Assembly: GCA_043783625.1 (NCBI GenBank)
Contig: JAYVZE010000200.1
Location: forward strand, 14,097-78,096
From: Blastocatellia bacterium
GTDB taxonomy: Bacteria; Acidobacteriota; Blastocatellia; RBC074
DNA length: 64,000 bases
Direction of reading: 5' to 3'
In this document: positions 1 to 64,000 of the stretch, piece after piece
Numbering within the stretch: position 1 is the stretch's first letter
Layout: every line of letters begins with the position of its first letter
The notes under the pieces: generated by a model
The model's database searches: none
What the model was told of the DNA's origin: nothing
The model's input: the letters and a program-made list of their open reading frames with translations, nothing else
Program-made: the position numbers and the translations under genes

Positions 1-1
1 G

Positions 2-502
2 CTGGCGCGGGCTGATGCCGGCCCCGCTGATTTGCATTTTGAGCCGATGAACATTGGTGATTTATGCACACGGGTAGTTGATTATTTAGCTCCGTTGGCA
101 GAAGTAAAAAATCAATCACTCGCTTACCAATCCGATTCAAAAGCTGAGCTGACCATCAAAGGAGATGCGCAGCGGCTGAAACAAATGTTGTTGAATTTAT
201 TGGATAACGCGATCAAATATACGCCGGGCGGCGGGCGCATCATGCTGACGTTAATGAAAGATAGCAAGGATGCAGTAATGATTATTTCCGACACCGGGCG
301 CGGCATTCCAACCGAAGACATTCCGCATATTTTTGAACGCTTCTTTCGGCACTCGCGTAGTACCAGCGATAAAACCGTCCAGGGTTCAGGGCTTGGGCTA
401 TCCATCGTCAAATGGATTGTCGAATCACATCAGGGAACCATCATCGCCGAAAATAATTCGGCTGGTGGCACGAAATTCACGGTGCGCTTACCGCTTCAAT
501 AA
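2..502 (+). CDS. sensor histidine kinase, C-terminal HATPase_c domain (5' truncated by window edge)
   Basis: Open frame from nt 2. Translation carries N-box LLDNAIKYT, G1 DTGRGIP, F-box FERFFR and G2 GSGLGLSIV motifs of HATPase_c. Confidence 0.8.
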   Translation: MARADAGPADLHFEPMNIGDLCTRVVDYLAPLAEVKNQSLAYQSDSKAELTIKGDAQRLKQMLLNLLDNAIKYTPGGGRIMLTLMKDSKDAVMIISDTGRGIPTEDIPHIFERFFRHSRSTSDKTVQGSGLGLSIVKWIVESHQGTIIAENNSAGGTKFTVRLPLQ

Positions 503-504
503 AA

Positions 505-579
505 ATGCAGAAGCCCGCACGTAGTAAGGGCGTCTTTTTAGATCGTAAAGATGCCCTTACTACGTGCGGGCTTCTGCAT
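505..579. repeat. REP-like palindromic element family 1 (arms ATGCAGAAGCCCGCACGTAGTAAGGGCGTC), between convergent genes
   Basis: Near-perfect 30 nt inverted repeat read directly. A second copy lies at 3804..3912. Confidence 0.75.
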
Positions 580-1827
580 CTATTTCTTCCCCGTAATCAA
601 TCTGGCTCCGCGTTGATAGGTGAAGTACGACCACGCCCAATTAAAAAGAGCGGCGACGCGATTGCGGAATCCAATCAAAAAAATCAAATGGATAAACAAC
701 CACGCTGCCCACGCAATGAAACCACTGAGATGAATTTTTCCCATCTCAGCAATCGCGGCGTGGCGTCCAATCGTAGCCATACTTCCTTTATCAAGATAGC
801 TGAACGATTGATAGGATTCGCCTTTCATCGCACGCAAAATATTTTCGGCGGCGCAGCGTCCCATCTGCATTGCCACAGGGCTGACACCCGGCAAAGGATT
901 CCCTGTCTGATGCGTAAAACTCGTCGTATCACCAATCGCAAAAATATTTTTATGATTTGGTAAAGTCAAATCAGGCTCCAGGATTAATCGCCCGATCCGA
1001 TCACGCGGAGTATTGATTTTATTGGCTAGAGCTGAAGCCTGAATCCCTGCCCCCCAAATGATCGTCGCCGCGTTGATCGTTTCGCCGTCCAGATAAACTC
1101 TGGCTTCAGCAATATTTTTGACCAGCGCATTGACGCGCACCTGCACTCCAAGCTGCGTTAGTTGCCGCTCTGCACTCGCGCTTAAATCTTCCGCAAAACT
1201 CGGCAGTACGCGGGGGCCGCCTTCCAACAAAATCACTTTAGCATCACGCGGATTAATATGTCGAAAATCTCGCGTTAAAGCGTATTGTGCCAGCTCTGAA
1301 ATCGCGCCGGCCAACTCAACTCCGGTCGGCCCGCCACCAACAACCACAAAAGTCATCAGCTCCTGACGCCGTACCAGATCATTTTCTTTTTCGGCTAATT
1401 CAAACGAGAGTAAAACACGGCGCCGAATTTCCAGCGCATCATCAAGACTTTTCATTCCCGGAGCAAATTTTTCCCAAGCATCATTTCCGAAATAACTCGT
1501 CCGTCCCCCCGTCGCAATAATCAGATAATCGTAGCTCAATTGCCCGTCGCTTAACTCAACAAGCTGCTTATCTAAATCAATGTTCGTAGCCTCACCAAGT
1601 AAAACCGTCACATTTTTTTGACTTCGGAGAATCGAACGAATCGGCGCAGCAATGTCAGCAGGAGAGAGTCCGGCGATAGCTACCTGATAAAGCAGTGGCT
1701 GGAAAAGATGATGATTCGCACGATCCAGCAGCGTGATGCGAACTGGTGCGGATTTGAGCGCACGAACTGTGGCAAGTCCTCCGAAACCAGCACCAATAAT
1801 TACGACATGTAGAAGTTGATTCGTCAT
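580..1827 (-). CDS. ndh: type II NADH:quinone oxidoreductase (NDH-2), FAD-dependent pyridine nucleotide-disulfide oxidoreductase
   Basis: N-terminal VVIIGAGFGG dinucleotide-binding motif, second GGGPTGVE motif, C-terminal membrane anchor helix, 415 aa. Confidence 0.8.
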   Translation of the reverse strand: MTNQLLHVVIIGAGFGGLATVRALKSAPVRITLLDRANHHLFQPLLYQVAIAGLSPADIAAPIRSILRSQKNVTVLLGEATNIDLDKQLVELSDGQLSYDYLIIATGGRTSYFGNDAWEKFAPGMKSLDDALEIRRRVLLSFELAEKENDLVRRQELMTFVVVGGGPTGVELAGAISELAQYALTRDFRHINPRDAKVILLEGGPRVLPSFAEDLSASAERQLTQLGVQVRVNALVKNIAEARVYLDGETINAATIIWGAGIQASALANKINTPRDRIGRLILEPDLTLPNHKNIFAIGDTTSFTHQTGNPLPGVSPVAMQMGRCAAENILRAMKGESYQSFSYLDKGSMATIGRHAAIAEMGKIHLSGFIAWAAWLFIHLIFLIGFRNRVAALFNWAWSYFTYQRGARLITGKK

Positions 1828-1890
1828 AAGAAGTCCTCAATAAAATCATACGATGAACACGTCACGATTTGTTCTCAGGGCGGTGGCTTT

Positions 1891-1955
1891 GGTGTGCCAG
1901 CATCCTGCTGGCAAATATTCATGAAGAAAAGCTGCCGGCAAGATGCTGGCGCACC
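1891..1955. repeat. inverted repeat containing GCNNGCAGGATGCNNGC hairpin motif (family also at 6204..6366, 25386..25444, 57107..57210)
   Basis: Arms ggtgtgccagcatcctgctggcaa and ctgccggcaagatgctggcgcacc are near reverse complements. Each arm carries an internal hairpin. Confidence 0.6.
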
Positions 1956-1970
1956 AATTGAAAGTTTGCT

Positions 1971-2753
1971 CTACAAAAATATTCGCCTAAAATTCGCGGT
2001 GGTAATCGCTGCGATTTCTTCAAAACTGACGTTCTGCAAAGCTGCCAATTGCATCGCAGTTTCTTTCACGAACGCAGGTTCATTGCGCTTTCCGCGATAC
2101 GGCACAGGCGCGAGGAACGGGCAATCCGTTTCGATCAATAAACGATCTTTCGGAACCGAAGCCGCTACTGCTCGCAAAGCATCCGCATTTTTGAACGTGA
2201 TAACTCCTGAAAAAGAAATCATAAAACCCATCGCCAACGCCGCATCTGCGAGTGTTTGTGTTCCGGTAAAGCAATGAATAATGCCCCCACGTTTTTTCAA
2301 ATCGTGCTGAAAATAAGCATCGCGCAAAATCTCTATCGTATCTTCTTCGGCGTCGCGGGTATGAATAATGACGGGCAAATCCGCCTGCAACGTCAGTTCT
2401 AATTGACGCCTGAAAACTTGTTGCTGCACTTCGCGCGGGCTGTGATCGTAGTAATAATCCAAGCCGATTTCACCCCAGCCAATCACTTTCGGATGCTGCG
2501 CCAGAGTCACAAATTTTTGTTCGAGAGCTTCATCGTATAAACTGGCTTCGTGCGGATGAAGACCGATGGCGGCATAAATGAAATCGTGTTTTTCAGCCAG
2601 AGCGATGCCAATATCCAATGACCCTTTGGCAACATCGCTCCCGGCAATTTCGAGAAATAATTCAACTCCGGCGGCTTGAGCGCGAGCAATTACGTCGTCA
2701 CGATCTTCATCAAAAGCGGGCGTATCTAAATGAGCGTGTGAATCTATCAACAT
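1971..2753 (-). CDS. tatD: TatD family metal-dependent hydrolase (DNase)
   Basis: MLIDSHAHLD start motif, conserved His/Glu/Asp TIM-barrel metal ligands, about 260 aa. ATG at 2753 preferred over TTG at 2786. Confidence 0.8.
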   Translation of the reverse strand: MLIDSHAHLDTPAFDEDRDDVIARAQAAGVELFLEIAGSDVAKGSLDIGIALAEKHDFIYAAIGLHPHEASLYDEALEQKFVTLAQHPKVIGWGEIGLDYYYDHSPREVQQQVFRRQLELTLQADLPVIIHTRDAEEDTIEILRDAYFQHDLKKRGGIIHCFTGTQTLADAALAMGFMISFSGVITFKNADALRAVAASVPKDRLLIETDCPFLAPVPYRGKRNEPAFVKETAMQLAALQNVSFEEIAAITTANFRRIFL

Positions 2754-2846
2754 ATCTATGACAATTTCCTGAAACTTTGAGAGCAAAATAAATGATGTGA
2801 TGAACTATCAATGTACACGACGCAATGCGAATCAAGAAGATTTTTT

Positions 2847-2960
2847 CCACGAAGGACACGAAGGGACATGAAGAAAAACATTTTTTTAGTGACCAAAAAA
2901 TTACAGAGATTTCTCTTTATTGGTGATGTCTTTCTTCGTGTCCCTTCGTGTCCTTCGTGG
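2847..2960. promoter_or_regulatory. 30 bp near-perfect inverted repeat (CCACGAAGGACACGAAGGGACATGAAGAAA) flanking a 54 bp AT-rich spacer in the divergent tatD/mqnA promoter region
   Basis: Arms 2847..2876 and 2931..2960 are reverse complements with one mismatch. Lies between divergently transcribed genes. Confidence 0.5.
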
Positions 2961-2991
2961 ATGATAAATTCTTTTCCTGCTTGTTAACTAT

Positions 2992-3804
2992 ATGCGAATT
3001 GCCGCTTCAACTTATCTCAATTCTGCGCCGTTGATTTACAGTTTCACTTCCGGCATGCAGCGCAATCGCGCCATTTTTATTGGCGATGCGGCTCCCGCTC
3101 GTTGTGCGCAAATGTTAGCGAACGGGCAATGCGACATCGCGTTAATTCCGGTGATTGAATACCTGCGAATCCCGAACCTCCGCATCATCCCGAACGTGGC
3201 CGTAGCCTCTAAAAACCGGATCGAAAGCGTCATCCTTGCCACCAAATGCGAACCAAATAAAATTTCAAAAATCGCCTTGGACAGCTCTTCGCGCACTTCG
3301 CAAACCTTAGTCAAAATTTTGATGGCAAACCGGTTTCATCACCAGCCAACTTATTGCGAACGACTTCCTGATCCCGGCTGCGCGAATATGTTTGAGGGAA
3401 CCGACGCCGCGCTGGTGATTGGCGATCCCGCTTTTCACGTCAAAGCCAACGCCGAACGGCTTCATTTGAAGATTTACGACTTAGCCGAAGAGTGGAGAGC
3501 CTTAACCGATTTGCCCTTTGTCTTCGCCGTCTGGGTCGTGCGCGAAGATGCTTTGCCGGAATATCATCGCTTCAAATTAGATTTTGAAATGGCGAAACGC
3601 GAAGGATTGGAACGCGCTCACGAAATCGCGGAACAATACGCGACAGTACTGAATAAATCTTCTGCTGAATTATTTTCTTATCTCACGAAAAATGTGAACT
3701 ACGAATTAGACGGCGAAAATTTAGCAGGGCTGCGCGAATATTTCCGAGAAGCGTTTGAATTGCGATTGGTTGAGCAACAGAAAGAATTATTATTTGTCTC
3801 CTAA
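2992..3804 (+). CDS. mqnA: chorismate dehydratase MqnA (futalosine pathway of menaquinone biosynthesis; MqnA/MqnD family)
   Basis: Motifs LNSAPLIYSF, DIALIPV, SRTSQTLVKIL, LVIGDPAF and DLPFVFAVWVVRED match the MqnA periplasmic-binding-like fold family. Confidence 0.65.
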   Translation: MRIAASTYLNSAPLIYSFTSGMQRNRAIFIGDAAPARCAQMLANGQCDIALIPVIEYLRIPNLRIIPNVAVASKNRIESVILATKCEPNKISKIALDSSSRTSQTLVKILMANRFHHQPTYCERLPDPGCANMFEGTDAALVIGDPAFHVKANAERLHLKIYDLAEEWRALTDLPFVFAVWVVREDALPEYHRFKLDFEMAKREGLERAHEIAEQYATVLNKSSAELFSYLTKNVNYELDGENLAGLREYFREAFELRLVEQQKELLFVS

Positions 3805-3912
3805 TGCAGAAGCCCGCACACAGTAAGGGCGTCTTTTCTCCACAAGAATTATAGATATTTTTTAGTGCCTTCAAAATGTGAAGGCGCCCTTACTGCGTGC
3901 GGGCTTCTGCAT
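3804..3912. repeat. REP-like palindromic element family 1, copy 2, with inner hairpin gccttcaaaatgtgaaggc
   Basis: Arms atgcagaagcccgcacacagtaagggcgtc and ggcgcccttactgcgtgcgggcttctgcat. Same sequence family as 505..579. Confidence 0.75.
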
Positions 3913-3996
3913 TCTTTCTGCAAAAATAATTGTCAGTTGATAATGGGTAGTTGATAATGTTCCTCGCCAAACTTCTTTCCCCGGAGTTCAAAATTT

Positions 3997-6201
3997 ATGA
4001 ATAAAATTCTTCATCTCGCGCTCTTCATTTTATTGTTTCTTTCCCCACTTCAGGCGCAAACCAAGCGCGGATTCCTGCCCGAAGACCTCTATCAACTCAA
4101 GGACGTTGCCGATGCCAACATTTCTCCTGACGGCTCCCGCGTCGCCTACACCGTCACCGAAGTCAGTGCCGATCATTCGCGCAACGTCACGCACATCTGG
4201 TTAGTCAAAACCGAAGGCGGCGAACCAACCCGCTTAACAAAAGATGCTGCTGATGAAAGCACTCCGCGCTGGTCACCGGATGGAAAATGGCTCGCGTATT
4301 ATTCACAAGATGCTTTATGGGTCATCAACCCTGATGGCGGAAAGTCGCTGCATTTGCCGGATGGGAATTGGGTGAAGACGCCAAATACCGAACCACAAAA
4401 AATCACTCGTGTCGCCCGGACAAATTTCTTTTTTACCAAAGCCGGAGAAAGCTTCACCTGGTCGCCTGACAGCAAACAAATTGCGTTTGTGAGTGATCCG
4501 ATCATTCTGCCTCCAAACCCAATGATGGAGCGGCTGACACGTGGTTTAAGTCAGGACGAATTGATGCGGCTTCCGACCGAAACCAGAAATACAATTTTGA
4601 AAGCGCAGGGGAAATCTGCCGAACAAATTTCCGCGCTGGAAGCGGATTACAAAGCACAACAGGCGAAAGCCAGCAACTACACGACTGATGTCAAAGTCGT
4701 GACGCGGTTGCAGTACAAATCACGGACTTCGTTTTCAGACAATTTGCAATCCCACATTTTTATTGCAGACGTAGCAACGAAAGAACTGCGCCAATTGACG
4801 AGTGGAAATTATGCCGAGCATTCCATCAACTGGTCTCCGAAAGGCGATGAAATTGTCTTCGTCTCCAACCACGAACCCGATCCCGACAAAATTAACAACA
4901 CCGATTTATTTGTAGCCAACGTCACCACAGGCGCAGTGCGACAACTGACCAAAACAAAGGGCTGCGAATGGCAACCCGTGTTTTCGCCGGATGGCAGTCA
5001 GATTGCGTATCTGGCTACGACACGCGATGTGACGACGATTGATAGTGTGGCAGAAGATGCACATGCTTGGGTGATTTCAGCAAATGGTGAGAATGCGAAA
5101 GAATCCAGATCGCCGAAGAATGAGGATACTGGGCGGACAATGACAGTGAAATGGTGGAATAAATCTGAACCTGCTTTTCTTACAAATCACATGGGGCAAA
5201 CATATTTTTATGTAGGAATACCATTCCGCCAGCTCTTGGATAGTGCATTTGCCCAAATAAATAATTTCTCCGTATCTAATGGAATAAAATTTGTAAACGT
5301 CATTAATCATGATACTAAAATTCCAGAGGTATACTGTAAAACTTTATCAACTCCGCTAAACTCACATTTAAATCCGATTTCAGTAAAATCTTTATCAAGC
5401 CACAACAAAGCGCTCCAAGATTTGCTTCAGTTCGCTCCAATGATCGAATTTCAATTTCCAAACGAAGGTTTTGAGATAGAAGGCTGGCTTGTGCTTCCGA
5501 TTAATCTCGATGAGAAGAAAAAATATCCGGTGATTCTTTATATTCACGGCGGGCCGCACGGGATGCACGGGTACAGTTTCAATGCGACGGTGCAGGCTCT
5601 CGCGGCGAAAGGTTATGGCGTACTGCTCATCAATCCGCGTGGCTCATCCGGCTACGGACAAAAATTTTCGGATGGATGCGTGAATGATTGGGGCGGCGGC
5701 GATTACCGCGATTTGATGCGCGGCGTAGATGTCGCGCTGGAAAAATTTTCGTATCTCGACAAAGACCGCAGGGGCGTGATGGGCGGCAGCTACGGCGGCT
5801 ATATGACGAATTGGATTGTCACGCAAAACGACCGTTTCAAAGCCGCGATTGCCTCCGCGAGCCTGTCAAATCTGATCAGTTTTTATTCGACTTCGCTCTA
5901 TCAGGATTTGGTTCACGCCGAATTCAACGGGATGCCGTGGGACAATTACGAAAAATTGTGGGATCGTTCGCCGCTCAAACATATCAAAAATGTGAAGACG
6001 CCGACGATGCTCATCCACGGCGAAAACGACAACGATGTTCACATCACGCAAGCCGAAGAAATGTACACCGCCCTGAAAATGCGCGGCGTAGACACAGTGC
6101 TGGTGCGCTACCCGCGCGAAGGTCACGACATCCGCGAACCGAAACATCGCGTGGATAATTTGCAGAGAAATTTGGATTGGTTTGAGAAATATTTGAAGTA
6201 G
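3997..6201 (+). CDS. secreted S9 family serine peptidase (prolyl oligopeptidase / acylaminoacyl-peptidase type) with N-terminal TolB-like beta-propeller
   Basis: Signal peptide, SPDG propeller repeats, catalytic GGSYGGYM (GxSxG) nucleophile elbow, Asp and His in the C-terminal alpha/beta-hydrolase domain. Confidence 0.8.
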   Translation: MNKILHLALFILLFLSPLQAQTKRGFLPEDLYQLKDVADANISPDGSRVAYTVTEVSADHSRNVTHIWLVKTEGGEPTRLTKDAADESTPRWSPDGKWLAYYSQDALWVINPDGGKSLHLPDGNWVKTPNTEPQKITRVARTNFFFTKAGESFTWSPDSKQIAFVSDPIILPPNPMMERLTRGLSQDELMRLPTETRNTILKAQGKSAEQISALEADYKAQQAKASNYTTDVKVVTRLQYKSRTSFSDNLQSHIFIADVATKELRQLTSGNYAEHSINWSPKGDEIVFVSNHEPDPDKINNTDLFVANVTTGAVRQLTKTKGCEWQPVFSPDGSQIAYLATTRDVTTIDSVAEDAHAWVISANGENAKESRSPKNEDTGRTMTVKWWNKSEPAFLTNHMGQTYFYVGIPFRQLLDSAFAQINNFSVSNGIKFVNVINHDTKIPEVYCKTLSTPLNSHLNPISVKSLSSHNKALQDLLQFAPMIEFQFPNEGFEIEGWLVLPINLDEKKKYPVILYIHGGPHGMHGYSFNATVQALAAKGYGVLLINPRGSSGYGQKFSDGCVNDWGGGDYRDLMRGVDVALEKFSYLDKDRRGVMGGSYGGYMTNWIVTQNDRFKAAIASASLSNLISFYSTSLYQDLVHAEFNGMPWDNYEKLWDRSPLKHIKNVKTPTMLIHGENDNDVHITQAEEMYTALKMRGVDTVLVRYPREGHDIREPKHRVDNLQRNLDWFEKYLK

Positions 6202-6203
6202 TC

Positions 6204-6366
6204 GGAGCGCCAGCATCCTGCTGGCTCCGCGAGCGCGTGCAACGCCGCTCGCGTAACGTGGCGAGGAGTGCGAGTGATTTGCCAGTTAGCTCCCTCACCA
6301 AAAGCATTTGCATCGCTCGCGCTTGCAAACGCAGCAAGCAGGATGCTTGCGCTCCCAGTACGCTCC
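6204..6366. repeat. compound palindromic element carrying two copies of the GCNNGCAGGATGCNNGC(G/A)CTCC hairpin motif, between convergent genes
   Basis: ggagcgccagcatcctgctggctcc at 6204..6228 and gcaagcaggatgcttgcgctcccag at 6331..6355, with further internal hairpins. Confidence 0.6.
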
Positions 6367-6368
6367 AA

Positions 6369-7793
6369 TTATTGCGGAGTAAATTGTTTCAGGCTGATCT
6401 CACTCGCAATCTGCTGACGCGCTTTATTCAGTGAAGAAAATCTTCCCGCCGCGACTGCTTGCACCAACACATTGCCAATCACCGTCGCTTCAATCGGGCC
6501 TGCTAAAACAGGCTTCTTGCAGGCATTTGCGGTCGCTTGATTCAAATAATTATTCAGCGAACCGCCACCCACAATTTGCACGCCGCGAATTAATTTTCCG
6601 GTGAGTTCTTCAATCGTGCGAATGACCGAAGCGTAACGAAGCGCGAGCGAATCAAGAATTATTTTCGCAATAAATGCTGGCTCGTCACTGTTTTTTTGTC
6701 CGCCCTCAATCAGTAATTCTTTGATCGCAGCCAACATACTCGGCGGATTAAAAAGCCGCTCATCATCTGGAAAAATAACAACGGAATCACCTGAAATTTT
6801 TGCGACATCGGCAAGCAATCCATCGTAATCAACGCTCAAGCCTTGTGTCTGCCATTCCTTGCGACAGGATTCCAACAACCACAATCCCATCACATTTTTT
6901 AGAAAACGAATGGTGCCGAATGCGCCACCTTCGTTGGTGAAATTATGTTCGGCAGTTGCGGCATTGATGAGCGGCGCATAAAGCTCTAGGCCGACGAGTG
7001 ACCAAGTGCCCGAAGAAATATATGCCCAGTCGTTTAGCAACGGCGCACCTGCGACTGCGCTGCCCGTGTCGTGCGTAGCGGGTGCAATGACTTTTACATT
7101 GTGCAAATTCAATTCTTCGGCAAGCTCAGGTTTCAAGAATCCAACTTCGTCTCCGGTGGAAATAATCTCAGTGAATAAATGTTGTGGCAGACTGAGCGCA
7201 GCAATAATTTTTTCATCCCACGTGCGGCTTTCCGCATTCACCATTTGCATCGTCGTCGCGTTCGTATATTCCGTGACAGCCTTGCCCGTCAGAAAAAAAT
7301 TTATCAGGTCAGGCATCAGCAAAAGCCTGTCAGCATTGGTCGCAATACCTGCTTTCGCGTGGGCGCAGAGTTGCGAACTGGTGTTGAGCGTCAAAAATTG
7401 AATCCCCGTCCTAGCATAAATTTCTTCACGCGGCAGCTGCTCAAACAGTCGCTCAAAAATATTTGCCGTTCGTTCATCGCGATAACAAATCGGGTCTTCA
7501 ATCAAATTCCCCTGCGCGTCAATTAAGCCATAATCCACTGCCCAACTGTCTACGCCAAGGCTGTGAATAGGGCGTCCGAGCGCATTCGCACGTTTCGCGG
7601 CGGCGGACAATCCAATTTTAATTTCTGAAAATATATGCGTGAAGTCCCAGCGCAAATGTCCATCCAACTGACGCGGCGGATATTGAAAACGATGCGTTTG
7701 CTCCAGTAAAAATTCACCGGATGAAAGTCCAGCCAAAAAGACGCGTCCACTGCCCGCGCCCAGATCAACCGCAATATAAAGAAAGTTATTCAT
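6369..7793 (-). CDS. rhaB: FGGY-family carbohydrate kinase, rhamnulokinase-like
   Basis: N-terminal AVDLGAGSGRV phosphate-1 motif typical of RhaB, FGGY N- and C-domains, 474 aa. Sits in the rhamnose locus. Confidence 0.65.
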   Translation of the reverse strand: MNNFLYIAVDLGAGSGRVFLAGLSSGEFLLEQTHRFQYPPRQLDGHLRWDFTHIFSEIKIGLSAAAKRANALGRPIHSLGVDSWAVDYGLIDAQGNLIEDPICYRDERTANIFERLFEQLPREEIYARTGIQFLTLNTSSQLCAHAKAGIATNADRLLLMPDLINFFLTGKAVTEYTNATTMQMVNAESRTWDEKIIAALSLPQHLFTEIISTGDEVGFLKPELAEELNLHNVKVIAPATHDTGSAVAGAPLLNDWAYISSGTWSLVGLELYAPLINAATAEHNFTNEGGAFGTIRFLKNVMGLWLLESCRKEWQTQGLSVDYDGLLADVAKISGDSVVIFPDDERLFNPPSMLAAIKELLIEGGQKNSDEPAFIAKIILDSLALRYASVIRTIEELTGKLIRGVQIVGGGSLNNYLNQATANACKKPVLAGPIEATVIGNVLVQAVAAGRFSSLNKARQQIASEISLKQFTPQ

Positions 7794-7864
7794 GACAAAA
7801 AATAGAGTGCGGAAAGTAAGAAATTTACTTTCCGCACTCTATTGTATCATCAAGAATCTATCAG

Positions 7865-7938
7865 AGTCAGTACTACCTGCGGTAGCGGGTGGAAGTAGCG
7901 TTGATGCTCACCACCCGCTACCGCAGGTGGTACTGACT
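7865..7938. repeat. REP element family 2 (arms AGTCAGTACCACCTGCGGTAGCGGGTGG), doublet hairpin; same family as the REPs flanking the RAYT gene
   Basis: 28 nt inverted repeat with 18 nt spacer immediately downstream of the receptor stop codon. Confidence 0.75.
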
Positions 7939-7947
7939 TCGCATAAA

Positions 7948-10900
7948 TTAGAAACTAAGCTTCATTACCGCCTGCACCTGACGCCCTGTCGCGCCAAATA
8001 ACAAGCTGGAAATCACACCAGCACTCGCCGTACCAATGGAATTTCCCGGATTCGCAAATTGCGCGTGATTGAATGCGTTGAAGAATTCCACTTTGAATTG
8101 ATGCTCAAAGCGATCACGGAATTTGGTAATTTTCACGAGTGAAAAATCTACGTTGACCTGTTTTGGTCCACGTAAAATGTTACGACCGGAATTGCCATAC
8201 GTGCCAGTTGCGTCTGGCACAATTTGGAAAGCGGCTGTATCAAACCATTTGTCAATCGTAGGAGTGCTCAGCAATCCCGATCCGAGTCGGTTCGGACGAT
8301 TGCCCGTTCCGGTTGAAGCGACACCAACTGATTGGTTGACGCTGAACGGCAGACCTGTGCGAGCCAGGAAAATACCGCTCAATTGCCAGCCACCCAGGAA
8401 TTTATCCACAATGGCATTGTCGCCCGTATTCAGCAGCTTGCCTTTGCCGACAGGTAAATCATACGTCCAGCTTGAACTGAAAGTATGCTTGATGTCGAAA
8501 TCTGAAACAGCGCGATCACGTCTGAAATCATACGCGTTTTGCACTGTGCCTTCTGTGTCGGAAACAACGTCAATTGTTTTGCCGAAAGTGTAGGCATTGA
8601 GGAATTGCAAACCGTTCGAGAAGCGGCTTGAAAATTTCATCAACAAGGCATGGTGATTGGAATCACCGCGACTTTGTACCTGTGACAACGAGCGTAAGCC
8701 TGGTGCCAGAACGATGAAAGGGCGGTTGACGTTGGAGTCAGAGATGCCCACTACCGGCTTCGCCTGATTAATGTCCATCTTGGCAACAAGGTGTGTGCCT
8801 TTGGAGCCAACGTAGGACATTTCCAGCGCGTAGTTTTTGCTGAGCTGTTGCGAGACGTTCAGGTTCCACTGTTGCGCATAACCATCTTTGAAATTCGTCT
8901 CAAAGATAGAGCGCGTTGTGCCTGTCGGAATAGCCGCAGGATTCAGCGCGGGTGGCGCAGGAATACCAGCACTGATTTTGTACAACGGCAAATAGGTGGT
9001 TGTTTGTGAATTGGAAAGCAGGAACGGCGGGCTATTCGCCTTGGAGGACGAAGTACCCGTCAGAGGGTTATTCCAGAAAATTCCATAGCCTCCACGGGCA
9101 ACGGTTTTGCCTTTGCCGAAAACGTCATAAGCAAAACCAATGCGCGGCGCGAAATCTTTTTTGGGAATCGTCTGCAAATAACGACCGACTTTGACACCAC
9201 CGATGGTGGCACTGTCAGACGCTACGATAAAGCGACCGATGCTGGCATCGAAATTCGATTGACGATTATACTGCTCAACATACGGCACAAACAGGTCGTA
9301 ACGTAAGCCTAAATTGACCGTCAACTTGCTGTTCACGCGCCAGTCATCCTGCACATACGCGCCATATTCAGGGCGGCGTTCACCATAAATTCCCTGCATA
9401 AGTCCACGTGTGACACCCGAAGCATAGCCCAGCATAAAGCTGGCAAGCCCAAAGCCGCTGGTTGCATTCTGGCTGCAACCTGACGCAATACCTGCGCAGT
9501 TCGAAGTCAGATTCTGGTTGAAGTTGAAATTTCCAACAATGCTATCAACGTTGAAAATGTTACGACGACGTTTCGTATAGCTACCACCCACTTTGATGGT
9601 ATGCGCGCCGCGTGTGTGGGTCACGTTATCAAAAAACTGGAACGTATCTAAAAACGTGAGCAGAGGTTGATTGCCGTTGGCTCCGAGGTTACGAATGTCA
9701 CCCTGAGCGAAGACAATCTGCGACATCGCGGTTGCCGTGTCCGTAATGTTGACGCCGGGAATTCCGACTGTACTTGCCAGATTTGTTCCGAAATCAATGG
9801 AAGTCACTTTGAACGCGATACGGCTGGCACCAAAGCGAAACTCATTCAACCAGTGTGGATTAATCGTATGCGTATCGTTGATGGCCAAACTTTGTCCGCG
9901 AATCAAACCGTTACCAGCACCGAACGTGGTACCCGCATCACCATGCGGCAAGGTTGCAGGCAGAAAACGATTGGTTCGCTCAAAGCTGTAACGCACAAAA
10001 GCGTGATTTTTCTCGGAAAAATAATGATCAATTTTCGTATCAAATTGATCGTCTTCGCGTTTCAAAACCGGGTTGCTCAGATAATTATTAATGACCTGAC
10101 CGTTCGCGGCGGTGGTTCCCGTCACGTTCGGCAATGGATATAACTGATCAATAATTTTACGTGAAGTCGGGTCAATCATGCTCGCAGGAATAACGTTCCC
10201 AGCAAACGCAGCTTTGGCAACCGGATCATAAATCGTGCGCGTCAATTCCGAAAAATCTCCGGCACGCATTTTCAAAGTTGGAACCGAGGAAAGATAAGTT
10301 TTACCGTCTCGGATTCTGGTTCCTTGATAATCGCCAAAGAAAAATGTTTTGTCGCGGTAGATGCGTCCACCTAACGTCCCACCAAATTGATTTTGCTTGA
10401 ACGGTGGTTTCTTGCGTCCGTTTTTATTATTGAAAAAATCGTTCGCGTCTAAAGCATCATTGCGCAAAAATTCAAACGCATTGCCATGAAAAGCATTTTG
10501 CCCGGATTTGATTTGGATGTTCACCACGCCGCCGCTGGAGCGTCCGAACTCTGCGGAATAGGTGCTGGTTTGCACTTTGAATTCTGCCAGCGCATCAATG
10601 CTGGGGAAGATCACCACCGAGTTCAGCCACGTTTCGTTATTGTCCACGCCGTCGAGCAAAAAGTTATTGTCGCGGGTGCGCATTCCGTTCGCCGAAAACG
10701 AAGCTGATGCACGCCACGCCAGACTGCCTGCGCCGTCAATATTCGCGCCGGGAATTCCGCGCAACACACCAGGCAAAGTTCTGGTCAATTGCACGAAGTC
10801 ACGACCATTCAACGGCAGATTTTTAATTTGTGATTCGTTGATCGTGCCGCTGAGATCAGAGCTATCCGTTTGAATTAAGGGCACTGTGCCTTCAATCTGA

Positions 10901-11241
10901 ATTGTTTCCGTTGCTTGTCCGACTTTCAAAGCGAGATCAATACGCGCCTTTTGGTCAACACCGAGCTGAACATCACTCACGGCTAATTTGCTGAAACCAG
11001 CCATTTCTACCGTGATGTTGTAAGCACCAATCGGCAGCGACGGCGCAATATATTCGCCAGAGCCATCACTGGTCAGCGTCCGTGAAACGCCAGTAGCTTT
11101 TTGCACCAGCGTAATTTTTGCACCAGCAACTGCGGCTCCACTCGGGTCAGTCACTGTGCCGAGAATCGTTCCACTTACTGCCTGTGCAAATGAAGAGGCA
11201 GCAAAAAGTGCCAGGAAGACGAGAGTTAGAAAAATATTCAT
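7948..11241 (-). CDS. TonB-dependent receptor with N-terminal carboxypeptidase-regulatory-like domain
   Basis: Signal peptide, CarbopepD_reg-like N-terminus, plug and 22-strand barrel length. Ends in a C-terminal aromatic residue (KLSF). ATG at 11241 gives a clean signal peptide. Confidence 0.8.
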   Translation of the reverse strand: MNIFLTLVFLALFAASSFAQAVSGTILGTVTDPSGAAVAGAKITLVQKATGVSRTLTSDGSGEYIAPSLPIGAYNITVEMAGFSKLAVSDVQLGVDQKARIDLALKVGQATETIQIEGTVPLIQTDSSDLSGTINESQIKNLPLNGRDFVQLTRTLPGVLRGIPGANIDGAGSLAWRASASFSANGMRTRDNNFLLDGVDNNETWLNSVVIFPSIDALAEFKVQTSTYSAEFGRSSGGVVNIQIKSGQNAFHGNAFEFLRNDALDANDFFNNKNGRKKPPFKQNQFGGTLGGRIYRDKTFFFGDYQGTRIRDGKTYLSSVPTLKMRAGDFSELTRTIYDPVAKAAFAGNVIPASMIDPTSRKIIDQLYPLPNVTGTTAANGQVINNYLSNPVLKREDDQFDTKIDHYFSEKNHAFVRYSFERTNRFLPATLPHGDAGTTFGAGNGLIRGQSLAINDTHTINPHWLNEFRFGASRIAFKVTSIDFGTNLASTVGIPGVNITDTATAMSQIVFAQGDIRNLGANGNQPLLTFLDTFQFFDNVTHTRGAHTIKVGGSYTKRRRNIFNVDSIVGNFNFNQNLTSNCAGIASGCSQNATSGFGLASFMLGYASGVTRGLMQGIYGERRPEYGAYVQDDWRVNSKLTVNLGLRYDLFVPYVEQYNRQSNFDASIGRFIVASDSATIGGVKVGRYLQTIPKKDFAPRIGFAYDVFGKGKTVARGGYGIFWNNPLTGTSSSKANSPPFLLSNSQTTTYLPLYKISAGIPAPPALNPAAIPTGTTRSIFETNFKDGYAQQWNLNVSQQLSKNYALEMSYVGSKGTHLVAKMDINQAKPVVGISDSNVNRPFIVLAPGLRSLSQVQSRGDSNHHALLMKFSSRFSNGLQFLNAYTFGKTIDVVSDTEGTVQNAYDFRRDRAVSDFDIKHTFSSSWTYDLPVGKGKLLNTGDNAIVDKFLGGWQLSGIFLARTGLPFSVNQSVGVASTGTGNRPNRLGSGLLSTPTIDKWFDTAAFQIVPDATGTYGNSGRNILRGPKQVNVDFSLVKITKFRDRFEHQFKVEFFNAFNHAQFANPGNSIGTASAGVISSLLFGATGRQVQAVMKLSF

Positions 11242-11539
11242 ATTCCCGAAAAATCGGGAATGCTTAGGATGGATCATTTGTATCTCCTTGAGAGTTTCGT
11301 TGATAGATAAATCACTTCATAGCAAAGATTGGCGGAAATATCCTTCTATTCAAAAGGTGATTTGCAAAACTCCCGACAAAGCTGATTTGAGTTTTTTTGA
11401 TTACTACTTTTTGGCAATCAGATTAATTCTTATTAGTAACACAACGCCTACGCATTTTCGTGCAACAATGGAATGAAGTATACCGCAATAAACTGCGTAC
11501 ACAAAATCATTGACCAATAATTAATGATTATAATGCAGG

Positions 11540-12838
11540 CTAAACAATTCCGGCTGAGATTCCAATTGCTGCCGGACGCTCTTCGGCTTTGTGCTGACGA
11601 TATTGGCTGGCGCGATAAACAGCTAACGGATCAATCGCACCACCGGCGTTTTGCCGTGCTTTCGCAATGATCGGCGCAACATCCATCGTGAACGCTTGCT
11701 TCAAAGTTTGCAGCGCAACCATGGCATCGCCTTTTTCCTGTGCTTCACGCAGGGCATCGCGATCTACCAAATGTGCCTGAACGAAGGCGCGCTGCAGTTC
11801 GACGGCACTCATCATCAATGATTCAATCGGGTCGGTGACGTTATGCGATTGATCCAGCATGTACGCTGGGTTGAAATCGGGCGTGCCGTCCAATTCTGCG
11901 TCTACGAGTTCGTTGAAAATCAAAAATAATTGGAATGGTTTGATCGAACCTGCGTCCAAATCATCATCGCCATATTTGCTGTCGTTGAAATGGAAGCCAC
12001 CGAGCTTACCCGCTTGAATTAAACGTGCGACGATCATTTCGATGTTGACATTCGGCGCGTGATGACCGAGGTCAACTAAGCATTGCGCTTTTGGCCCCAG
12101 TTGCGTAGCGCAAAAATAATTTGTCCCCCAATCATTAATCACAGTCGAGTAAAACGCGGGTTCATACATTTTGTGTTCCATAAACACGCGCCAATCATCC
12201 GGCAATGCTGCATAAATTTCGCGCATACTTTCAAGGTAACGTTCCAATGTTTTGCGAAAATTTTGTTGCCCTGGAAAATTCCCACCATCGCCAATCCACA
12301 CCGTATGCGCTTTGGAGCCGAGTGATTTTCCAATCTCAATGCACTCAATATTATGCTCAACAGCTTGCGCACGTACCGCAGCATCAGGATGCGTCAGGCT
12401 GCCGAATTTATAAGAAAATTTTTGCTCGGCCTGATCCTGAAATGTATTGGAATTCATCGCGTCAAAAGTTAAGCCGCGTTCATTCGCAAAAGATTTCATC
12501 GTCGCTACATTGTCAGGTTTATCCCACGGAATGTGCAGCGAAACCGCCGACGTAGCACGAACTAATTGATTAATCGTCGCGCAGTCTGCCAATTTTTCAT
12601 AAATCCCGCGTGGTTCGCCAATCCCTGGAAAACGAGCAAAGCGCGTGCCGCCCGTGCCTACGCCCCACGAAGGCACTGCGACCTGAAACGCTTGCGCACG
12701 TGCGGTGAGGTCTTCGATGTTGAGGTTACGGCGTTGTAATTGTTTGCCGAGATGTTCGTAATCTTCTTCGAGCCAGGGTTTGGCTTTATTATTTTGTTCG
12801 GCAATAAAATTTTCGTTAATTTCAAAAGGTGCAGTCAT
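11540..12838 (-). CDS. L-rhamnose isomerase (xylose isomerase-like TIM-barrel, Pseudomonas stutzeri L-RhI type)
   Basis: About 430 aa, conserved VAVPSWGVGTGGTRFARFPG and HIPWDKPD segments. Adjacent to kinase and aldolase. Alternative start at 12865. Confidence 0.6.
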   Translation of the reverse strand: MTAPFEINENFIAEQNNKAKPWLEEDYEHLGKQLQRRNLNIEDLTARAQAFQVAVPSWGVGTGGTRFARFPGIGEPRGIYEKLADCATINQLVRATSAVSLHIPWDKPDNVATMKSFANERGLTFDAMNSNTFQDQAEQKFSYKFGSLTHPDAAVRAQAVEHNIECIEIGKSLGSKAHTVWIGDGGNFPGQQNFRKTLERYLESMREIYAALPDDWRVFMEHKMYEPAFYSTVINDWGTNYFCATQLGPKAQCLVDLGHHAPNVNIEMIVARLIQAGKLGGFHFNDSKYGDDDLDAGSIKPFQLFLIFNELVDAELDGTPDFNPAYMLDQSHNVTDPIESLMMSAVELQRAFVQAHLVDRDALREAQEKGDAMVALQTLKQAFTMDVAPIIAKARQNAGGAIDPLAVYRASQYRQHKAEERPAAIGISAGIV

Positions 12839-12887
12839 AATTTCATTCCATATATCCGCCAACATTAAGTGCAGATGTTGATCTACA

Positions 12888-12963
12888 CCACCCGCTACGA
12901 CAGCGGTTACTGTGGCGTTGCAGTCGTGGCAGTTGAGTCAGTACCACCTGTGGTAGCGGGTGG
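12888..12963. repeat. REP element family 2 (degenerate left arm, intact right arm) flanking the RAYT gene
   Basis: Right arm agtcagtaccacctgtggtagcgggtgg, left arm ccacccgctacgacagcggttactgtgg. Confidence 0.65.
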
Positions 12964-12974
12964 TAGATTTTCCA

Positions 12975-13484
12975 TCAATCAAACTCTGGCAGATCATCAC
13001 CCTGCCCATTAAGAACATAATCAACGGCACGCTCTACACTCCGTTCATTCCATAAATAGCGAGTACTTCCTTTGTCCGCCCAAGGGCTTCGCTTAAGCAA
13101 CCATAGTCCATCTTGTTTCAGTTGTCTTGTAGCATTTGCTTTCAGCGCATTGAGCGCAAGCTCAACAGATTTTTCTCCGATACAAACAACAACATGAACA
13201 TGATTGGTACGGATGTTAAGTGCATAAATGTCCCATTTTCGGAAACCACACGTTTCGCGGACAGCAGTCTCAACTGAAGAACGATGAGTCGCCTCTAGTT
13301 TTACAGGTTCACAAACGAGCTTGCCTTCATTGTATTCGCGCCACTTCTCATTAGTCGGAATATATGGCGAACGATATTTATTATTAAATCGATTTATTGA
13401 GCCGCGTTCGTCACCATGTAGCCACGTTCCGTAACAACGAAACGTGATTAAGTAGGCAAGTGGGATTTCCGTGTTATTCCACAT
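12975..13484 (-). CDS. REP-associated tyrosine transposase (RAYT), IS200/IS605-like HUH Y1 transposase
   Basis: 169 aa, HUH motif TNHVHVVV, catalytic Tyr context RAVDYVLNGQ, flanked on both sides by family-2 REP palindromes. Confidence 0.75.
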   Translation of the reverse strand: MWNNTEIPLAYLITFRCYGTWLHGDERGSINRFNNKYRSPYIPTNEKWREYNEGKLVCEPVKLEATHRSSVETAVRETCGFRKWDIYALNIRTNHVHVVVCIGEKSVELALNALKANATRQLKQDGLWLLKRSPWADKGSTRYLWNERSVERAVDYVLNGQGDDLPEFD

Positions 13485-13543
13485 GATTTGTTTATGTCAG
13501 TGTTGTCGCTACCGATGATACCGACTCTAACTATGCTGCAACG

Positions 13544-13628
13544 ATTGAGTCAGTACCCGCTGCGGTAGCGGCGGGTTTTCTTTAGACAAGAGCTGCCACC
13601 CGCTACCGCAGGTGGTACTGACTCAATC
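13544..13628. repeat. REP element family 2 doublet flanking the RAYT gene
   Basis: Arms gagtcagtacccgctgcggtagcggcggg and ccacccgctaccgcaggtggtactgactc with extended outer pairing gattgagtcagtac / gtactgactcaatc. Confidence 0.7.
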
Positions 13629-13629
13629 G

Positions 13630-15819
13630 CTATCGCAAAAACCCGTCCTGCAATCCACCATCTACCGGAATCACATGCCCGGTAGTCTTACCCAAACGCT
13701 TCGTCACCAGCAAAAATATTGCTTCGGCTTGATCGTCGGGTTCAATGGCAACTTGCGTGAGCGTACGCTTGGCGTAAAAATTCGCCAGTTTATCGCGCAA
13801 CGTTTCCGTATCTTCGTCTTCGCTGAATTTAATTTCATATTTCGCCAGCGAAGCGATCACGCGATCACGCGGGAACATCGTGCTTCCCTTCACTACCGTA
13901 GCAGGCGCAACCGCATTCACGCGCACGAGCGGCGACATTTCAATCGCCAGTTCACGCACTAAATGATTCGCGGCGGCTTTGCTGGTGTCGTACGCTAGGC
14001 TTCCCTTTTTCGCTACGACGGCGTTTGCACTGGTGGTCAGCACAATGTTGGAAGGCAAGCCTTGCCGCTTGAAAACTTTGTTCGCTTCGTCAGCAACGAT
14101 GTACGCGCCCGTCACGTTAATGGCGAAAGTTTTATCCCATAAATTATCGGGGATATATCCAGCTTTATCAGGCGGAACAAAAATTCCGGCAGTTACGACT
14201 ACGGCATCAATTCCGCCGTAAGCGAGCATCACATCCGCGAACATTTTCTGCACGCTTTCACGATTTGTGATGTTGCAGGCAAGGCCAATCGCAGGGCCGC
14301 AATTGCTGATGCCTGTGCCAGCCACGCCAATGCCTTCGCCGTATTGCTTGATAATTTCCTGCGCAGTTTCTTTGGCGGAAGTTTCATCAAGGTCTACGCA
14401 AACGATGTGTGCACCTTCTTTGACCAAACGATGCGCAGTAGCTTTGCCGATGCCCGCGCCTGCGCCGATGACGACGTGGATTTGACGATCCAATTCTTTT
14501 TCGGCGGGCATTCGTCGCAGCTTGGCTTCTTCGAGCAACCAATATTCGATGTCGAAAGCTTCCTGCTGATCCATCGCTTCGTATTGGTCAATGGCCTCTG
14601 CGCCGCGCATCACTTCAATCGCGCAGTTATAAAATTCGGCAGCCACGCGAGATTCACTTTTGTTTTTTCCAAATGCGATCATGCCGATGCCAGGGATTAA
14701 AACTACGGTTGGATTAGCGTCGCGCATCGCGGGCGAATCGGGATGTTTGCAGCGGTCATAATACGCCGCGTAATCTTTGCGATATTGCACGATGCCCGTT
14801 TCGATCAATGTTTTCAAAGCTCCGATGTCACCGCTGACAGGATTCCAGTCAATAAATAACGGCTTGATCTTGGTACGCAAAAAATGATCGGGACACGACG
14901 TGCCGAGTTCAGCAAGGCGCGGCGCGTCTACGCTATTCACAAAACGCAACATTTTCGGATCGTCCTGCACAGTGCCAATCATGCGTTTATTTGACGAAAC
15001 CTTTCCGCGCAGCCAGGGCAACAAATCAACTAATAATTTTTGACGTTCGGCTTCGGGTAACGCCTGATGTTTTTGTCCGCCAAAAGTTTTTTCGCCTTTA
15101 TCTTTTGATTCGATATAACGCGCCGCCGTGTCAATAATTTCCAGCGCAGTTTCATAACAAGTCTTGTCGTTATTCGCCCACGAAGACATGCCGTGATGAC
15201 CAAGCACAATGCCTTTGGCTTTTGGGTTGTCGGCGATCATTGATTCAATAATTAAGCCAATATCAAAGCCCGGACGTTGCCACGGAATATATAAAACTTC
15301 GTCGCCAAAAATTTCTTTCGTCAAACGTTCCTGATTGACAGAAGCAGCGATGGCGATGACGGCGTTCGGATGCAAATGGTCTACGTGCTTGAATGGCACG
15401 AACGTATGGAGCGGCGTATCAATCGAACAAGCGCGTGGATTCAGGTTATATACACAATGATTGTAAAGCGGAACCATCGCGTCTTCGATTTCCGTCTTCG
15501 CGCCTTTGTTCGGATGATTCGTGTACAGCGGTTTCATCGCGCGAACTTTGTCGAGATAGAGCGAAGCAAAGCCGTCGCACTTCGCCGTGCGCAAATCACC
15601 GCCGGAGCCTTTGATCCATAAGACTTCAACGTCTGCGCCGGTGAGCGGGTCTTTTTCCATCAGCTTTGACGAAGTGTTGCCGCCGCCCGTATTCGTCAGC
15701 GTCAAATCATCGCCGAGCCGATTGGAGCGATAGACGAGACGATCTGCGCCGGATAATTTGTCGGCTTCTTCGTCTTTCCAAAGATATTGTACGTGTTGAT
15801 AAGAATCTTTTTTACTCAT
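13630..15819 (-). CDS. bifunctional rhamnulose-1-phosphate aldolase / short-chain alcohol dehydrogenase (class II aldolase-adducin domain fused to SDR)
   Basis: N-terminal aldolase domain starting MSKKDSYQHVQYLWKD with GGGNTS motif. C-terminal SDR with Rossmann GxGxxG and YxxxK-type active site. ATG at 15819 has GGAGGC 13 nt upstream. Confidence 0.7.
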   Translation of the reverse strand: MSKKDSYQHVQYLWKDEEADKLSGADRLVYRSNRLGDDLTLTNTGGGNTSSKLMEKDPLTGADVEVLWIKGSGGDLRTAKCDGFASLYLDKVRAMKPLYTNHPNKGAKTEIEDAMVPLYNHCVYNLNPRACSIDTPLHTFVPFKHVDHLHPNAVIAIAASVNQERLTKEIFGDEVLYIPWQRPGFDIGLIIESMIADNPKAKGIVLGHHGMSSWANNDKTCYETALEIIDTAARYIESKDKGEKTFGGQKHQALPEAERQKLLVDLLPWLRGKVSSNKRMIGTVQDDPKMLRFVNSVDAPRLAELGTSCPDHFLRTKIKPLFIDWNPVSGDIGALKTLIETGIVQYRKDYAAYYDRCKHPDSPAMRDANPTVVLIPGIGMIAFGKNKSESRVAAEFYNCAIEVMRGAEAIDQYEAMDQQEAFDIEYWLLEEAKLRRMPAEKELDRQIHVVIGAGAGIGKATAHRLVKEGAHIVCVDLDETSAKETAQEIIKQYGEGIGVAGTGISNCGPAIGLACNITNRESVQKMFADVMLAYGGIDAVVVTAGIFVPPDKAGYIPDNLWDKTFAINVTGAYIVADEANKVFKRQGLPSNIVLTTSANAVVAKKGSLAYDTSKAAANHLVRELAIEMSPLVRVNAVAPATVVKGSTMFPRDRVIASLAKYEIKFSEDEDTETLRDKLANFYAKRTLTQVAIEPDDQAEAIFLLVTKRLGKTTGHVIPVDGGLQDGFLR

Positions 15820-15872
15820 TAAAAAAATCAAGCCTCCATCTCTTCTTTCGAGATTATGCGTTCGTTTTCGTA

Positions 15873-18800
15873 TTATTTCTTTTCCCACACTTTGACCGGA
15901 CCAAGCAAGCCCGATGGTAACAATGGTGAATTTGCCTGATAAAAAGGCATCGTCGTATAAGTAATTTTGTTCGTCATATTCGGCTGCTGATCGCCGATGA
16001 GCCGATTCACCCACAAATTCGTCACCTTCACTTCCAACTTATTTTCCCCTTTTTTAACTGCACTGGAAACGTCTATGGTGAAGGACTGTTTCCAAAGAAT
16101 GCCCAAATTTTTTCCATTCACAATTACCTCCGCTAAATTCTTCACCGCGCCTAAATCAATTTCAATTCTTGTTCCTTTAGCAATGACCGGAAGGCTGAAG
16201 GTGGATTGATACGTTGCAGTCCCTGAAAAATATTTGATGCCCGCGTCAGGATTTTCCGTCCACGATTGCAGGGCGGTAAGAGTCGTTGTTGCGGGTGCGC
16301 CGCGCTCTGCTTGAAATGTTACTTTCCAGGGATTCGTAATTGTGGCGATTTGTTTTTCGACGGTTTTTGGTTGGGTGTAAGAAGCAACGGTTGCTTTGCC
16401 TTTGAAGATAACAAAAATAGCGTCATTCGGCTCTAAACGAAGCGGAATGATTGTTCGTCCATCTTTGATTTGAAACGAAACTTTTTCCATTTGCCCATTT
16501 TCGGGATGCCAGATTTCCGGCGTTTTACCTGTAACTCTGAAGCTCGTTTCAATCGCTTCAACCCGATCCTTTCTGTTGTTGATCCAATAAATTTCACGGT
16601 CGGGTAAGGTGCGATGTACGGATAAAATTTCTGTATCGTTGGTTAGTTTTGCGTAGGTGAAATCCGCTTGAATATTTTTCGCGGCGAGCGTTTGTTCTAG
16701 CGACTGCGCCTGAAAAACATTTTTATTATCGCTGCTCCAAACTTCGGCAACAATTGTTTTGAACTCTGCCTGATTGTCGCTCAAGCTCGCATTTTTTTCG
16801 GGCTTGATGCCTGTGATTGTGGCTCCGGCTTTCACCAAATCTCTGATTTTGTGCAGGACTGGCAGCGACATGTTTTTCGCATTTTCATCCAGTGCCAAAA
16901 CCTGATAGCTCATCCCACTGGGCGTCCCAATCTTGCCGTCTTTCACTGACAACACATTTATCAAGGCATCTGCATTAACGAAATCAAAGCTATAGCCTGC
17001 GGGAATGTTCGGTAATTTTTTGCCGAATAACGCGGTGATGTTGTTGTCTTCGCCGTAGTAATACAGCACATCAGCGACAAATTTTCCTTGCTGTAACAGA
17101 TAAGAACTGCGGCTCAAATAATCCGTCCAAGCCTTTGCCTGTTCCCCCCAGGTTTCATGCCGCGTGAACCATTGACCGAATGGCCCAAGGCCTAAACCAG
17201 GAATTTTTTGATCGGAAGGTTGATGCACCGAGGTATGAATGACGAAGCGATTTAAGCCGCTCGCCAGTTCAAGATCAGCCGTCGGTTTTAAATTTTCCGG
17301 CGAATAAGACCACGCCGAGCCGCCTACGCCGAGTGCCGTGAGCGATTCGGCAGCCACTAAATTTTGACCATAGATATGAGCGACAGCAGCAGATTCTAAA
17401 ATATCGGCGCGATGCCCTGTTTGGTCGCCTTGGTTGATTGGTCCCGGCGTCCAAATGGCGGACATTGGCACATCGGCTTTGCGCTTCACTTCCATCCCGT
17501 CAGCAATCATCGCACGACCGTTTTCGTGCGATTCGCTGTATCTGCCCATTCCGCGTTTGTGGAGCAAATCACCGAGTTGATCGTAATGATTTTCCGCGAT
17601 TAAATCAGCCAGCGTTTTTCTGAAGTCCCACAAAAATTGTTCGCTCGCTTCCGTGCTTTTGATGATCTTTCCGGTGAGTACAGGCATCCACGGCTTCAAA
17701 TCATAGCCGCGTCGCCTGGCAAATTCTGCCATCAGATTTTTCGTCCAGTTTGCGCCACCTGCTTCATAACTGTCTGTGACGAGGTATTGCACACCTTTTT
17801 TGCCCATCAATCCGCCTGTCGCATTTTTGTATTGGTCGAGATAATTTTCAAAATAATCTTTGACGGCTTGCGCGTCGAGTTTGTCTACTTCCAAGCCCGT
17901 AGCTTCGGGCGAAGCCGGGTGATTTTCAATGCCGAGCAATGAATATCCCATCCGCAACACAACCCAATTTCCAGCGGGAGCCACCCATTCAAGCGTGCCG
18001 TCCGATTTCATTTTGGAAGTTACATCCACCACATCATTCGTGGGAATTGCATCGGTTGTTTCAGGAGTGATGAATTTTGCCAATTCACCTGACGGTGTAA
18101 AACCTGCTTTCTCTTCCAAACGATTTACGCGGTACGCCGTATGCAAAACGATTTCGGCAACGTCCGTTCCTTTGGGTTTCATGTCCCCCATCGGCAGCCC
18201 CATCATCGCCGCAATCATATTCGGTTGCGGCGGAAGAGTTTTGAAATTGACGCGAAAAAACTTCGCCGTGACTGGAGCAAACGTCAGTGAATTCTGCGGA
18301 ATTTGCGTCGTTGGAATTTGCAAAATCTGTCGAAAATTTATTCCATCATCGCTGGCTTCCAACGTACGATTGCTGACCGCTTCACCAAATTGCGAAGCCG
18401 GTTCTCCGCCAACAATTGTCAGGGCTTTGAAGGTTTGTAGTTGCGCAAATTCAAATTGTATCCACGCGTTTTGTCCGATGGCGGCGGGCGGCAACAATGA
18501 CGATTTTGCGAGGTCGTCATCGGTCAATGCACTAACCTCAAATTGTCCGCCGCTGGAAGAAATTTTCGGATTCAATTCGCGCAAGGAAAGATCAGCTTCA
18601 GGAACACGATAGGCAATAACAACAGTATCTTCGTAAAATGTATGCGCAGGATTCGCTTCGTGCAGAAGCCCCAACGGATCACGAAAAGGAATGTTTTGAA
18701 ATGCTCCAGTTACACCAGAAGGCTGCGGTAATTTGCCAAAAAATGTTTGCCCGCCTTTGATGCGTGTTTCCGTCCAGACATATTTTTTCATGCCGTCTTT

Positions 18801-19217
18801 GGCGGGAACCCACGGGCCGCCGCTTTCGCTCCAACCGGGCGAACCTGCGATTGCCATTTCCAATCCTAATTTGTCGGCGAGTTCCGTCGTGAATTTAAAA
18901 GCGTCTTTCCACTCCGGCGTCATGTAAATTAATCGTTTGTCCACTACCTGCGGCGTGAATAAACTCGCATCAAAATTTTGAAAGCCTCCGATGCCGACGC
19001 GTTTCATCCATTCAAGGTCTTTTTGAATTCCTACTTTCGTGATGTTGCCGTTCATCCAATGCCACCATACGCGTGGCTTGGCGGCATCGGGTGGATTTTG
19101 GAAGCCTTGCATTAACGGATCGGTTTGTCCGATAGCGCTGCGTTCTGAAATTATTCCAGCGATGCTAACGACAACTAGCAGGCAAATTAAAAGGCGGATG
19201 AAATAGTGCTTTCTCAT
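15873..19217 (-). CDS. secreted large glycoside hydrolase, GH106-like (putative alpha-L-rhamnosidase)
   Basis: Signal peptide and N-terminal PRVWWHWMNGNITKVGIQKDLEWMKRVGIGG motif characteristic of this family. 1114 aa. Located in the rhamnose locus. Family assignment is from motif memory. Confidence 0.5.
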   Translation of the reverse strand: MRKHYFIRLLICLLVVVSIAGIISERSAIGQTDPLMQGFQNPPDAAKPRVWWHWMNGNITKVGIQKDLEWMKRVGIGGFQNFDASLFTPQVVDKRLIYMTPEWKDAFKFTTELADKLGLEMAIAGSPGWSESGGPWVPAKDGMKKYVWTETRIKGGQTFFGKLPQPSGVTGAFQNIPFRDPLGLLHEANPAHTFYEDTVVIAYRVPEADLSLRELNPKISSSGGQFEVSALTDDDLAKSSLLPPAAIGQNAWIQFEFAQLQTFKALTIVGGEPASQFGEAVSNRTLEASDDGINFRQILQIPTTQIPQNSLTFAPVTAKFFRVNFKTLPPQPNMIAAMMGLPMGDMKPKGTDVAEIVLHTAYRVNRLEEKAGFTPSGELAKFITPETTDAIPTNDVVDVTSKMKSDGTLEWVAPAGNWVVLRMGYSLLGIENHPASPEATGLEVDKLDAQAVKDYFENYLDQYKNATGGLMGKKGVQYLVTDSYEAGGANWTKNLMAEFARRRGYDLKPWMPVLTGKIIKSTEASEQFLWDFRKTLADLIAENHYDQLGDLLHKRGMGRYSESHENGRAMIADGMEVKRKADVPMSAIWTPGPINQGDQTGHRADILESAAVAHIYGQNLVAAESLTALGVGGSAWSYSPENLKPTADLELASGLNRFVIHTSVHQPSDQKIPGLGLGPFGQWFTRHETWGEQAKAWTDYLSRSSYLLQQGKFVADVLYYYGEDNNITALFGKKLPNIPAGYSFDFVNADALINVLSVKDGKIGTPSGMSYQVLALDENAKNMSLPVLHKIRDLVKAGATITGIKPEKNASLSDNQAEFKTIVAEVWSSDNKNVFQAQSLEQTLAAKNIQADFTYAKLTNDTEILSVHRTLPDREIYWINNRKDRVEAIETSFRVTGKTPEIWHPENGQMEKVSFQIKDGRTIIPLRLEPNDAIFVIFKGKATVASYTQPKTVEKQIATITNPWKVTFQAERGAPATTTLTALQSWTENPDAGIKYFSGTATYQSTFSLPVIAKGTRIEIDLGAVKNLAEVIVNGKNLGILWKQSFTIDVSSAVKKGENKLEVKVTNLWVNRLIGDQQPNMTNKITYTTMPFYQANSPLLPSGLLGPVKVWEKK

Positions 19218-19247
19218 ATTTTTTCTGACGATCAGTCAGCTCATTTT

Positions 19248-19814
19248 TTATTTGGTTTTCCAAACGCTCGCGTATTTTTTTCGGTATTTAGGATCAGTTT
19301 CGGTTTCGATGAATGCCAGTGCGGTTTCCTGAATTTTTTTGTCCGGCACTGCGTCAAAAAGTTTTTTCAGCGCAACGCAAATATCGTAGCGAAACAGTGT
19401 GCCATTTTTTTCAGTAGCGCATTCCTTAAACCGCAGCGTGTAACCACCCAGCACCAGTTGTAAGTATTTTTTGTTCACACGCCCGATTTTCCAAAGTGCT
19501 TGCAATGAATGACGCGCGGTCACGGTTCGTTCATCTCTGGTCACCGCCAACAATACGTCAAAATCTTTCAGCATTTTATTTTTCGGATCGCTTTGCGCGA
19601 GTTCACTTAAAAATTGCACAGCAATCGTACGCTGATGATTATCGCCGTTGCGCGTCATTTCTTTCAGCTCATCCCACACGTCATACGCCCAATCCACGGG
19701 GCTTTTGGCGAGCGTGAGTAATTCTTGAAATGCCGCGTAACGAACGTTCGCATCTTTTGAATGTAGCAAATCAGCTTTTGTGCGTAAGTCGGCATTCATA
19801 ATTTTTATCTTCAC
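19248..19814 (-). CDS. hypothetical alpha-helical (HEAT/AlkD-like repeat) protein
   Basis: 188 aa all-helical repeat pattern, 4 nt overlap with the upstream SGNH gene. No confident family call. Confidence 0.35.
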   Translation of the reverse strand: MKIKIMNADLRTKADLLHSKDANVRYAAFQELLTLAKSPVDWAYDVWDELKEMTRNGDNHQRTIAVQFLSELAQSDPKNKMLKDFDVLLAVTRDERTVTARHSLQALWKIGRVNKKYLQLVLGGYTLRFKECATEKNGTLFRYDICVALKKLFDAVPDKKIQETALAFIETETDPKYRKKYASVWKTK

Positions 19815-21127
19815 CGTTTCTTCGCAGCAGCAGCTTTAGGAGCAAAGATCGTCAAATCAATCGCATTCGCCATCGCTTCATATCCCGCATCGCCCGGATG
19901 CAACCAATCTCCTGCGTGAAAGGCTTCCATAAATTTTTTAGGATTTTTCGGATCACGTGTCGCCGCATCGAAATCAACTACGCCGTCGAACGCGCCACTG
20001 GTGCGAATCCATTGATTGACAGCGGTGCGCGCGGCTTCGCCTTTTTCAGTGAATGCACGCGAACCATCAAACGGAGTCAGCGTGCAACCGATAATTTTCA
20101 AGCCGCGTGCGTGTGCGTGTTCGATGATTTGTTTGTATCCCGTGAGCAAATCTTCAGCAACGGCTTTCGCGTCTGCTTCCGGCTGACGGGTGCGCCCACT
20201 AATGTCATTAATGCCTTCCATTAACAGCACAAATTTTACGCCGGGCTGCGTCAGGACATCACGTTCCAGTCGCGCCAGCGCGCTCATTCCACCCAGCACG
20301 CCGCCTCCATCACGCAACACCTGATTGCCGGAAATGCCTACATTCACGACGCCAAAATTCACAGTGCGTTTGTCAGCCTGTAAGCGTTTAGTGAAATAAG
20401 CAGGCCACGTATGATCTGTGTTCGGCATTGAGCCGTGTCCGTCGGTAATTGAATCGCCAAACGCCACGATTGTCGCAGCGTTGGCGGGAGCGAGAACATC
20501 AATGCCCGCGAGCCAGTAATACGCCAGCGAAGTCGTCGCCGCAGCAATTTCTGCGCTGCCGGAAAAATCGCCTTCCTTCGATAAATAAGCAGTATGTTCG
20601 CCAAACAAATGCGTACTCGTCGTGCTTTCTTTTGGCACAAACATACTCACAGCAATTTCGGCTAACGGAGCAACCGTTAAATCTACTGGATCGCTCAACA
20701 TCACCGCTCCCGGCGGAATTAAGCACGAAGAACGACCACTAAATTTCAGTACGCGATCTGAAGCGGGAATAATAGCGGAATCATTTTTGCGTAGCGCAAT
20801 ATGTGCGGCTCCAATTTCCAACGGCTTGCTGCCGAAAGCATTCACCAATCGAATTCGTACGCTACGCCCGCCAACACTGCCCCTGACGATCATTCGTACC
20901 GTTTGATTATTGACGCTTGACCACATTGATGGAATTGCCAGATTGACGGGCGGCGGCGGATTTTGCGGCGGACGCGGTGCGGTCGGGCCGTTGTAAATTA
21001 TTTGCTGCGCAGTTCCCCACGTAGCAACCCAATGTTCACCGTTTGATTGCGCCACAATCGCAAAATTCAAGCCAACCAATAGCAAAACCAGCAAGAATAT
21101 TTTTTGTTGAGTTTTCATGTTTTTCAT
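19811..21127 (-). CDS. secreted SGNH/GDSL hydrolase (carbohydrate acetylesterase-like) with N-terminal beta-sandwich domain
   Basis: Signal peptide. Block I FGDSITDG with catalytic Ser. C-terminal DWLHP block with Asp/His. Confidence 0.7.
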   Translation of the reverse strand: MKNMKTQQKIFLLVLLLVGLNFAIVAQSNGEHWVATWGTAQQIIYNGPTAPRPPQNPPPPVNLAIPSMWSSVNNQTVRMIVRGSVGGRSVRIRLVNAFGSKPLEIGAAHIALRKNDSAIIPASDRVLKFSGRSSCLIPPGAVMLSDPVDLTVAPLAEIAVSMFVPKESTTSTHLFGEHTAYLSKEGDFSGSAEIAAATTSLAYYWLAGIDVLAPANAATIVAFGDSITDGHGSMPNTDHTWPAYFTKRLQADKRTVNFGVVNVGISGNQVLRDGGGVLGGMSALARLERDVLTQPGVKFVLLMEGINDISGRTRQPEADAKAVAEDLLTGYKQIIEHAHARGLKIIGCTLTPFDGSRAFTEKGEAARTAVNQWIRTSGAFDGVVDFDAATRDPKNPKKFMEAFHAGDWLHPGDAGYEAMANAIDLTIFAPKAAAAKKR

Positions 21128-21210
21128 AAGTTGCGTAAGAACTTTACGAAGAGGCGTAGCTCAATTCCCAAAATCGTTATAGCTTTCAGAAAATGAACTT
21201 TCAATCAAAG

Positions 21211-21392
21211 CTCCAACGGAGCGAAATACAATAGCCCAGGGTGCAACCCTGGGTAGGATCAGAAATAGAATCCAAGCCCTGAAGGGGCGAAATAAATTAT
21301 TGCGCCCTTTCAGGGCTTGATTTTTTCCGTGCAATCAACCCAGGGTTGCACCCTGGGCTATTGTATTGCCACCCCTTCGGGGTTCTGTTCGG
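21211..21392. repeat. about 180 bp nested-palindrome element (family 3), copy 1
   Basis: Outer IR atagcccagggtgcaaccctggg / cccagggttgcaccctgggctat, inner IR gccctgaaggggcg / cgccctttcagggc, terminal ccaacggagcg. Second copy at 24091..24286. Confidence 0.7.
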
Positions 21393-21450
21393 AAAAACAT
21401 TTTCTTAATTTTTATAACCAAACAAACTACCCATTGAACTTTCGGAATTC

Positions 21451-22695
21451 TCACCACGGCATCAATCCCATTTGTTTTTTACCAAGCTCCGATAAATCTT
21501 CAAGCGTAGCGCGATTTTTAAAATTTACCTCGTAATCTTCCGCCGCAAAATCCGGCGAACTTTTTCCCGCTAAAAAGCTCTCAGCCTGACGCGTCAAAAA
21601 TCGCGCATTCTTCTCGCACCACGGCGCAGCACCGATGTAAATCACGTTGCTGTAATTGATGCCGCGATGTTCATTTTCGACGGCGTGGATCACGTCGGGA
21701 TGCCACCAAACGGTGTCGCCGGGTTCGACAGTTGGGATGCTGATTTCGGCTTGTAATAAAAGTTGATGCCATTGCGGATACGCCGCCAACGCACGTCCTG
21801 CCGCCGCTCCGCACAAATCATCCGGCGCGACATCGGGTTGCAACGCACGTAATAACAACCACGCCATGCTTCGCGCAATCGGAATAATTTTCAACGTACC
21901 ATCGCCCGGCCCTTGCTTCGTCAAAGCCGTCCAGCCTTGAAACGTACGAAACATGCTGCACACCGCAGGCGAAGGAATTTCTTTCGTGTTGGTGCGTCCT
22001 TCCGCACGAAACGGGTCGTACTTATTTACGTCGCCGAAAAAAACTTCGTGAAAGACGCGATGAAAACTGGGGTCGCACCAACGCTCTATCGAACCGCCAT
22101 CACAATGCGCCGACAGTCCTAACGATTTGTCGCCCGGTTCGCGGCGACGTATGCGGTCGGCGTAATTGCATTGCCGATCAGGATCAAATTCCATCGTTCC
22201 ATCGGCATGACTGAAATCCCACAAACGATTGAGCCAGCTTCGCGTCGCTGCTAAATTTTCATGTTGCCGCGCCTGCATCTGCGGACATGACCAATACAAA
22301 CCAAAAATCTGCGGTCGCCCTGATGCCAGCGCACTGAAATATTTATCCAGTCCAACTTTGTCTTTTGCTTTTTCGTAATAATTATTTTCGTCAATGTAAC
22401 GACCGATTTCTTCACTCCAAGCCGTTGCTTGTTGAGGAGCAAAGACTCCGCGAATGACTACACAGCCGCGCCGTCTGATGCGATTTTTTTGTGCTTCGCT
22501 AATCGTGCCTGACGACAAATCATGATAGGAAATGTTTGGTACCGCATCTGCGCCTTCGGCTTTGACCGCCGCTACTTCATCAGTCAGCCATTCATCCATC
22601 TGCGCCATTCGAGCAGCGCAATCCGGCATCTGCGCGAGCAGCGCAGCCTTCGCGTCAATTACAGCTTGCTTGGGGTTATTCATCCAGTTTTGCAT
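21451..22695 (-). CDS. hypothetical protein, possibly DUF1479/YbiU-like (double-stranded beta-helix oxygenase-like fold)
   Basis: 414 aa cytoplasmic protein. WHPDVIHAVE-type His motif. Family assignment from memory only. Confidence 0.35.
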   Translation of the reverse strand: MQNWMNNPKQAVIDAKAALLAQMPDCAARMAQMDEWLTDEVAAVKAEGADAVPNISYHDLSSGTISEAQKNRIRRRGCVVIRGVFAPQQATAWSEEIGRYIDENNYYEKAKDKVGLDKYFSALASGRPQIFGLYWSCPQMQARQHENLAATRSWLNRLWDFSHADGTMEFDPDRQCNYADRIRRREPGDKSLGLSAHCDGGSIERWCDPSFHRVFHEVFFGDVNKYDPFRAEGRTNTKEIPSPAVCSMFRTFQGWTALTKQGPGDGTLKIIPIARSMAWLLLRALQPDVAPDDLCGAAAGRALAAYPQWHQLLLQAEISIPTVEPGDTVWWHPDVIHAVENEHRGINYSNVIYIGAAPWCEKNARFLTRQAESFLAGKSSPDFAAEDYEVNFKNRATLEDLSELGKKQMGLMPW

Positions 22696-22701
22696 AAAAT
22701 T

Positions 22702-24039
22702 TTATATACCAAAAATATTCCGGTCTAAAAATTCATTGCGGAATTTTCCTTGTGGGTCGTATTGCTTCAGCAAATTTTGAAAATCAGCAAAGCGTTCATA
22801 ACGCGATTTTAATTGCGCGGGCGTGACTGTGAACAATTTGCCCCAATGCGGACGTATGCCAAACGGAGCCAGTTCTTTTTCAATCACAGGAATCAATTTC
22901 ATCACCGCAGCCGTGTTTTGTTTCCACGTAAAATGAATCGCGACGCTGGTTTGGTTGTAAGCAGTACTCATCCAAAGATTATCCGCAGCAATCGTACGAA
23001 TTTCTGAAATCATAATATCTTTCGACCATTTGTTGCCCAGGCGATTGATCGCGCTCAAAGCCGCATAAGCATTGCGGAGCGGAACAAAAAATTCTGACTG
23101 TAATTCTTTGCCGCTGCTGGGTGTAAAATTCATGCGGAAGTGCGGCAACCGTTCATGCCACGGGCCAGGCACGCCCATTTGCTCTGTGCAATTAATGGCG
23201 TCGAGTTCGGCAATCGGATGCAGATTTTTCTTCGCTAATTTTGCGCCAAAAAACTCCGGCTTCGGATTGATTGCACCACCGTCAATTCGGCTTTTGACCC
23301 AGACTTCGCTGACATTATTTTTCAGCCAATTTGTGAATAAACTGACGCTGTAGCTGCTCGACATAATCGCTTCAAAATTGCGCTCTAATTCACCGAACGG
23401 CAAATTTTCATAAACGTCTTGCCGCACCTGAAACGTTGGTTGGATGTCGAGCGTGACTTTTGTGACGACACCAATGCCGCCGAGGTTCACGACTGCGCCG
23501 TTGAATTGCTCGCTGTCTTTTCCGCGCGTTAAATTAACGACTTCGCCAGAGTCCGTGACAAACTCAATGCCCGCGACTGCCGAAGCCAAATTGCCATTTT
23601 TAATTCCTGATCCGTGCGTTGCTGTCGCGCAGGCTCCGGCGACAGAAATGTGCGGTAACGAGGCCAGGTTATGCAGCGCGTAGCCTTTGTTTACGAGGTA
23701 TTCCGCCAAAGTACCATAACGAATACCTGCTTCGACAGTGACGGTATTCGCTTGCGTATCAAGTGAAACAACCTTCGCCATTTTTTTCGTGGAAACAAGA
23801 TTATGCGGAGAATCAGCAATACGATTGAAGCAATGCTGTGTGCCTAACACGCGGAGCTTTGGTGTTTTCTTCACCAGTTCCTGCACCTGTTCGAGCGATT
23901 CAGGATAAAAAACATTTTCTGTGCTGTAGGTTAAATTCCCTGCCCAGTTTTTCAGTTTCTCACCTTTGGCCCAGGCACGGGAAAAAACCGCGTCTGCGAT
24001 AGAAGCGGATGACATTTTTAGAAACGTTCGTTTTCTCAT
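22702..24039 (-). CDS. FAD-linked aldonolactone/alditol oxidoreductase (FAD_binding_4 plus ALO C-terminal domain), Tat-type signal
   Basis: MRKRTFLKMSSASIA twin-arginine-like N-terminus followed by NWAGN motif typical of gulono/arabinono-1,4-lactone oxidases. ATG at 24039. Confidence 0.65.
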   Translation of the reverse strand: MRKRTFLKMSSASIADAVFSRAWAKGEKLKNWAGNLTYSTENVFYPESLEQVQELVKKTPKLRVLGTQHCFNRIADSPHNLVSTKKMAKVVSLDTQANTVTVEAGIRYGTLAEYLVNKGYALHNLASLPHISVAGACATATHGSGIKNGNLASAVAGIEFVTDSGEVVNLTRGKDSEQFNGAVVNLGGIGVVTKVTLDIQPTFQVRQDVYENLPFGELERNFEAIMSSSYSVSLFTNWLKNNVSEVWVKSRIDGGAINPKPEFFGAKLAKKNLHPIAELDAINCTEQMGVPGPWHERLPHFRMNFTPSSGKELQSEFFVPLRNAYAALSAINRLGNKWSKDIMISEIRTIAADNLWMSTAYNQTSVAIHFTWKQNTAAVMKLIPVIEKELAPFGIRPHWGKLFTVTPAQLKSRYERFADFQNLLKQYDPQGKFRNEFLDRNIFGI

Positions 24040-24090
24040 AGCTGACCTGTTGATTTGCGATAGCATTTCAAAAAATGCTCTTCCGAATAG

Positions 24091-24286
24091 AGTCCCAACG
24101 GGACGCCGATAACATAGCTCAGGGTGCAACCCCGGGTAAGATCGGAACATATAAAGTAGCCCTGAAGGGGCGACATAAAAAATCTGTGAATATCTCGCCC
24201 TTTCAGGGCTTGCGCAAAAATCTCAACGCTTCCCGGGGTTGCACCCCGGGCTATTACATTCCGCTCCGTTGGAGCTTTGTTCGGAG
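24091..24286. repeat. about 190 bp nested-palindrome element (family 3), copy 2, same orientation as copy 1
   Basis: Outer IR atagctcagggtgcaaccccggg / cccggggttgcaccccgggctat with compensatory A:T to G:C change relative to copy 1. Inner IR gccctgaaggggcg / cgccctttcagggc. Terminal cccaacggg / ccgttggag. Confidence 0.7.
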
Positions 24287-24310
24287 TTTATAATTAAACA
24301 AATTCTTGCG

Positions 24311-25321
24311 TTAGCGGCGGCTCGCCCAAGCCATTCCATCCGGCTGTTTGCCGACATCAATGCGACCGATGATTTCCAGCGATTTCAAATCAATGATGGC
24401 GACATAATCATCCGGCGTACAGGCAATGTAGGCTCGTGTGCCGTCCGGTTGCATCTGAATGCCTGCGGCTCCGCGTCCAAGCTTGATTCGTTTCACTTCA
24501 GTGCGCTTAGCGACATCAATAATCGTCGCATCCGAACCGCTGAGGGTTGAGATAAAAACGCGTTTTCCATCAGGCGTGAATTTCAGCCGATTGGCTCCTT
24601 TGACGTTAGCATCAAGTGTGTTTGTAACTTTTTTGCTGGCGACATCAATGATCGAAACCGTGCCATCCTGAGAATTCGACACCCAGACTTCTTTTCCATC
24701 AGGAGCAACATCGAATCCTTCCGGGCCTTTGCCGACAGGGATCAGCGTTTGATCCCAATCTTCACGACCTGGACGCAGCGCAGCTTTCTCAATCATACTC
24801 ACCGTACCCGAACCCATATTCGTAGTAAAAATCGGCGCAGTGGCTTCCGTCACAAAAAGCATGTGCGTTCTGCGCTGCCCCGTCCCGAAGACAAAATCTA
24901 CTTTCTTGGTGTTCGGATCATAGCTGCCAACGACGTTCGCCGCTTCCGCTGTGAACCAGACTTTTCCGCCTGCGAACACAATGCCGTGCGGCCCCTTCAA
25001 TGCTCCCAAATCAATTGACGGCAAAGCCTTCTGCTCGACCAAATCAAGCACCGCAATCGTGTTATAAGCACCGCCGCCATAATTGGTCACGTAAGCGAAT
25101 TTCCCATCAGCAGAAGCGATGACTTCATGCGGGTCTGGCCCGACGGGCATGCGGGCAATCACCTTCAGGCTGACAGGATCAACGATTGCTAAGGTGCGTT
25201 CTGTTTTGGAGAGAATCAGCAAAGATTGTGACGGCGTACTTTCTATCGGCAGATTGCCCATCGAAAAAAGACTGCTGAGTAAAAGTGCTGAAATTATTTT
25301 GATGTGTAGTAATGCAGCCAT
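24311..25321 (-). CDS. secreted YVTN-family beta-propeller repeat protein
   Basis: Signal peptide. Repeated YVTN / DG..V.V motifs every 40-45 residues. Confidence 0.7.
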   Translation of the reverse strand: MAALLHIKIISALLLSSLFSMGNLPIESTPSQSLLILSKTERTLAIVDPVSLKVIARMPVGPDPHEVIASADGKFAYVTNYGGGAYNTIAVLDLVEQKALPSIDLGALKGPHGIVFAGGKVWFTAEAANVVGSYDPNTKKVDFVFGTGQRRTHMLFVTEATAPIFTTNMGSGTVSMIEKAALRPGREDWDQTLIPVGKGPEGFDVAPDGKEVWVSNSQDGTVSIIDVASKKVTNTLDANVKGANRLKFTPDGKRVFISTLSGSDATIIDVAKRTEVKRIKLGRGAAGIQMQPDGTRAYIACTPDDYVAIIDLKSLEIIGRIDVGKQPDGMAWASRR

Positions 25322-25385
25322 AAATTCTTCCTCCAAAACTGTAAAAAACATTACGCAAGGAATCGCTTTCTTGTTACGATCTCCT

Positions 25386-25444
25386 GCGCACTACGTTTGC
25401 GTAGCTTCGCTCGCAAACGGCAGGCAGGATGCCTGCACTCCCAG
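25386..25444. repeat. hairpin cluster ending in ggcaggcaggatgcctgcactcccag (GCAGGATGC hairpin family)
   Basis: Stem gcaggca/tgcctgc around GGA loop followed by CTCCCAG, plus upstream hairpins ctacgtttgcgtag. Confidence 0.6.
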
Positions 25445-25445
25445 C

Positions 25446-26615
25446 TTATTGTTCAACTTTTTGCTTTGTGACTTCTGGTCGTGAAAAATTTGGTGCGGCC
25501 AGCGTCTGTGTTTTCAAATTGCGTGAACGTTGATATTCCGCGAACGCTTTTTGTTGCTCTGCCGCATTGCCTATTGTTCTGTAAGCTTGCGCCAATTGAA
25601 ACCACGCGACTTCATTGTTGCTGTTTATCGAAATTGCTTTGCGCAGCGGCGTGATCGCCTGCTCCGCGTGGTGCAACGCAACTTCTGTACGTCCTAAGCC
25701 AACCAACGCATCTTCAAAATCAGAATAATATTTCACAGCCAGTGCAAACAATTCTTTCGCCTGATCGAAGCGTGTAGCCTTGCGATGTAATTCGCCCGCT
25801 TCATACGCCGCATTTGCATTCGTCGGGTCAAGTTGCAATTCCTGTTCGAATTCTTTCAGTGCTTCCGCTTCGGCAGTGGCATCCTGTGCGACACGCGTTA
25901 ACTGCACGCGTCCGAGACGAAAATGAATGCCGGGATGATTCGGGTTTTTCTTGAGAACTTCGCGGTACGCACCAAGCGCAGATTCCAATTGCCCCTGACT
26001 TTCGTGCGCTTCGCCTGCCGCCAACTGTAGCCAGAGCGAATCCGGTGCGACCCGTGAGATTTTCACAGCGGAAAGATACGCATAATTCGCAAACAGACGA
26101 CTGGCATGATACAGAATTTCAGGGTCTTTGGGGTACAAACGAGTTAATTCCAAAGCAATTTCGACAGCTTTGTCGTCTTGTTGCAAACCCGTATACGCAC
26201 GCTGCAATTGCAATCCACTCGAACGCTTCAACGCCGCATCAGTCGTGCGCCTGAAACCTTTTTGCAAGATCGGAACGGCTTCCTGATATTGCCCTAATTC
26301 AGAAAGTGACATCGCCAGCAACACATCAATATTTGACAACGTTGGTTTTAATTTCATCGCCTGACGGAGTGCCGGAACTGCCTGTTCAAATTTTCCAGAT
26401 TGAAAATAAATCAGTCCGAGCCGCGCGTGTGCCTCAGCCATCGTCGGAGCCAGTTCGCGGATTTTTTCGTACGCCTGCGCCGCTTCATCATAACGCCCTG
26501 ATGCCAAAGCTTTTTCTCCGGCCTGCGCATACCGCTGCAACTGCGCATCGTTATTTGCCTGCGCCAGTCCGCACACAGGTAAGAAAAAAATAAAAATAAA
26601 TATCCTTGCTAACAT
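25446..26615 (-). CDS. secreted tetratricopeptide (TPR) repeat protein
   Basis: Signal peptide. Repeated 34-residue A/Y/L-rich helical repeats (AxxAYxxxG patterns). Confidence 0.7.
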   Translation of the reverse strand: MLARIFIFIFFLPVCGLAQANNDAQLQRYAQAGEKALASGRYDEAAQAYEKIRELAPTMAEAHARLGLIYFQSGKFEQAVPALRQAMKLKPTLSNIDVLLAMSLSELGQYQEAVPILQKGFRRTTDAALKRSSGLQLQRAYTGLQQDDKAVEIALELTRLYPKDPEILYHASRLFANYAYLSAVKISRVAPDSLWLQLAAGEAHESQGQLESALGAYREVLKKNPNHPGIHFRLGRVQLTRVAQDATAEAEALKEFEQELQLDPTNANAAYEAGELHRKATRFDQAKELFALAVKYYSDFEDALVGLGRTEVALHHAEQAITPLRKAISINSNNEVAWFQLAQAYRTIGNAAEQQKAFAEYQRSRNLKTQTLAAPNFSRPEVTKQKVEQ

Positions 26616-26692
26616 TTGTTGCTCCCTGAGAAAAGACCCGCCAGATCATTGTGACCTGACGGGTCTTATTGCTCAAGTATTCACCTGAGACA

Positions 26693-29600
26693 TCACCAAA
26701 CTAACTTGGCTCCAAGCTGGTTAATACGTGCGGCTCTGGCACTAAGTATCTTGCCAAAATTCACCGTATCAGCCACGCTACGAACTGGGTTGCCCCATTG
26801 CGTATGGTTGAAGGCATTGAACGATTCGAGACGGAATTGGAAGCTCAATTTCTCCGTGATGGTGAAATTTTTGAACAAACCTGTATCCCAATTGTTAATG
26901 CCTGGTAATCGCAGAATGCCACGCCCTGAAGTTCCGAGGAATCCAGCGGCAGGTTGTTTGAAAGCTGCGGTATCAAACCATTTGTCAATAGTTTTGAGCA
27001 ACGAGGCTTTCCCGACTATATCCGCCCGATTCGTTCCAAAGGTATCATTCAATCCCCCGACATCGGCTGCCGAAATTGTCATCGGGAAACCGTTCTGGAA
27101 GGTGGCAATTGCATTGACTTGCCAACCACCAATTAAGATGTCCGCAGCTTTGTGCAAATTGCCTCCGAATTTCTTGCCGCGTCCGATAGGCAATTCATAA
27201 ACGAAGCTGCTCACCAAGCGGTGATTCACATCGAATTCTGAACGTCCACGGTCACGACGAATGTCGCTATTATCTAAAAATCCCTGCCAACCCGCGACAT
27301 CGTTTCCGATACCGGCAGCGGCAGATTTGCTATCAATGCTCTTAGCCCAGGTATAGACCAAAGTGAAGAGCAACGAATTGCTACGATGCTCAACCTTGGC
27401 ATTGAAGGCATTGTAACTGGAGTTCCCTGACCAATCGCTATCAATGTAAGTAGCAAAATTAACGAAAGGTCTGCGAGCCAGCACAGGGCAATCACCAACC
27501 GTTGGGGTAGCGGCGCAAAGAGCAGGATTAACAGGCTTACGTGATTGGGCAATTTGTCGCCGCATCAGCAAGTGAGTCCCTTTTGAACCAATATAATTGA
27601 GTTCAAGGGTAGTGTTGGTACTGAGCGAACGTTGCGCGCCGAGTGACCATTGCTGAACATACGGATTTTTTGGGTTCGGCGAAATATTCACTGCCAGAAA
27701 CGTGTTTGCCGCCGGTGACGCTACGCCAACGTTGGCAAAATTCGGAAACAATTGGTTTGTGGTCAGCAAGTTTGTCTGACCTAAACTTTGCGTGTAATTC
27801 CCACGACTGACATACGGGAAAATATCTGCAGCTCCATCAATTTCGCGCCCTTCGGCGGAGTCGTAAAAAATGCCATATCCACCACGTAAAACTGTTTTGT
27901 CATCACTAAATGGACGCCACGCAAAACCGAGGCGCGGAGCAAAGACTTTCTTCGAGGCGTCAGCAGGATTGCGACGACCGGCAAACTTATAATAGCTTTG
28001 GTCGCCAACGATTCCTTTATCCACAAGAGTCTGATCCGCTACCAGCAAGCCCCCCTTTGGATTGGACAGATCGCGCCATCCCATGCGGTTGTTTGTTTCG
28101 TAGGGAACTGAGCGATAATCCCAACGTACTCCTAGATTCAGAGTGAGCCGTGAGTTAATTTTCCAGTCATCCTGAATATAAGGAGCAACATATAGAAAAT
28201 TAAATTCACGTGGATTGCCTGTCTTGCCTGCAACGCTAAAGCCTGCTGGCTGGAAGACGCTTGCACCCGAAAAATAACCTAACAGAAAATCCGCAATTGC
28301 ATTGTCTCTGGTAGCATTTCCGGTGAAAAACCCGCTGAACGTAAACTGACCTAAGAAATCATTCGCCAGATCGCGTTGCAGCGACCATTTACGGAAATTG
28401 AATCCCATATTCAGCGTATGACGACCACGAATCCAAGTCGTAGTGTTGCTGATGTCCACCATCGGCTGATTACTGGATTGGTAATCATTGACCGCGCTGC
28501 CTCCGCCGGAAAGCCCTGCTCCGACACCACCGAAACCGACTGCTGGATAGGAACGCTGATCGTCAGGTAATCCGGTAAAGACACCCGTCAATTTCAGAGT
28601 ATCTATATCAGCCTGTGGAGCGGTCGCTCCATGCTGAACAGCACCTGCCTCAATGTAACCAAAGCGAAATTGATTCACGAGATTTGAACTGAAGGGAATC
28701 GTATGCGAAATCTGCCAGTTCTTGGTTTTTTGAACGAAGTCTACGTCTCCTAGTTCAGTCGTGTTTCCGATGGCAGTGTTAGTGTAATCAGATTGTGTAT
28801 AGCGACCAAAGACTGTGCCCAAGCGACCAAGTTGCTGATCGCCGCGAATGGTGTATTGCTTTTGATCCAGCGGCAAATTGCGAACCCGAAGATAGTTTCC
28901 ACCCGTACCAGTGAAATTCGGCGCCGGGAAAAACTTCGTGGCAGCGAGCTGTGCCAGACGCGAAAAACGGTTCGTTGGAACAATGTTGCCGACAAATGGT
29001 AACCCTGTCACAGGATCAAGAATTTGCGAGGTGAATTTGCCCCCTAGCTGATCGGCAGTCGGGACAGTCAGCAAATCCGATGATCCCGCGATTCGCTTAT
29101 ACCCTTCAAAATTCGCCAGCCAGAATGATTTATTACGTCCATCATAAAGCTTGGGAATCCACACTGGACCGCCAACTACAAAACCATATTGATCTTGTTT
29201 TAATTTGGTTTTCTTGACTCCGCGCGCATTATTAAAGTAATTGTTAGCGTCAAATTTATCTCTCCGCCCAAACCAGAAAACCGTTCCGTGTAAATCGTTC
29301 GTCCCCGTCTTACTGACGATATTGACCTGATTGGCACTGAAGCCATACTCCGCTGAGTATGTTCCGGTTTGCTCTTTGAATTCCTGAATGGCATCAATAG
29401 ACAAAATTGCCGCCGGGGTTCCCAGTGCGGTATCCGTGTTTGACGTTCCATCAAGCAAGTAATTGTTTGAGGTTGGACGCGCACCATTAATACTAATAGC
29501 ATTACCCGCGCCTTGGCGCATTCCACCTTGCTCTCCGTTTGTCTCAACGGTTCCACCATTCAGAAATAACAAGGACAAAAAATTGCGCCCGTTAAGAGGT

Positions 29601-30037
29601 AGCTGTGTCACCTGTTTTTGTGTGATGGTCTGTCCCATCGAAGCAGTTTCAGTGTCGAGCGTGACCGCCGCCGCTTGCACATCCACTGTTGCGCTGACAT
29701 CACCGACTTTTAGATCGAAATCTGCACGAGCAATTTTATCCACTGTCAGTTGCACGTTGGATTGCCTGGAAGTAGTGAAACCCGGCTGTGCTACTGCTAC
29801 TGTGTAGTTTCCAACGGGCAACAAGGCAAACGAATAAGTGCCTTCTTCATTGGTCGTCGCTTCTCGCATAAAACCATTCGCTTGATTAGTGACAGTGACT
29901 TTTGCCCGCGCTAAAACGGCTCCGCTGGCGTCTTTCACTGTACCGGTAATTTGCCCCGTCGCGGTTTGCGCTTTAAGTGAACTGGTAACTCCTAAAAGCA
30001 ACGCGAGAAGAGCAAACAGAAAAGGTATTTTTCTCAT
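26693..30037 (-). CDS. TonB-dependent receptor with N-terminal carboxypeptidase-regulatory-like domain
   Basis: Signal peptide, CarbopepD_reg-like N-terminus, 1114 aa, C-terminal aromatic residue (KLVW). Confidence 0.8.
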   Translation of the reverse strand: MRKIPFLFALLALLLGVTSSLKAQTATGQITGTVKDASGAVLARAKVTVTNQANGFMREATTNEEGTYSFALLPVGNYTVAVAQPGFTTSRQSNVQLTVDKIARADFDLKVGDVSATVDVQAAAVTLDTETASMGQTITQKQVTQLPLNGRNFLSLLFLNGGTVETNGEQGGMRQGAGNAISINGARPTSNNYLLDGTSNTDTALGTPAAILSIDAIQEFKEQTGTYSAEYGFSANQVNIVSKTGTNDLHGTVFWFGRRDKFDANNYFNNARGVKKTKLKQDQYGFVVGGPVWIPKLYDGRNKSFWLANFEGYKRIAGSSDLLTVPTADQLGGKFTSQILDPVTGLPFVGNIVPTNRFSRLAQLAATKFFPAPNFTGTGGNYLRVRNLPLDQKQYTIRGDQQLGRLGTVFGRYTQSDYTNTAIGNTTELGDVDFVQKTKNWQISHTIPFSSNLVNQFRFGYIEAGAVQHGATAPQADIDTLKLTGVFTGLPDDQRSYPAVGFGGVGAGLSGGGSAVNDYQSSNQPMVDISNTTTWIRGRHTLNMGFNFRKWSLQRDLANDFLGQFTFSGFFTGNATRDNAIADFLLGYFSGASVFQPAGFSVAGKTGNPREFNFLYVAPYIQDDWKINSRLTLNLGVRWDYRSVPYETNNRMGWRDLSNPKGGLLVADQTLVDKGIVGDQSYYKFAGRRNPADASKKVFAPRLGFAWRPFSDDKTVLRGGYGIFYDSAEGREIDGAADIFPYVSRGNYTQSLGQTNLLTTNQLFPNFANVGVASPAANTFLAVNISPNPKNPYVQQWSLGAQRSLSTNTTLELNYIGSKGTHLLMRRQIAQSRKPVNPALCAATPTVGDCPVLARRPFVNFATYIDSDWSGNSSYNAFNAKVEHRSNSLLFTLVYTWAKSIDSKSAAAGIGNDVAGWQGFLDNSDIRRDRGRSEFDVNHRLVSSFVYELPIGRGKKFGGNLHKAADILIGGWQVNAIATFQNGFPMTISAADVGGLNDTFGTNRADIVGKASLLKTIDKWFDTAAFKQPAAGFLGTSGRGILRLPGINNWDTGLFKNFTITEKLSFQFRLESFNAFNHTQWGNPVRSVADTVNFGKILSARAARINQLGAKLVW

Positions 30038-30531
30038 ACATTAAACTCCTGAAATAAAATCGTTTAGGGATTGAAAACGACTTCCTGTGTGAAAACATTA
30101 TGGTCTCATCAGAAAAGATGAGTACACACACTAAACCTCAAGCTGAAGGGACTACTTCAGCTTAGATACAATTCGTAAAATAACGAGTGGCTGTCATTTG
30201 AATAGATGACAGCCTAGCTAACTTAATTAATTTTTCTATTTGTTAATTAGCCTGCTACTACGAGTAATTTCACTCAGCAAAGATGATTAGAAATCTTAGA
30301 AATTATTAGATCGAAAGTGACAATTATGAATTATGGTGCTTTTGTTTAAATTAGCAATAAGAAATATTTTGCGTATCTATTTTTCCATAATGCGGAACGA
30401 TCTTCTAATAAAATAAAAGACTTTACCAGGTTTAACCTGAAATAATTCAGAATATTAATTCCGATATATGGAATTAGTTAGTAAAATAAAGCTTCCAGGC
30501 TCATTACATCGCAGCACTTTTACTGAAGCAC
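30038..30531. promoter_or_regulatory. 494 bp strongly AT-rich intergenic region upstream of the TonB-dependent receptor gene, containing three stable hairpins
   Basis: Hairpins ctcatcagaaaagatgag, gctgaagggactacttcagc and ggctgtcatttgaatagatgacagcc. No ORF. Composition far below flanks. Confidence 0.45.
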
Positions 30532-31686
30532 TTATCTGTTATTTTTTACGGGGGTAGAGGAGATATCCGTTTCCGGCGGGTAAATTAATCCAACATTTTT
30601 TGGGGTAATCAATTGATGTTTGACGAAGACCGCTGAAGGAGTCGGCTTCTTTTGTAAAATGGCGAGGGCGAGGGGAATTAATTCTTCGCCGTAACGTTCC
30701 GGGAAATAACCGACACTGCCAATTAATCGGGTTCCCGGACGACGCAGTTCGTCACGTGCGGCGCGGGTGGCATTCTGTCCGATCACGGCACATTGATTGA
30801 TTCGCCCGCATTCTTCAAAGGCACGCAACGCGCCCAACGCACTGGGATCATTGACTGTCGTTACCAAAGTTCGCCTCGCTTTATTGCGCCGCAGATGACG
30901 GCGGACAACGTCCAGGCTATGCTCAAAATCGCCTTTGACTTCCAGATGTGTCGTAATCATCGCCACCCCCGGCAACGTTTGACTCAGCCCGGCCAAGGCT
31001 CCCGTGATGCGCAACTGAGGTAACGAACCAGCCAGTGGCAATTCCAATAACAAGACTTCCTCAACTTTACCTTCCCAGTTTTCTTTCGCCCAACGCCCTA
31101 ACGCGCGTCCGCCAATCACGCCGGCCTGATAACTGTCAGCTCCAAAATAGGTCGCACCGGGATGCGGAATTTCAATGGCGATAACGGGAATATTCGCCTC
31201 GACAAATTTTGAAGAAATGATTGGCGCAACATGCTCATACGCCTGAAATTCAAGGACTAAATTCACACCTTCCTTAATTAGTAAATCCGCATTGCGCAAA
31301 GCGGTTTTCGGGCTGTAATTATTATTGACGGCAATCAGCCGGACTTGTTCGCGTTCGGCGACGCGGTGCAGGCTTTGGCTGACATCTTGTGAAAACTCCG
31401 AGTCGGTTGATTGCGCAGCAAAGCCAATTGTGAACGTCGAAGAAGTAATAATCTGAATGCAACTTCGATAAACTCCTTTGCTGACACGTTCGATCATTCC
31501 GCCTTTGAGAAGGCTTTGTAATAAACGAAAACAGGTAGTTTTGCTCAGCTCGACGCGTTCGACGACTTGCCCCAAAGATAAGACTTCGTGATGCTGAAAG
31601 GCGCGGAGGATGCGGCAGGCACGCACTACGGCTTCAGCAGTTTCCGGTTCGTTTTGCGTTCTTAGTGCCATAATATTTATTGTCAC
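30532..31686 (-). CDS. transcriptional regulator: N-terminal winged-helix (IclR/MarR-like) HTH fused to periplasmic-binding-protein/LacI-type sugar-binding domain
   Basis: HTH segment LSLGQVVERVELSKTTCFRLLQSLLKGGMIER, then PBP-type two-lobe domain. GTGA overlap with upstream amidohydrolase; alternative ATG at 31671. Confidence 0.55.
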   Translation of the reverse strand: MTINIMALRTQNEPETAEAVVRACRILRAFQHHEVLSLGQVVERVELSKTTCFRLLQSLLKGGMIERVSKGVYRSCIQIITSSTFTIGFAAQSTDSEFSQDVSQSLHRVAEREQVRLIAVNNNYSPKTALRNADLLIKEGVNLVLEFQAYEHVAPIISSKFVEANIPVIAIEIPHPGATYFGADSYQAGVIGGRALGRWAKENWEGKVEEVLLLELPLAGSLPQLRITGALAGLSQTLPGVAMITTHLEVKGDFEHSLDVVRRHLRRNKARRTLVTTVNDPSALGALRAFEECGRINQCAVIGQNATRAARDELRRPGTRLIGSVGYFPERYGEELIPLALAILQKKPTPSAVFVKHQLITPKNVGLIYPPETDISSTPVKNNR

Positions 31687-32900
31687 CGTCGCTGAAAAAC
31701 GCCATCTTTCATAATCATCAAAATACGGCTGGTCTCCTGTAAAATGCTCACATCCAGCGTAGGATCACCATCAATCAGTAATAAATCTGCCAACCAATTT
31801 TCGTGAATCCAACCAACTTCCAAGCCCATCAATTGTCCACCAAGTTTCGTCGCAGCAACCAACGCTTCAGTCGGGCTATAGTCAAACAATTTCACAAATA
31901 ATTCCAGATCACGCGCATTCCGTCCAACTGGATTGTAAGGAAAACCGTAATCGCCACCAGGCAGTACACGAATGCCGCGCTTGCGCATTTCGGGATAGAG
32001 TTTTTGCATGCGCTCGACTTCGGCAAAGACACCCATTTTTTCGGCAACTTCGCGGGTAATGCCAAAGGCCTCGGCTTCGTACATCCGCGCATATCGCAGG
32101 CTCACCGCAGGTGCGACGAACACTTCATCTTTTTTCGCTTCGAGTAAATCAAGTGCCTCTTCGTCCGCGTGTGAACAGTGATACAAAATGCGAAATCCAT
32201 GGCGCAGCGCGATCTTAATGGACTCAGCAGATTGCGCGTGACACGACAGCCAAATGCCGCGTTTGTGAGCTTCATCGGCGGCAGCGGCAACTTCGTCTTC
32301 GGAGTAAATTAAATTTTGCGAAGCACCTTCAGAGAACGCATCGTCACCTGACAATAAAAGTTTGATGGAATCAATTCCCAGCTCCGACATCTCGGTTACA
32401 TAATTGCGCAGCGCCTCAACGCCGCGCCCGTGTTTATTGCCTTCGGCGGGAGGGACGCCCAAAACATTGTTTGGAGCCTGTTCCAGCGAAGATGCAATCA
32501 AACGCGGGCCTAGCAGCCAGCCACCTTCGATTTCTTTTTTGAGTGCAATTTCAAATCTTGTACCGAGCGAGCCGGCGGAATATGCACTCGTGAATCCAGC
32601 CTCCAGCGTGACACGGGCATTGTGTGCTGTCACCAATAAATGCTCTTCGGGCGGCAGCATCATCCCGTTGAAAATTCGCCCCACTGATGAAGGCCACGAC
32701 AGATGCGCGTGTGATTCAATTAAGCCGGGCATCAACGTTGCGCCGTGGCAATTGATAATTTCTGCGCCTTCGTGTGTGAGTTGATTCGCGCCTTCTGCAA
32801 TAGCGGTGATGCGATTGCCTGACACCATAACTTCACCCTCAAATGGAGCACGTCCAGAGCCATCAAAAATTTGCGCATCTGTGAAAAGGATTGATTGCAT
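31683..32900 (-). CDS. metal-dependent amidohydrolase family protein
   Basis: GLIESHAHL metal-binding motif, distal HxH/Asp ligands, about 405 aa. ATG at 32900, 1 nt after upstream stop. Confidence 0.65.
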   Translation of the reverse strand: MQSILFTDAQIFDGSGRAPFEGEVMVSGNRITAIAEGANQLTHEGAEIINCHGATLMPGLIESHAHLSWPSSVGRIFNGMMLPPEEHLLVTAHNARVTLEAGFTSAYSAGSLGTRFEIALKKEIEGGWLLGPRLIASSLEQAPNNVLGVPPAEGNKHGRGVEALRNYVTEMSELGIDSIKLLLSGDDAFSEGASQNLIYSEDEVAAAADEAHKRGIWLSCHAQSAESIKIALRHGFRILYHCSHADEEALDLLEAKKDEVFVAPAVSLRYARMYEAEAFGITREVAEKMGVFAEVERMQKLYPEMRKRGIRVLPGGDYGFPYNPVGRNARDLELFVKLFDYSPTEALVAATKLGGQLMGLEVGWIHENWLADLLLIDGDPTLDVSILQETSRILMIMKDGVFQRR

Positions 32901-32901
32901 C

Positions 32902-33345
32902 TTAGCCCTCAATTTTGCCTGGAGCTGCCACAAAGCCTGTCGCCGCAATTCCTGCCAAGGCACACAATTCATCATTGTCACCCGTATCGCCCGTGACACC
33001 GACTGCGCCGATAATTTCTTGATGTTCGTCGAGAATTAATACGCCGCCGGGCGAAGGCACTGCGCGCCCCTGACTGATCGTCGTCAGCGCATCAATGAAG
33101 GCTGGAAACTTCGCCGCACGTTCGGTGATTTCGCGTGTGCCGAAACCCATGCCGAGCGATCCCCACGCTTTACCATACGCGATGTCAAAGCGCACGATGC
33201 CTGCGCCGTCTTCGCGTTTGAAGACCATGACGTGACCGCCAGCATCCAGCACCGCAACAGCCATCGGAGCGAGTTTTAGCTTGCGGGCTTCGGCTAATGC
33301 CGTATCAACAATTTTTTCGGCATGTGCCAATTTTAGTTTTGCCAT
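32902..33345 (-). CDS. GlcG/HbpS-like heme-binding protein (DUF336)
   Basis: 147 aa, conserved AVLDAGGHV and GGVLI segments. Confidence 0.6.
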   Translation of the reverse strand: MAKLKLAHAEKIVDTALAEARKLKLAPMAVAVLDAGGHVMVFKREDGAGIVRFDIAYGKAWGSLGMGFGTREITERAAKFPAFIDALTTISQGRAVPSPGGVLILDEHQEIIGAVGVTGDTGDNDELCALAGIAATGFVAAPGKIEG

Positions 33346-33354
33346 AGGAATACA

Positions 33355-33420
33355 GGTGTCGGGTTTCGGGTGTTAGGTGTTAGGTAATCGAAATTAACCT
33401 GACACCCGACACCTAACACC
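33355..33420. terminator. imperfect GT-rich hairpin (ggtgttaggt repeats) between GlcG-like gene and upstream receptor gene
   Basis: ggtgtcgggtttcgggtgttaggtgttaggt pairs with acctgacacccgacacctaacacc. Confidence 0.4.
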
Positions 33421-33424
33421 TCTT

Positions 33425-36400
33425 CTAAAAAGTAAGTTTCATCGCTAATTGAATCTGACGCGGATCAAAGGTGCGGTTAATCGTGCCAAAAGAAGCACTC
33501 GAACGATTGCCGTTCGCCGGATAAAAATTCGTCTTGTTCAGGAAGTTGAAAAATTCTCCGCGAAATTGCAGCTTCGACCCTTCCCACGGTAAGCGAAAGT
33601 TTTTATGCAATCCCAAATCAACTTGAAAATAGGGATGGCTGCGCACTGTATTGCGTCCCGCATTGCCAAACGGTAGCGAGCGGTCAGTGGGGATGACGAC
33701 ATTATTGAGGTTAAAATAATTTGTAATCGTACGTTCTCCACTTGGTGCGAGCGCATCGCCGATCACATTCGGACGCGGATTGCTGCTGCCAACGCCGAAA
33801 GCTGCGGCGGGTGAATAGGTCAGCGTGATCGGCTGCCCGCTCCACATATTGTTGATAAAACTCATCTGCCAACCACCAACCAACGCATCGGCGAGAGCCG
33901 GCATCTTCGCGCCAAAGCGACGCCCGTTACCCAGCGGCATATCCCACACTACGCTGGTCACATTCGTCAACGTTTGGTCGTATGCCGACAAGCCTTTTTC
34001 CGCAGCGAGATTGAAATAATTTTGCGGCCCCGGCGAATTGCCGTTGGGGTTTTCCAGCACCTGCGCCGAATTATCCATCGCCTTTGACCAGGTAAACGAA
34101 TTCAATACATACAACCCGCCAGAAACGCGCCGCTCAAAGCGGGCTTGCAAACCATGATAATTTGACCAGCCGCCAGGAAAGTACGCGTTGATCGTAGCAA
34201 ACGTCGTAATCCGACGGCGCGCTTGCAGCGTAGCATTTTCGGTCGTCGCGTTCGGACGTGCCTGATTGAAGTCAGCCACCATCGGCAATTTCACCGCACG
34301 ATTCCCCACGTAAGCAACGTCCAGCAGCGTATTGCGAGCAATCTCTCGTTGCAGCGAAAGGAACCAGCTTTGCACATACGAACTCGGCAAATCACGCGGA
34401 ATATATTTCACCGAAGCGTTAAGCGGACGGAAGCTGGACGGCGAAGTAAAGTCCGTTGGATAGCCCTGCCCCGTCGTACGGAAGGTCGCATCCGTCGGCA
34501 ACTGATTGACGACTCCATTGACGACTTGCGGGCCGTTGACCGCTAACAGATTCGAGGTACCAGCGCGATTGAAATGGTTGAAGCTGATGCCAAAACCGCC
34601 GCGTGCGGTAATCTTCAAAGGCCCGCTGTAAGCAAAGCCAAGCCGTGGCCCCCAATTATTGCGATCAGGGTTCAGCAGGGAGCGTCCAGCCAAAGAATCG
34701 CCCGTTGGAAAAATAATCGCATTTGCCACCGGATCGAAATTGCTAATCTTGTTATCGCGTTCCCATTGCGGTGTCGCGTATTCATAGCGGACACCTAAAT
34801 TCAACGTCAATTTTGAATTCACCTTGAAATCATCCTGCACATAACCGAAATGCATCCGCTGACGATATTGCGCGATGAAAAAATTCACCAGCGCATATTG
34901 GCTGCGCAGACCGAAAAGAAAATCGGCTACGTTATAGGTTGCACTGTCCGCTACACCACCCGTCGGACGGCTGAAATTGCCGCCATAAGTGTCCTGCCCA
35001 TATAACGGATTCACGTCCATGATTTCAGTGTTGACGCTCTGATATTCATAGCCCGTTTTGATGGAGTGCCTGCCCTTTAAAAACGAGTAGTTCACTTTCG
35101 GATTGATGACAAACGGATGTTGCCATTGCGGATTTGAAGGACGACGTCCGAGGCTGGTGAAGCCCGTAATATTTTGGGTCGTCAGCGGCCCGGTCAACGT
35201 GCGATCTTCGGGCAATCCGGTGATGCCAAATAATTCTTTCATGCTGGGACCGCCAATGCCCACAGGCTCTTTGCCTGCGCGTGTACGCGTAATTCCCATA
35301 CGGAATTCCAACAACGAAGTCGTTGTCAACGTCCTCGTAATAGCTCCGGCAAGTTGCTGATTCAGCACCCTCGTGAAGCCGTTCCCTGACCCGCCGGACG
35401 CGCCTGGAATGACAGGTTCATTGAAGACGTTGCTCTTGCGCTGACCGATGCGCACAAATGCCGTCGTCCGCGTGTTAATTTGTTGGTCAAACTTCAGATC
35501 AAACTTGTCATTAAAATCTTTGCTGCGCGGTGAATATTGAAAATTATTAGCGCGTCCGGCGATGGTCGGCGTAGGAAGATTCTTGAGTACCTGTAACGCG
35601 AACGGCGTGATTTTATTGGTTGGAATCGCTGTATTCGCCGCGAACGTTTCATTCGTCAGCGGATTACGAACCGGTTTGTCAAAGAGTCCAATGCGGTCAT
35701 TCAGAGTTGGGATTGAAGTAAAGACCGGCACACGACTGACTTCGCGGAAGCCTTCGTAACTCAAAAAGAAAAATGTACTGTTGCGGCGAATCGGTCCGCC
35801 CAAGACGCCGCCGAATTGATTACGTTGCAACACGGGTTTAACGCCGCCGAGCGGTTTGAAAAATCCAACCGCATTGAAATTCGTATTACGCACAAATTCC
35901 CACAACGCACCGTGAAATTGATTCGTACCGCTCTTCACCGAAGCGTTGATCGTCGCGCCACCGCTACGTCCAAATTCGGCACTCATGTTGTTGGTTACGA
36001 CTTTGAATTCTTCCAGCGCATCAGGGGAAACCTGCATTGCCTGATTGGAAAAATTCTGATTACTGGTTCCGTAAGAATTATTGTCTACGCCATCGAGCAG
36101 GAAATTATTGAAGGTGCTGCGCAGCCCGTTAGCATTGAACGAACCTTCGCGCGCATCGCCGCCCTGTGAATCTACAGATTGCGAAAGTGTGGATTGACGG
36201 ATGCCCGTCGAGAGCAACGCCAGTGCCGAGTATTGGCGACCATTCAACGGTAATTCGACAATTTGTTGACGATTGATCACCTGTCCACGGTCGCTGGATT
36301 CAGCCTCGACGAGACTGGCTCCGCCCGTAACCTGTACGGTTTCCGTCAAGGAACCAACTTTCAAAACCATATCAACTCGCTGGCGTGCGCTGACGGTAAC

Positions 36401-36703
36401 GGTGATGCCATCAGCAACCGCAGTTGAAAAACCACTCATCTCCGCGCTGACCTTGTACGTCCCGATCTTGACGTTCAAAAATTGGTAGCTCCCATTTTCA
36501 TCGGTCAATGCCGTAGCAGTAATTCCAGTGCCGCTATTCGTCAAAGTAACTTTGACTCCAGCAACGATATTGTCACTGGCATCGCGGATCGAACCCAGCA
36601 CCGTGGCGGTATCGAATTGGGCGAAGGCTGGTGTCATGAATAGAAAATAGAGAACGACGACGACTTCCGCCGCACGTCGCAGCAGGCGAGTAAAACTCTT
36701 CAT
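33425..36703 (-). CDS. TonB-dependent receptor with N-terminal carboxypeptidase-regulatory-like domain
   Basis: Signal peptide, CarbopepD_reg N-terminus, 1092 aa, C-terminal KLTF. Confidence 0.8.
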   Translation of the reverse strand: MKSFTRLLRRAAEVVVVLYFLFMTPAFAQFDTATVLGSIRDASDNIVAGVKVTLTNSGTGITATALTDENGSYQFLNVKIGTYKVSAEMSGFSTAVADGITVTVSARQRVDMVLKVGSLTETVQVTGGASLVEAESSDRGQVINRQQIVELPLNGRQYSALALLSTGIRQSTLSQSVDSQGGDAREGSFNANGLRSTFNNFLLDGVDNNSYGTSNQNFSNQAMQVSPDALEEFKVVTNNMSAEFGRSGGATINASVKSGTNQFHGALWEFVRNTNFNAVGFFKPLGGVKPVLQRNQFGGVLGGPIRRNSTFFFLSYEGFREVSRVPVFTSIPTLNDRIGLFDKPVRNPLTNETFAANTAIPTNKITPFALQVLKNLPTPTIAGRANNFQYSPRSKDFNDKFDLKFDQQINTRTTAFVRIGQRKSNVFNEPVIPGASGGSGNGFTRVLNQQLAGAITRTLTTTSLLEFRMGITRTRAGKEPVGIGGPSMKELFGITGLPEDRTLTGPLTTQNITGFTSLGRRPSNPQWQHPFVINPKVNYSFLKGRHSIKTGYEYQSVNTEIMDVNPLYGQDTYGGNFSRPTGGVADSATYNVADFLFGLRSQYALVNFFIAQYRQRMHFGYVQDDFKVNSKLTLNLGVRYEYATPQWERDNKISNFDPVANAIIFPTGDSLAGRSLLNPDRNNWGPRLGFAYSGPLKITARGGFGISFNHFNRAGTSNLLAVNGPQVVNGVVNQLPTDATFRTTGQGYPTDFTSPSSFRPLNASVKYIPRDLPSSYVQSWFLSLQREIARNTLLDVAYVGNRAVKLPMVADFNQARPNATTENATLQARRRITTFATINAYFPGGWSNYHGLQARFERRVSGGLYVLNSFTWSKAMDNSAQVLENPNGNSPGPQNYFNLAAEKGLSAYDQTLTNVTSVVWDMPLGNGRRFGAKMPALADALVGGWQMSFINNMWSGQPITLTYSPAAAFGVGSSNPRPNVIGDALAPSGERTITNYFNLNNVVIPTDRSLPFGNAGRNTVRSHPYFQVDLGLHKNFRLPWEGSKLQFRGEFFNFLNKTNFYPANGNRSSASFGTINRTFDPRQIQLAMKLTF

Positions 36704-36779
36704 AGTTGGCTCCTAATCAAGTTGATGGTTCTTTGTCAGTTACTGTAATAATGAAAATATTATTTGTCCGTTTTAGAAT

Positions 36780-37337
36780 TTACGCCAGCCCTTCCGCAAA
36801 TCCTCCATCCAGCAAAACAAATGCCATCCGCGCTGCTTCGTTGGTGCGATTGCTCCACGCGTGATTTGTGCCGCGCTGAATCACAACATCGCCCACATTT
36901 AGTTTCGTTTCGCTTTCGTCCAGCACCAGCCATAATTCACCGGAAATCAAAATACCGTAATCAATAGTTTCGGTGCGGTGCATTAATTTGTGCGGTGAAT
37001 CGCTTTTCTGCGTTGTCGCACCTGCCGCACCCATTTGCGCAAAGCCTGCCGCGATGTCTTCGTCAGAAACATTGTTTTGAATCGAGTCAGGCGGAATGTC
37101 TACGAAGCGAATAATGCTGCCATTGGGTGTCGGATGAAGTTGCAACGGACGCAGCGTCGGATCAGCACTATTGTCAATGGGTACAGGGCTGGCATTCGTA
37201 TTCCAGATTTCATAAAACACCGTGCCGGGGACGGCAGCGAAGGGAATAATATTCGGCGGCGCACCTTCTGAGGCGATGATAGCTTTGCCTTCTTCATTGT
37301 GACCTGTGACGATTCTGCGCATCGTGGGAAGACTCAT
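36780..37337 (-). CDS. cupin domain protein
   Basis: 185 aa, conserved beta-barrel segment with G.VV...G..H.W motif. Confidence 0.55.
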   Translation of the reverse strand: MSLPTMRRIVTGHNEEGKAIIASEGAPPNIIPFAAVPGTVFYEIWNTNASPVPIDNSADPTLRPLQLHPTPNGSIIRFVDIPPDSIQNNVSDEDIAAGFAQMGAAGATTQKSDSPHKLMHRTETIDYGILISGELWLVLDESETKLNVGDVVIQRGTNHAWSNRTNEAARMAFVLLDGGFAEGLA

Positions 37338-37396
37338 TTCATAACTCCTGTTTGATGATTTTTACATTGTCGCAAAGTTCCACTTAAAAATGAGGT

Positions 37397-39082
37397 CTAG
37401 TGTACAATTTTGTACATCATTCCATCGGGCTTGGTAAAAAGATAGATTTCGCCTGCAACATCCTGTCCAATTCTTAAATCCACCTTCGTCGCTTGGCACA
37501 AGTCTTTCAGCGTGGTTGACTGACCATCCAGCGCGAGTGAAAATTCCTGGATTTTTGCTTGCGAATTTTCCTTAATGTCTTTCAGGTTTAGATAGAAAAC
37601 CCTTCCTCTGACGATTTCCCCAAAAATGTATTTGCCTTGTAATTGTGGTATTTGGCTTCCCGTATATTCAAAGCCGCCCATGATTGCATTTCCCTCGTCG
37701 TGATCGAATTGCGCTATCGGATAGGTGTATCCAAATTTTGCATCATCTTTGGGCAGGGGAGCTACGGAATTTATATTTGAAAGTGACGCAATCGAAAAGG
37801 TTCCTTCTCTCGCTGGCCAGCCGTAGTTTTTAGCGGGCTTTAATAGATAAAGTGATTCTATTTGTCTTTGCCCGATATTCGAGACAATAATCTTCCCATC
37901 TTTCATCCAGGAGATTCGATTAGGATTTCGAAAGCCTTCGGCATACACTTCACCAAGTCTGTCTTTCTCAAAGTATGGATTGGATTTTGGAATTCCATAT
38001 TGCCCATTTTTACTGTTATTACCTTTGGGGTCTATGCGCAGGACTTTGCCCCAAATATGATTTTTATCATTGGGAATCTCAGGAAAGCCTTTCTCGACCG
38101 CACCTCCATCACCCATTCCAAGGTAGAGTAAGCCATAATCCTGGTCGGAAGCCTTGGCGTAAGGATTGAACGCAATTTCCTGCATACCATGAATCACATT
38201 GACCACATTAACTCGCATCAGTTCACGTGGCTTTCCGGTCAGTGTTCTCGCGGTGGGGTCGTTCACCGTCCACTCAGTTACTACCCATTGAAGTTTGACA
38301 GGGATACTTTCTGCGTAACTAAAATCCGCTTTCCCGGCGTTACTTGATTCCGTATGCGTTGTATAAAAAAGTTTATTTTTCGCAAAGTCTGGATGAAAAG
38401 CAAAGCTGCCTAATCCTGTGGCGAGACCCGGGTTATTGATGAAATTTTTAAAATGGCTCGTAGCATCAAAAAATACTTCAGGTTGATTATTGGCATTCAG
38501 AAGATAAATTTTCCCCTGTAAATCTAATACCAGACTTTCCTTTGTGATCGGGTGAACGCCCATCTTATTGATCCTGGTACGCGGCTGAGTCTCACTGGTA
38601 AAAGGAAATTGCGTAATTTTTCTAAGGTTGAGAGTTATTTCTGACTTTGTAATTGGTTCAGGAAGTGGATTTTCTGAAGGAACTTTCTCTGAAGAATTAT
38701 TCGCTTCAGGAGCAGGTTTTTCTAAGATAAAGGCAATTATATCTTGTATCTCATTTGGCTTCAGATGATTGAAATCAGGCATCATTGCGCCAAATTTTTT
38801 ATATTTTTCAGAAGCGCGCTCATGTTTCGCAGCAACCATTGCTTTCGGACTTTTGATAAATTCCGTGAGATAGTTCTGGTCTACAACACCTTTCAATCCA
38901 CCAAGCTGCGGGCCAATTGCATCTTGTTTGAAGTTATGACAAGTTGCACAATTAAGTTCAAAAAGTTTTCCGCCATTCTCTGCATTTGGAGTATGTGAGG
39001 TTCCGCATTTTGTTAAGACGATCACTGAAAAAACAATAAGCTTAAGTAACGATGAAATCGAAAGGTGATTTAATAGATTCAT
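37397..39082 (-). CDS. PQQ-dependent sugar dehydrogenase (soluble glucose/sorbosone dehydrogenase fold) with N-terminal c-type cytochrome domain
   Basis: Signal peptide, CATCH heme-binding motif, then GSDH six-bladed propeller. Confidence 0.7.
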   Translation of the reverse strand: MNLLNHLSISSLLKLIVFSVIVLTKCGTSHTPNAENGGKLFELNCATCHNFKQDAIGPQLGGLKGVVDQNYLTEFIKSPKAMVAAKHERASEKYKKFGAMMPDFNHLKPNEIQDIIAFILEKPAPEANNSSEKVPSENPLPEPITKSEITLNLRKITQFPFTSETQPRTRINKMGVHPITKESLVLDLQGKIYLLNANNQPEVFFDATSHFKNFINNPGLATGLGSFAFHPDFAKNKLFYTTHTESSNAGKADFSYAESIPVKLQWVVTEWTVNDPTARTLTGKPRELMRVNVVNVIHGMQEIAFNPYAKASDQDYGLLYLGMGDGGAVEKGFPEIPNDKNHIWGKVLRIDPKGNNSKNGQYGIPKSNPYFEKDRLGEVYAEGFRNPNRISWMKDGKIIVSNIGQRQIESLYLLKPAKNYGWPAREGTFSIASLSNINSVAPLPKDDAKFGYTYPIAQFDHDEGNAIMGGFEYTGSQIPQLQGKYIFGEIVRGRVFYLNLKDIKENSQAKIQEFSLALDGQSTTLKDLCQATKVDLRIGQDVAGEIYLFTKPDGMMYKIVH

Positions 39083-39150
39083 AGATAAAAGGTAATTTTG
39101 TTACGACGAAGATATTATTTGAGTCTAAGTCAGGCAAAAAATAACGCCCC

Positions 39151-40272
39151 TCAAAGCGGTTGCGCCATCATTCCAATCATTTTTTTCGTGAGCCCCGGCG
39201 CATCAGCCTCCGGTGTCGGATTCATCTCCCACTCGCCAAGTTGTAACGAACCTTCGACAATAGATTTGCAGCGTTCAAATCGTCGCTGCATAAATTCATC
39301 CAGCAGGTTTGGTAACGGCTCATCACAGGCCAGCAGTTCACCAAGCACAACCCCATCTTCTACGGCTTGCGCTGCGCCCTGCCCTAAATGCGGGGTCGTT
39401 GTGTGCGCCGCATCGCCGATCAACAACACGCGTCCCTTGTGCCACGGTGCAGGCATCAACAACGTTTCGAGCGGACGATAAATCACCAGCGAAGAATCCG
39501 TAATTTGATCGCGCAAGCTCGCCATGACACCGGTCGCCGCCGCCAATCGTTCACGAAAAATGTCTGCCATTTTGTCTGCCGGATGATGCGGATTACCGGG
39601 TTCAGCTTGCACCAGCAAGACGTATCCGGTTTCCTGTGATAACGGAATGAAGCCGCATTTCCCAGCCTCCAACCCAACACACAAAAACGCATAATCCACC
39701 TCCGCAGGTCGCCGCACGTTGTAACGCCAGACGCCTTGTCCGGTGAATTTCGGTTGATATTGCTCACCAAAAATCAGGCTGCGCACTTTTGAATGGACGC
39801 CGTCCGCACCAATGACTAAATCGTATTCGACCGAAGTTCCATCCGTGAATTTCACTGTCGCACTATTTTCATTCTGCCGAATTTCGCTGAAGCTCGTCCC
39901 AAGTCGCACATTCGTCTTCGCTTCCAATGCGGCTTCGGAAAGAATTTTGTGTAATGCCGGACGCCCCATGCCGAGGTCAGTTGGATAGTTCGGACCCGCC
40001 ATCGGAATGCCGGGAATTTCGGCCACTGTATGTCCGTGCAACGTTTGAAATTTTACGCCGAAATAAGGGAAGCCTTCGGCGACAGCTTTGTCCGCAATGC
40101 CGAGGGCCGCCATCGCACGAATAAAATTTCCTTGCACAATAATGCCGACGTGATAGACCTTCCATTCACTTTTTATTTCGATGAGGTCTACGGCAATGCC
40201 TGCTTTACGCAAGGCAATTGCGGTGGATAAGCCACCGATGCCGCCGCCAATGATGAGTACTTTTTTGACCAT
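39151..40272 (-). CDS. FAD-dependent aromatic-ring monooxygenase (salicylate/3-hydroxybenzoate hydroxylase-like)
   Basis: VLIIGGGIGGLSTAIAL Rossmann motif, DG motif, GDAAH FAD-binding motif. Confidence 0.7.
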   Translation of the reverse strand: MVKKVLIIGGGIGGLSTAIALRKAGIAVDLIEIKSEWKVYHVGIIVQGNFIRAMAALGIADKAVAEGFPYFGVKFQTLHGHTVAEIPGIPMAGPNYPTDLGMGRPALHKILSEAALEAKTNVRLGTSFSEIRQNENSATVKFTDGTSVEYDLVIGADGVHSKVRSLIFGEQYQPKFTGQGVWRYNVRRPAEVDYAFLCVGLEAGKCGFIPLSQETGYVLLVQAEPGNPHHPADKMADIFRERLAAATGVMASLRDQITDSSLVIYRPLETLLMPAPWHKGRVLLIGDAAHTTTPHLGQGAAQAVEDGVVLGELLACDEPLPNLLDEFMQRRFERCKSIVEGSLQLGEWEMNPTPEADAPGLTKKMIGMMAQPL

Positions 40273-40377
40273 CTTATCCTTCTAGAAATTACGGCAGGAG
40301 GAGAAATTAAAGCAGGGCAAATTCAGAATCTGTCCTGCCTTCTTGCGACATTTTTTCTGTCCTAAATTTTTCTGTAT

Positions 40378-41964
40378 TTACTCCGCCACCCGCTTATTCA
40401 GCATAGCGAATCCATACAGCGTATCGCCCGCGCCTGCGACCAGGTATTGTGTGCCGTCCAGCTCATAAGTGATTGGCCCGTTGGCGACACTTCCGCCGAG
40501 ATTGGCGTGCCATAAGGCTTCGCCCGTGCGTGCATCAAGCGCGACAAAATTGTTTGAGCCATCGCCAGTGAACACTAGATTGCCCGCCGTGCTCAACACA
40601 CCTGAACGAGAGCCGCTGCCTTCCCACTTGTGGCTCCAGCGAATTTTGCCGGTCTTGTAATCAATGGCCTGCATCATCGCTTCCTGCCAGCCACCGCGAT
40701 CCGTGCCGCCCCAACCTTGCGGATTGTCGTCGGGATCGTAAATGTAATAGATGCTGAACGCGCGAAACGCATTCACGTAAAATAATCCGGTCTCAGGACT
40801 GAAGCTGGGCGGAGGCCAATTGGTAGCGCCGTATTGATTGGGCGTAACCAGTGCGCCATCCAATTGCGGTTCTTTCGCGGGATTCGGAATCGGTTGCCCT
40901 TTGGCGTCAATGCCTTTCGACCAATTGGTTTTAACGAACTCAGTGGTACGAACGTTTTTGCCCGTCGCACGATCCAGCACAAAGAAAAATCCGTTGCGGC
41001 TGGCTTGTGCAAGCAGCTTGCGTTTTTGTCCGTTAACCTCGCCGTCAAACAACACAGGCACTTGCGTAGCGTCCCAATCGTGTGTGTCGTGCGGCGAAGC
41101 CTGAAAATACCAAACCATCTTACCCGTGTCGGGATTGAGCGCGACGATGGATTCGGTATAGAGGTTCGCCCCCTCACGGTTCTTGTGCGCAATCACGGGT
41201 TGCGGATTGCCCGTCACGACATAAATCAAATTCAACTCAGGGTCATACGTGACCGGCTGCCACGTCATGCCACCGCCGTGTTTCATGGCCTCTTCGTTTG
41301 GCCAGGTTTCAGAGCCAGGTTCGCCCATCTTTTGCGGCACGACATACCAGCGCCATTGCATCTTGCCCGTGACGGGATCGTGCGATTGGATGTATCCGGC
41401 CCGGTCTAAATCGTCGCCGCTGATGCCCGTAATCACATGATTCTTGACAATGATCGGCGAGGTTGAGCCAAAAAAGAATTGATCCAAATCACAAATCGTC
41501 TTGTGCCAGCGTTCCTTGCCGTCTTTCAAATTGAGTGCCACCAGATTGCAATCCGCCGTTTCAACGTACAGCGTATCGCCCACAATACCTACGCCACGAT
41601 TGCCGATGTGGATGCCGCCTTGCGACGACCAGACGTGATGCCAGATTTCGCGCCCCGTACGCGCATCAATCGCCCAAGCGTGATCGGGTAGAGTAAAATA
41701 CATCACGCCATTCACGACCAACGGAGACGACTTGATCGCGCCTTGATTGACGTTGGCACGAAAGACCCACGCGAGGCTCAGCGAGTTGATGTTATTCGCA
41801 TTGATCTTATTCAGCGTGCTGAAACGGCGTCCCGAATAATCGCCGTGATAACTCGTCCACTCCTGCGTAGGTGCTTGCCCTACTTTAGCGGGATCGAGAC
41901 TGCCTTGCGCGAGCAATGGCGCAGCACAAAGAGCGAGGAAGAAAAACGTTCTGATGATTTTCAT
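40378..41964 (-). CDS. PQQ-dependent alcohol dehydrogenase, methanol/ethanol family (eight-bladed propeller quinoprotein)
   Basis: Signal peptide. Repeated W-motifs (WVFRANVNQGAIKSSPLVVNGVMYF). 528 aa. Confidence 0.75.
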   Translation of the reverse strand: MKIIRTFFFLALCAAPLLAQGSLDPAKVGQAPTQEWTSYHGDYSGRRFSTLNKINANNINSLSLAWVFRANVNQGAIKSSPLVVNGVMYFTLPDHAWAIDARTGREIWHHVWSSQGGIHIGNRGVGIVGDTLYVETADCNLVALNLKDGKERWHKTICDLDQFFFGSTSPIIVKNHVITGISGDDLDRAGYIQSHDPVTGKMQWRWYVVPQKMGEPGSETWPNEEAMKHGGGMTWQPVTYDPELNLIYVVTGNPQPVIAHKNREGANLYTESIVALNPDTGKMVWYFQASPHDTHDWDATQVPVLFDGEVNGQKRKLLAQASRNGFFFVLDRATGKNVRTTEFVKTNWSKGIDAKGQPIPNPAKEPQLDGALVTPNQYGATNWPPPSFSPETGLFYVNAFRAFSIYYIYDPDDNPQGWGGTDRGGWQEAMMQAIDYKTGKIRWSHKWEGSGSRSGVLSTAGNLVFTGDGSNNFVALDARTGEALWHANLGGSVANGPITYELDGTQYLVAGAGDTLYGFAMLNKRVAE

Positions 41965-43028
41965 TTGAGTGACTCCAAATAAGCGACCGTGTCGTGCATG
42001 TTTTTGTCAGTAATTTTGTCGAGCAATTCGATGTGCGCTTGCAGCGGATCAGTGACGACAACTTTGAGTGAAGCCGTGCGTTTCCACGAATGATATTCGC
42101 CTTTGTCATCTCGTAACGACACATTGAAATCATCCAGGTGAACTGGTGTGCCCGTAATGGCTGCGCCATTTGTGGGCGTGACGGTGACAGTTGATTTTTT
42201 CGTCCGAGCGCGCGGAAACATGAAACGTTGCTGGATATTAGCGACATTCGTGGTTTTGCCAAAGCCCGCCAGGTCGCCCGTGACAGAATGGCACGTGGCG
42301 CATTTACCTGCGCCGTTGAAATACGCCTCGCCTTCTTTCACGTTGCCCGTCAGCACATTTTGCACATTAAAAATTGGTGAACCTCGCAACGAATCGTAAA
42401 GGCGTTGATGGATAAAATGCGAAAGCTCTTCGACCTGAGTTTGGCTCAGGCTCTTGCTCGGGGCGCCGCTTTGCGTGGGATGTCCTTTTTGCAAAAACGG
42501 CCCCAGGTCGGTGCCGTAACGGTCACTCCACATCATATCTGAACGGATAAGATTTGAGCCGTTGTTACCGCCGCGCGCCGTCGTGCCGTGGCAGTTAATA
42601 CATTGCGCCGCCCATACGGCACGACCACGTTCGGCGACAGCGTTATCCACAATATGCTTGTCATTGGCACCTGCGCCCAGGACACCCACAGGTTTACCAG
42701 CAGGGCGTTTGTCCTGAACGGCACTGGTGTCGCGGCCATAGTTGCTCGCCAGATAATTCAGCACCGTCGCCATTTCCTCATCGGTTCCTTTCGCGCCTAT
42801 CGAAATCATTTTGCTGATGACATCTTCCCACTGGGCACGGCTGCGAGGCGACACGGTGGCACGCTCAAGCGCGTGGCAAGCAGTGCCGCAAACTTTTTGT
42901 GTGATCGCCCGTGCATCCTGTAGTGGTTGCGATGTAGCCTTAACCGGCTGCTGCGAGACAAAACTTGTCCAGCCTAAAAACAAAACCACCCCGGTCAGCG
43001 CGACCAGACGTTTCAATTGTTTATTCAT
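41961..43028 (-). CDS. multi-heme c-type cytochrome, likely electron acceptor of the adjacent PQQ dehydrogenase
   Basis: Signal peptide. Heme motifs CINCH and CATCH plus a CGTACH (Cx3CH) site. 4 nt overlap with the dehydrogenase gene. ATG at 43028. Confidence 0.65.
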   Translation of the reverse strand: MNKQLKRLVALTGVVLFLGWTSFVSQQPVKATSQPLQDARAITQKVCGTACHALERATVSPRSRAQWEDVISKMISIGAKGTDEEMATVLNYLASNYGRDTSAVQDKRPAGKPVGVLGAGANDKHIVDNAVAERGRAVWAAQCINCHGTTARGGNNGSNLIRSDMMWSDRYGTDLGPFLQKGHPTQSGAPSKSLSQTQVEELSHFIHQRLYDSLRGSPIFNVQNVLTGNVKEGEAYFNGAGKCATCHSVTGDLAGFGKTTNVANIQQRFMFPRARTKKSTVTVTPTNGAAITGTPVHLDDFNVSLRDDKGEYHSWKRTASLKVVVTDPLQAHIELLDKITDKNMHDTVAYLESLK

Positions 43029-43174
43029 ATTTTTGCTCCGAGAGTTTGAATAGATTGGCGGCGCATCCGCCTTGCCTACTAGCATAGAGCGAGCCATCGC
43101 CCACACCAACAAAGACTCTTTACCACGGAAAGATTCTCAGCACCAGAGATGTCAACGTCCTTACGAATGAAGTT

Positions 43175-45169
43175 TCAGTGCCGACGGACGGTAACACGCT
43201 CATAACTCAAACCGTAGCCGAATTTATACAGCGGCGTTTTGGTGTCATAAGGCGTGTCTTCGGCTTGCGCTTTGACCTCCGCCATTGACGAAGGCAACTC
43301 AAATGGCAGCTTGCCTTGCGGCGCAGCCTTACCGGTCAACGCATCGAACAATGCCGCGTCACTCACGCCGAAATTGCCGAGCAGTGCCGCGACCTTATCT
43401 TTCACGTTCGTCAGAATCGCCGGACGATCAAGATAGATCGTCACGACCGTAGCCACTTTCGCGCTCGCCATTTTGATCGCTTCGTAATCGGCATTGCCAT
43501 CGTGAAAACCCAAATCGCCTTCGTGCATCCGTGAGCCGAAAAAATAATTCGGATGCAGCCTCTCAAACGGTGTAGTGGCACGAATGATGGCGAGATCGGC
43601 GTCTTCCGGTTTTTCAACTATGGTGAATCCGCGTTCATGCGCCACTTGCGGGTTGATTTGGTAGAGATACAATTTTTTAATTTTGCTACTCAAAGGCAGC
43701 GTATTATTTTTGTTTTCGAGCAACGTTAACGCACGGCTTTGCGCGGCGAGGGATTCTTTGATGAACGTTGCGCTGCCCACGATGTTTTCTGTTTGTGCAA
43801 CATCCACGTAAGGGTTTTCAAATAATCCTTGCTGAAATTTTTGCAGCAAAATGCGAGACGCCGATTCTGCCAAACGGGCTTCGGTTAATTTTCCGGCTTT
43901 GACGGCTTCAACTAAAATTCCTGAATCTTCCGTGCCGCCAATCTGATCTAACCCCGCGTTGACACCTTTGACGAAGCGTTCGGAGCGCGTCAGATTTTCG
44001 ACGCCCCATGGCATTCCGATGTAAGCCGGAGAAGGTGGCACTCCCGGCGGCAGTCCGTCTACGCAAGGGCCTGTACAATCGTTGGTGATCGCCCAATCGC
44101 TGACAATCACACCGTTGAATTTATAACGCCCACGCAATTCATCCGTCAGTAGTTGCTTGTTGAATCCGGCGCCAACTGCCTCCAACGGTTTTCCGTTCAG
44201 CGAAACATTTTTTAGAATCGGATAGGTCGGCATGACGCCGGCAACGTTGGCGGCAAACGCACCAGTAAACGGAATGATGTGGTAGGCAAAATTATTTTTG
44301 GGAAAGACGGAAGTTTTGCCGTACGCAGAATGCCCGTCGAAGCCTTCCGGCTGTGCGCCGTACCCGACCCAATGCTTCACGACGGTAATTACACTGTCCT
44401 TGTTCAGACCAGTTGCGCCGTTCTGAAACCCGGTGATATACGCCTGCACCATTTTTTTCGTTAATTGTGCATCTTCGCCAAAGGTTCCAATGATGCGGCT
44501 CCAACGCGGTTCCGTAGCCAAATCTGCTTGCGGAGACAATGCTTCGTGAATGCCAACAGCACGATATTCCTGCCGCGCGATTTCGCCAAATCGCTGCATC
44601 AGTTTCACATCACCAATCGTGGCAAAGCCCAATGTTTCCGGCCATTGCGAGAAGCCCGTCCCGTCTGACGAGACGCCTTGTGTGTATTGAAAATGATGAC
44701 GCGGATCCGTGCTGATCGTTAACGGAATGCCCAGGCGAGACTCTTCGGCGAGCTGTTGCAATTTATTATTTTCTTCCGCAAGCTGGCGCGGCGGAGCTTG
44801 TAAACGCGTGATAAAGCTGTTGACCTTTGCCTCCTGAATTAGCTTGTGAATTTGTTCGAGGTCATAGCTGTTTCCGAATCCGACCGACCCCATTGGTCCG
44901 CCTGTGCGCAGCGTACCGTGCATCATCACACCCGCTTTTTCTTCGATGGTCATTTGTGCGACCAAATCATTGACCCGCTCATCAATCGGACGTCGCCAGT
45001 CTTCGTAAACATCCAGCTTGCCATTCTTATTGAGGTCTTTGAAAAGCAGGCCGTTGATTTGTAGGACTTGCGCGACACGCGCATTGATAACGGGCTGTTG
45101 CATTGTGTTTTGCGGAAAGGCATTCGCAAGCGGCAAAAACATCAAAAGAAGTGCAAGCAAGATTTTCAT
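43175..45169 (-). CDS. secreted glycoside hydrolase family 3 (beta-glucosidase/beta-xylosidase type)
   Basis: Signal peptide. GH3 N-terminal (beta/alpha)8 domain with KHWVGYG-type segment and SDW catalytic nucleophile region. 664 aa. Confidence 0.75.
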   Translation of the reverse strand: MKILLALLLMFLPLANAFPQNTMQQPVINARVAQVLQINGLLFKDLNKNGKLDVYEDWRRPIDERVNDLVAQMTIEEKAGVMMHGTLRTGGPMGSVGFGNSYDLEQIHKLIQEAKVNSFITRLQAPPRQLAEENNKLQQLAEESRLGIPLTISTDPRHHFQYTQGVSSDGTGFSQWPETLGFATIGDVKLMQRFGEIARQEYRAVGIHEALSPQADLATEPRWSRIIGTFGEDAQLTKKMVQAYITGFQNGATGLNKDSVITVVKHWVGYGAQPEGFDGHSAYGKTSVFPKNNFAYHIIPFTGAFAANVAGVMPTYPILKNVSLNGKPLEAVGAGFNKQLLTDELRGRYKFNGVIVSDWAITNDCTGPCVDGLPPGVPPSPAYIGMPWGVENLTRSERFVKGVNAGLDQIGGTEDSGILVEAVKAGKLTEARLAESASRILLQKFQQGLFENPYVDVAQTENIVGSATFIKESLAAQSRALTLLENKNNTLPLSSKIKKLYLYQINPQVAHERGFTIVEKPEDADLAIIRATTPFERLHPNYFFGSRMHEGDLGFHDGNADYEAIKMASAKVATVVTIYLDRPAILTNVKDKVAALLGNFGVSDAALFDALTGKAAPQGKLPFELPSSMAEVKAQAEDTPYDTKTPLYKFGYGLSYERVTVRRH

Positions 45170-45213
45170 AAGTATTTTCCTTGTGTGGGAAAGATCGGAA
45201 ATCTTTCCGTTTG

Positions 45214-45441
45214 TTATCGGTTGTGCCGTTGGGTCTTGGCGTAGACAAACACGCCCAAGAAGCCGCCCAAAAATCCACTTACCAAACCTGCAATTCCGTT
45301 ATTGATAGCATTAACAATTTCACTGGACGGCATCCCAATCAGAAAATATGTGACAACCGCGCTCATTAACGCGCCCGCCACCCCTCCAATCAAACCTTGT
45401 TTCAGACATTGCCCAATGGGTGACGATGTTGCGGTATTCAT
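45214..45441 (-). CDS. small glycine-zipper membrane protein (possibly GlsB/YeaQ/YmgE family)
   Basis: 75 aa, two Gly-rich transmembrane helices, 4 nt overlap with upstream gene. Confidence 0.4.
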   Translation of the reverse strand: MNTATSSPIGQCLKQGLIGGVAGALMSAVVTYFLIGMPSSEIVNAINNGIAGLVSGFLGGFLGVFVYAKTQRHNR

Positions 45442-46604
45442 TGGTTTGGCTCCATTCCTAAAATACGTTGTGCATTGCCGCCCAAAATCATCGCGCGATC
45501 CTTTTCGCTCAAAGTGTTCAGGCTTTCAATCAATTCGTGTACCTCGTAATCGCCCATATCAAATGCGTAATCGGTGCCGACGACGATTTGCGAAGCGCCG
45601 ACCTGGGCAATCAAATTGCGTAATTGGTCGGGCGAGTACACCAGCGAGTCGAAATAAATCTGCTTGAGATATTCGCTCGGTTTTTTCTGAATGCCACCAG
45701 CTTCGGGACGCACTTTGTAACCGTGATCGGAACGACCAATGTAGGCGGGCAAATAGCCGCCGCCGTGCGCCGCTACAATTTTGACGCCAGGGTTGCGATC
45801 AAGCACGCCGCCGAAAATCAGATTCGACAAAGCAATCGTAGTTTCCAGCGGTTGCCCGATCATATTCGCCAGATAGAACTGATTCACACGTTCGCCGAGC
45901 GAGGTGCCGAGCGGATGAATGAAGACGACGCAGCCAAGTTCATCTGCCTTCGCCCAGAATTTCTCAAATTTAGCATCCGCAAGATCAAGCCCATTGACCG
46001 CCGTAGAAATTTCTACACCTTTGAGTCCAAGCGTTTTGACGGCGTAACCAAGTTGCTCAACGGATAACTCAGGATGTTGCAAAGCAATCGTGCCAAGCCC
46101 TACAAAGCGTTCAGGATTCGTCGCGCAAGTAACGGCGACATGTTCATTTTGCACACGCACAATTTCTTTCGCCAAATCAGGTTCCGCCCAATAATAATAC
46201 TGGTTCGGCGAAGGACTGAGTACTTGCACGTCCACGCCCATTGCATCCATATCGCGCAGCCGCTCATCCAGATTCGTCATTTTGCGAAATGCTTCGGGTA
46301 GCATTTTTTGCACGTTGTGTTTCGCCGAATCTGCGCCTTGCGTACGCAACATCATTTCCGGCTCGCCTTTTTTTTGCGGGCAATCGGCGACGAGAGGCTC
46401 GACCGCAGGCGTGAGCAAATGCGCATGCAAATCTATGGTGAAGTGTTTGTGCGCACGGATTGTTTGCGTGTGCTTATCAGCGGAGCAATTAAAATCACAA
46501 GCATGTAAGGGCATAAAAAAATTGGGACTCACGTCTTTGCCGCACGGAAATTGTAGTGCCGAATCGCTCAGCCAAAGCACGGAACGACTCGGCACTACCG
46601 ACAT
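45438..46604 (-). CDS. amidohydrolase-2 family TIM-barrel hydrolase (candidate sugar lactonase, LigI/rhamnonolactonase-like)
   Basis: TIDLHAHLL metal-binding start, distal His and Asp ligands. Alternative ATG at 46514. Confidence 0.6.
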   Translation of the reverse strand: MSVVPSRSVLWLSDSALQFPCGKDVSPNFFMPLHACDFNCSADKHTQTIRAHKHFTIDLHAHLLTPAVEPLVADCPQKKGEPEMMLRTQGADSAKHNVQKMLPEAFRKMTNLDERLRDMDAMGVDVQVLSPSPNQYYYWAEPDLAKEIVRVQNEHVAVTCATNPERFVGLGTIALQHPELSVEQLGYAVKTLGLKGVEISTAVNGLDLADAKFEKFWAKADELGCVVFIHPLGTSLGERVNQFYLANMIGQPLETTIALSNLIFGGVLDRNPGVKIVAAHGGGYLPAYIGRSDHGYKVRPEAGGIQKKPSEYLKQIYFDSLVYSPDQLRNLIAQVGASQIVVGTDYAFDMGDYEVHELIESLNTLSEKDRAMILGGNAQRILGMEPNQ

Positions 46605-48163
46605 TACTTCAACTTCAGCCGTAGAATCGTCAATGAATGCGCCGGGAAGGTATAACTAAATCCGTTGTTCGCAATCGAAGCAGTCATCGTGCGCGTCACG
46701 GGTCTGATTTTTTTGTCATCGCCGAACGTGTGCGTAGCTTTCAGGTCAGGATGATTCATTTCCCACACGCCGACTTCGCTTTGCAAGCTGCCTTCCTGAT
46801 TATCAATGCGCGTAGTCAGGTCTTTGTCTTTGCTGCGATTCAGTACGTTGACGTAAACGGTTTTGTCATTCGCGTTGTAAGTCGTCGAAACATCCAGATA
46901 TTTCAGCGGCGCACGATTGCCGACTTTGTAAGTGGGTGCTGAGACATAAGCATCCACCGATTGATTACCTTTTTGTTTGGTGAATTCGACCAGCGGGAAA
47001 TAGATCGGTTGCAAAAACAGCCCTTGTTTATTGGTCGTGATCGGCGCGATGACGTTGACCATCTGGGCGATATTCGCCATTTTGACTACGTCGGCGCGGC
47101 GGAAGAACGAATTGAAAAACATCCCCATCGCCAGCGCGTCTTCAAAGTTGTAAGGCTCTTCGAGCTTCTTTTCGTTGAAGGCGCGATACCAGACGTTCCA
47201 TTCGTCGTAAGCAATAAAAATCGGACGGGGATTTTGCTGACGATTTTGCGCTTCCTTGATCTGGCTGGCCGTGACATTGATGTAATTATCAATCGTTTGT
47301 GAGTTCGCCATGAACTTCTCGAAATCGTTATCGCGGTTGTTGATGTAAGTATGCAGCGCGATGTAATCGGCCTGATTGCGCAACGTTTCGAGCACGGTGC
47401 GGTTCCAATGCATCCAGTCCGCCGTCGGTCCGTAATTACTCGATCCACTCGCAATCAACTTGATGCTGGGATCGGTTGAGCGCATGGCTTTGCCAGCTTC
47501 GAGCGCGAATTTGGAATACTCCTCAGCGCTCTTGTTGCCGAGTTGCCACGGGCCGTCAATCTCATTGCCGAGCGCCCAGAATTTCACCTTGTAAGGTTGC
47601 TCGCGGCCATTCTTGCGGCGTTGTTCGGCCCAGTAAGTATTTTTAGATTCGTTGCAATACTCGACCCAATGCCGCGCTTCATCAATCGTTCCCAGTCCAA
47701 GATTGACGCAGATGTAAGGCTCTGTGCCAATCGTCTCGCAATACTTCAAAAATTCATCGGTGCCAAAACGATTGCTTTCCAAATCGTCCCACGCCAGGTC
47801 TTTGCGCATCGGACGCTGATCTTTCGGTCCGATGCCGTCTTTCCAGTTATAACCCGAAGCGAAATTTCCGCCCGGCCAACGCAGGATCGAAACGTTGAGT
47901 TGCTTAACGACTTCCATCACGTCTTTGCGATAGCCGTCTTTGTCAGATAGCGGACTGCCTTCTTCATAAATGCCGCCGTAAATCATGCGCCCCAAATGCT
48001 CGGCGAAATTACCGAACAGCAGTTTGTCTACTTCGCCGATGGTTCGGTCAGTGTCTATTTTGATGCGGGCTTGCGGTGCTTGGCCTTGTGCAAAGACGAG
48101 GCTGTTGCACAGCAAACAAGCAGTGATGATGGTTGTGAGTAAGCGGGTGATTTTTAGTTGCAT
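46604..48163 (-). CDS. alpha-L-arabinofuranosidase, glycoside hydrolase family 51
   Basis: Signal peptide. [20 protein letters not shown] and [13 protein letters not shown] (catalytic acid/base Glu) motifs. 519 aa. Confidence 0.85.
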
Positions 48164-48181
48164 GAATTTTCTCCGGTTTAG

Positions 48182-48252
48182 GAACGCACGCTCCCTCGCG
48201 TGCCATCGTGGATTTCTTTCTGCTGAGACTGCACGCGGGGGCGCGTGCGTTT
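48182..48252. terminator. GC-rich compound hairpin (gcacgctccctcgcgtgc and cacgcgggggcgcgtg within outer IR gaacgcacgc / gcgtgcgttc)
   Basis: Read directly. Lies downstream of the esterase gene on the minus strand. Confidence 0.4.
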
Positions 48253-48256
48253 CGAG

Positions 48257-50196
<1,940 letters not shown>

Positions 50197-50218
50197 GAAT
50201 TTTTCTGCGTGAGTGAAA

Positions 50219-51736
50219 TTACGGTGTCTTGATCAACCAGCGTTGTTTCTCGCTCTTAGGATCGAATTTTGCGAGCGTAGCGAAACTGCTGCCCACTGCC
50301 GAAAGTGCCAGCGAATCTTTTGCGTTAGGAATCGCTTTGGGCATGATGCGCCAACTGCCATCGGCGAGCTGATCGAAACGCCAAAGCTGTTCAGGGCTTC
50401 CGGTAAAGGTTGGCAAGGCGATTAACTCGCCGCCTTCGGTCGCGGTCAGCGTTCGCGTAGTTCCGGCAATCGTGATTTTGAAATACGGCGCGCCAAGATA
50501 ACCGCCCGCGTTGGCGACTGGCTCAATCATCCATTTCTGTTGCGCCTGAAGCATGTAATTCCCCATGCGAACAGCAACGTCACCCGTCGGCCATTTTGTC
50601 GAAACTTCGGCGACATCTTGCGGCGGAATCGGTTTGCCCGTGCCGGCAAACATTCCACCGCCACCGCCGGGCGGCGGCCCAGCGTTAGTGCCGGGTGCGG
50701 GTGCGCCGCCTTGCGCTCCCGGTGGCGGGCCACGTCGCACCGGCCTGCCGCCGACAGGAAACCCTTCTACGGCAAGTTCAAGCGAAGTGCCGGTGCGCAC
50801 CGATTCAAACTGATAGGTGCCCGCCTGCAAATTCTCACCGGCAACCGGCCAGCCGTCTTTCCATTGCAACGGGCGAATGTCGAGCACGCTCGCTCCGCCT
50901 CGATCAAGGTCGGCTTCATAGTGCATTGAAAATTTCTGTACGCCATCGCCCAGATCGAATAATCCGAAATGACCAGGGCCAATCACGCGCCCAGATGACG
51001 TAACGAAAAGTTTGCCGCCGCCCTGAATCATGTCTACGCCCATGTTGTCTATGAAAGGGCCTGTGACTTTCTTGGCGCGACCGACGCGAATGTTATAGCC
51101 GGAATCTGCGCCGCGACAGCAACTGCCGTGCGTAACCAACAAGTAATACCAACCCTCGTGATAGATCATGATTGAGGCTTCACTGTTGATCGCAATGTTA
51201 CGCGGTTTTTCAAGTGGGTTGAGACGCTTGCCCGTTTTAGGATCAAGCTCTACCAACCGGATGGAACCGAAATAAGAACCATAAACGAGCCACAATTTTT
51301 TTGTCGTTGGATCAAGCAACACGCCCGGATCAATCGCGTTGCAATCTTCGACGCCGTCAGACGAAGCGACTACGCCACCCTCTTCCCATTTATAATCAGG
51401 CGAATTTGGGTCGAGCGTTTTGTTGGTGAGCAAATTGATGTCCGCTTTGGTGACTCCGCTATTGGCGGCGATATACAAAAAATATTTATCGCCGAGATGG
51501 ATAACATCAGGAGCCAATCCGCGTCGCGGCAGCCGCGTGCCTTGCCGCCACGTCCACCCGTCGTCAGAGACAAGCGCCGACCCACCCGTGCCGTAGGTGT
51601 AATACTTGCCATCGCAAAGAACGATGGTGGAAGGATCATGAATTCCGATTTGTCCATCCAACGCGATGGCACTCGAATTCTGAATGTAACCAGTTGCCAA
51701 CAGGAGCAAGGCGGCAGTCAAAAGATTTTTTTTCAT
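50219..51736 (-). CDS. secreted glycoside hydrolase family 43 (arabinanase/xylosidase five-bladed propeller) with Pro/Gly-rich linker and C-terminal beta-sandwich
   Basis: Signal peptide. IHDPSTIVLCDGKYYTYGTG catalytic Asp motif. PGG-rich linker near 50650..50790. Confidence 0.8.
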   Translation of the reverse strand: MKKNLLTAALLLLATGYIQNSSAIALDGQIGIHDPSTIVLCDGKYYTYGTGGSALVSDDGWTWRQGTRLPRRGLAPDVIHLGDKYFLYIAANSGVTKADINLLTNKTLDPNSPDYKWEEGGVVASSDGVEDCNAIDPGVLLDPTTKKLWLVYGSYFGSIRLVELDPKTGKRLNPLEKPRNIAINSEASIMIYHEGWYYLLVTHGSCCRGADSGYNIRVGRAKKVTGPFIDNMGVDMIQGGGKLFVTSSGRVIGPGHFGLFDLGDGVQKFSMHYEADLDRGGASVLDIRPLQWKDGWPVAGENLQAGTYQFESVRTGTSLELAVEGFPVGGRPVRRGPPPGAQGGAPAPGTNAGPPPGGGGGMFAGTGKPIPPQDVAEVSTKWPTGDVAVRMGNYMLQAQQKWMIEPVANAGGYLGAPYFKITIAGTTRTLTATEGGELIALPTFTGSPEQLWRFDQLADGSWRIMPKAIPNAKDSLALSAVGSSFATLAKFDPKSEKQRWLIKTP

Positions 51737-51786
51737 AGGGTTTTTAATCGAATAGCCATTGCAGTTACCGAAAGCTTGCAATGGCG

Positions 51787-52863
51787 TTACTTACAATTTT
51801 TATCGAAACAAAGATGCTTGCTGAAAAACGGCATCACAAAATTTTGAAAGCGCACAGCAACCGCGCTGGTATGCGTGCCTGAATAAATTTCAAAGCTATT
51901 CGCAATGCCGTATTTATCCATCGCATCGTGCAACTTACCGGAATCAACTTTTAGCCCGTCCTTGTCGCCGACATCAATTGAGATGGCACGATACATCCGC
52001 AAATTCGCAACGTATTGATCAAAGAAAGCCAGTGGCGAATTCGCCGCCCATTTCGCCAATATATCGGGTTGCACTTCGCCATTCTTTCTTGCCAGGTCGA
52101 GATAGAGCGGCGGATTTTTCGGATTCGGCGACCACGCCGCAGCCGCCGCAAGTTGCGCACGTGCGCCAAAGCCTAATTTCGCAGAATCTTCCGCCGTTTT
52201 CACTGCTTCAAGTGCTTTATCCATCTCTGCGTTCACGGGTCCCGCCTGGCGCGGAGACAAACAGCACGGACTCATGATGTACAAACTGCCGAACACATCG
52301 GCGTGCTTCATGCCGATGCGCGTTGCGCCGTATCCGCCCATCGAATGCCCTACTAGACCACGACTCAAGCGATTGGGCAACGTGCGATAATGCGCGTCAA
52401 TAAATGCCACAACATCACGCGCAATAAAATTCTCGAAATCGCCCGTTGTAGCCGAGCTTGAATACATTGATCCGTTGTGAACGGTCTTGGAATCAGGCAG
52501 CACGACGATCATCTCTTGTGCGCCTAACGCGAACGCGCCTTCGAGGGTTTGCGGCACGTGGATTTCTTTGCTCCATTGTTCAGCGCCGATGGAATATCCG
52601 TGCAGCGCATAAACCACTGGATAACGTCGTGATTTTTGTTTCTCATAACTCGGCGGCAAAAGTACGAGTACATCACGATCAACGGCGTCGCCTTCCAAAT
52701 TGCCTTCGAGCGTGACCCCGTGAATTTTGATGCGCTCAACTTTCGCGGGCTTTGCGCTCGCCACTATGGGAGGCACTTCGGTTTGCACTTGCGCGGCAAT
52801 CGGTAAGGCAACCGCCACAGCAAGTAACGACAAAATCAAAAATCGTAGCTTGTTAACCATCAT
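51787..52863 (-). CDS. secreted esterase, esterase D / CE1-like alpha/beta hydrolase
   Basis: Signal peptide. GHSMGG nucleophile elbow. Confidence 0.7.
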   Translation of the reverse strand: MMVNKLRFLILSLLAVAVALPIAAQVQTEVPPIVASAKPAKVERIKIHGVTLEGNLEGDAVDRDVLVLLPPSYEKQKSRRYPVVYALHGYSIGAEQWSKEIHVPQTLEGAFALGAQEMIVVLPDSKTVHNGSMYSSSATTGDFENFIARDVVAFIDAHYRTLPNRLSRGLVGHSMGGYGATRIGMKHADVFGSLYIMSPCCLSPRQAGPVNAEMDKALEAVKTAEDSAKLGFGARAQLAAAAAWSPNPKNPPLYLDLARKNGEVQPDILAKWAANSPLAFFDQYVANLRMYRAISIDVGDKDGLKVDSGKLHDAMDKYGIANSFEIYSGTHTSAVAVRFQNFVMPFFSKHLCFDKNCK

Positions 52864-52945
52864 TCATTTCCTCTTAATTTTATGCTCAATTTTCTCATTA
52901 CAACAAATGGCGCGTGATAAAGAATCTAACCGAACGATAGCGACG

Positions 52946-53926
52946 TTATTGCTCGTAACCAACGCGCTGTTCAATTGCGCCGAAAATCGAATAACCGTCG
53001 TTATCGAAAACTTCCATACGCACCGTATCGCCAAATCGCATGAAACCAGTTTTGCTTGCACCTTCGTCCAGCATTTCAATCACACGGCGTTCGCTGATGC
53101 AGGCGGAACCTGCGCTGCGATCTGCGTTAGAAACAGTACCGGAGCCGATGATTGTGCCAGCTCGCAAACGTCTGGTTTTCGCGGCGTGTGCGATCAATTC
53201 GTAAAAACCAAAATTCATTTCGCTACCGTTCGGATGTCCGAACCACGCGCCGTTCCATAGAATATTCAGCGGTAAATGCACGCGCCCATCACGCCACGCA
53301 TCACCGAGTTCGTCAGGTGTAATCGCCACCGGAGCGAATGCTGTTGCAGGCTTCGCGTGAAAAAACCCGAAGCCCGTTTTCATTTCGCGCGGGCCAAAAC
53401 CGCGCAAACTCCAGTCATTGATTTGCACAATTAATTTTATGTGTGATGGAGCTTCTTCCGGCGTACATCCCATTGGCACATCGTCCACGATCACGCCGTA
53501 TTCGCCTTCAAAATCAATGCCGTGTTCTTCGCTCAAAAATGGTGCATCATCACACGCACCGAGGAAGTCGTCCGACCCGCCTTGATACATCAACGGGATC
53601 GTCTCGAAATCCGCCATCGGCGGCGTATTGAAAGCTTTTTCCATCAGTCGCCCATGATTCAAAAATGCCGAGCCGTCGCACCATTGATAAGCACGGGGCA
53701 ACGGCGCAGCCACAGTTTTGGCTTCGAACGTAAAAGAGTCTTTCACCGTTCCAGCCCTGAGTTCAGCCGCCAGCATTTGCAATTGTGGTGCTGTCTTCGC
53801 CCAATCATCAAGCGCGTCTTGCATCGTCGAAGCAATTGTTTGCGCAGAAACAGCACGATTTAAATCATTGGCGACCACGATCAATGCGCCATCACGTGTT
53901 CCATTTTTAAGCGTGGCAAGTTTCAT
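52946..53926 (-). CDS. fumarylacetoacetate hydrolase (FAH) family protein (candidate 2-keto-3-deoxy-sugar-acid dehydratase)
   Basis: 326 aa. FAH-fold metal-binding Glu/Asp pattern in C-terminal half. Confidence 0.65.
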   Translation of the reverse strand: MKLATLKNGTRDGALIVVANDLNRAVSAQTIASTMQDALDDWAKTAPQLQMLAAELRAGTVKDSFTFEAKTVAAPLPRAYQWCDGSAFLNHGRLMEKAFNTPPMADFETIPLMYQGGSDDFLGACDDAPFLSEEHGIDFEGEYGVIVDDVPMGCTPEEAPSHIKLIVQINDWSLRGFGPREMKTGFGFFHAKPATAFAPVAITPDELGDAWRDGRVHLPLNILWNGAWFGHPNGSEMNFGFYELIAHAAKTRRLRAGTIIGSGTVSNADRSAGSACISERRVIEMLDEGASKTGFMRFGDTVRMEVFDNDGYSIFGAIEQRVGYEQ

Positions 53927-53929
53927 AAA

Positions 53930-55336
53930 TTACGAGCGAACGTATTCAAATTCAAACGGCTGATGATTGACACCGACTTTCGGCGGCGCGATCCAGTTGG
54001 CAATTTTTCCAACTTCAGTCACAGGAGTCATCAGGCTTTGCACATATTCGCGGTCTGCTAACATCGGCAGCCATTCACTCGAACGTCGCACAAATTCTTC
54101 TGCCGAAAGCGGCACACCTTGCACATCAAAATTGTATCCGGCATACGCTCCAACATGGCGATGGAAGCGGCGGCTCGGTAAATACAGGCGTTCGGCGATG
54201 TCTTCGTCAGCTAAGATTTTATTCCAGCGCAGCAATCCGCGCTCGCAATCTTTGCCGTATTCATTGCGCAGAACTTCATTCAACGCATTGCGCAGTGGCA
54301 CTTCTTTGAATTGCAGGCGATTCTCTTCCAGCACTTCAATGCTGTAACTGCCTTCCGCCACGATGTGATCTTCGTAGCGTTTTTGTTCTTCGTAGCGACC
54401 TTTCAAACCCGCCGCAAAAAAATCCGCTGAGTTGGAACTAATCTCGCCACCAAACAAATCAAGCGAATAGCTGTACCAGTAATTGATGTATTTCTGAATA
54501 ATCTCAAGCGGAATGCCGCCGCGTGCTTTCACCTCTTCATTGGGGCTTTCTTTCATCAACTGTGCGGTGCGTTTGACCACACGACCGATGCCCGTTTCAC
54601 CAACAAACAAATGATGCGCCTCTTCGGTCAGCATAAAACGACAAGTGCGTTGCAACGGCTCAAAGCCTGATTCAGCCAGTGCCGCCAACTGATATTTGCC
54701 GTCGCGGTCGGTGAACATCGCGAACGCGAAAAAGTTCAGCCAGTCGTCGCACGGTTGATTGAAGGCTTGCAGGATGCGCGGCTTGTCAGCATCACCGCTG
54801 CGGCGTTGCAATAACTCATCAGCTTCTTCGCGTCCGTCGCGTCCGAAATAACCGTGCAGCAAATAGACCATCGCCCATAAATGACGACCTTCTTCGACGT
54901 TGACTTGAAATAAATTTCTGAGGTCATAGAGCGATGGACAAGTCTTGCCGAGTTGTCGTTGTTGCTCTACAGAAGCAGGTTCGGTGTCGCCTTGCGTGAC
55001 AATGATGCGGCGTAGCGAGTTGCGAAATTCGCCCGGCACTTCCTGATAAACCGGCTTGCCGTAATTATCGCCAAAGCCGATAGTCGCGCCCTGCTGCGCC
55101 GGAGTCAGAAAAATTCCCCAGCGATAATCGGGCATTTTCACATAATCAAAATGTGCCCAGCCCGAAGGTTCTACGCTGATGGCAGTACGCAAATACACAT
55201 CTTTTTGCTGAAAACCATCCGGCCCCATTTCGTTCCACCAGCTCAAATAATTGGGCAGCCATTTTTCCAGCGCACGTTGCAAACGCACGTCATCGGCGAG
55301 ATTTACATTGTTAGGAATGCGGTCGTAAAGGCTCAT
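53930..55336 (-). CDS. boxB: benzoyl-CoA 2,3-epoxidase, diiron oxygenase component BoxB
   Basis: About 468 aa from MSLYDRIPNNVNLADDVRLQRALEKW. Diiron ligand motifs EEGRHLW and LTEEAHH. Adjacent to boxC. Confidence 0.7.
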   Translation of the reverse strand: MSLYDRIPNNVNLADDVRLQRALEKWLPNYLSWWNEMGPDGFQQKDVYLRTAISVEPSGWAHFDYVKMPDYRWGIFLTPAQQGATIGFGDNYGKPVYQEVPGEFRNSLRRIIVTQGDTEPASVEQQRQLGKTCPSLYDLRNLFQVNVEEGRHLWAMVYLLHGYFGRDGREEADELLQRRSGDADKPRILQAFNQPCDDWLNFFAFAMFTDRDGKYQLAALAESGFEPLQRTCRFMLTEEAHHLFVGETGIGRVVKRTAQLMKESPNEEVKARGGIPLEIIQKYINYWYSYSLDLFGGEISSNSADFFAAGLKGRYEEQKRYEDHIVAEGSYSIEVLEENRLQFKEVPLRNALNEVLRNEYGKDCERGLLRWNKILADEDIAERLYLPSRRFHRHVGAYAGYNFDVQGVPLSAEEFVRRSSEWLPMLADREYVQSLMTPVTEVGKIANWIAPPKVGVNHQPFEFEYVRS

Positions 55337-55339
55337 AGT

Positions 55340-55456
55340 GATTGCGGAGTGCGGATTTGGGATTGCGGGTTCAAGAATTGGACTTACAAAAATTTTTCTC
55401 CAATATTTGCGGAGCACAGTTTTTTTACCGCAACCCACAATCCCAAATCCGCAATC
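55340..55456. promoter_or_regulatory. 32 nt imperfect inverted repeat containing doubled GATTGCGG half-sites, in the boxC-boxB intergenic spacer
   Basis: Arm gattgcggagtgcggatttgggattgcgggtt at 55340..55371 pairs with accgcaacccacaatcccaaatccgcaatc at 55427..55456. Extra ttgcggag copy in spacer. Confidence 0.5.
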
Positions 55457-55458
55457 AA

Positions 55459-57081
55459 TTAAGTGCGTTTGTAATCAAATTTCGCCTGCGTCGGTTTGCC
55501 GTAATTGGTCAGTGCACCATTTTCGCCAACGGCGTTGGGGCGTTGAAAAATCCAGTTTTGCCACGCGGTCAATCGTCCGAAAATTTTTGTGTCGTGCGTC
55601 TCTGCTCCGGCAAAACGTAAGTTCGCTTCCATCCCTGTCAGCGCGTCGGGCGAAAGCGCAGTGCGCTCTTCAATCGCCAAACGGATTTCATCATCCCAAT
55701 CCAGATCGTCAGGCGCAGTGGTAATCAAACCCGCTTCATCAGCGGCTTCGGTGTCAAAGCGTGCGGTTTGCAAGACGGCTTCGACTTGTTCGGATTGCGC
55801 GAGGAAGCGCGATTGCAAGCGCGTCAAACCGTTACTCATCGGCAACGCTCCGGCGTTCAGCTCACTCGTAGCAATTTCAACCGGATGCGATGCATCGTTG
55901 AGCATGTAAGTGCGATCAGCCGCAAGCGCGAGTTCAAGCAAGCAGCCCGCAAAACAACTGCCGGGTTCGATCAGCGCGAAGAAACTCTTCGCCGTCAGGT
56001 CAAGCCGCCGCAACGTCCGCGCCATAAATAAAAGCGTTTCACGCACCAGCCAATGTTCACGCTGTTCGGTCAAGACGCGATCCACTGCCAGCACATTTTC
56101 AGCATTGCCTGTCGTTCGCAAAATCAGCAAACCGATTTCGGGTTCGTTGGCGCGTAAGTGCAACAGCGCGTTATCAAGGTCACGGAACGCGGCGAGCGGC
56201 CACCATGCATCACCAAGTTTTTGAATTTCATTCGCGTCAGTTGGTTGCGTATCTTCCGGCGCACGTAACGTCAATTCGGCATAACGCTTGTCCCGATGCA
56301 TACGCAAACTGACGTGATGGTATTCGCGTGCGTTGTCACTGCTTTCAATTTGCAACGGATGCAGTTTGATTCCTTGCAGCGATTCGCTTGTCGCCGCCAG
56401 TTCACGCGCTCGTGCCGTAATCGCTTCATCAAATTTTGTTGTCGGAAAATAATCGTCAATTAATCCCCATTCTTTCGCACGTTTGGCTTTGAAGCCTTCC
56501 GCTAACGTAGAAAAAATGTCCGCACGGTCACGGCGAATTTTGCGTTTGTCTACTAATCGCGTCAGCCCGCCCGTTCCCGGCAACACGCCGAGCAGTGGCA
56601 CTTCAGGTAATGAAACTGCGGCGTTGCCATCATCCACCAGATAAATTTCTTCGCACGCAATTGCCAGTTCATAACCGCCGCCCGAAGCCGTGCCGTTCAG
56701 CGCGGCGATGTATCGCTGCCCCGAATTGCGCGAAGCGTCTTCAATGCCGCAGCGCGTTTCGTTCGTAAATTTACAGAAATTGACTTTGTGCGCGTGCGAC
56801 GAAGTGCCAAGCATGTATATGTTTGCACCTGCGCAAAAGATGCGCGGTTTCAAACTCGTGACAATGACGACGCACACTGACGGATGCTCAAAGCGTAGTC
56901 GTTCGACAGCATCGGCGAGTTCAATGTCTACGCCAAGATCGTAAGAATTCAGCTTTAATTTATAGCCCTCAAACAGCGTCGCATCTTCATTCACATCCAT
57001 CGTCAACGTAGCGATTGCGCCATCAACGCTGAGCCTCCAATGCCGATAGAGTTCGGGAGAAGTTTCAAAATCAATATGCAT
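55459..57081 (-). CDS. boxC: 2,3-epoxybenzoyl-CoA dihydrolase (benzoyl-CoA-dihydrodiol lyase) BoxC, crotonase superfamily
   Basis: 540 aa. N-terminal MHIDFETSPELYRHWRLSVDG. Two enoyl-CoA hydratase-like domains. Confidence 0.7.
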   Translation of the reverse strand: MHIDFETSPELYRHWRLSVDGAIATLTMDVNEDATLFEGYKLKLNSYDLGVDIELADAVERLRFEHPSVCVVIVTSLKPRIFCAGANIYMLGTSSHAHKVNFCKFTNETRCGIEDASRNSGQRYIAALNGTASGGGYELAIACEEIYLVDDGNAAVSLPEVPLLGVLPGTGGLTRLVDKRKIRRDRADIFSTLAEGFKAKRAKEWGLIDDYFPTTKFDEAITARARELAATSESLQGIKLHPLQIESSDNAREYHHVSLRMHRDKRYAELTLRAPEDTQPTDANEIQKLGDAWWPLAAFRDLDNALLHLRANEPEIGLLILRTTGNAENVLAVDRVLTEQREHWLVRETLLFMARTLRRLDLTAKSFFALIEPGSCFAGCLLELALAADRTYMLNDASHPVEIATSELNAGALPMSNGLTRLQSRFLAQSEQVEAVLQTARFDTEAADEAGLITTAPDDLDWDDEIRLAIEERTALSPDALTGMEANLRFAGAETHDTKIFGRLTAWQNWIFQRPNAVGENGALTNYGKPTQAKFDYKRT

Positions 57082-57106
57082 ATTTCTTCACTGGGCGCGT
57101 CTTTTA

Positions 57107-57210
57107 CTGGGAGTGCCCGCATCCTGCGGGCGAATCCGTACTCAGGGAAACCTTTTTATCGCAGGTAGTTGCTCGCCACGGCTTCGCCCGCAGGATGCGG
57201 GCGCTCCCAG
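57107..57210. repeat. inverted pair of GCAGGATGC hairpin motifs (ctgggagtgcccgcatcctgcgggcg / cgcccgcaggatgcgggcgctcccag)
   Basis: Exact reverse-complement arms with 53 nt spacer between ligase and boxC genes. Confidence 0.65.
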
Positions 57211-57212
57211 TA

Positions 57213-58706
57213 TTATTCTCGTAACTTGAATCGTTGAATTTTGCCGCTCGCGGTTTTCGGCAATTTATTCACAAAATCAATCAGGTGCGGATACTGAAAG
57301 CGTTGTAACCGCGCTTTGCACCATTGCTGCAATTCGTTTTTCAGTACAGGCGTTTCTGCATTATGCAAAATAATCACAGCGCGAATCCGCAGCACGCCAT
57401 CAACGTTGACACCAACCACAGCGGCTTCATTGACTGCCGCGTGTTCGAGCAAAACATTTTCCATTTCAATCGGCGAAACCCATTCGCCGCCAACTTTGAG
57501 CATGTCGTCGGCGCGACCTTCATACCAATAAAAGCCCTCTGCATCGCAGCGATAACGATCTCCTGTGACCATCCATTCGCCTTGCATCGTGCGGCGTGTC
57601 TTCTCACGGTTGCGCCAATAATACGCCGCCGCGCTTGCGCCCTTAACCAGCAAATGTCCCGTCTCGCCAATAACGACAAGGCTTCCGTTGTCATCTATAA
57701 TTTTTAATTCGTAACCCGGTACGGCTTTGCCGCTCGATCCCGGCTGACATTCTGCCGTCGTATTCGAGCAGAAAATATGCAGCATTTCAGTCGAACCAAT
57801 ACCATCCAAAATTTCTAAGTCGTAGGTTTCTTTCCACCGCCGCCACGTCTCAGGCGCGAGCGGTTCGGCAGCAGAGATACAGCGACGCACCGAAGACAAA
57901 TCGCCTTTTCCGCCCTCATTCAAAATTGCGTTGTAAAGCGTCGGCACCAAACATAACACCGTCGGGCGATAGCGTTCGATTGCTTCGAGAATACCACGCG
58001 GCGCAACTCGTCCGGGCAACAGCACCGTAGCCGCTCCAATACTGAACGGGAAGCTTAGCGCGTTACCAATTCCGTAAGCGTGAAACAACACGCGCCCCAA
58101 CACAATGTCGTTTTCATCCAATGCCAGCACGTGTTTGCTGTAGGTCTCACACGTCGCCGGAATCGCGCCGTGCAAATGGACTACACCTTTGGGATTGCCG
58201 GTCGAGCCGGAACTATAAAGCCAAAACGCCATGTCATCGCGGTGCGTGTTGGCGGGAGAAATTTCTGTGGGATAGGCTTTGAGTAATTCGTTCAAATCTT
58301 CGGCGACGATCACGTGAACGGCTTCGCCATAACCAACTAACGCTTCGTTTAATTTCTCAGCATTTGCGGCATCAACAATCACCACGCAGGCTTCGCTGTC
58401 TTCCAGAAAAAAACGGTAATCGCTGACTTTATACAAAGGATTCACTGGCACAGGAACCGCACCAATGCGCATCGCGCCAAAAAAAGAAATTGGAAAAGCA
58501 GGCGTGTCGCCCAGAATCAGCAACACACGATTTTCACGCGCTACGCCAAGTGCTTGCAGTGCGCCTGCCATGGCACAAACACGCCGGAACAATTCGTCAT
58601 AGCTGATTTTTTCATCGCCAAAATAGATGGCGGTACGCGCACCGCGTCCTGCCGCCAAATTGTCGTCAATCAATGTACTCGCGTTGTGTCGCGCTGTGAA
58701 CATCAT
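57213..58706 (-). CDS. benzoate-CoA ligase family (AMP-binding adenylate-forming enzyme)
   Basis: SSGSTGNPKG P-loop-like AMP motif, TGD motif, about 497 aa from MMFTARH. ATGA overlap with upstream esterase stop. Confidence 0.7.
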   Translation of the reverse strand: MMFTARHNASTLIDDNLAAGRGARTAIYFGDEKISYDELFRRVCAMAGALQALGVARENRVLLILGDTPAFPISFFGAMRIGAVPVPVNPLYKVSDYRFFLEDSEACVVIVDAANAEKLNEALVGYGEAVHVIVAEDLNELLKAYPTEISPANTHRDDMAFWLYSSGSTGNPKGVVHLHGAIPATCETYSKHVLALDENDIVLGRVLFHAYGIGNALSFPFSIGAATVLLPGRVAPRGILEAIERYRPTVLCLVPTLYNAILNEGGKGDLSSVRRCISAAEPLAPETWRRWKETYDLEILDGIGSTEMLHIFCSNTTAECQPGSSGKAVPGYELKIIDDNGSLVVIGETGHLLVKGASAAAYYWRNREKTRRTMQGEWMVTGDRYRCDAEGFYWYEGRADDMLKVGGEWVSPIEMENVLLEHAAVNEAAVVGVNVDGVLRIRAVIILHNAETPVLKNELQQWCKARLQRFQYPHLIDFVNKLPKTASGKIQRFKLRE

Positions 58707-59638
58707 TTTGCGCTTGGAGCTTTCAGGAGTCCTTGAATGTTCAGCCATTCGCCAAACCGCTCAACCCAACTATCCACTGGCCAGCCGCGATTGGTCAGTC
58801 CGAAACCGTGGCCGCCTTTTGAATAAATGTGTAATTCGGCAGGGCGTTTGGCGGCTTTCCATTCGAGATAAAGTTTGGCGCTGCTCCCGGAAAATGTTTG
58901 GTCATCATCGGCGACCGCGATGAAGAGCGGCGGCGCGTCAGCCACGACGGGCAAGCCGCTCGTGCTGCCGCCATAAATCGGCGCAGCGAAATTCGGACGG
59001 CTGTCGGCGTCGTGTTGCATGACGACACTCATCGTCAACATGCCTCCTGCCGAGAATCCCATCAGTCCAATGCGATCAGGCGCGATGCCCCATTCGACGG
59101 CGCGTTGCCGCACGAGCTTGACGGCTTGTCTGCCATCCGCTGTTGCAAATTCAGCGGCCTTTTGCTGTGCCGGATTCAACACGGGTGCAGCCGCAGGCGT
59201 AGTTGGCGGTTGCGGCGTGCGCGCCCTGTTCGCCGCCGCTAGTTTTTGGTAGTCCTCTTCGCTGCCGGTATCCGCCACGCGGTACTTGAGTACGAAAGCC
59301 GCGACGCCACGCGCTTGTAACCAGCGGGCTACGTTATGGCCTTCTTTCTCGATGGCGAGATGCACAAAAGCCCCGCCAGGTGCAACGATAATCGCTGTGC
59401 CGTTCGCCTTATCACGTTCCGGCAAATACGCCGTCAACGTCGGCTGCGTCACATTGCGGATGCGCGTTTGTTTGTCAGGATTAACAAACGTGACTTCCTT
59501 TTGTTGCGCATTTTCAGAACCGGGTGCGATGCCGGAATACAAGGGAATCACGGGCTGTTGCGCACGAACGCTGGCGGACGCGCACAACAACAAGGCTGCG
59601 ATGCGGCAGGCTGTTTTAGAGAAATTGATTCTTGTCAC
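58703..59638 (-). CDS. secreted alpha/beta-hydrolase esterase with Pro/Thr-rich insertion
   Basis: Signal peptide. GFSAGG nucleophile elbow. Confidence 0.65.
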   Translation of the reverse strand: MTRINFSKTACRIAALLLCASASVRAQQPVIPLYSGIAPGSENAQQKEVTFVNPDKQTRIRNVTQPTLTAYLPERDKANGTAIIVAPGGAFVHLAIEKEGHNVARWLQARGVAAFVLKYRVADTGSEEDYQKLAAANRARTPQPPTTPAAAPVLNPAQQKAAEFATADGRQAVKLVRQRAVEWGIAPDRIGLMGFSAGGMLTMSVVMQHDADSRPNFAAPIYGGSTSGLPVVADAPPLFIAVADDDQTFSGSSAKLYLEWKAAKRPAELHIYSKGGHGFGLTNRGWPVDSWVERFGEWLNIQGLLKAPSAK

Positions 59639-59660
59639 AAGTCTCCTTATTCTTTTAGTT

Positions 59661-60752
59661 CTATTTGCCTAGATGTTGATGGAAGAAGCGAGCGACCTCT
59701 TGCCAGATTTCAACGGACTCCGGGGCTTGATAAAGACCCACGTAAAGCGAGTGAGACATCGCTTCAAAAACGTGAAGCTGTGCCGCTACTCCCGCCTGAC
59801 GTAATTTGCGATGGATGCGCACAGTGTCACTGAGAAAAATATCCCGAGTACCGGAAATCAGAATCGTGGGTGGTAATCCTTTCAGGTCTCCGTATATCGG
59901 AGAAATCAAGGGGTTCTTCAAATCTTCCGTCCCCGCATAGACCTGAGCCGCCAAAGGAAGAAATCCGTCAGGCGTTGGAAGTGCGTTGTCAATGTACTCA
60001 TTCGTGCGCAAACTATCGCTCGCCAGCGTCAAATCAACCCAGGGTGTCCCGCTAAAGATCGCGCCGGGTAAGGGCAGTTTCAGTGCCTTCAGCTTCAGCG
60101 CCGTCGCAATAGATAATCCCCCGCCACAAGAGCTGCCGCCAATTCCGATGTTGGCAGGTTTGTACTGCCTCATGACTTCCTTTATTACGGTGACAGTGTC
60201 ATCCAAAGCTGCGGGGAACGGATGTTCGGGAGCCAAGCGAAAGTCTACTGAGATAACCTTCATTTTCGTGTGAGCAGCAAGCAAGATGCCTTCCGAGATA
60301 CCAGTTCCGCCGCCGGAGAAAACATAACCACCTCCATGCAAATGGATGAGAACTCTGTTCCGATTCTCGGATGGAATCTGGTCAGGGGTTATCGTGTGAA
60401 TCTTCACTCCAGCCATGACACCAGGTTCAATTTTTCCCTGAAAGGTTTCGCTGATCGCTCTTACCAATCGCAACGCCCCAGCCGCCCTGGCCGAACGAGA
60501 GGCTTCCCATTCTTCCTTGCTCCTGGGAGTTGTAGAGCGAAAGAAGTTCAGCGCAGGTTCAATGGATGCCTCGATTGATTTTTGCAATTCAGGGCTGGGG
60601 TTGAGTGGCACCGGAATGCGGTGCGCCGGGATTTGGCGATCTGGCGGCTTGCCTGCATCCTGCGCTGCTTGTGAATAAGCGGCACTAGTGGGTAACCAGA
60701 TAAGCACAACCAGAAACATCAGATGGCTTCGATAGTTTATTTCGCTTCTCAT
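59661..60752 (-). CDS. secreted alpha/beta hydrolase fold-3 esterase/lipase (HSL-like)
   Basis: HGGGY oxyanion motif, GGSSCGG nucleophile region. Alternative start at 60719. Confidence 0.65.
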   Translation of the reverse strand: MRSEINYRSHLMFLVVLIWLPTSAAYSQAAQDAGKPPDRQIPAHRIPVPLNPSPELQKSIEASIEPALNFFRSTTPRSKEEWEASRSARAAGALRLVRAISETFQGKIEPGVMAGVKIHTITPDQIPSENRNRVLIHLHGGGYVFSGGGTGISEGILLAAHTKMKVISVDFRLAPEHPFPAALDDTVTVIKEVMRQYKPANIGIGGSSCGGGLSIATALKLKALKLPLPGAIFSGTPWVDLTLASDSLRTNEYIDNALPTPDGFLPLAAQVYAGTEDLKNPLISPIYGDLKGLPPTILISGTRDIFLSDTVRIHRKLRQAGVAAQLHVFEAMSHSLYVGLYQAPESVEIWQEVARFFHQHLGK

Positions 60753-60782
60753 AAATTATGACCCCTTGACTGCCCCAACTCG

Positions 60783-60813
60783 TTATAAAAATCCAAGTCC
60801 CATTCGATGTCAC
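60783..60813. repeat. 31 nt direct repeat copy B (ttataaaaatccaagtcccattcgatgtcac), matching 63927..63958
   Basis: 26/31 identity with copy A. Overlaps the last codons of the GH106-like gene. Minus-strand translation gives ..DIEWDLDFYNELG, echoing the C-terminus of the gene at the window end. Confidence 0.55.
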
Positions 60814-63800
60814 TTGCCTGTCTTTTGCCAAACAATTGCTTGCACGTATGGCGTCAGCACAACCGGCCCAACTAAGCCGTAGGGCTGCACGATTCCTCGC
60901 TTGGCGACATCATCGTCCAGCTTCACCAAACGATTATTCAACGTCGTGGCGACGCGCACCGCGATGGTGTTACGACCAGGTTTGAGATACGCGCCGATGT
61001 CGCCCGCCGCGCTGAGTTGGTCAATGCTGACGGGCTTGTCATTCACGGTGACAGTAAAAGTATCAAAGACTTCGCCAAGACTTAATCGTGCGCCATGCGC
61101 CTTCGTCCAATTGGACGGCAGCTCAATACTCGTAGTGTAAACACCGATGCCCGAAGTATTTTGCAGCACCGGAATTTCAGGCCACGCTTTGAGTTCTTTC
61201 AGATCAAGTTCGCTTTGTGTTTTGCGGGTTTCCACCGCTGCGGCTCCGAATGTCGTCGCGTAGGGATTCGCGGGCTGCCAGTCTTCTACTTTCAGACTCC
61301 AATTCGCTTTGGTTAAGTCTAATGCGGCGGGTGCGGCAGCGATGGTGCTGCGAACGGTGCGACCATTGCTAAGCGTTGTGCTGTATGTTCCTGATTTTGC
61401 CGCGCGGATTACAATTGAGTTTCCTTCTACGACCGCTTCGTCGGCGGTGGTTTGAGTGACGTGCAGCGCAGGAGCCGCGCCGCCAAAGCGATTGGGTTGC
61501 TCACTTAACGCAATCAACATGCCATTATCCCGCGATAACCGCAGGCGAAATGTGATGCGGTCGCCGCTGGTTTTGTAATTCGCAATCGGCGTAATTTTTC
61601 CTGACCACGCATCCAGCAGGTAAGGCTGTCCTCGCCCTTCCAAACTTACCTCGCGCTCCACGGGTTGTCCCGCAGCAGGCTCAAACAGTGTGGTCGGTTC
61701 GTCCGGCGGACTCATAATTCCCTGATTGTAGAAAAAGTAATAATCCGTTTTGGTGGCGTCGTCGCGCCGACGAAGGCTGAGCAATGAAGAGGGAGAAGCA
61801 GGTTCTGCTGCGGGGCGAACGCCCAATGCGCGCAATTTTTCTGGCACGTCGGATTCGTGCGCTGCGCGTGATACCGAACGCTCCGCCAGCAATTCGTCGA
61901 TCACAGATTTCAACGTCGCATCAGCTTCCGGCTTGTTGCCGGGCGTACGATCCGGCGGGGTTCCAATCACAATAATAGGCAGTCCCGCGCGTGCAAATCC
62001 AAGAATCTTGCGTGCGATTTCAATCGGCATTGCCGTCTTGACTGGATCAGTTGGGGGACCTTGTTCGCTATCAAGAATCAACGCTTTGTATGCAGGGCCA
62101 TTTGCTGCAAGACGTTTTCCGGTAACGGTGGCATTCGGCAAATTCAACATGTTCGGATTGAGGTAATCCCGCGTGTAACCCGCCTCTTGCAGTTTCGCAT
62201 CACCCCAATGCCGAAACTTCATGCTTTGCGATGGAGGGTAAAGATAATTCTGCATGTACACCGCTACATCGGTTTTTGCGTCTCCCTGCGTGAGGACTTG
62301 TTGGTTGCGAGCGAAATAATCGTTGTACGTGCGAGCGTCTATCCAAAACGGATTGCGTGGCCCCCACGCATTGGAAAACCCCGCTGCGCCAAAATTGTGA
62401 TAGCCCGGCCATTTCCACGTCGCGCCATCGCGGTACGGATAGACGTGATAGACAAGCTTCGTGATACCGCCGCCGAAACTGCGGTGCATCTTAATCACAG
62501 CATCCTGAAAAGTCTGTGCATTATTACGATTAAGCGTGGGGCAACATTCAGTCGAATACCAAGAATTTCCGGTCATGTGATTTGCCGAAGCCATTGGCAA
62601 GTAATTGTCAATTTCATCACCTACAAACAACGATTCATATTCAGGGCGATCAACCGCCGCCGTAGCTTGCACCATATCCGTGATCGGAATTGTCAGATTG
62701 GCTTCGCCTTCCACTTGCACGCGCAAAACGTTGTTGTACTTGCGAGCCCATTGCCGCAGCGGAGCGATTTGTTTTTCCAGCCAGATGTCGCCACGCACAG
62801 CATAAAAATCTTCGCGCACGCGCGGCGCACTGCCATCATTGAAATCGAAAATTTCGCGGAACAACGCAGGCAAATTTGGCATCAGCGGATAGTGGCGACG
62901 GCTACTGAATTCCTCCGCCATTTTGTTCGTCCAGAGTTCATCGGGGCTACCGCGATCTACGGAATGTGAATCAATAAAAATGTCTCCGCCATTTGCTTTC
63001 AAAAGCACCTTTACTTCCGGGCTTAACTCGCGTTCCAACCCGTTAATTAGCTCGGCATAGCCTTCTTCGCTGAACGGATCAGGCTGCGCAAAAACGCCGC
63101 GTGACCAGAAACCGATAACCATCCATTGCGCACCCGCCGGAGTCGTTGGGGCAGCCCACTGCAATTCGCCAGCCGTTGTTGCTCCCAATACGCCATCCTG
63201 ATTTTTCCCCGTGACTATCGCTGTCAAATCAATCACCGAAGAGCGATCCAGTTGCACTGACCCTGTCGCCTGACACGGCGTTTGTACGCAGCGATACGCC
63301 AGCACCGCAATAAGATTGGCGCGTTTTGCCTGCGGCCCTCGCCCTGCACCAGGCGGCGGCCCCGTCGGAGCGGCAGCCCCACGCGGCGGAGCAACTCCGA
63401 ACCCGCTACGGCTGCCTTGTGTTTGTGTAGGTGGCGGAACTGCGCCTTGAAATGTAGCTCCGGCGTTAACTGCAACTTTACCAACGAACAAAGATTTTCT
63501 TGCATGGTCAGCATCTATCGAATAGCCCACCGGATTTACAGTCGGCCCATGACTAAGGCTGACTTTCACGCCAAGCTGATTCGCAGCGGTCAGCAACGCG
63601 ACGAGTTGATCGTTGTTCGGATATGCGCCTTGCCCGATTTCTATACCAGCGATTCCGCTTTCGTGAAGTTGCCGTACAGTGTTTTTGATTTCCGCCGGAT
63701 CTGCTGTCGCGGGCATATTCATCCGCACCCACGGCAAATCTACGGCAGGCGGATGCGCGAATGTCGCCGCAGTAAGCGGAGTCACTGGATTAAACTTGCG

Positions 63801-63899
63801 CCATTCAGTGCGTAGCGTTTGAGCCACGTTGCCATTTTGGGCAGTCACAGAAAAGACGATCAGCAGGATGCTGGTCATAACAAGAAACGATTTCTTCAT
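60810..63899 (-). CDS. secreted large glycoside hydrolase, GH106-like (putative alpha-L-rhamnosidase), paralog of 15873..19217
   Basis: Signal peptide and N-terminal PWVRMNMP...EIKNTVRQLHESGIAGIEIGQG motif paralogous to the WWHWMNGN...MKRVGIGG motif of the other copy. 1029 aa. Contains GA-rich low-complexity insertion. Confidence 0.5.
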   Translation of the reverse strand: MKKSFLVMTSILLIVFSVTAQNGNVAQTLRTEWRKFNPVTPLTAATFAHPPAVDLPWVRMNMPATADPAEIKNTVRQLHESGIAGIEIGQGAYPNNDQLVALLTAANQLGVKVSLSHGPTVNPVGYSIDADHARKSLFVGKVAVNAGATFQGAVPPPTQTQGSRSGFGVAPPRGAAAPTGPPPGAGRGPQAKRANLIAVLAYRCVQTPCQATGSVQLDRSSVIDLTAIVTGKNQDGVLGATTAGELQWAAPTTPAGAQWMVIGFWSRGVFAQPDPFSEEGYAELINGLERELSPEVKVLLKANGGDIFIDSHSVDRGSPDELWTNKMAEEFSSRRHYPLMPNLPALFREIFDFNDGSAPRVREDFYAVRGDIWLEKQIAPLRQWARKYNNVLRVQVEGEANLTIPITDMVQATAAVDRPEYESLFVGDEIDNYLPMASANHMTGNSWYSTECCPTLNRNNAQTFQDAVIKMHRSFGGGITKLVYHVYPYRDGATWKWPGYHNFGAAGFSNAWGPRNPFWIDARTYNDYFARNQQVLTQGDAKTDVAVYMQNYLYPPSQSMKFRHWGDAKLQEAGYTRDYLNPNMLNLPNATVTGKRLAANGPAYKALILDSEQGPPTDPVKTAMPIEIARKILGFARAGLPIIVIGTPPDRTPGNKPEADATLKSVIDELLAERSVSRAAHESDVPEKLRALGVRPAAEPASPSSLLSLRRRDDATKTDYYFFYNQGIMSPPDEPTTLFEPAAGQPVEREVSLEGRGQPYLLDAWSGKITPIANYKTSGDRITFRLRLSRDNGMLIALSEQPNRFGGAAPALHVTQTTADEAVVEGNSIVIRAAKSGTYSTTLSNGRTVRSTIAAAPAALDLTKANWSLKVEDWQPANPYATTFGAAAVETRKTQSELDLKELKAWPEIPVLQNTSGIGVYTTSIELPSNWTKAHGARLSLGEVFDTFTVTVNDKPVSIDQLSAAGDIGAYLKPGRNTIAVRVATTLNNRLVKLDDDVAKRGIVQPYGLVGPVVLTPYVQAIVWQKTGK

Positions 63900-63910
63900 A
63901 GCTATTCCTA

Positions 63911-64000
63911 TTACGCGCCAAATTCTTTATAAAAATCTACGTCCCATTCGATTTCGCCCATCATAAATGGCGGCGGAGTTTGCATCCAGATCATTGTGCC
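63911..64000 (-). CDS. C-terminal fragment of a gene continuing beyond the window (ends ...MIWMQTPPPFMMGEIEWDVDFYKEFGA)
   Basis: Open minus-strand frame to the window edge with TAA at 63911..63913. The 3' end carries direct-repeat copy A. Confidence 0.4.
   Translation of the reverse strand, partial: GTMIWMQTPPPFMMGEIEWDVDFYKEFGA

Follow-up and report, generated by a model that had tools for sequence, protein, structure and literature searches.

Two intergenic repeats in a window of 64,000 nucleotides from a Blastocatellia bacterium (contig JAYVZE010000200.1) are very probably non-autonomous doublets of the REPIN/MITE kind, that is, the ends of a Y1 transposase unit whose gene is missing and which would be mobilised in trans. 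The outer arms of these doublets belong to the Acido-Lenti-1 family (Rfam RF01687). With somewhat less assurance, we consider it probable that RF01687 is not an sRNA but the DNA end recognised by the 'orphan' TnpA_Y1 subclass 1.2, a class 1 enzyme that would maintain REPIN-like doublets and BIME-like arrays in at least six phyla.

The cores of the two elements occupy positions 21206-21390 (copy 1) and 24089-24280 (copy 2), and both are triple-nested palindromes of about 185 nt. A sequence-only reading of the window had already pointed them out, and k-mer counts and DNA folds place them well above chance. The 14-mer of the central arm occurs 4 times against 0.34 expected and the hp1 19-mer 7 times against 0.01, while folded as single-stranded DNA copy 1 reached -70.2 kcal/mol (z = -13.9) and copy 2 -50.9 kcal/mol (z = -6.4). 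In both copies, outer arms composed of hp2 and hp1 (hp1 stems CCCRGGG-TGCAA/TTGCA-CCCYGGG) enclose a central stem, GCCCTGAAGGGGCG / CGCCCTTTCAGGGC (table 1). Each central arm of copy 1 is itself a partial 3' half of Acido-Lenti-1 (model positions 22-45), with partial model matches at 21276-21299 on the minus strand and 21293-21316 on the plus strand. The homology between the copies runs past the ends first given for them, to about 21165-21428 and 24050-24303. The outer extension of copy 1 has a degenerate mirror at about 21165-21205, and some 60 nt of the copy 1 insertion have no counterpart in copy 2. Three details of the earlier description held in part. The compensatory A>G and T>C changes are clean in the right arm of copy 2, but its left hp1 (CTCAGGG...CCCCGGG) carries an A·C mismatch; the terminal ccaacgg arms exist as local 5-bp hairpins, but those at the left and right of copy 1 (GCTCC-AAC-GGAGC and ACCCC-TTC-GGGGT) are not mutually complementary; and the claim that the copies share one orientation is weak for elements so nearly palindromic, global alignment giving 69.8% inverted against 64.0% direct.

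Table 1. Features of the two elements, in window coordinates
Feature	Position	Strand	Basis
Copy 1, whole intergenic segment	21129..21450	.	Insertion of 322 nt when compared with close relatives; junctions by blastn with L213/L214, L212, L216, L217
Copy 1, left Acido-Lenti-1 unit (hp2 GCTCC-AAC-GGAGC, linker, ATAG head, hp1 CCCAGGG-TGCAA-CCCTGGG)	21209..21253	-	RF01687 43.4 bits; own model R1 43.5 bits
Copy 1, central hairpin (hp3 / hp3')	21273..21319	.	Inverted repeat I5, 23 nt, 91% complementary
Copy 1, right Acido-Lenti-1 unit (hp1, CTAT, linker, hp2 ACCCC-TTC-GGGGT)	21339..21384	+	RF01687 38.8 bits; R1 38.5 bits
Copy 1, outer extension (CTGTTCGGAAAAACATTTTCTT...)	21385..21428	.	Inverted repeat I1; common to copy 2, L107, L064
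Copy 2, intergenic segment, beta-propeller gene stop to oxidase start	24040..24310	.	Orthologous doublet in L217 (974-1158); absent from L213/L214
Copy 2, left Acido-Lenti-1 unit, decayed	24091..24136	-	RF01687 20.8 bits (below gathering score); R1 22.3 bits
Copy 2, central hairpin (hp3 / hp3'), 13-nt loop	24158..24210	.	Inverted repeat I8, 20 nt, 90% complementary; partial model matches
Copy 2, right Acido-Lenti-1 unit (hp1 CCCGGGG-TTGCA-CCCCGGG, compensatory change; CTAT; hp2 GCTCC-GTT-GGAGC)	24232..24276	+	RF01687 40.3 bits; R1 40.8 bits

Three of the four outer arms score above the RF01687 gathering score of 37 bits (table 1). The five-hairpin architecture, central arms of the AGCCCTGAAGGGGCG type included, recurs in Acidobacteriota, Planctomycetota, Verrucomicrobiota, Lentisphaerota, Bacteroidota and Desulfovibrionaceae. 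In 119 genome loci sharing the hp1 18-mer, the covariance model identified 163 Acido-Lenti-1 units; neighbouring units stood minus-then-plus in 46 of 68 pairs, and the gaps between neighbours clustered at 52-54, 61-75 and 85-112 nt. Contigs were scanned with a pattern of 17 bases, for which about 70 chance matches are estimated in 596 Gb, and isolated single matches were counted only when confirmed by the covariance model. Two MAGs held at least 12 loci each among the matches listed, and Lentisphaera araneosa contains dozens of RF01687 seed units; the doublets of the window number two in about 72 kb (window plus extra flank). The earlier suggestion of a MITE-like repeat agrees with this multicopy occurrence in many genomes. 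An invariant G-C-T follows hp1 (GGCTA/GGCTG), so that the opposite strand reads (G/A/T/C)(T/C)AGCC plus the hairpin. The head is ATAG in the window and GTAG in Urbifossiella, Thermoanaerobaculaceae, L010 and L027, among others.

The units are physically tied to a transposase gene. In Terracidiphilus (L095) and in a member of the Bacteroidetes (L104), the two hp3 arms stand exactly on either side of a Y1_Tnp gene, which scores 85 and 81 bits with Pfam. An alignment (A4) places the half-elements of the window colinearly against the two ends, left and right, of L095 and L133; 32 of its columns are invariant, and in it the central hairpin of copy 1 is the counterpart of the hairpins just before the start and just after the stop of the Y1 gene in these two loci. 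Three further Y1 homologues have matching flanks (the flanked loci include L122-L131 and L223), and the isolate Persicobacter sp. JZB09 carries a Y1 gene with a matching arrangement of units. We also assembled 80 metagenome loci encoding proteins 47-83% identical to the Y1 protein. A minus-strand unit was located within 200 nt upstream of the gene in 54 of 71 loci (median about 55 nt), a plus-strand unit within 200 nt downstream in 62 of 78 (median about 52 nt), and units on both sides in 45 of 69. About 20-25% of the metagenome homologues had no detectable unit on a given side, and the homologue on a Bernardetia plasmid had only small hp2-like hairpins upstream and no full unit.

A screen for HUH motifs in ORFs near the units returned 11 candidates, four of which were Y1_Tnp by Pfam. 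Y1 genes of other classes, namely those of L021 and L023 and the one at 12975-13484 in the window itself, served as controls; the repeats that flank them are different, and Acido-Lenti-1 units do not flank them. As candidate partners all three were rejected: L021 and L023, two of the four Y1_Tnp candidates, are true RAYTs with unrelated REPs of their own, their closeness to Acido-Lenti-1 units being coincidental, and the window's own gene, besides its different flanking repeat, gave an empty tblastn result against all repeat-bearing loci. Neither a subclass 1.2 Y1 gene nor further units were found in the window and about 8 kb of extra flank (Logan contigs L219-L221).

Judged by its sequence, the partner enzyme is IS200-like and not a classical RAYT. 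The Y1 proteins scored 62.4 and 63.4 bits with the NCBIfam model transpos_IS200 (cutoff 55) and 17.9 and 19.5 bits with REP_Tyr_transpos (NF047646, cutoff 80), and a PDB profile search recovered IS200/IS605-type transposases only, with IS608 TnpA first (E = 2e-13) and no TnpA_REP. The alignment of the 149-aa protein (A2) shows invariant H55/H57, W94-Q95, Y114, Q118 and E120-H121-H122 and a conserved C-terminal tail, giving the signature DH[AVI]H, WQ, Y...Q.EHH. Subclass 1.2 of TnpA_Y1 was described as proteins of about 148 aa with DH[IV]H, WQ, Y---Q--HH (YIKNQKEHH) and a short conserved C-terminal domain, with a mean copy number of 1.7, and was listed without associated repeats or end structures (Quentin et al. 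2018, PMC6006769). At the level of this signature, the partner protein is a match to subclass 1.2.

Considering that RF01687 is catalogued as RNA, the units could instead be structured small RNA genes, the doublets encoding convergent or divergent sRNAs or a long trans-acting hairpin RNA. The sequence-only reading had also offered a structured noncoding RNA, and was right in so far as the arms belong to a catalogued family of this description and pass its gathering score. Covariation in both hairpins is strong, as a check of 122 units confirmed: 98% of cells were paired, 11 of 13 pairs had changed on both sides and 0 of 500 shuffles scored as high, in an alignment that is model-fitted and therefore leans towards the modelled structure. 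It was on covariation that Weinberg et al. (2010, PMC2864571) graded the motif 'probably RNA', their sole remark on genomic context being an occasional closeness to group II introns. Moreover, the elements lie within a co-oriented operon and are therefore probably transcribed. Against the RNA reading, both strands carry units, usually paired in inverted orientation, and the units flank the transposase gene on opposite strands at fixed distances. Wobble pairs were not enriched: G·T (G·U in RNA) hardly occurred, in 7 of 1470 pair cells, and was outnumbered by A·C with 21, as would be expected of a DNA palindrome. A promoter scan found no sigma-70-like promoter inside the elements, and tandem arrays of units adjoin Y1 genes in L203 and L208 in the manner of BIME clusters. 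We thus regard small RNA genes as very unlikely. The Rfam entry and our elements share the two-hairpin unit with its conserved GGCUA and overlapping phyla (Acidobacteria, Lentisphaerae). However, RF01687 is filed as a single 46-nt sRNA, whereas in our elements it makes up one half of an inverted doublet, together with a third hairpin, and serves as the end structure of a Y1 transposase unit; it is present in at least six phyla and shows no wobble-pair signature of RNA. This suggests that RF01687, as catalogued, describes a DNA repeat similar in kind to REP/REPIN elements.

The history of the locus was reconstructed from relatives. The doublets sit in two gaps between the genes of an operon on the minus strand that serves sugar (rhamnoside) utilisation. 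In close relatives, recognised by a Gig2-like protein 79-90% identical (L212, L213/L214, L216, L217), the Gig2-like gene stands beside the GDSL gene without any repeat, 1-26 nt separating the Gig2-like stop from the GDSL start. Copy 1 is missing from all five syntenic loci (L212-L214, L216, L217), and the covariance model found no Acido-Lenti-1 unit in L212-L215. Its junctions read TGA/GAATTCC... and ...GCAACTT/ATGAAAAAC, where L213 has TGA-CT-ATAAAAAAC; no target-site duplication is evident at the copy 1 junction, the termini of the element being uncertain. These alignments show copy 1 to be a lineage-specific insertion, which separates two genes that otherwise abut. An orthologue of copy 2 is present in L217, where copy 1 is missing, and copy 2 is the older of the two.

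These comparisons bear directly on the idea, put forward in the sequence-only reading, that the copies are the flanking repeats of a mobile or recombination-prone cassette of two genes, the oxidase and the Gig2-like gene. Two similar repeats do lie 2.7 kb apart around these genes, and the oxidase gene is variably present among relatives. However, its presence or absence is independent of the repeats: L216 and L217 possess both genes without copy 1, and no Acido-Lenti-1 unit was found in the 93 nt upstream of the L216 oxidase gene. Judging from the relatives, the ancestral locus already contained the Gig2-like gene, and the oxidase gene alone varies; therefore, the idea of a bracketed cassette is unsupported. 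The earlier reading had itself named genes without repeats in relatives as an argument against mobility, and this is what the relatives show. Considering also that copy 2 predates copy 1, that the copies align better inverted than direct and that the arms they share are just about 45 nt, a mobile cassette is scarcely credible. Two further classes were rejected. An integron attC/cassette array finds no integrase in the examined neighbourhood, the enclosed genes are a conserved syntenic catabolic locus, and the 69-74 nt period of unit arrays is too short to hold cassettes. A classical TIR/DDE-type MITE is at odds with the copy 1 junction, where no duplication was found (termini uncertain), and with the gene between the ends, which is Y1 and not DDE.

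Another possibility is that the elements are mainly host-selected regulatory hairpins, serving as intrinsic terminators, as attenuators or to stabilise mRNA, functions of the kind proposed for the REPs of E. coli, and that the link to the transposase is purely historical. Two terminator-like hairpins with T-rich tails (21253-21235 and 21222-21210) are found on the minus strand, which is the transcribed one, and a third on the plus strand (21304-21316); both copies lie between co-oriented genes, and copy 2 has been kept in two lineages. Nevertheless, the T-tracts are weak and unconserved across copies or taxa, relatives work with their genes directly abutting, and the conserved parts (hp1 with its CTA head, hp2 and hp3) are features of Y1 gene ends rather than of terminators. 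A mainly regulatory role is thus unlikely, although as a side effect the doublets in the operon may act as transcript-end hairpins or attenuators.

According to the transposase-end reading, each element joins the left end of a Y1 (HUH tyrosine) transposase unit to the right end, head to head, and lacks the transposase gene of about 450 bp. One end runs hp3, about 22 nt, hp1, CTA(T/C), about 8 nt and hp2, and the other is its inverted copy, the two hp3 arms pairing into the central stem. On the opposite strand of each hp1, (G/A)TAG followed by the hairpin corresponds to the REP layout. The hairpins may extrude in single-stranded DNA, for example at the replication fork, where the cognate 149-aa IS200-like Y1 enzyme would bind and cut them. 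We assume that this enzyme is encoded elsewhere in the genome, outside the window, and would act in trans, excising or copying the doublet and inserting it without target duplication.

This proposal resembles three known systems and differs from each of them. The REP/REPIN-RAYT system and its BIMEs (Nunvar 2010; Bertels and Rainey 2011; Ton-Hoang 2012) likewise comprise palindromes outside genes in which a (G/A)TAG head precedes the hairpin on its 5' side, inverted doublets folding into a long hairpin, clusters and arrays, and a cognate HUH/Y1 gene between inverted copies of the same repeats whose gene-less copies are dispersed in the genome. In contrast, the partner here is IS200-like with Y...Q..HH, whereas RAYTs have the motif Y..NP (class 2); each arm has three hairpins instead of one; and hp1 is nearly identical across phyla, while REP families are usually lineage-specific. 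With IS200/IS605 elements, their PATE derivatives and subclass 1.2 (PMC6006769), our elements share a partner that passes transpos_IS200 and has IS608 TnpA as its nearest solved structure, subterminal hairpins at the ends, and autonomous relatives that encode Y1_Tnp (Pfam 81-85 bits) beside the gene-less copies of the window. IS200/IS605 elements insert 3' of a fixed tetra- or pentanucleotide and make no target duplication; at copy 1, with its termini uncertain, no duplication is evident. However, IS200/IS605 lacks terminal inverted repeats and uses its distinct left and right hairpins on a single strand, whereas in the sampled clade the left and right ends are inverted copies of one three-hairpin module. 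TIRYTs/TIRtrons (Di Nocera et al. 2013, PMC3733652) are also Y1 genes between long, partly self-complementary inverted repeats, which form repeat families as well, Acidobacteria included, but TIRYT repeats have a GGGGWSAS motif or are unrelated. The acidobacterial TIRYTs of that study, among them aba 1552 and tsa 392, were weighed as a possible earlier account of our elements and rejected; they have the class 2 Y..NP motif and longer proteins and are a different family.

Our results offer a testable identity for RF01687, an uncharacterised 'sRNA' in Rfam since 2010, and annotation pipelines that call its matches RNA genes may mislabel DNA repeats. They also provide a Y1 subclass, which in 2018 was reported to have neither REPs nor end structures, with its cognate repeats, and define a simple in vitro system of a 149-aa enzyme and an end of about 95 nt. 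The relationship known from REP/REPIN-RAYT would thereby extend beyond class 2 enzymes and Proteobacteria, to the Acidobacteriota, Planctomycetota, Verrucomicrobiota, Lentisphaerota, Bacteroidota and Desulfovibrionaceae. If this is true, near-identical hairpins across phyla imply either horizontal spread of the enzyme-plus-ends unit or a very strong co-constraint of enzyme and DNA. In this window, the repeats do not mark a mobile cassette; they would be commonplace insertions, selfish or semi-domesticated, within a rhamnoside-utilisation operon.

The two near-palindromic elements are both intergenic and lie within a run of minus-strand genes, in the order beta-propeller, copy 2, FAD/ALO oxidase, Gig2-like/DUF1479, copy 1 and GDSL esterase. 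A repeat search of the window recovered the nested palindromic arms that the sequence-only reading had described in both, and a 14-mer of the central arms (4 occurrences, 0.34 expected) and a 19-mer of hairpin hp1 (7 occurrences, 0.01 expected) were far above chance. Folding as single-stranded DNA gave z = -13.9 and -6.4 against shuffles for the two elements. Other details of that reading had to be revised. The copies, said to share one orientation, align better inverted (69.8%) than direct (64.0%), and their homology reaches past the ends proposed for them. Only in the right arm of copy 2 is the compensatory stem change clean. The terminal ccaacgg arms are local hairpins and are mutually non-complementary in copy 1. 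Logan contigs assembled from short reads of the same organism break off within the elements (L001 at its position 1, window about 24220; L002 at its end, window about 21339). The repeats therefore hinder assembly, and the breaks imply that further copies like these exist elsewhere in the genome or community concerned.

Features of the window that bear on the two elements and on the second repeat
Feature	Position	Strand	Remark
Beta-propeller gene	24311-25351	-	upstream of copy 2
RF01687 match	24232-24276	+	above gathering
Copy 2 doublet	24091-24276		orthologous to the L217 doublet
FAD/ALO oxidase gene	22702-24039	-	between copy 2 and Gig2-like gene
Gig2-like/DUF1479 gene	21451-22695	-	between oxidase gene and copy 1
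RF01687 match	21339-21384	+	above gathering
RF01687 match	21209-21253	-	above gathering
Copy 1 insertion	21129-21450		322 nt
GDSL esterase gene	19811-21127	-	downstream of copy 1
Second Y1_Tnp-like gene	12975-13484	-	169 aa
Second repeat, flanking that gene	12880-12960, 13540-13630		GAGTCAGTACCACCTGCGGTAGCGGGTGG and its inverse
Second repeat, inverted doublet	7864-7939		region 7855-7940

Scanned against Rfam, the whole window gave exactly three matches above gathering, all to RF01687 (Acido-Lenti-1); the fourth outer arm scored 20.8 bits and the central arms matched model positions 22-45. Acido-Lenti-1 was proposed as a probable sRNA of Acidobacteria and Lentisphaerae, and its seed coordinates form tandem arrays with periods of 69-74, 110-115 and about 200 nt and some inverted pairs (Weinberg et al. 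2010, PMC2864571). The repeat is thus a catalogued motif. We scanned one genome per species with an 18-mer of hp1, and at least 119 loci matched. Because about 70 matches were expected by chance (our own estimate, for 17 specified bases in 596 Gb), we called units with a covariance model that we rebuilt on the published RF01687 seed and that identified 163 units in 82 sources among the matches listed. The confirmed carriers include Blastocatellia, Pyrinomonadaceae, Thermoanaerobaculaceae, Terracidiphilus, Gemmataceae/Urbifossiella, Pirellulales, Opitutaceae, Roseibacillus, Lentisphaerae/Victivallaceae, several Bacteroidota and Desulfovibrionaceae.

Among the matches listed, 46 of the 68 neighbouring unit pairs were minus-then-plus doublets. 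Doublets with gaps of 85-112 nt have, across phyla, the same five-hairpin plan as the window copies: hp2, linker, (G/A)TAG-hp1, spacer, a central hairpin with AGCCCTGAAGGGGCG-type arms, spacer, hp1-CTA(T/C), linker and hp2. Within one element, the left hp2 or hp1 is often unlike its right counterpart in sequence while each stem is intact; therefore, selection acts on local hairpins and not on long-range pairing. Arrays were also seen: six minus-strand units with a period of about 72 nt directly upstream of a Y1 gene (L203, 1028-1450), six plus-strand units with a period of about 69 nt directly downstream of one (L208, 1999-2416), and, in a Desulfovibrionaceae MAG (L110, 3497-5453), a six-fold array in which whole doublets recur about every 352 nt. 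Such arrays are similar to BIME clusters and agree with the 69-74-nt ones of Weinberg's Lentisphaera seed.

Open reading frames near the units were screened for HUH motifs and then with Pfam. We found a Y1_Tnp gene in a Terracidiphilus locus (L095) and a Bacteroidetes locus (L104), each exactly between two central arms. The layout in L095 is [hp2-linker-ATAG-hp1-spacer-hp3], ORF, [hp3'-spacer-hp1-CTAT-linker-hp2], and the half-elements of the window are colinear with such left and right ends (32 invariant columns in 12 sequences). Three more Y1 homologues, in independent contexts, have the same unit flanks. A metagenome scan with a protein alignment yielded 80 loci whose products are 47-83% identical to the L095 protein. 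Among these, a minus-strand unit lay within 200 nt upstream of the Y1 gene in 54 of 71, a plus-strand unit within 200 nt downstream in 62 of 78, and units on both sides in 45 of 69. The median distances to the gene, about 55 nt upstream and 52 nt downstream, leave just enough room for hp3. The isolate Persicobacter sp. JZB09 has a Y1 gene with the same arrangement, which is absent from the Bernardetia Y1 homologue. As controls, Y1 genes of other classes were seen to have other repeats at their flanks: L021 and L023, whose scores of 99 and 181 bits pass REP_Tyr_transpos, and the window's own Y1 gene.

This window gene (Pfam 27.9 bits; motifs NHVH, W-A and YVLNGQ) resembles class 3 of Quentin et al. 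(2018, PMC6006769). The palindromic repeat on both of its sides matches 5 times in the window (0.11 expected), and gene and repeat appear to make up a second pair of repeat and Y1 transposase within these 64 kb, independent of the first. About 700 nt downstream of its intact Y1 gene, L095 has a second right end with about the last 45 nt of that gene (gggattgaatatgatccgcgatatgtttggggatga; 7395-7550), the remains of a gene-bearing unit that was duplicated or deleted. Some IS110/IS1111 elements target REP-like hairpins. In L122/L123, an IS110-family transposase gene (DEDD_Tnp_IS110 and Transposase_20; 2166-3137) lies just downstream of the Y1 gene, with the right-hand Acido-Lenti-1 unit shifted to about 3422, an arrangement consistent with such targeting.

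The 149-aa unit-associated proteins passed NCBIfam transpos_IS200 (62-63 bits, cutoff 55) and failed REP_Tyr_transpos (18-20 bits, cutoff 80). A PDB profile search returned solely IS200/IS605-type transposases, with IS608 TnpA at E = 2e-13, two further transposase groups (2xm3/2xma/2xo6; 2fyx), 2f4f and 2ec2; TnpA_REP was not among its results. The invariant motifs (DH.H, WQ and Y...Q.EHH, then a conserved C-terminal tail) and the protein length are those of subclass 1.2 of Quentin et al. (2018). The acidobacterial TIRYTs (Di Nocera et al. 2013, PMC3733652) belong to another family, which carries the Y..NP motif.

Covariation was strong in both hairpins of the 122 Y1-flanking units: 98% of cells were paired, 11 of 13 pairs had changes on both sides, none of 500 shuffles attained the observed value, and slid controls paired at 37-48%. 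G·T occurred in only 7 of 1470 pair cells, against 21 A·C, the reverse of what is expected for an RNA in the Rfam orientation, which counts against RNA. The A·C excess is G·T on the strand with the (G/A)TAG hairpin and weakly suggests that it is this strand which folds, a hint only, the units being mutually related. Because of the inverted arrangement on both strands around a transposase gene, together with the wobble data, a role as single-stranded DNA hairpins is the better reading.

Syntenic loci were found through homologues of the Gig2-like protein. No units were present in L213/L214 (90% identity; beta-propeller, 25 nt, Gig2, 1 nt, GDSL, without oxidase), L212 (85%; Gig2 adjoins GDSL), L215 (82%; Gig2 adjoins GH106, without a GDSL gene) or L216 (89%; oxidase, Gig2, 3 nt, GDSL), including the 93 nt upstream of the L216 oxidase. 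In L217 (87%) the order is upstream gene, one doublet (974-1158), oxidase, Gig2, 26 nt and GDSL. Copy 1 is absent from the relatives' loci and is therefore a lineage-specific insertion, with no target duplication evident at its site. Copy 2 is older than copy 1, and the Gig2-like gene is ancestral at this site. The oxidase gene varies independently: it occurs in the window, L216 and L217 but not in L213/L214, L212 or L215, and does not track the repeats. Judged by the criterion that the sequence-only reading itself set, its model of a cassette bracketed by repeats fails, and the insertion polymorphism of copy 1 supports mobility of the element itself. The surrounding genes (GH106 rhamnosidases, GDSL esterase, an aldolase_II/short-chain dehydrogenase fusion and an outer-membrane barrel protein) form a locus of the rhamnoside-utilisation type, and so a plausible setting for the two enclosed genes.

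Copy 2 and the L217 doublet have identical outer flanks. The arm of copy 2 towards the beta-propeller gene is intact and that towards the oxidase decayed; L217 has the reverse pattern, and there the two arms hardly differ in sequence. The pattern points to gene conversion, either between arms or between copies, or to replacement at the same site. Public contigs showed two assembly artefacts: L216 starts with an Illumina adapter remnant (1-12; CTCTTCCGATCT), and the outer-membrane barrel, TPR and GH106 genes of L213 are fragmented (900-4700 and 8600-12000), which looks like frameshift errors of a long-read assembly.

The elements are most probably gene-less doublets in which both ends of a Y1 transposase unit of subclass 1.2 are joined, propagated in trans via single-stranded DNA hairpins and analogous to REPINs. 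Their hairpins would extrude in single-stranded DNA, and a Y1 enzyme encoded elsewhere would act on them and propagate the doublets. Anatomy, covariation, gene association and insertion polymorphism were observed directly; we infer the catalysis, the single-stranded DNA route and that this genome encodes the enzyme. Weak terminator-like hairpins are predicted on the transcribed strand, and effects on transcription are possible. The REPIN/RAYT concept is already known, and our search of the searchable library found no paper tying Acido-Lenti-1 to a transposase. What appears to be new is that RF01687 is tied to a Y1 transposase, and to a class 1 (IS200-like) subclass thought to be without cognate repeats, and that nearly the same hairpins are spread across phyla.

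Follow-up and report, generated by a model that had tools for sequence, protein, structure and literature searches.

The 494 bp spacer that separates a transcription regulator gene from the gene for a TonB-dependent receptor (positions 30038–30531) probably represents the cis-regulatory region of the receptor gene in its entirety, comprising paired operators, a sugar-regulated promoter and a structured 5' leader. It lies within a 64,000 nt stretch of DNA from a Blastocatellia bacterium (hereafter, the window), and is a real, functional regulatory region of an ordinary kind, that is, a regulated promoter followed by a structured 5' UTR. Comparative evidence that the part furthest from the receptor acts as operators and promoter is strong, and there is good support, from folding and sequence conservation, for a long, structured leader.

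Genomic Context of the Spacer

The spacer is bounded by the stop codon of the regulator gene (30532) and the start codon of the receptor gene (ATG, 30037). As the two genes are both encoded on the minus strand, a leader RNA would be read from 30531 towards 30038. GC content is 0.27–0.36 (200 bp windows) compared to about 0.5 in the flanks, and 0.32 overall, and an ORF scan found nothing longer than 29 aa, which indicates that the spacer is non-coding. The original prediction of an AT-rich gap of about 490 bp without ORFs is borne out by these values, while its figure of less than 150 bp for every other spacer is incorrect, as nine others measure 323, 268, 262, 205, 192, 167, 160, 154 and 143 bp. 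The spacer at 30038–30531 is nonetheless the longest in the window, and its GC content is one of the lowest for a spacer of that size. The 268 bp "spacer" was found to actually code for a small membrane protein.

The upstream gene (30532–31671, minus strand) specifies a regulator with an IclR-type winged helix-turn-helix (HTH) domain (aa 19–68; HTH_IclR, 1e-09) followed by a type-I periplasmic-binding, sugar-binding domain (Peripla_BP_4, 1.1e-18) in the C-terminal part, which is of the Peripla_BP_4/Peripla_BP_1 type. The likely start is the ATG at 31671, giving a protein of 379 aa, while the mechanically called ORF begins at a GTG at 31686 (384 aa). It does not have the C-terminal effector domain of the IclR family, and so cannot be counted as a member; the NCBIfam equivalogs of that family (KdgR and related) gave only 21–24 bits against cut-offs of 250–350. 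The nearest solved structures are all sugar-binding proteins, and among NCBIfam equivalogs and solved structures no close characterised relative was found. Public records hold more than 4000 homologues, all named merely "substrate-binding protein", and no exact match to the protein itself.

The downstream gene (26693–30037, minus strand) encodes a receptor of 1114 aa with a signal peptide, of the acidobacterial CarboxypepD_reg plus OMP_b-brl_4 type (Pfam matches of 2e-23 and 2.7e-218, respectively). A look-up of the receptor protein gave a single identical contig of 7.8 kb. Glycoside hydrolases are present in the wider gene cluster (GH3-like, arabinofuranosidase, xylanase/esterase).

A genome scan with the regulator as query returned 80 loci. 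In about 25 of these, the regulator gene is followed by a same-strand spacer of 346–756 bp and then by an orthologous receptor gene, and these loci span two acidobacterial classes, Blastocatellia and Terriglobia. The close relatives of the window are all Blastocatellia metagenome-assembled genomes (MAGs). Receptor identity is 78–91% in 11 of the 12 Blastocatellia loci, and 27–59% in the loci of Terriglobia and Bryobacteraceae. The long spacer is, on this distribution, an ancestral trait of the regulator-receptor pair. Since both the synteny and the long spacer are maintained in the two classes, a horizontal-transfer junction, one of the functions originally proposed for the region, is ruled out.

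The broader idea that the spacer is a functionless junction, a decayed gene or the scar of a mobile element, or that its hairpins merely terminate transcription of the regulator gene, is extremely improbable. The low GC content and the lack of an obvious terminator directly past the regulator stop codon are in its favour, but the spacer is far more conserved than the synonymous sites of its flanking genes (see later), it is single-copy within the window with no repeats elsewhere, which disposes of a mobile element or repeat, and it has no ORF remnant above the 29 aa already mentioned. As for termination of the regulator gene, over 315 nt separate its stop codon from the hairpins, which are downstream of a conserved promoter.

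Predicted Operators and Promoter

Two copies of a 15 bp palindrome, TTCC-N7-GGAA, are found in the 200 bp of the spacer nearest the regulator gene. On the minus strand, box 1 (30459–30473) reads aATTCCATATATCGGAATt and box 2 (30383–30397) reads gTTCCGCATTATGGAAa, and their starts are 76 bp apart. Both boxes are present in all 13 orthologous spacers of Blastocatellia, with a consensus of ATTCCGCA-N-TGCGGAAT and a start-to-start spacing of 75–79 bp (76 in 10/13 orthologues, 75 in one and 79 in three). Over the same Blastocatellia orthologues the distance from box to ATG varies from 294 to 534 bp, and the length of the spacer from 479 to 756 bp. Terriglobia orthologues, at about 52% identity, retain the long spacer, and the box is absent from them. 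The distal 40% of the spacer, with the two operators and the promoter, had been overlooked in the earlier description of the region.

The palindrome is exceptional in the window. Exact matches to TTCC-N7-GGAA number three in 64 kb, two of them in the spacer, and when a position weight matrix built from 62 related boxes was scanned over the window, the best score was box 2 (20.6 bits) and the second best box 1 (17.2 bits), with the next site, outside the spacer, at 12.8 bits. The third exact match (45177–45191) was judged to be a chance occurrence; it is beside a start codon, in a stretch coding for a small membrane protein, and is not a top match to the matrix. Because the boxes co-occur with the regulator gene, are lost where the regulator has diverged, and also precede the genes described below, they are most likely the operators of the adjacent regulator.

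A sigma-70-type promoter, P1, is predicted just downstream of box 2. Its -35 hexamer, TTGCTA (30352–30357, minus strand), begins exactly 25 nt after box 2, and its -10 hexamer, CATAAT (30330–30335, minus strand), was assigned by a consensus scan and by this fixed offset. The arrangement TTGCTA-16-CATAAT (30357–30330) matches the consensus at 9 of 12 positions and has a spacing within the 16–18 nt typical of this class, the -35 hexamer being weak. The same arrangement is seen in orthologues, where a TTGnnn -35-like element 25 nt after box 2 is followed 16–17 nt further on by a -10-like hexamer. At an offset of 47–48 from box 2, orthologues and paralogous targets carry CATAAT, TATGGT, TACAGT or an extended TGnTATTAT. 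Distinct two-box units with this register between box 2 and the -35/-10 elements numbered 36, drawn from both genomes and metagenomes by one metagenome scan with the two-box pattern and a re-analysis of all loci.

The position of the -10 hexamer (30335–30330) would put the transcription start near 30324 (±3) and give a leader of about 287 nt, with the centres of box 1 and box 2 at around -143 and -67. A second -10-like hexamer, TCTAAT (30286–30291), is located 7 nt ahead of a conserved GCUGGG motif, and may give a later start near 30278, in which case the leader would still be about 240 nt long. The operators, at about -67 and -143, are upstream of a weak -35 hexamer and at a fixed phase to it, and for this reason the regulator probably activates the promoter rather than represses it.

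Candidate Target Genes and the Probable Link to Rhamnose

The two-box unit is not confined to receptor genes of this type. In at least 10 loci no more than about 10 nt lie between the stop codon of a regulator orthologue and the start of the unit, and elsewhere it precedes the gene for a bifunctional rhamnulose-1-phosphate aldolase/SDR protein (NF006189, 1064 bits against a cut-off of 634), other receptor paralogues, a Gfo/Idh/MocA oxidoreductase, and an uncharacterised protein of 410 aa that matches no family. An alpha-L-rhamnosidase gene is found about 1.25 kb downstream of one regulator orthologue whose two-box unit begins right after its stop codon. From these neighbours we infer a regulon concerned with rhamnose-type sugars, with L-rhamnose, or a compound derived from rhamnose, as the probable effector. 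The regulator, with its IclR-type HTH and sugar-binding domain, would most likely bind both boxes cooperatively, and switch on transcription when the sugar effector is present.

The Predicted Structured 5' Leader

Transcription from about 30324 would produce an RNA of about 287 nt (30038–30324, minus strand) ahead of the receptor start codon, and this is predicted to fold into a series of hairpins, the three that had been noted originally and a fourth at the ribosome-binding site. A 306 nt leader segment folds at -75.9 kcal/mol (z = -4.2), a value equalled by none of 100 shuffled sequences. Compared with the six closest relatives, the leader is 73–80% identical and the operator-promoter part 65–70%, whereas identity at 4-fold degenerate sites in the genes on either side is only 37–54% in the same relatives (regulator, 93–96%), synonymous sites being saturated. 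Since the identity of the leader and spacer exceeds that of the 4-fold sites, the non-coding DNA is under purifying selection. The 5' half of the leader is its most conserved part, but the proximal 130 nt are conserved as well. The conserved blocks are TTCTAATCATCTTTGCTGGGTGAA, GGGTTAATTAACAAATAGAAAAAT, TATTTTACGA, TTTTCACACAGGAAGTCGTTTTCAAT and the ribosome-binding site, the last being a Shine-Dalgarno sequence AGGAG (30046–30050, minus strand) located 8 nt ahead of the ATG (30037–30035) and invariant in alignments A1 and A2. No conserved small ORF or leader peptide was evident when alignment A2 was inspected by eye, as L002, L003, L105 and the window all lack the candidate ATGs of L004 and L005.

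The first element of the predicted leader is hairpin R1 (30270–30286, minus strand), with the arms UCAUC and AGUGA and the loop UUUGCUG, which presents the sequence GCUG(G/A)G. It is part of the block TTCTAATCATCTTTGCTGGGTGAA, nearly invariant among close relatives. Across 10–11 orthologues 94% of the cells in the R1 helix are paired, with changes from A-U to G-C and from U-G to C-G, and in the window one of the pairs is a C-A mismatch. Next comes an A/C-rich linker (30222–30249, minus strand; TAATTAACAAATAGAAAAAT...) that is probably unpaired and is conserved in alignments A1–A3; within it, TTAAnTAAC..ACAA is common to the window and the L007 clade.

Hairpin 1 (30189–30214, minus strand) has arms GGCUGUCAU and AUGACAGCC forming nine perfect base pairs around an 8 nt loop (-14.9 kcal/mol, z = -5.2). 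It follows a second GCUGG-type motif and is the positional equivalent of a covarying hairpin in the relatives, hairpin B, and the covariance model aligns it to the hairpin B slot. Compared to L002–L005 and L105, the window has a 35 nt deletion that removes hairpin B in the form found there. In hairpin B, six of eight pairs have changed on both sides, and 90% of cells pair as against 36–56% when the partner columns are slid. Taken together, R1 and hairpin B have 87–92% of cells paired, again with 36–56% in the slid controls, and 7–8 of their 13 pairs have changed on both sides, giving a covariation score reached by none of 500 shuffles. These figures come from alignments of only 10–11 related sequences from two subclades, the second alignment having been fitted to the structure. 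Many of the pairs are U-G, which points to the gene strand.

Immediately downstream of hairpin 1 is the block ACUCGUUAUUUUACGA (30173–30188, minus strand). In relatives, its counterpart forms the 3' side of a long-range helix in which CUCGUAA-UAGCGGGU pairs with ACCCGCUA-UUUUACGAG (RNAalifold columns 93–107 with 205–220). The duplex is strong in L004 (z = -4.6) and L002 (z = -2.6), whereas in the window the two strands pair weakly. The helix was discarded as a general feature of the leader, as it is strong only in those two loci, and neither the window nor the L007 clade yielded it.

Hairpin 2 (30140–30163, minus strand) has nine perfect base pairs between AAGCUGAAG and CUUCAGCUU, with the loop UAGUCC (-13.1 kcal/mol, z = -3.7). 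A hairpin is predicted at this position in all six close relatives, with shifted registers, the one in L005 being short and without the 5' arm. Hairpin 3 (30086–30130, minus strand) consists of a 6 bp core, CUCAUC/GAUGAG (30104–30121), and an outer GUGUG/CACAC helix (-12.5 kcal/mol, z = -1.3), and likewise has counterparts in all six close relatives, with shifted registers and a longer CU-rich loop, CUCUCCUCUCGUC. Pairing of this loop with the Shine-Dalgarno sequence was considered and rejected, the loop being lost in the window. Hairpin 4 (30056–30084, minus strand) lies immediately 5' of the ribosome-binding site and is followed by a U-rich run; in the window it is AU-rich (-7.7 kcal/mol, z = -4.2). 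Hairpins of unrelated sequence are found adjacent to the Shine-Dalgarno sequence in the window, the L007 and L010 clades and L164, and the equivalent in L007 was flagged as terminator-like. The three hairpins first described are all present, therefore, and the first two fold beyond their shuffled controls, while the third does not reach significance. Conservation in related genomes, proposed as a check on the original prediction, holds for the spacer and the leader, while the registers of hairpins 2 and 3 are shifted. Overall, the architecture of the leader is unstable among relatives.

The conserved blocks past the promoter could conceivably act as DNA, as additional sites for the same regulator, a different one, or a nucleoid protein attracted by AT-rich DNA, with the hairpins being incidental palindromes. 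A motif, GCTGGGAA/GCTGGGTGAA, includes a GGAA half-site and lies exactly at the predicted +1 in L010, L012, L015, L084, L096, L112 and L128, as does ACTGGGAA in L085, while in three other clades the motif is at a nearly fixed offset, 98–106 nt after box 2. A third full box overlaps the -10 hexamer of L012, and no strand can be read from hairpins 1 and 2, as both are perfect palindromes. We regard this explanation as unlikely. Both R1 and hairpin B show compensatory and U-G changes that suit an RNA of the gene strand, where the opposite strand would have C-A mismatches, and the hairpins hold their position while their sequence changes.

A separate small RNA is another explanation. It would be about 150 nt long, its end formed by hairpin 1 and a UAUUUUA tract (near 30175), and the receptor gene would be transcribed from a proximal promoter of its own. 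Hairpin 1 and its T-rich tail were flagged, weakly, in a terminator scan, a U6 run occurs at the homologous place in L006 and L007, and the leader is most conserved in its 5' half. Against this, the T-run begins 6 nt past the stem and in relatives is base-paired in the long-range helix, a promoter scan of the gene strand between 30038 and 30300 found no promoter-like site, and elsewhere the two-box promoter stands directly before protein-coding genes whose leaders are short. The conservation of the proximal 130 nt is also at odds with an RNA that stops at hairpin 1. With a promoter present and an unconvincing terminator, nothing speaks specifically for a small RNA gene, and it is quite unlikely. 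The reading as a leader of the receptor mRNA is instead backed, by inference, by the promoter register, the selection on the spacer and the hairpin changes that suit the gene strand.

Known RNA Families and the Possible Role of the Leader

Receptor genes of the TonB-dependent class are classic riboswitch targets, the cobalamin riboswitch of btuB being an example, and a riboswitch was one of the options in the original prediction. In such a case an aptamer, for instance for the imported sugar or a cofactor, would control a terminator or the ribosome-binding site. The length and significant structure of the leader are compatible with this, as are the covarying hairpin, the long-range closing helix of the relatives and the U-rich tracts that follow structured parts. 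At gathering score, however, Rfam gave no match in the spacer or in ten orthologous and paralogous loci, and the only family detected in the window was Acido-Lenti-1 (RF01687), with three copies outside the spacer. Relaxing the threshold to E ≤ 10 over the region brought in five matches at the level of chance, with 10–21 bits against cut-offs of 50–100.

A covariance model of the best-conserved leader domain matched its 10 training sequences and, weakly, L164 (E = 0.29), but none of the L010/L012 or L022/L024/L042 orthologues and none of the leaders of paralogous receptors. The L010/L012 and L022/L024/L042 leaders share only a short GCTGGG motif with the group that includes the window. The leader model is limited to two subclades, and thus does not describe a widely conserved aptamer; the core that would be expected to recur across distant orthologues of a riboswitch was not found in this domain. 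Furthermore, the window has lost 35 nt of the best-conserved domain, terminator scans found no canonical terminator conserved among relatives, and the receptor gene already has a dedicated sugar-sensing regulator. A riboswitch is accordingly very unlikely, and on present evidence the leader is a fast-evolving 5' UTR rather than a new riboswitch class.

Resemblances to other kinds of RNA control were also considered. ANTAR-type dual hexaloops were rejected by eye, as the A..G.. pattern that we take to define them is matched by neither loop, UAGUCC or UUUUCU. GGA sites may bear a resemblance to those of CsrA. In a limited body of papers, nothing relevant was found on acidobacterial receptor leaders or on the regulator family.

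A more specific proposal is that the leader is an undescribed, lineage-restricted cis-regulatory RNA, recognised by an RNA-binding protein or small RNA, and acting as a second, post-transcriptional checkpoint (e.g., for catabolite control) beyond that exerted by the regulator, which would belong to an uncharacterised family that responds to rhamnose and controls Blastocatellia receptor genes. This is possible, but less likely than not. The proposal is built on a repeated GCUGGG(A/U)GA sequence, one copy in a hairpin loop and the other 5' of the covarying hairpin, together with the A/C-rich linker. For the receptor leader in general, our best guess at its function is an influence on message stability, on translation or on attenuation through a bound factor. 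It would most likely add a step of control after initiation, acting on premature termination, on the start of translation or on the stability of the mRNA. A protein or small RNA that binds the leader possibly mediates this step, apparently with no known ligand-binding aptamer involved.

Comparison with Known Regulatory Systems

The operators invite comparison with those of the IclR family, such as KdgR and IclR. Common features are the IclR-type winged HTH, inverted repeats of 15–17 bp, multiple sites that suggest oligomeric, cooperative binding, and the control of genes for sugar uptake or catabolism. The differences are equally clear, as the effector domain here is of the type-I periplasmic-binding kind (LacI/RbsB-like) rather than the GAF-like domain of IclR, and the sites, a pair of TTCC-N7-GGAA palindromes with a fixed spacing of 76 bp, lie ahead of the -35 hexamer.

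Like the cobalamin riboswitch of btuB, the spacer places a long, structured 5' leader before a TonB-dependent receptor gene, but it differs in having no Rfam match and no aptamer core beyond two subclades, and control here would apparently be exerted mainly by a protein regulator. Long 5' UTRs on mRNAs of outer membrane proteins are known to set message stability and to be targets of small RNAs and Hfq, as in the E. coli ompA leader and the control of cirA and fepA by OmrA/B. The leader described here resembles those of the ompA type in belonging to the message of an outer membrane protein, in its length of hundreds of nucleotides, and in its multiple stem-loops, one stretch that is A-rich and single-stranded, and the hairpin near the ribosome-binding site, although there is no sequence relationship between them.

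The gene arrangement is reminiscent of the polysaccharide-utilisation loci of Bacteroidota, in which a sugar-responsive regulator also adjoins a TonB-dependent receptor and glycoside hydrolases are part of the cluster. Unlike the SusC-type loci, the receptor here has CarboxypepD_reg and OMP_b-brl_4 domains with no SusD partner seen, the regulator is of a different type, and the phylum is Acidobacteriota. Acido-Lenti-1 is, like the leader, an acidobacterial structured RNA in intergenic spacers of the same cluster, but its copies are at 21209–21384 and 24232–24276 and have no similarity to the leader.

Implications

Gene regulation in Acidobacteriota, a dominant and poorly cultured soil phylum, is nearly uncharted. 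The locus offers a testable model, with a candidate operator consensus (ATTCCGCA-N-TGCGGAAT) in two copies 76 bp apart and a promoter in fixed register, and the structured leader is a candidate second layer of control. It also suggests a probable class of effector, rhamnose, for a family of regulators whose thousands of members are labelled only "substrate-binding protein", and would tie one of the many unassigned TonB-dependent receptors of acidobacteria to the uptake of rhamnose-containing glycans from plants or microbes.

Operator variation among orthologous promoters

The two-box promoter upstream of the TonB-dependent receptor gene, with its pair of TTCC-N7-GGAA palindromes followed by the -35 and -10 elements, is not uniform among related acidobacterial loci. 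Some orthologous promoters (L012, L022 and L024) carry a third box, which in L012 is a full TTCC-N7-GGAA palindrome overlapping the -10 element (7290-7310), while in L022 and L024 it lies immediately past the -10 and reads TACC/TTCC-N7-GGAA. This hints at additional repression in these lineages. More distant orthologues of the regulator-receptor pair are found in Terriglobia (L062-L079; identity about 52% and 45-49%), where a spacer of 346-419 bp is retained. TTCC-N7-GGAA boxes are absent from the spacers of these pairs; their operator must differ from that motif.

Leader motif and the deletion at hairpin 1

A short motif (GCTGGGAA, GCTGGGTGAA or GCTGGGATGA) was found repeatedly in the leaders behind the two-box promoter, and contains a GGAA half-site within it. 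It has some resemblance to a CsrA site, and may act either as DNA or as RNA. The window has copies at 30262-30280 and 30207-30221, both on the minus strand, and three copies each are present in L084, L096 and L128. At seven loci (L010, L012, L015, L084, L096, L112 and L128) the motif starts 6-7 nt past the -10, which corresponds to the inferred +1, and in L085 its place is taken by ACTGGGAA; in three other clades it lies 98-106 nt past box 2.

A 35-nt deletion at 30205-30215 sets the window, together with a Logan contig identical to it (L001), apart from its closest relatives (L002-L005 and L105). The deletion seems to have occurred between two GCTGG repeats, taking out the covarying hairpin (hairpin B of the relatives) and joining its flanks into what is now hairpin 1 (30189-30214).

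Other spacers in the window

Another TonB-dependent receptor gene of the window (7948-11277) is preceded by a second AT-rich spacer (11278-11539; 262 bp, GC 0.34). The two-box motif is not present in this spacer. TonB-dependent receptor genes of this kind may often have a long AT-rich region upstream. The 268-bp region 45170-45437, which counts as a spacer when only ORFs of at least 150 aa are listed, is probably coding, since it translates into a small hydrophobic protein (~75 aa). The third TTCC-N7-GGAA match of the window falls here, just 5' of the next start codon (45177-45191), and looks like a chance match.

Spacers of the gene cluster to which the receptor belongs also hold three matches to the Acido-Lenti-1 RNA (RF01687). 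Two of them, at 21209-21253 (minus strand) and 21339-21384 (plus strand), form an inverted pair within a 323-bp spacer (21128-21450); the other is at 24232-24276 (plus strand).

The regulator and its family

The mechanically called ORF of the regulator begins with a GTG at 31686 and runs over the stop of the amidohydrolase gene upstream of it. On the identical contig, gene callers place the start at the ATG at 31671, giving a protein of 379 aa. No terminator is present after the regulator stop, so that transcription of the regulator could possibly read through into the operator region. Besides the window gene (30532-31671), the family, which combines an IclR-type HTH with a type-I sugar-binding domain, has more than 4000 homologues, for which public records give no other name than 'substrate-binding domain-containing protein' or 'ribose transport system substrate-binding protein'. 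These names are probably a mis-annotation that runs systematically through a large family of acidobacterial transcription factors.

Follow-up and report, generated by a model that had tools for sequence, protein, structure and literature searches.

Box pathway genes behind an esterase gene in a basal lineage of the Blastocatellia: a predicted variant arrangement without a linked boxA

To our knowledge, what has been learned about the aerobic benzoyl-CoA (box) pathway comes almost entirely from Proteobacteria. There, BoxA, a reductase with two [4Fe-4S] clusters and an FNR-like domain, is regarded as an indispensable subunit and used as a marker gene. In Aromatoleum (Azoarcus) evansii and Paraburkholderia xenovorans, the clusters comprise boxABC, bclA, boxD, and boxR. 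The locus analyzed here lies in a 64,000-nucleotide stretch of DNA, referred to as the window, from a basal lineage of the Blastocatellia (Acidobacteriota), a class reported from soil metagenomes. It resembles these clusters in BoxB (approximately 60% identity, same ligands and pocket), BoxC, and the ligase, whereas boxA, boxD, and boxR are missing in or near it, its cassette begins with the gene of a putatively secreted esterase and sits among glycoside hydrolase genes, and its host is an acidobacterium rather than a proteobacterium. The box locus on pBRH01 of Mycetohabitans rhizoxinica has the same boxC-boxB order, with an α/β-hydrolase gene adjoining the benzoate-CoA ligase gene; however, the next gene after boxB is boxA instead of the FAH gene of the window, an HTH regulator gene precedes boxC, and the hydrolase is encoded downstream of the ligase and has no BLAST match to the window esterase. 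The boxB-paaX-like-boxC locus of Nonomuraea gerenzanensis is, like the window, without boxA, in this case over the whole 11.85-Mb replicon, but differs in its gene order, PaaX-type regulator, actinomycete host, and absence of esterase coupling. The typical Pyrinomonadaceae locus, from the same class as the window (boxC-boxB-tetR-ECH-ECH-SDR-RidA-ECH-acyl-CoA dehydrogenase-salicylyl-CoA-5-hydroxylase-like), also has no boxA, and its boxC-boxB pair is 74 to 79% identical to that of the window, but it contains tetR and β-oxidation-like genes and no ligase, esterase, or glycosidase genes. The phenylacetyl-CoA epoxidase PaaABCE shares the general strategy (CoA thioester, diiron epoxidase, and hydrolytic ring opening), but has another subunit make-up, the class IA reductase PaaE, and another substrate; BoxB is a monomer with specificity for benzoyl-CoA (PMC4498308). 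Literature searches turned up no box cluster described as acidobacterial or as lacking BoxA.

A string of six genes on the minus strand at positions 52946 to 60752 of the window was confirmed as real, matching ORF by ORF the order given in the initial annotation (esterase, esterase, ligase, boxC, boxB, FAH). The features of the region, all on the minus strand, are as follows.

43175 to 52863, minus: downstream context, namely PF00756 esterase, GH43 arabinanase, 240-residue protein of unknown function, PF00756 esterase, GH51 arabinofuranosidase, Amidohydro_2 protein, and GH3
52946 to 53926, minus: FAH-family protein of the 3LZK type (PF18288 and PF01557), 3 nt after boxB
53930 to 55336 (ORF to 55438), minus: predicted BoxB, diiron benzoyl-CoA 2,3-epoxidase, 468 residues (TIGR03225)
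55347 to 55456, minus: predicted hairpin in the boxC-boxB spacer (RNA MFE and z score)
[quoted passage not shown]
57105 to 57212, minus: predicted REP/MITE-like hairpin of 108 nt in the ligase-boxC spacer (RNA MFE and z score)
57213 to 58706 (ORF to 58748), minus: benzoate-CoA ligase family enzyme, 497 residues (TIGR02262, PDB 2V7B)
58703 to 59638, minus: BD-FAE/PaeX/AxeA1-like esterase, putatively secreted, first gene of the conserved cassette (PF07859, PF20434, DLH)
59661 to 60752, minus: HSL-type (GTSAG-like) α/β-hydrolase esterase with a signal-peptide-like N terminus (PF07859, PF20434)
60810 to 63899, minus: GH106-like glycosidase, first gene of the same-strand string (PF17132, 83 bits; rhamnosidase jelly-roll domain also present)

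The two esterase genes are separated by 22 nt, the second of them and the ligase gene by −4 nt, and the intervals ligase/boxC, boxC/boxB, and boxB/FAH measure 131, approximately 122, and 3 nt, respectively. The cassette is embedded in a long same-strand array of pectin/arabinan glycosidase and esterase genes, and the gene order at 43175 to 52863 is repeated in two independent Logan contigs (L001 and L002). Further Logan contigs, 100% identical to the window at 57184 to 64000, reach 5.6 kb past its upstream end and encode a LysR regulator (5 kb upstream), a 122-residue protein, an esterase, a second FAH protein, a PemK toxin-antitoxin pair, and an extradiol-dioxygenase-like protein. Leftward extension of the window via an NDH-2 gene yielded just a 2.4-kb contig. 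Scanning the region from 45 to 64 kb gave 5 promoter-like sites, with 15 expected, and 35 terminator-like sites, with 30.5 expected.

Judged by their sequences, BoxB and BoxC of the window are true orthologues of the canonical box enzymes. BoxB passes the equivalog model TIGR03225 with 739.7 bits (cutoff, 499.1) and matches the structure of A. evansii BoxB (PDB 3PER) with 604 bits and approximately 60% identity; in this alignment, all diiron ligands (E120, E150, H153, D211, E240, and H243) and all residues of the benzoyl pocket (Q116, T119, S123, F193, F203, F206, and T210), taken from the list in PMC5489048, are identical. BoxC passes TIGR03222 with 832.1 bits (cutoff, 712.3) and matches the B. 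xenovorans BoxC structure (PDB 2W3P) with 662.6 bits. A membership of the two proteins in other diiron or crotonase subfamilies that do not act on benzoyl-CoA (PaaA-like proteins and generic enoyl-CoA hydratases) could be read from the Pfam-level matches, which are weak and generic (PaaA_PaaC with 26 bits, below the cutoff, and ECH_1); in view of the wide margins over the equivalog cutoffs, the scores against the two solved structures, and the identity of every ligand and pocket residue, it appears extremely unlikely and we regard it as ruled out. The identities originally assigned to both proteins therefore withstood the check for subfamily misassignment. The BoxB ORF opens with a GTG codon at 55438, and the conserved start MSLYDRIPNN lies at 55336; the 34 codons in front of it are probably not translated. 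In comparison with other loci, the window BoxB falls into a separate basal clade.

The ligase matches TIGR02262, a subfamily-level model also covering hydroxy- and aminobenzoate ligases, with 519.8 bits (cutoff, 375.25), and its top PDB match is the benzoate-CoA ligase of B. xenovorans (2V7B, 403 bits). The overlap of its start codon with the esterase stop codon, as pointed out previously, can be seen directly in the letters of the window: the TGA occupies 58705 to 58703 and the in-frame ATG 58706 to 58704, resulting in ATGA at 58706 to 58703, and independent gene calls also give a 497-residue ligase. Together, the esterase, ligase, boxC, and boxB genes are predicted to constitute a cassette with translational coupling that is conserved in three lineages, reported here as new. 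In L004 and L091, ATGA overlaps are present at both the esterase/ligase and the ligase/boxC junctions, the cassette proteins are 76 to 87% identical to those of the window, and the esterase orthologues located directly upstream of the ligase share 79 to 85% identity with the window protein. The flanks differ: L004 has PSD1 and DUF1501 genes, whereas L091 has tannase and GH3 genes upstream and a gene for an equivalog-level 4-hydroxybenzoate 3-monooxygenase (pobA) downstream. Neither of them has the HSL-type esterase gene upstream of its cassette, and this gene, the FAH gene, and the glycosidase genes are neighbors rather than conserved parts of the cassette.

Both esterases have signal-peptide-like N termini as read by eye, e.g., MTRINFSKTACRIAALLLCASASVRA/QQP, and match PF07859 and PF20434 above the gathering scores, with PF07859 scoring higher for both. 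The ligase-proximal esterase reaches 37.2 bits for PF20434 (cutoff, 26.8), is also matched by DLH, and shows partial, sub-threshold matches to the PaeX, AxeA1, and lp_1002 equivalogs as well as PDB matches to 7DWC and 6A6O, while the HSL-type esterase reaches 154 bits for PF07859, 34.2 bits for PF20434 (cutoff, 26.8), and 296.6 bits for NF058649, below its cutoff of 380. BD-FAE itself, encoded in a polysaccharide utilization locus of Bacteroidetes, has both feruloyl and acetyl xylan esterase activity (PMC8165983) and, like the window esterases, is set among glycan-degrading genes; however, the window matches are modest (34 to 37 bits), and one of the window esterase genes shows translational coupling with that of an aromatic-acid CoA ligase. 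Overall, the closest resemblance of both esterases is to acetyl/feruloyl esterases of carbohydrates (PaeX, AxeA1, and BD-FAE), and it is for this reason that we can only infer a release of benzoate-type acids. The FAH protein comprises the catalytic domain (PF01557, 104 bits) and N-terminal domain 2 (PF18288, 101.9 bits) and matches the uncharacterized FAH-family protein 3LZK with 354 bits; an NCBIfam search gave no equivalog-level functional assignment. In L094, a frameshifted FAH orthologue (81 to 89% identity) directly follows an esterase orthologue with no box genes in between, and a gene for a BoxR/BzdR-family regulator (253 bits; cutoff, 204) lies nearby.

These resemblances also suit a reading in which the esterases and glycosidases act only on acetylated or feruloylated pectin/arabinan, ligase, BoxC, and BoxB degrade free benzoate, and the two gene sets are neighbors through the insertion of a mobile module or through loose coregulation, with no relay of substrate. 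The wholly different flanks of the cassette in the window, L004, and L091 are in line with this, as are the esterase orthologues found away from box genes in L090, L092, L093, and L094 and the non-glycan context in most Blastocatellia, which have boxC-boxB-tetR and β-oxidation-like genes instead of the esterase cassette. Set against it are the 4-nt esterase/ligase overlap, kept in three lineages at 76 to 85% esterase identity, and the aromatic-acid genes recurring beside the esterase (pobA, the tannase gene, and the BoxR-like regulator gene); we consider this reading possible, but less likely than not. Of the unit originally proposed, in which both esterases feed the box pathway, the link of one esterase to the ligase is real and recurs with its ATGA in L004 and L091, whereas the HSL-type esterase and FAH fall outside the conserved block. 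The hydroxycinnamoyl esters named there as an example fit less well: since the BoxB pocket is a benzoyl pocket, hydroxycinnamates are unlikely as direct substrates.

Pfam scans covering every large ORF of the window revealed no BoxA, a tblastn search with an authentic BoxA as query gave no match there, and scans for Fe-S/FNR motifs returned nothing real, while the same motif scan flagged BoxA in the positive-control locus L083; the initial statement that the window contains no BoxA is thus borne out. A boxA gene immediately outside the window, named at the outset as a refuting observation, is likewise absent from the 5.6-kb Logan extension upstream. An aldehyde dehydrogenase domain indicative of BoxD occurs in no scanned ORF of the window nor among the conserved boxCB neighbors, and a BoxR/BzdR-type regulator is absent from the window and was seen only near the esterase-FAH pair of L094. 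A missing boxA does not set this locus apart from its relatives: with Mycetohabitans boxC-boxB-boxA as positive control, no BoxA was found within ±10 kb of boxB in any of 80 Blastocatellia species (1.24 Mb in total). A CxxCxxCxxxC motif in an 87-residue ORF of L007 proved to be an artifact of low sequence complexity. Two homology searches for an acidobacterial BoxA, one with Mycetohabitans BoxA and one with a profile built from seven divergent proteins resembling BoxA, gave overwhelmingly betaproteobacterial matches; a representative search produced 254 clusters at E ≤ 1e-30, which carry no taxonomy. The pairing of boxC with boxB is invariant across the loci examined, and this fits the finding that BoxC copurifies with BoxB, whereas BoxA contacts BoxB only transiently and small amounts suffice (PMC4498308).

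As boxA is missing from the locus and accompanies boxB in none of the Blastocatellia loci examined, BoxB would have to receive its electrons from the product of a gene located elsewhere. The donor, initially described as separately encoded or different, could be BoxA itself, encoded at an unlinked site, or some other reductase. With boxA and boxD elsewhere in the genome, the pathway could be fully canonical and differ from that of Proteobacteria only in gene order. Unlinked arrangements do occur, as replicons of Rhizobium leguminosarum and Cupriavidus carry BoxA or BoxA-like genes, but none of these replicons gave a BoxB match; split or incomplete box clusters were reported in Paraburkholderia and Cupriavidus (PMC10803450), and metagenomes contain several divergent full-length BoxA-like clusters, without organism names. 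The ±10-kb survey speaks against this alternative, as does the fact that all organism-named BoxA proteins among the 240 homologues listed are proteobacterial. Moreover, the divergent BoxA-like protein P0149 adjoins Rieske oxygenases and would serve these rather than BoxB (another, P0145, is on a 2-kb contig), and the N. gerenzanensis replicon has boxB and boxC, yet the 12 records with full-length BoxA matches do not include it. A canonical pathway of this kind is possible, but less likely than not, and a non-BoxA ferredoxin/reductase is slightly favored as donor over an unlinked boxA product. FAD_binding_3 proteins encoded near boxB were rejected as a shared alternative reductase, since they belong to different subfamilies (PRK06847-type in the window, PobA in L091, and salicylyl-CoA-5-hydroxylase-like in Pyrinomonadaceae); the window and Pyrinomonadaceae proteins are only 23% identical.

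The ligase-boxC spacer is filled by a near-perfect hairpin (MFE, −79.5 kcal/mol; z = −9.6), whose core palindrome has exactly two copies here and within which the Logan assemblies break. L004 and L091 lack this hairpin and have an ATGA overlap between ligase and boxC. In the window, it could cause termination or processing of the transcript. The hairpin in the boxC-boxB spacer (MFE, −50.7 kcal/mol; z = −6.3) was rejected as a specific regulatory element: z values below −4 were obtained for 64% of boxC-boxB spacers versus 42% of control spacers from the same genomes, so structured spacers are common throughout these genomes and the hairpin is not specific to this site. Together with the frameshifted FAH orthologue in L094, the repeat-like insertion between ligase and boxC might indicate a nonfunctional remnant left after loss of boxA and boxD, which is very unlikely given the intact ORFs, the preserved catalytic residues of BoxB, its identity of 74 to 87% across more than 80 species, and the conserved translational coupling.

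On balance, we lean toward the view that the four-gene cassette works as a route from ester to ring opening, with the BoxB donor encoded elsewhere. The exported esterase would free a benzoate-type acid from its ester outside the cytoplasm; after uptake, the acid would be thioesterified by the ligase, as suggested by homology. Benzoyl-CoA would then be epoxidized at C2-C3 by BoxB, for which orthology, metal ligands, and substrate pocket argue, and BoxC, by orthology, would open the ring hydrolytically to 3,4-dehydroadipyl-CoA semialdehyde and formate, a chemistry that is established. Counting against this route are the esterase family, known mainly for acting on acetyl and feruloyl esters of carbohydrates, the 108-nt hairpin, the esterase orthologues of L090, L092, and L093 away from box genes, and the BoxA-like genes of Rhizobium and Cupriavidus. 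A more far-reaching proposal, rather doubtful as a whole, is that Blastocatellia and probably some actinomycetes epoxidize benzoyl-CoA without any BoxA via a generic or unrecognized ferredoxin/reductase, and that one lineage joined this module to an exported esterase. The result would be a dedicated system in which the esterase cleaves benzoate or p-hydroxybenzoate esters off polymers or metabolites of plants and the acid is degraded via the CoA-epoxide route.

The locus holds genuine box genes in what appears to be a variant arrangement of a known pathway. If Blastocatellia use BoxB and BoxC without BoxA, surveys requiring boxA would miss them and undercount aerobic benzoyl-CoA degraders, and the natural electron donor of BoxB would become a question open to testing. 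With its esterase coupled to the ligase, the cassette hints at a direct path by which aromatic acids esterified in plant material reach central metabolism, which would bear on soil carbon turnover and on the search for new esterases.

Six open reading frames (ORFs) were found on the minus strand between positions 52946 and 60752, where the initial annotation had placed them.

Minus-strand ORFs of the locus, with profile matches.
52946-53926, minus strand, FAH-family protein (Pfam PF18288 and PF01557)
53930-55438, minus strand, BoxB ORF (TIGR03225, 739.7 bits versus a cut-off of 499.1)
55459-57081, minus strand, BoxC (TIGR03222, 832.1 bits versus a cut-off of 712.3)
57213-58748, minus strand, benzoate-CoA ligase ORF (TIGR02262, 519.8 bits versus a cut-off of 375.25)
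58703-59638, minus strand, ligase-proximal esterase (Abhydrolase_3 and BD-FAE, over gathering scores)
59661-60752, minus strand, HSL-type esterase (Abhydrolase_3 and BD-FAE, over gathering scores)

The ATGA junction noted before was also found: on the minus strand, an in-frame ligase ATG (58706-58704) shares two bases with the esterase stop TGA (58705-58703), and independent gene calls yield a ligase of 497 residues starting from the ATG at 58706. The 5' end of the BoxB ORF is a GTG-started 34-codon extension common to no relative; the conserved start, MSLYDRIPNN, lies at position 55336. Judged by eye, N termini resembling signal peptides are present in both esterases and in the glycosidases that flank them, but not in the ligase, BoxC, BoxB, or the FAH-family protein. 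The closest solved structure to the latter is 3LZK, an uncharacterised protein.

BoxB matched the crystallised BoxB of Azoarcus evansii with 604 bits. In the alignment of the two proteins, all six diiron ligands (E120, E150, H153, D211, E240, and H243) and all benzoyl-orienting residues (Q116, T119, S123, F193, F203, F206, and T210), as listed in PMC5489048, are identical. BoxC matched Burkholderia xenovorans BoxC (PDB 2W3P) with 663 bits, and among solved proteins the ligase is closest to the B. xenovorans benzoate-CoA ligase 2V7B, with an anthranilate-CoA ligase second. Membership of BoxB and BoxC in other diiron or crotonase subfamilies, which would have spoken against the original assignment, was ruled out by the curated-model scores, the matches to solved structures, and the identical ligand and pocket residues. 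As judged from sequence, BoxB and BoxC are genuine, and the enzymes of the locus are predicted members of the box pathway.

The gene order esterase-ligase-boxC-boxB recurs in L004 (BoxB 83% identical), with ATGA overlaps at the esterase/ligase and ligase/boxC junctions and with a PSD1 gene on one side and a DUF1501 gene on the other. A search with the esterase as query identified a further carrier, L091 (GCA_016196035.1), which possesses the same four genes and both ATGA overlaps; identities to the window proteins are 87% for BoxB, 85.5% for BoxC, 78% for the ligase, and 79% for the esterase. Directly downstream of the L091 cassette lies a gene for 4-hydroxybenzoate 3-monooxygenase (PobA; TIGR02360, 547.6 bits versus 538.7, equivalog-level), and upstream (L091 1-14223, JACPYM010000111.1) are a tannase-family gene, GH3, a MetE-like methyltransferase, a 612-residue AMP-binding protein, and DUF3237, surroundings that hint at hydroxybenzoate or benzoate ester metabolism. 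The window, L004, and L091 represent three lineages with unrelated flanks that thus have in common a translationally coupled block of secreted esterase, ligase, BoxC, and BoxB. The proposed link between esterases and box genes thus stands for the ligase-proximal esterase, whose block is kept in L004 and L091, and does not extend to the HSL-type esterase, which lies outside it.

Other orthologues of the esterase (76 to 79% identity) occur without box genes in four loci, L090, L092, L093, and L094. The L090 esterase is accompanied by orthologues of the window cytochrome c, PQQ dehydrogenase, and cupin genes; this periplasmic set (window 36780-43112 and L090 8133-13022, 61 to 80% identity), located beside an esterase orthologue, points to a conserved module for periplasmic oxidation that is linked to the esterase. 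In L092 and L093 the neighbours are a carboxylesterase and a PQQ-cytochrome fusion. In L094 an orthologue of the window FAH-family protein (81 to 89% identity, split by a frameshift) directly follows the esterase. The FAH-family protein may be an older partner of this enzyme. Near the L094 pair (1710-8909), with no box genes in between, lies a gene for a regulator of the BoxR/BzdR family, which combines HTH_3 with a shikimate-kinase-like domain.

From 33.4 kb to beyond 64 kb, every gene lies on the same strand, with short spacers except for ligase-boxC and boxC-boxB. The 131-nt ligase-boxC spacer is occupied by a near-perfect hairpin of 108 nt (57105-57212, -79.5 kcal/mol, z = -9.6), which is missing from L004 and L091 and within which both Logan assemblies break. 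Relatives of its core palindrome, CGCCCGCAGGATGCGGGC, with three mismatches (GCCAGCAGGATGCTGGC) are present at two other intergenic spots (1896-1913 and 6209-6226); together with an ORF at 12975-13484 coding for an IS200/Y1-transposase-like protein of 169 residues, they suggest that the window houses a REP/RAYT-type repeat system. The boxC-boxB spacer of the window likewise folds strongly. Among loci L003 to L082, z < -4 versus shuffles was reached by 64% of boxC-boxB spacers and by 42% of the remaining same-strand spacers, taken as controls, and the sequences of the structured Blastocatellia spacers are not conserved between species; the structured spacers, which are common throughout these genomes, probably represent REP-like elements and not specific regulators. 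Scans for consensus promoters and terminators were uninformative; a single transcript across the string is plausible.

When one genome was scanned for each species, 80 loci were obtained with BoxB proteins 74 to 86% identical to that of the window, all from metagenome-assembled genomes of Blastocatellia/Pyrinomonadaceae. In about 75 of the 80, boxC and boxB are neighbours and keep the same order, which fits the co-purification of BoxC with BoxB as opposed to the transient action of BoxA, of which small amounts suffice (PMC4498308). Usually boxC-boxB-tetR precedes genes for two enoyl-CoA hydratases, an SDR, a RidA-family protein, a third enoyl-CoA hydratase, an acyl-CoA dehydrogenase, and a salicylyl-CoA-5-hydroxylase-like flavoprotein. 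L038 (11532-19064) displays this layout, typical of about 50 to 65 loci, without ligase, boxA, or boxD; its terminal flavoprotein (375 residues) matches the N-terminal half of a bifunctional salicylyl-CoA 5-hydroxylase with 506 bits. In the BoxB tree the window clusters with L003, L004, L005, L011, and L020 in a clade basal to the large Pyrinomonadaceae clade. Upstream of boxC and divergently oriented, L011 (5128-8076) encodes a xanthine-dehydrogenase-family molybdoenzyme of 982 residues with fused 2Fe-2S domains, which may resemble 4-hydroxybenzoyl-CoA reductase; downstream are a GH51 gene and a gene for a BD-FAE/TIM-barrel fusion protein.

The reported lack of BoxA, the usual reductase partner of BoxB, was borne out for the window. 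Pfam scans of all its large ORFs revealed neither a Fer4-plus-FNR protein nor an aldehyde dehydrogenase; tblastn with an authentic BoxA, taken from the annotated box locus of Mycetohabitans rhizoxinica (order boxC-boxB-boxA), gave zero matches in the window or 82 related loci; and a motif scan, which flagged the Mycetohabitans BoxA as control, produced no genuine candidate in the window or across 1.24 Mb of related DNA. Two Logan contigs, 100% identical to window positions 57184-64000, extend 5.6 kb beyond the window end. This extension (L089 1-5679) codes for a LysR protein; a protein of 122 residues, whose sequence recurs at the C terminus of the adjacent PF00756 esterase (422 residues); a second FAH, which is LRA6/HpaG-like (325 residues) and unrelated to the first; a PemK toxin-antitoxin pair; and a two-domain protein of the extradiol-dioxygenase-like kind. 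No boxA was found in this extension, and therefore the gene is not just outside the window. As none of the 80 Blastocatellia/Pyrinomonadaceae loci has boxA within ±10 kb of boxB, the lack of a linked boxA characterises the class and is not peculiar to the window locus.

Matches in BoxA homology searches were dominated by Proteobacteria. A full-length BoxA match was obtained in 12 records, and the 11.85-Mb replicon of Nonomuraea gerenzanensis, with the order boxB-paaX-like-boxC, is not one of them; BoxA-less boxB/boxC genomes therefore exist. A non-BoxA electron donor for BoxB is slightly favoured. Supply by an unlinked boxA elsewhere in the genome is a strong rival. One Rhizobium leguminosarum and two Cupriavidus replicons (NZ_CP030763.1, NZ_CP073678.1, and NC_015727.1) carry full-length BoxA or BoxA-like genes, but none of the three gave a BoxB match, and in L085 (6585-9200) a divergent BoxA-like protein, P0149 (41% identical to BoxA), directly follows the alpha subunit of a Rieske ring-hydroxylating oxygenase; genes of the BoxA type can thus stand apart from boxB or work with other oxygenases.

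Whereas a canonical box cluster has boxA, boxD, and boxR, the window locus is without all three, its putative operon is headed by a secreted esterase, and its setting is a plant-glycan degradation array. An L-rhamnose utilisation set is found at 6369-19217; besides an FGGY kinase, a RhaA-like isomerase, and an aldolase-SDR fusion, it includes a full GH106 rhamnosidase (1134 bits) and a TonB-dependent receptor of the Acidobacteria type. An arrangement of the window type was not described in the literature searched. The locus is a variant of the known box pathway, not a new kind of system, and it bears on survey methods for aromatic degraders and on the question of the BoxB reductase.

Follow-up and report, generated by a model that had tools for sequence, protein, structure and literature searches.

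The window, by which we mean the whole 64-kb stretch of DNA that was analysed, belongs to the genome of a Blastocatellia-like acidobacterium; its BoxB protein has its best matches (86–89% identical) in MAGs of Blastocatellia/Pyrinomonadaceae. On the minus strand, in the order of transcription, it carries a benzoate-CoA ligase family gene, boxC, boxB and, 3 nt downstream of boxB, a gene of the FAH family. The BoxB product has 468 aa, and both this length and the full coverage agree with its homologues. Between the boxC stop codon and the boxB ATG we measured 122 nt, in line with the roughly 120 nt given by a first-pass annotation of the same DNA, and an imperfect palindrome (55339–55457) occupies 119 of these, leaving 3. 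The large imperfect inverted repeat that the annotation had placed between the two genes was confirmed: its arms (55339–55368 and 55428–55457) are 30 nt long, 80% complementary and 59–60 nt apart, and contain a palindrome core of 25 nt (55347–55371 and 55432–55456) that is 92% complementary. As transcribed, the 5′ arm sets in 1–2 nt past the boxC stop codon, and the 3′ arm, which has one heptamer more, stops 2 nt short of the boxB ATG.

The short motifs listed in the annotation were also recovered, with GATTGCGG at 55340 and 55361 on the plus strand and at 55449–55456 on the minus strand, and TTGCGGAG again at 55407 in the spacer. This third copy of TTGCGGAG corresponds to CTCCGCAA, part of a small inner stem within the loop (55398–55414, CTCCGCAAATATTGGAG), which duplicates part of the 3′ arm. 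What had been described as doubled octamer half-sites, however, proved to be a different arrangement, in which the arms are made of four tandem heptamers each. At gathering thresholds Rfam gave no match at the site; the sole matches in the window, to Acido-Lenti-1, were located elsewhere.

Table 1. Features of the boxC–boxB junction and two further tandem-unit palindromes of the window.
Feature	Position	Strand	Remarks
benzoate-CoA ligase family gene	57213..58748	-	NCBIfam equivalog
boxC (2,3-epoxybenzoyl-CoA dihydrolase; upstream cistron)	55459..57081	-	TIGR03222, 832 bits
boxC stop codon TAA	55459..55461	-	
Hairpin 5′ arm as transcribed, TGATTGCGGATTTGGGATTGTGGGTTGCGG	55428..55457	-	four G/T-rich heptamers; TRF period 7
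A/T-rich loop, 56 nt	55372..55427	-	
Hairpin 3′ arm as transcribed, AACCCGCAATCCCAAATCCGCACTCCGCAATCA	55339..55371	-	C/A-rich heptamers
boxB start codon ATG	55334..55336	-	without preceding Shine-Dalgarno sequence
boxB (benzoyl-CoA 2,3-epoxidase subunit B; downstream cistron)	53930..55336	-	TIGR03225, 740 bits
Second heptamer hairpin, GGTGTYR units	33346..33424	-	-33.4 kcal/mol, z = -4.3
Related tandem-unit palindrome, 9–10-nt units (CACGAAGGR)	2834..2973	.	-71.9 kcal/mol, z = -11

Read on the minus strand, the units of the 5′ arm are GATTGCG, GATTTGG, GATTGTG and GGTTGCG, and those of the 3′ arm, as its reverse complement, GATTGCG, GAGTGCG, GATTTGG and GATTGCG. TRF reported a period of 7 with 4.1 copies at 55428–55456, and over both arms 34 of 48 positions were self-matches at lag 7, a score not reached by any of 20000 shuffles, whichever lag between 4 and 12 was taken. 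The units are degenerate, with a lag-7 identity of 72%. The optimal pairing register of the two arms is offset by exactly one unit, as is to be expected when the arms are repeat arrays. Searching the 64-kb window with the arm 15-mer at up to three mismatches produced 6 matches against 4.0 expected, and the only exact ones were the two arms themselves. As sense RNA the element folds with -50.9 kcal/mol, compared with -30.9 ± 4.0 for 200 shuffles (z = -5.0, no shuffle being as good), and the fold of the antisense strand reaches z = -6.6.

To place the element in its lineage we compared 80 related Blastocatellia/Pyrinomonadaceae genomes with an orthologous boxC–boxB spacer. This spacer varied in length from 1 to 1137 nt, and in none of the 80 relatives was the sequence found in the window conserved. 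Even relatives at 86–89% BoxB identity had unrelated units or none at all, and the spacers of the closest ones (L001, L002, L004 and L006) were unrelated to that of the window. Fifteen spacers were 30 nt or shorter and contained no element, 35 had tandem-unit hairpins (mostly heptamers), 23 had other hairpins or palindromes and 6 were of other kinds. These are the figures of an automatic tally, which put the window among the other hairpins because its degenerate units fall below the TRF threshold; with the window included, the tandem-unit hairpins number 36. Among them there were at least 10 unrelated unit sequences, distributed by clade (GTGACRA, TTTTCAG, CGTGAAT/GGTAAAT, CATTGATT, GGCACAARA, GGCAGTA, AAAGGCA, CCACTGG, GGAAGTC, TGACTCT and others).

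Between close relatives both the number of units and the sequence varied at this locus. L001 and L002 have a common loop and an unequal number of units, and the members of the GTGACRA group (L019, L022, L048, L051 and L080) have 3–5 units and unrelated loops. In L059, L084 and L022 the SD-bearing block AACGGAGTGAGC of the short spacers is kept 3′ of the hairpin; the hairpins have therefore been inserted downstream of the stop codon and ahead of the SD, and the short boxC–boxB spacers look ancestral. The placement of the stem was rather uniform: in 39 hairpin-bearing spacers it started a median of 2 nt (IQR 0–3) past the stop and ended a median of 13 nt (IQR 9–17) ahead of the ATG.

We then took a census of tandem arrays with at least three copies over 1.30 Mb, comprising the window and 83 loci. 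Arrays of period 7 were by far the most abundant (346), against 42 for period 6, the next most frequent, and 6 after block-wise dinucleotide shuffling. Once redundancy was removed there were 375 heptamer arrays with 128 distinct units, several of them per genome. An inverted partner was present for 282 of the 375 (75%), 234 as reciprocal inverted pairs and 48 with a nearby inverted match of at least 14 nt. Although intergenic DNA amounts to only ~13%, 206 of 345 arrays were fully intergenic. The arms had a median of 4.3 units (IQR 3.7–4.6) and the loops a median length of 39 nt. Outside the box spacer (n = 107 pairs), 84 pairs were located in co-directional, 15 in convergent and 7 in divergent gene contexts. 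Looking at the junctions themselves, an inverted repeat (arms of at least 18 nt, no more than 15 nt from the upstream stop) was found at 22% of 706 co-directional junctions, and the same arm criterion gave 0 of 548 in-gene control windows. It replaced two MFE-based tests for post-stop hairpins that lacked discrimination, the stricter of which scored 31% vs 26% in controls.

The genome from which the window derives was sampled over 64 kb and showed 2 heptamer loci, a low density of arrays (0.5 per 10 kb vs a median of 2.6); the highest densities in Blastocatellia/Pyrinomonadaceae are ~10 per 10 kb. The second heptamer hairpin of the window occupies the spacer between two co-directional minus-strand genes, and the related palindrome with longer units sits in a divergent spacer (Table 1). 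The feature between boxC and boxB is ordinary for its lineage, and the class to which it belongs is regular and abundant.

Similar arrays were also present at other operons and in other organisms. When metagenomes were scanned with the arm 15-mer, most matches were single and outside any heptad array; heptad arrays accounted for only about 22 of the 123, on contigs ranging from 41 to 67% G+C, and 16 of these arrays had an inverted partner. Two contigs (L135 and L093) had a hairpin of the GCGGATT/TGGGATT type (ATTGCGG/ATTTGGG) between iscS and iscU, starting 4 nt past the stop and ending 10 nt ahead of the ATG, with a GGAG left free. The IscS of L135 is 83–85% identical to proteins of Gemmataceae (Planctomycetota), which points to a planctomycete-like contig. 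In a third one, L153, GCGGATT/TGGGATT hairpins flank rpmJ.

The two arms of these hairpins differ in composition in a consistent way. In 84 co-directional pairs the 5′ arm had more G than C in 58, less in 4 and equal amounts in 22. We considered that the G-rich arm might come first as an orientation following transcription and rejected this, since a palindrome is identical on both strands; the G-rich-first order is therefore an intrinsic chirality of the element, independent of how the genes are oriented. It follows from this chirality that the arm after the stop is G/T-rich and the arm before the start C/A-rich. ATG was found in 0 of 86 3′-arm units vs 10 of 86 5′-arm units, and any start triplet in 16 vs 46 units. 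Arrays that were truly single, i.e. unpaired, had no bias towards the sense or the antisense strand. The arms also change together. Variant units are mirrored across both of them (e.g. GAATTCG in L048), and in L080 all the 5′ units read GTGAT for GTGAC, a C-to-T change that has its counterpart in G-to-A changes throughout the partner arm. Each arm is a copy of the other.

The first-pass annotation had offered two functional readings of the repeat. One was an operator array inside the operon, with the GATTGCGG copies as half-sites for a box-pathway regulator (BoxR-type or other). Symmetrically repeated short motifs are indeed typical of operators, and there are three exact octamers inside 117 nt; yet the site is located between two cistrons and not in a promoter, its strict 7-nt period is below one helical turn, unlike spaced half-sites, and elsewhere in the window the octamer is no commoner than chance would have it (6 matches over the whole window vs 4.8 expected). 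The element is not conserved in orthologous spacers, 15 relatives have nothing at all in its place, and the same hairpin is found at the iscSU and rpmJ loci of other organisms. The known regulators BoxR and BzdR, from Azoarcus and other Betaproteobacteria, bind palindrome-forming TGCA repeats in box/bzd promoter regions, in the promoters of divergent box clusters, and are encoded beside the box genes (PMC6449761). Their operators share with the element of the window the repetition of short motifs, the palindromic arrangement and the proximity to box genes, but the latter is intercistronic and unconserved, with no TGCA in 55337–55458 and no boxR at its side. There is no regulator gene within ~10 kb of the site, and no XRE/shikimate-kinase-like regulator beside the box genes among the neighbours, which code for a CoA ligase, a FAH-family protein, esterases and glycoside hydrolases. 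The operator reading is largely refuted, and we consider it highly improbable. The other proposal, an attenuator or processing hairpin controlling boxB relative to boxC, stood in part, since an mRNA hairpin is structurally plausible; it is the box-specific attenuator that is unlikely, the class being present at 22% of junctions and the stem having no U-tract. For a dedicated attenuator, terminator or processing hairpin, selected in this operon to set the boxB:boxC ratio, speaks a very stable stem exactly between the two cistrons, together with a boxB that has no SD and an upstream region partly occluded in the folding model. A duplex of ~25–30 bp is also long enough for RNase III; compared with the criterion of about two helical turns of double-stranded RNA, the stem core has its 25 nt at 92% complementarity, and cleavage itself is only a candidate event. 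Inside the loop a small stem is followed by a T-run (55414–55398), but this match has a stem of only 5 bp, and terminator-like matches were at chance level (9 vs 8.4 expected). The main stem has no U-tract after it, as it is CUAUGAGCC that comes after the 3′ arm. Besides, 15 relatives do without the element and others have unrelated hairpins in its place, and hairpins of this kind occur at about one in five co-directional junctions of the lineage, including ribosomal-protein and Fe-S cluster operons, so that any effect of the hairpin would be generic and not box-specific. The sense fold was the more stable one in 34 and the antisense fold in 51 of 85 hairpins; without a sense advantage, the data show no G-U signature that would betray selection on the sense transcript. 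The result speaks for an origin at the DNA level and weakens the claim of a selected RNA function, and a dedicated device of this kind appears unlikely to us.

Several observations would suit a MITE- or REP-like mobile element of the non-autonomous type, with a hairpin-recognising transposase or a RAYT-type enzyme as the agent of insertion. The orthologous site is polymorphic for presence and absence, the insertion lying after the stop and before an SD block that has been retained, and AGT was found at the start of the stem in 19 of 83 hairpins. A stretch of 21 kb of L051 holds at least 7 GTGACRA hairpins, including two composite ones with identical nested CGTGAAT inner arrays, and this suggests that whole elements may occasionally be duplicated. 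On the other hand, none of 83 refined hairpins had direct repeats of at least 4 nt at its flanks, and repeats of 2–3 nt were near control levels; the element of the window is flanked by TT and CT, which is not a target-site duplication. Hairpins with the same unit have unrelated loops, and the number of units changes by whole units, as slippage predicts. The 64-kb window holds no second copy, and no transposase was seen adjacent to the element. We regard transposition as an unlikely origin of these hairpins. Even less can be said for a G-quadruplex or i-motif element, as proposed for the G-rich heptamers of Xanthomonas and Nostoc. The G-rich arm could form two tetrads at most, in competition with a duplex of about -50 kcal/mol, in spite of its four G-runs (GG, GGG, GGG and GG) separated by loops of 4–5 nt. 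Four units per arm would fit the G-quadruplex argument of PMC4692102, but the preference for four (median 4.3) is also seen in units without G-tracts such as GTGACRA, TTTTCAG and CGTGAAT. Given that most units found here are devoid of G-tracts, the formation of G-quadruplexes cannot be the common denominator, and we give this explanation hardly any credit.

Our preferred reading, to which we assign a probability of about 0.7, is that the element is a tandem-heptamer palindrome belonging to a generic, fast-turnover class found all over the lineage and not a site for a benzoate regulator, with slippage as its origin and generic effects. The comparisons show that this class is not tied to a specific sequence and turns over rapidly, and that its members are tolerated flush with stop codons; they sit in spacers of Blastocatellia/Pyrinomonadaceae, and the architecture is also seen in at least one planctomycete-like contig. 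Two observations speak against the preferred reading: the genome of the window is poor in such arrays and its units are degenerate, and nearly one and the same unit turns up in different phyla, for which a conserved binding factor could be responsible. Such elements would arise by replication slippage of 7-nt units, together with an inverted duplication or conversion that keeps the arms complementary, and copies would probably survive only where they are harmless, i.e. flush with the stop codon and with the ribosome-binding region of the next gene left free.

From the gene order, and from a promoter and terminator scan that gave nothing above chance at the site, we infer that the genes are co-transcribed and that the element folds in vivo. 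It would be transcribed within a ligase-boxC-boxB mRNA and would fold into a stem of ~25–30 bp, the base of which would bring the boxC stop and the boxB start within a few nt of each other. In the folding model, the entire spacer is closed off by the stem, and the initiation region of boxB is occluded in part: at positions -20 to -1 the mean unpaired probability was 0.42 for the free RNA and rose to 0.73 when a ribosome footprint covered the boxC stop. Initiation at boxB would then be favoured once the base of the stem is melted by a ribosome that terminates translation at the end of boxC. Since boxB has no SD in the window, as in L001 and L002, it is reasonable to expect translational coupling. 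In addition, the long duplex may hold up 3′ exonucleases or offer a site to RNase III. Effects would be at most generic, on the coupling of translation or on mRNA stability.

A wider version of this reading is that there is an intercistronic class defined by structure and independent of sequence, which extends across phyla (Acidobacteriota, Planctomycetota, Xanthomonas and cyanobacteria) and is maintained by a dedicated mechanism or by selection. Its architecture is constant: the unit has 7 nt and each arm about four units, the G/T-rich arm always comes first, the stem is flush with the stop and the ribosome-binding site is free. We put the wider class forward very tentatively and believe that the odds are against it. 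If the cross-phylum class were true, it could serve to juxtapose stop and start codons for re-initiation or to insulate cistrons, and the rationale given in the literature, G-quadruplexes, would fail as an explanation for such repeats in general.

For the box operon, the practical outcome is that a tempting but wrong regulatory annotation can be removed, and that the motif is uninformative on the control of benzoate degradation. More generally, few carriers of heptamer-repeat hairpins are as rich in them as the soil Blastocatellia/Pyrinomonadaceae. This set of hairpins amounts to a large natural collection of variants for tests of translational coupling or mRNA decay. In addition, the palindromes lengthen intergenic distances within operons and can mislead the prediction of operons, sRNAs and operators in these phyla.

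The literature that could be searched contained no earlier account of heptamer repeats or palindromic repeats from Acidobacteria, Blastocatellia or Planctomycetes, but there are parallels in other bacteria. The REP/BIME elements of enterobacteria and pseudomonads are likewise imperfect palindromes in intergenic, often intercistronic positions, transcribed as part of operons, generic and thought to affect mRNA stability, an action that resembles the behaviour proposed for the element of the window. According to PMC3733652, however, REPs have units of 20–40 nt whose sequence is conserved over hundreds of copies, and a GTAG/CGTC tag. The element described here has no conserved family sequence, its arms are tandem heptamers, and the tag is absent from their outer ends; the sense-strand spacer offers only a GTAA-adjacent GTAAG in the loop. 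In Beggiatoaceae, TAACTGA heptamer arrays are found a few nt upstream of starts, often in spacers without a canonical ribosome-binding site; a role in translation has been suggested for these arrays. These are not hairpins, unlike the element of the window: there is a single conserved unit, and 169 direct sets were counted vs one indirect (MacGregor 2015, PMC4679880).

In many bacterial genomes, heptanucleotides exceed all other long simple repeats in over-representation, and polymerase slippage has been put forward as their origin (Mrazek et al. 2007, as cited in PMC4679880 and PMC4692102). The cyanobacterial STRR and heptanucleotide LSSR are like the arrays reported here in being over-represented tandem heptanucleotides in non-coding DNA, often within operons. 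The features by which LSSR/STRR are recognised were all found in our arrays, namely tandem copies of heptamers above chance, a non-coding location and variation of unit number and sequence among close relatives. One difference lies in the pairing, as few arrays are paired in Nostoc (PMC4692102), compared with three quarters here, where they form long hairpins that fill intercistronic spacers.

The closest parallel is provided by the GGGAATC heptamers of Xanthomonas, of which 186 and 183 arrays were described in two genomes, with 70–75 inverted pairs in each (Rehm et al. 2015, PMC4692102). Those arrays mostly have four units and a strong bias towards intergenic positions, being preferentially placed between aligned ORFs and under-represented between divergent ones; the G-rich strand is sense beside stop codons and antisense beside starts, and both length and sequence differ between close species (PMC4692102). 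The 7-nt unit, the number of about four, the bias towards intergenic positions between aligned ORFs, the pairs capable of forming stem-loops, the strand rule and the variability are the same as in our arrays. So is the paired fraction, 70 pairs among 186 arrays being equivalent to ~75% by our own arithmetic, and the units themselves are alike (GGGAATC in Xanthomonas vs TGGGATT/GCGGATT here). What differs is the phylum, Acidobacteriota, and the diversity of units, with one dominant unit per genome in Xanthomonas and at least 128 in Blastocatellia, several of them in each genome. That the rules of Xanthomonas hold here with units unable to form G-quadruplexes narrows the possible explanations of the excess of heptanucleotides. 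As the element between boxC and boxB has all the properties of the Xanthomonas repeats in common with them, and a similar unit as well, we place it in that class of heptamer repeats, now in a new phylum.

The window's 64 kb contain about 13 long intergenic palindromes in total, belonging to at least six families (see the table), and the hairpin of repeated heptamers that separates boxC from boxB is not the only one built in this manner. Two minus-strand genes, one for a TonB-dependent-receptor-like outer-membrane protein (33425..36703) and the other HbpS-like (32902..33345), have their spacer filled by a second heptamer hairpin, and a palindrome of longer tandem units, situated in a divergent spacer, folds to -71.9 kcal/mol (z = -11). 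A second large palindrome among the box genes themselves, which fills the intergenic stretch separating boxC from the benzoate-CoA ligase gene, is unrelated to the boxC-boxB heptamer hairpin. It has 35-nt arms with 94% complementarity, both of them individually self-complementary (GCCCGCAtccTGCGGGC), and an RNA fold of -77.9 kcal/mol (z = -10.7); further members of its family are found elsewhere in the window and in the boxC-boxB spacers of five related loci (L036, L040, L072, L073 and L082).

Palindromic features by location
Feature	Location	Context
Heptamer hairpin, GGTGTYR units	window 33346-33424	spacer between two minus-strand genes
Tandem 9-10-nt units (CACGAAGGR / CTTCGTGTCC)	window 2834-2973	divergent spacer
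Large palindrome	window 57105-57212	gap between benzoate-CoA ligase gene and boxC
Same family	window 6198-6361	
Inverted-repeat family, ATGCAGAAGCCCGCAC...	window 505-579, 3803-3913	intergenic
Inverted-repeat family, AGTCAGTACnACCTGCGGTAGCGGGTGG	window 7865-7938, 12887-12964, 13542-13629	intergenic
Palindromes with Acido-Lenti-1 matches	window 21208-21384, 24114-24276	between co-directional genes
Acido-Lenti-1 matches	window 21209-21253 (minus), 21339-21384 (plus), 24232-24276 (plus)	
GCGGATT/TGGGATT heptad hairpin	L135 4632-4716, L093 2868-2954	between iscS and iscU, Gemmataceae-like contigs
GCGGATT/TGGGATT heptad hairpin	L153 1758-2023	flanks rpmJ
Long spacers, terminal AGTTTTC-type arrays	L014 9511-9992, L023 9557-9998, L026 621-1055, L053 9549-9996, L069 2329-2773, L079 3296-3707	boxC-boxB

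Among the refined hairpins of the related loci (L001-L084), AGT was the commonest beginning of the stem (19 of 83), which therefore ends in ACT. Some of these loci have boxC-boxB spacers of 420–490 nt, in which AGTTTTC-type arrays stand at both ends with some 370 nt of other sequence between them, and it looks as if the loop of an older hairpin had later received additional element insertions. No Shine-Dalgarno sequence for boxB was found in the window (55337-55350) or in its two closest relatives in this comparison (L001, 3980-4000; L002, 3985-4000); GGAG or GAGG is retained between the hairpin and the boxB ATG in most other relatives.

The ligase, boxC, boxB and FAH-family genes are surrounded by glycoside hydrolases (GH43, GH3, GH106, arabinofuranosidase) and esterases (window 43175-63899), with neither boxA nor a regulator gene nearby in this region, which may be a locus for plant-polymer and phenolic utilisation. 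The same GCGGATT/TGGGATT heptad hairpin also appears beside other genes in three metagenomic contigs, placed relative to stop and start codons as in the boxC-boxB copy, a recurrence reflecting either convergence or cross-phylum transfer.

One of the window's palindromic motifs has a counterpart in Rfam, where it is described as the Acido-Lenti-1 'sRNA'. All three matches are arms of bigger intergenic palindromes. In this window the motif has the behaviour of a palindromic element present in several copies and not that of a stand-alone sRNA gene.
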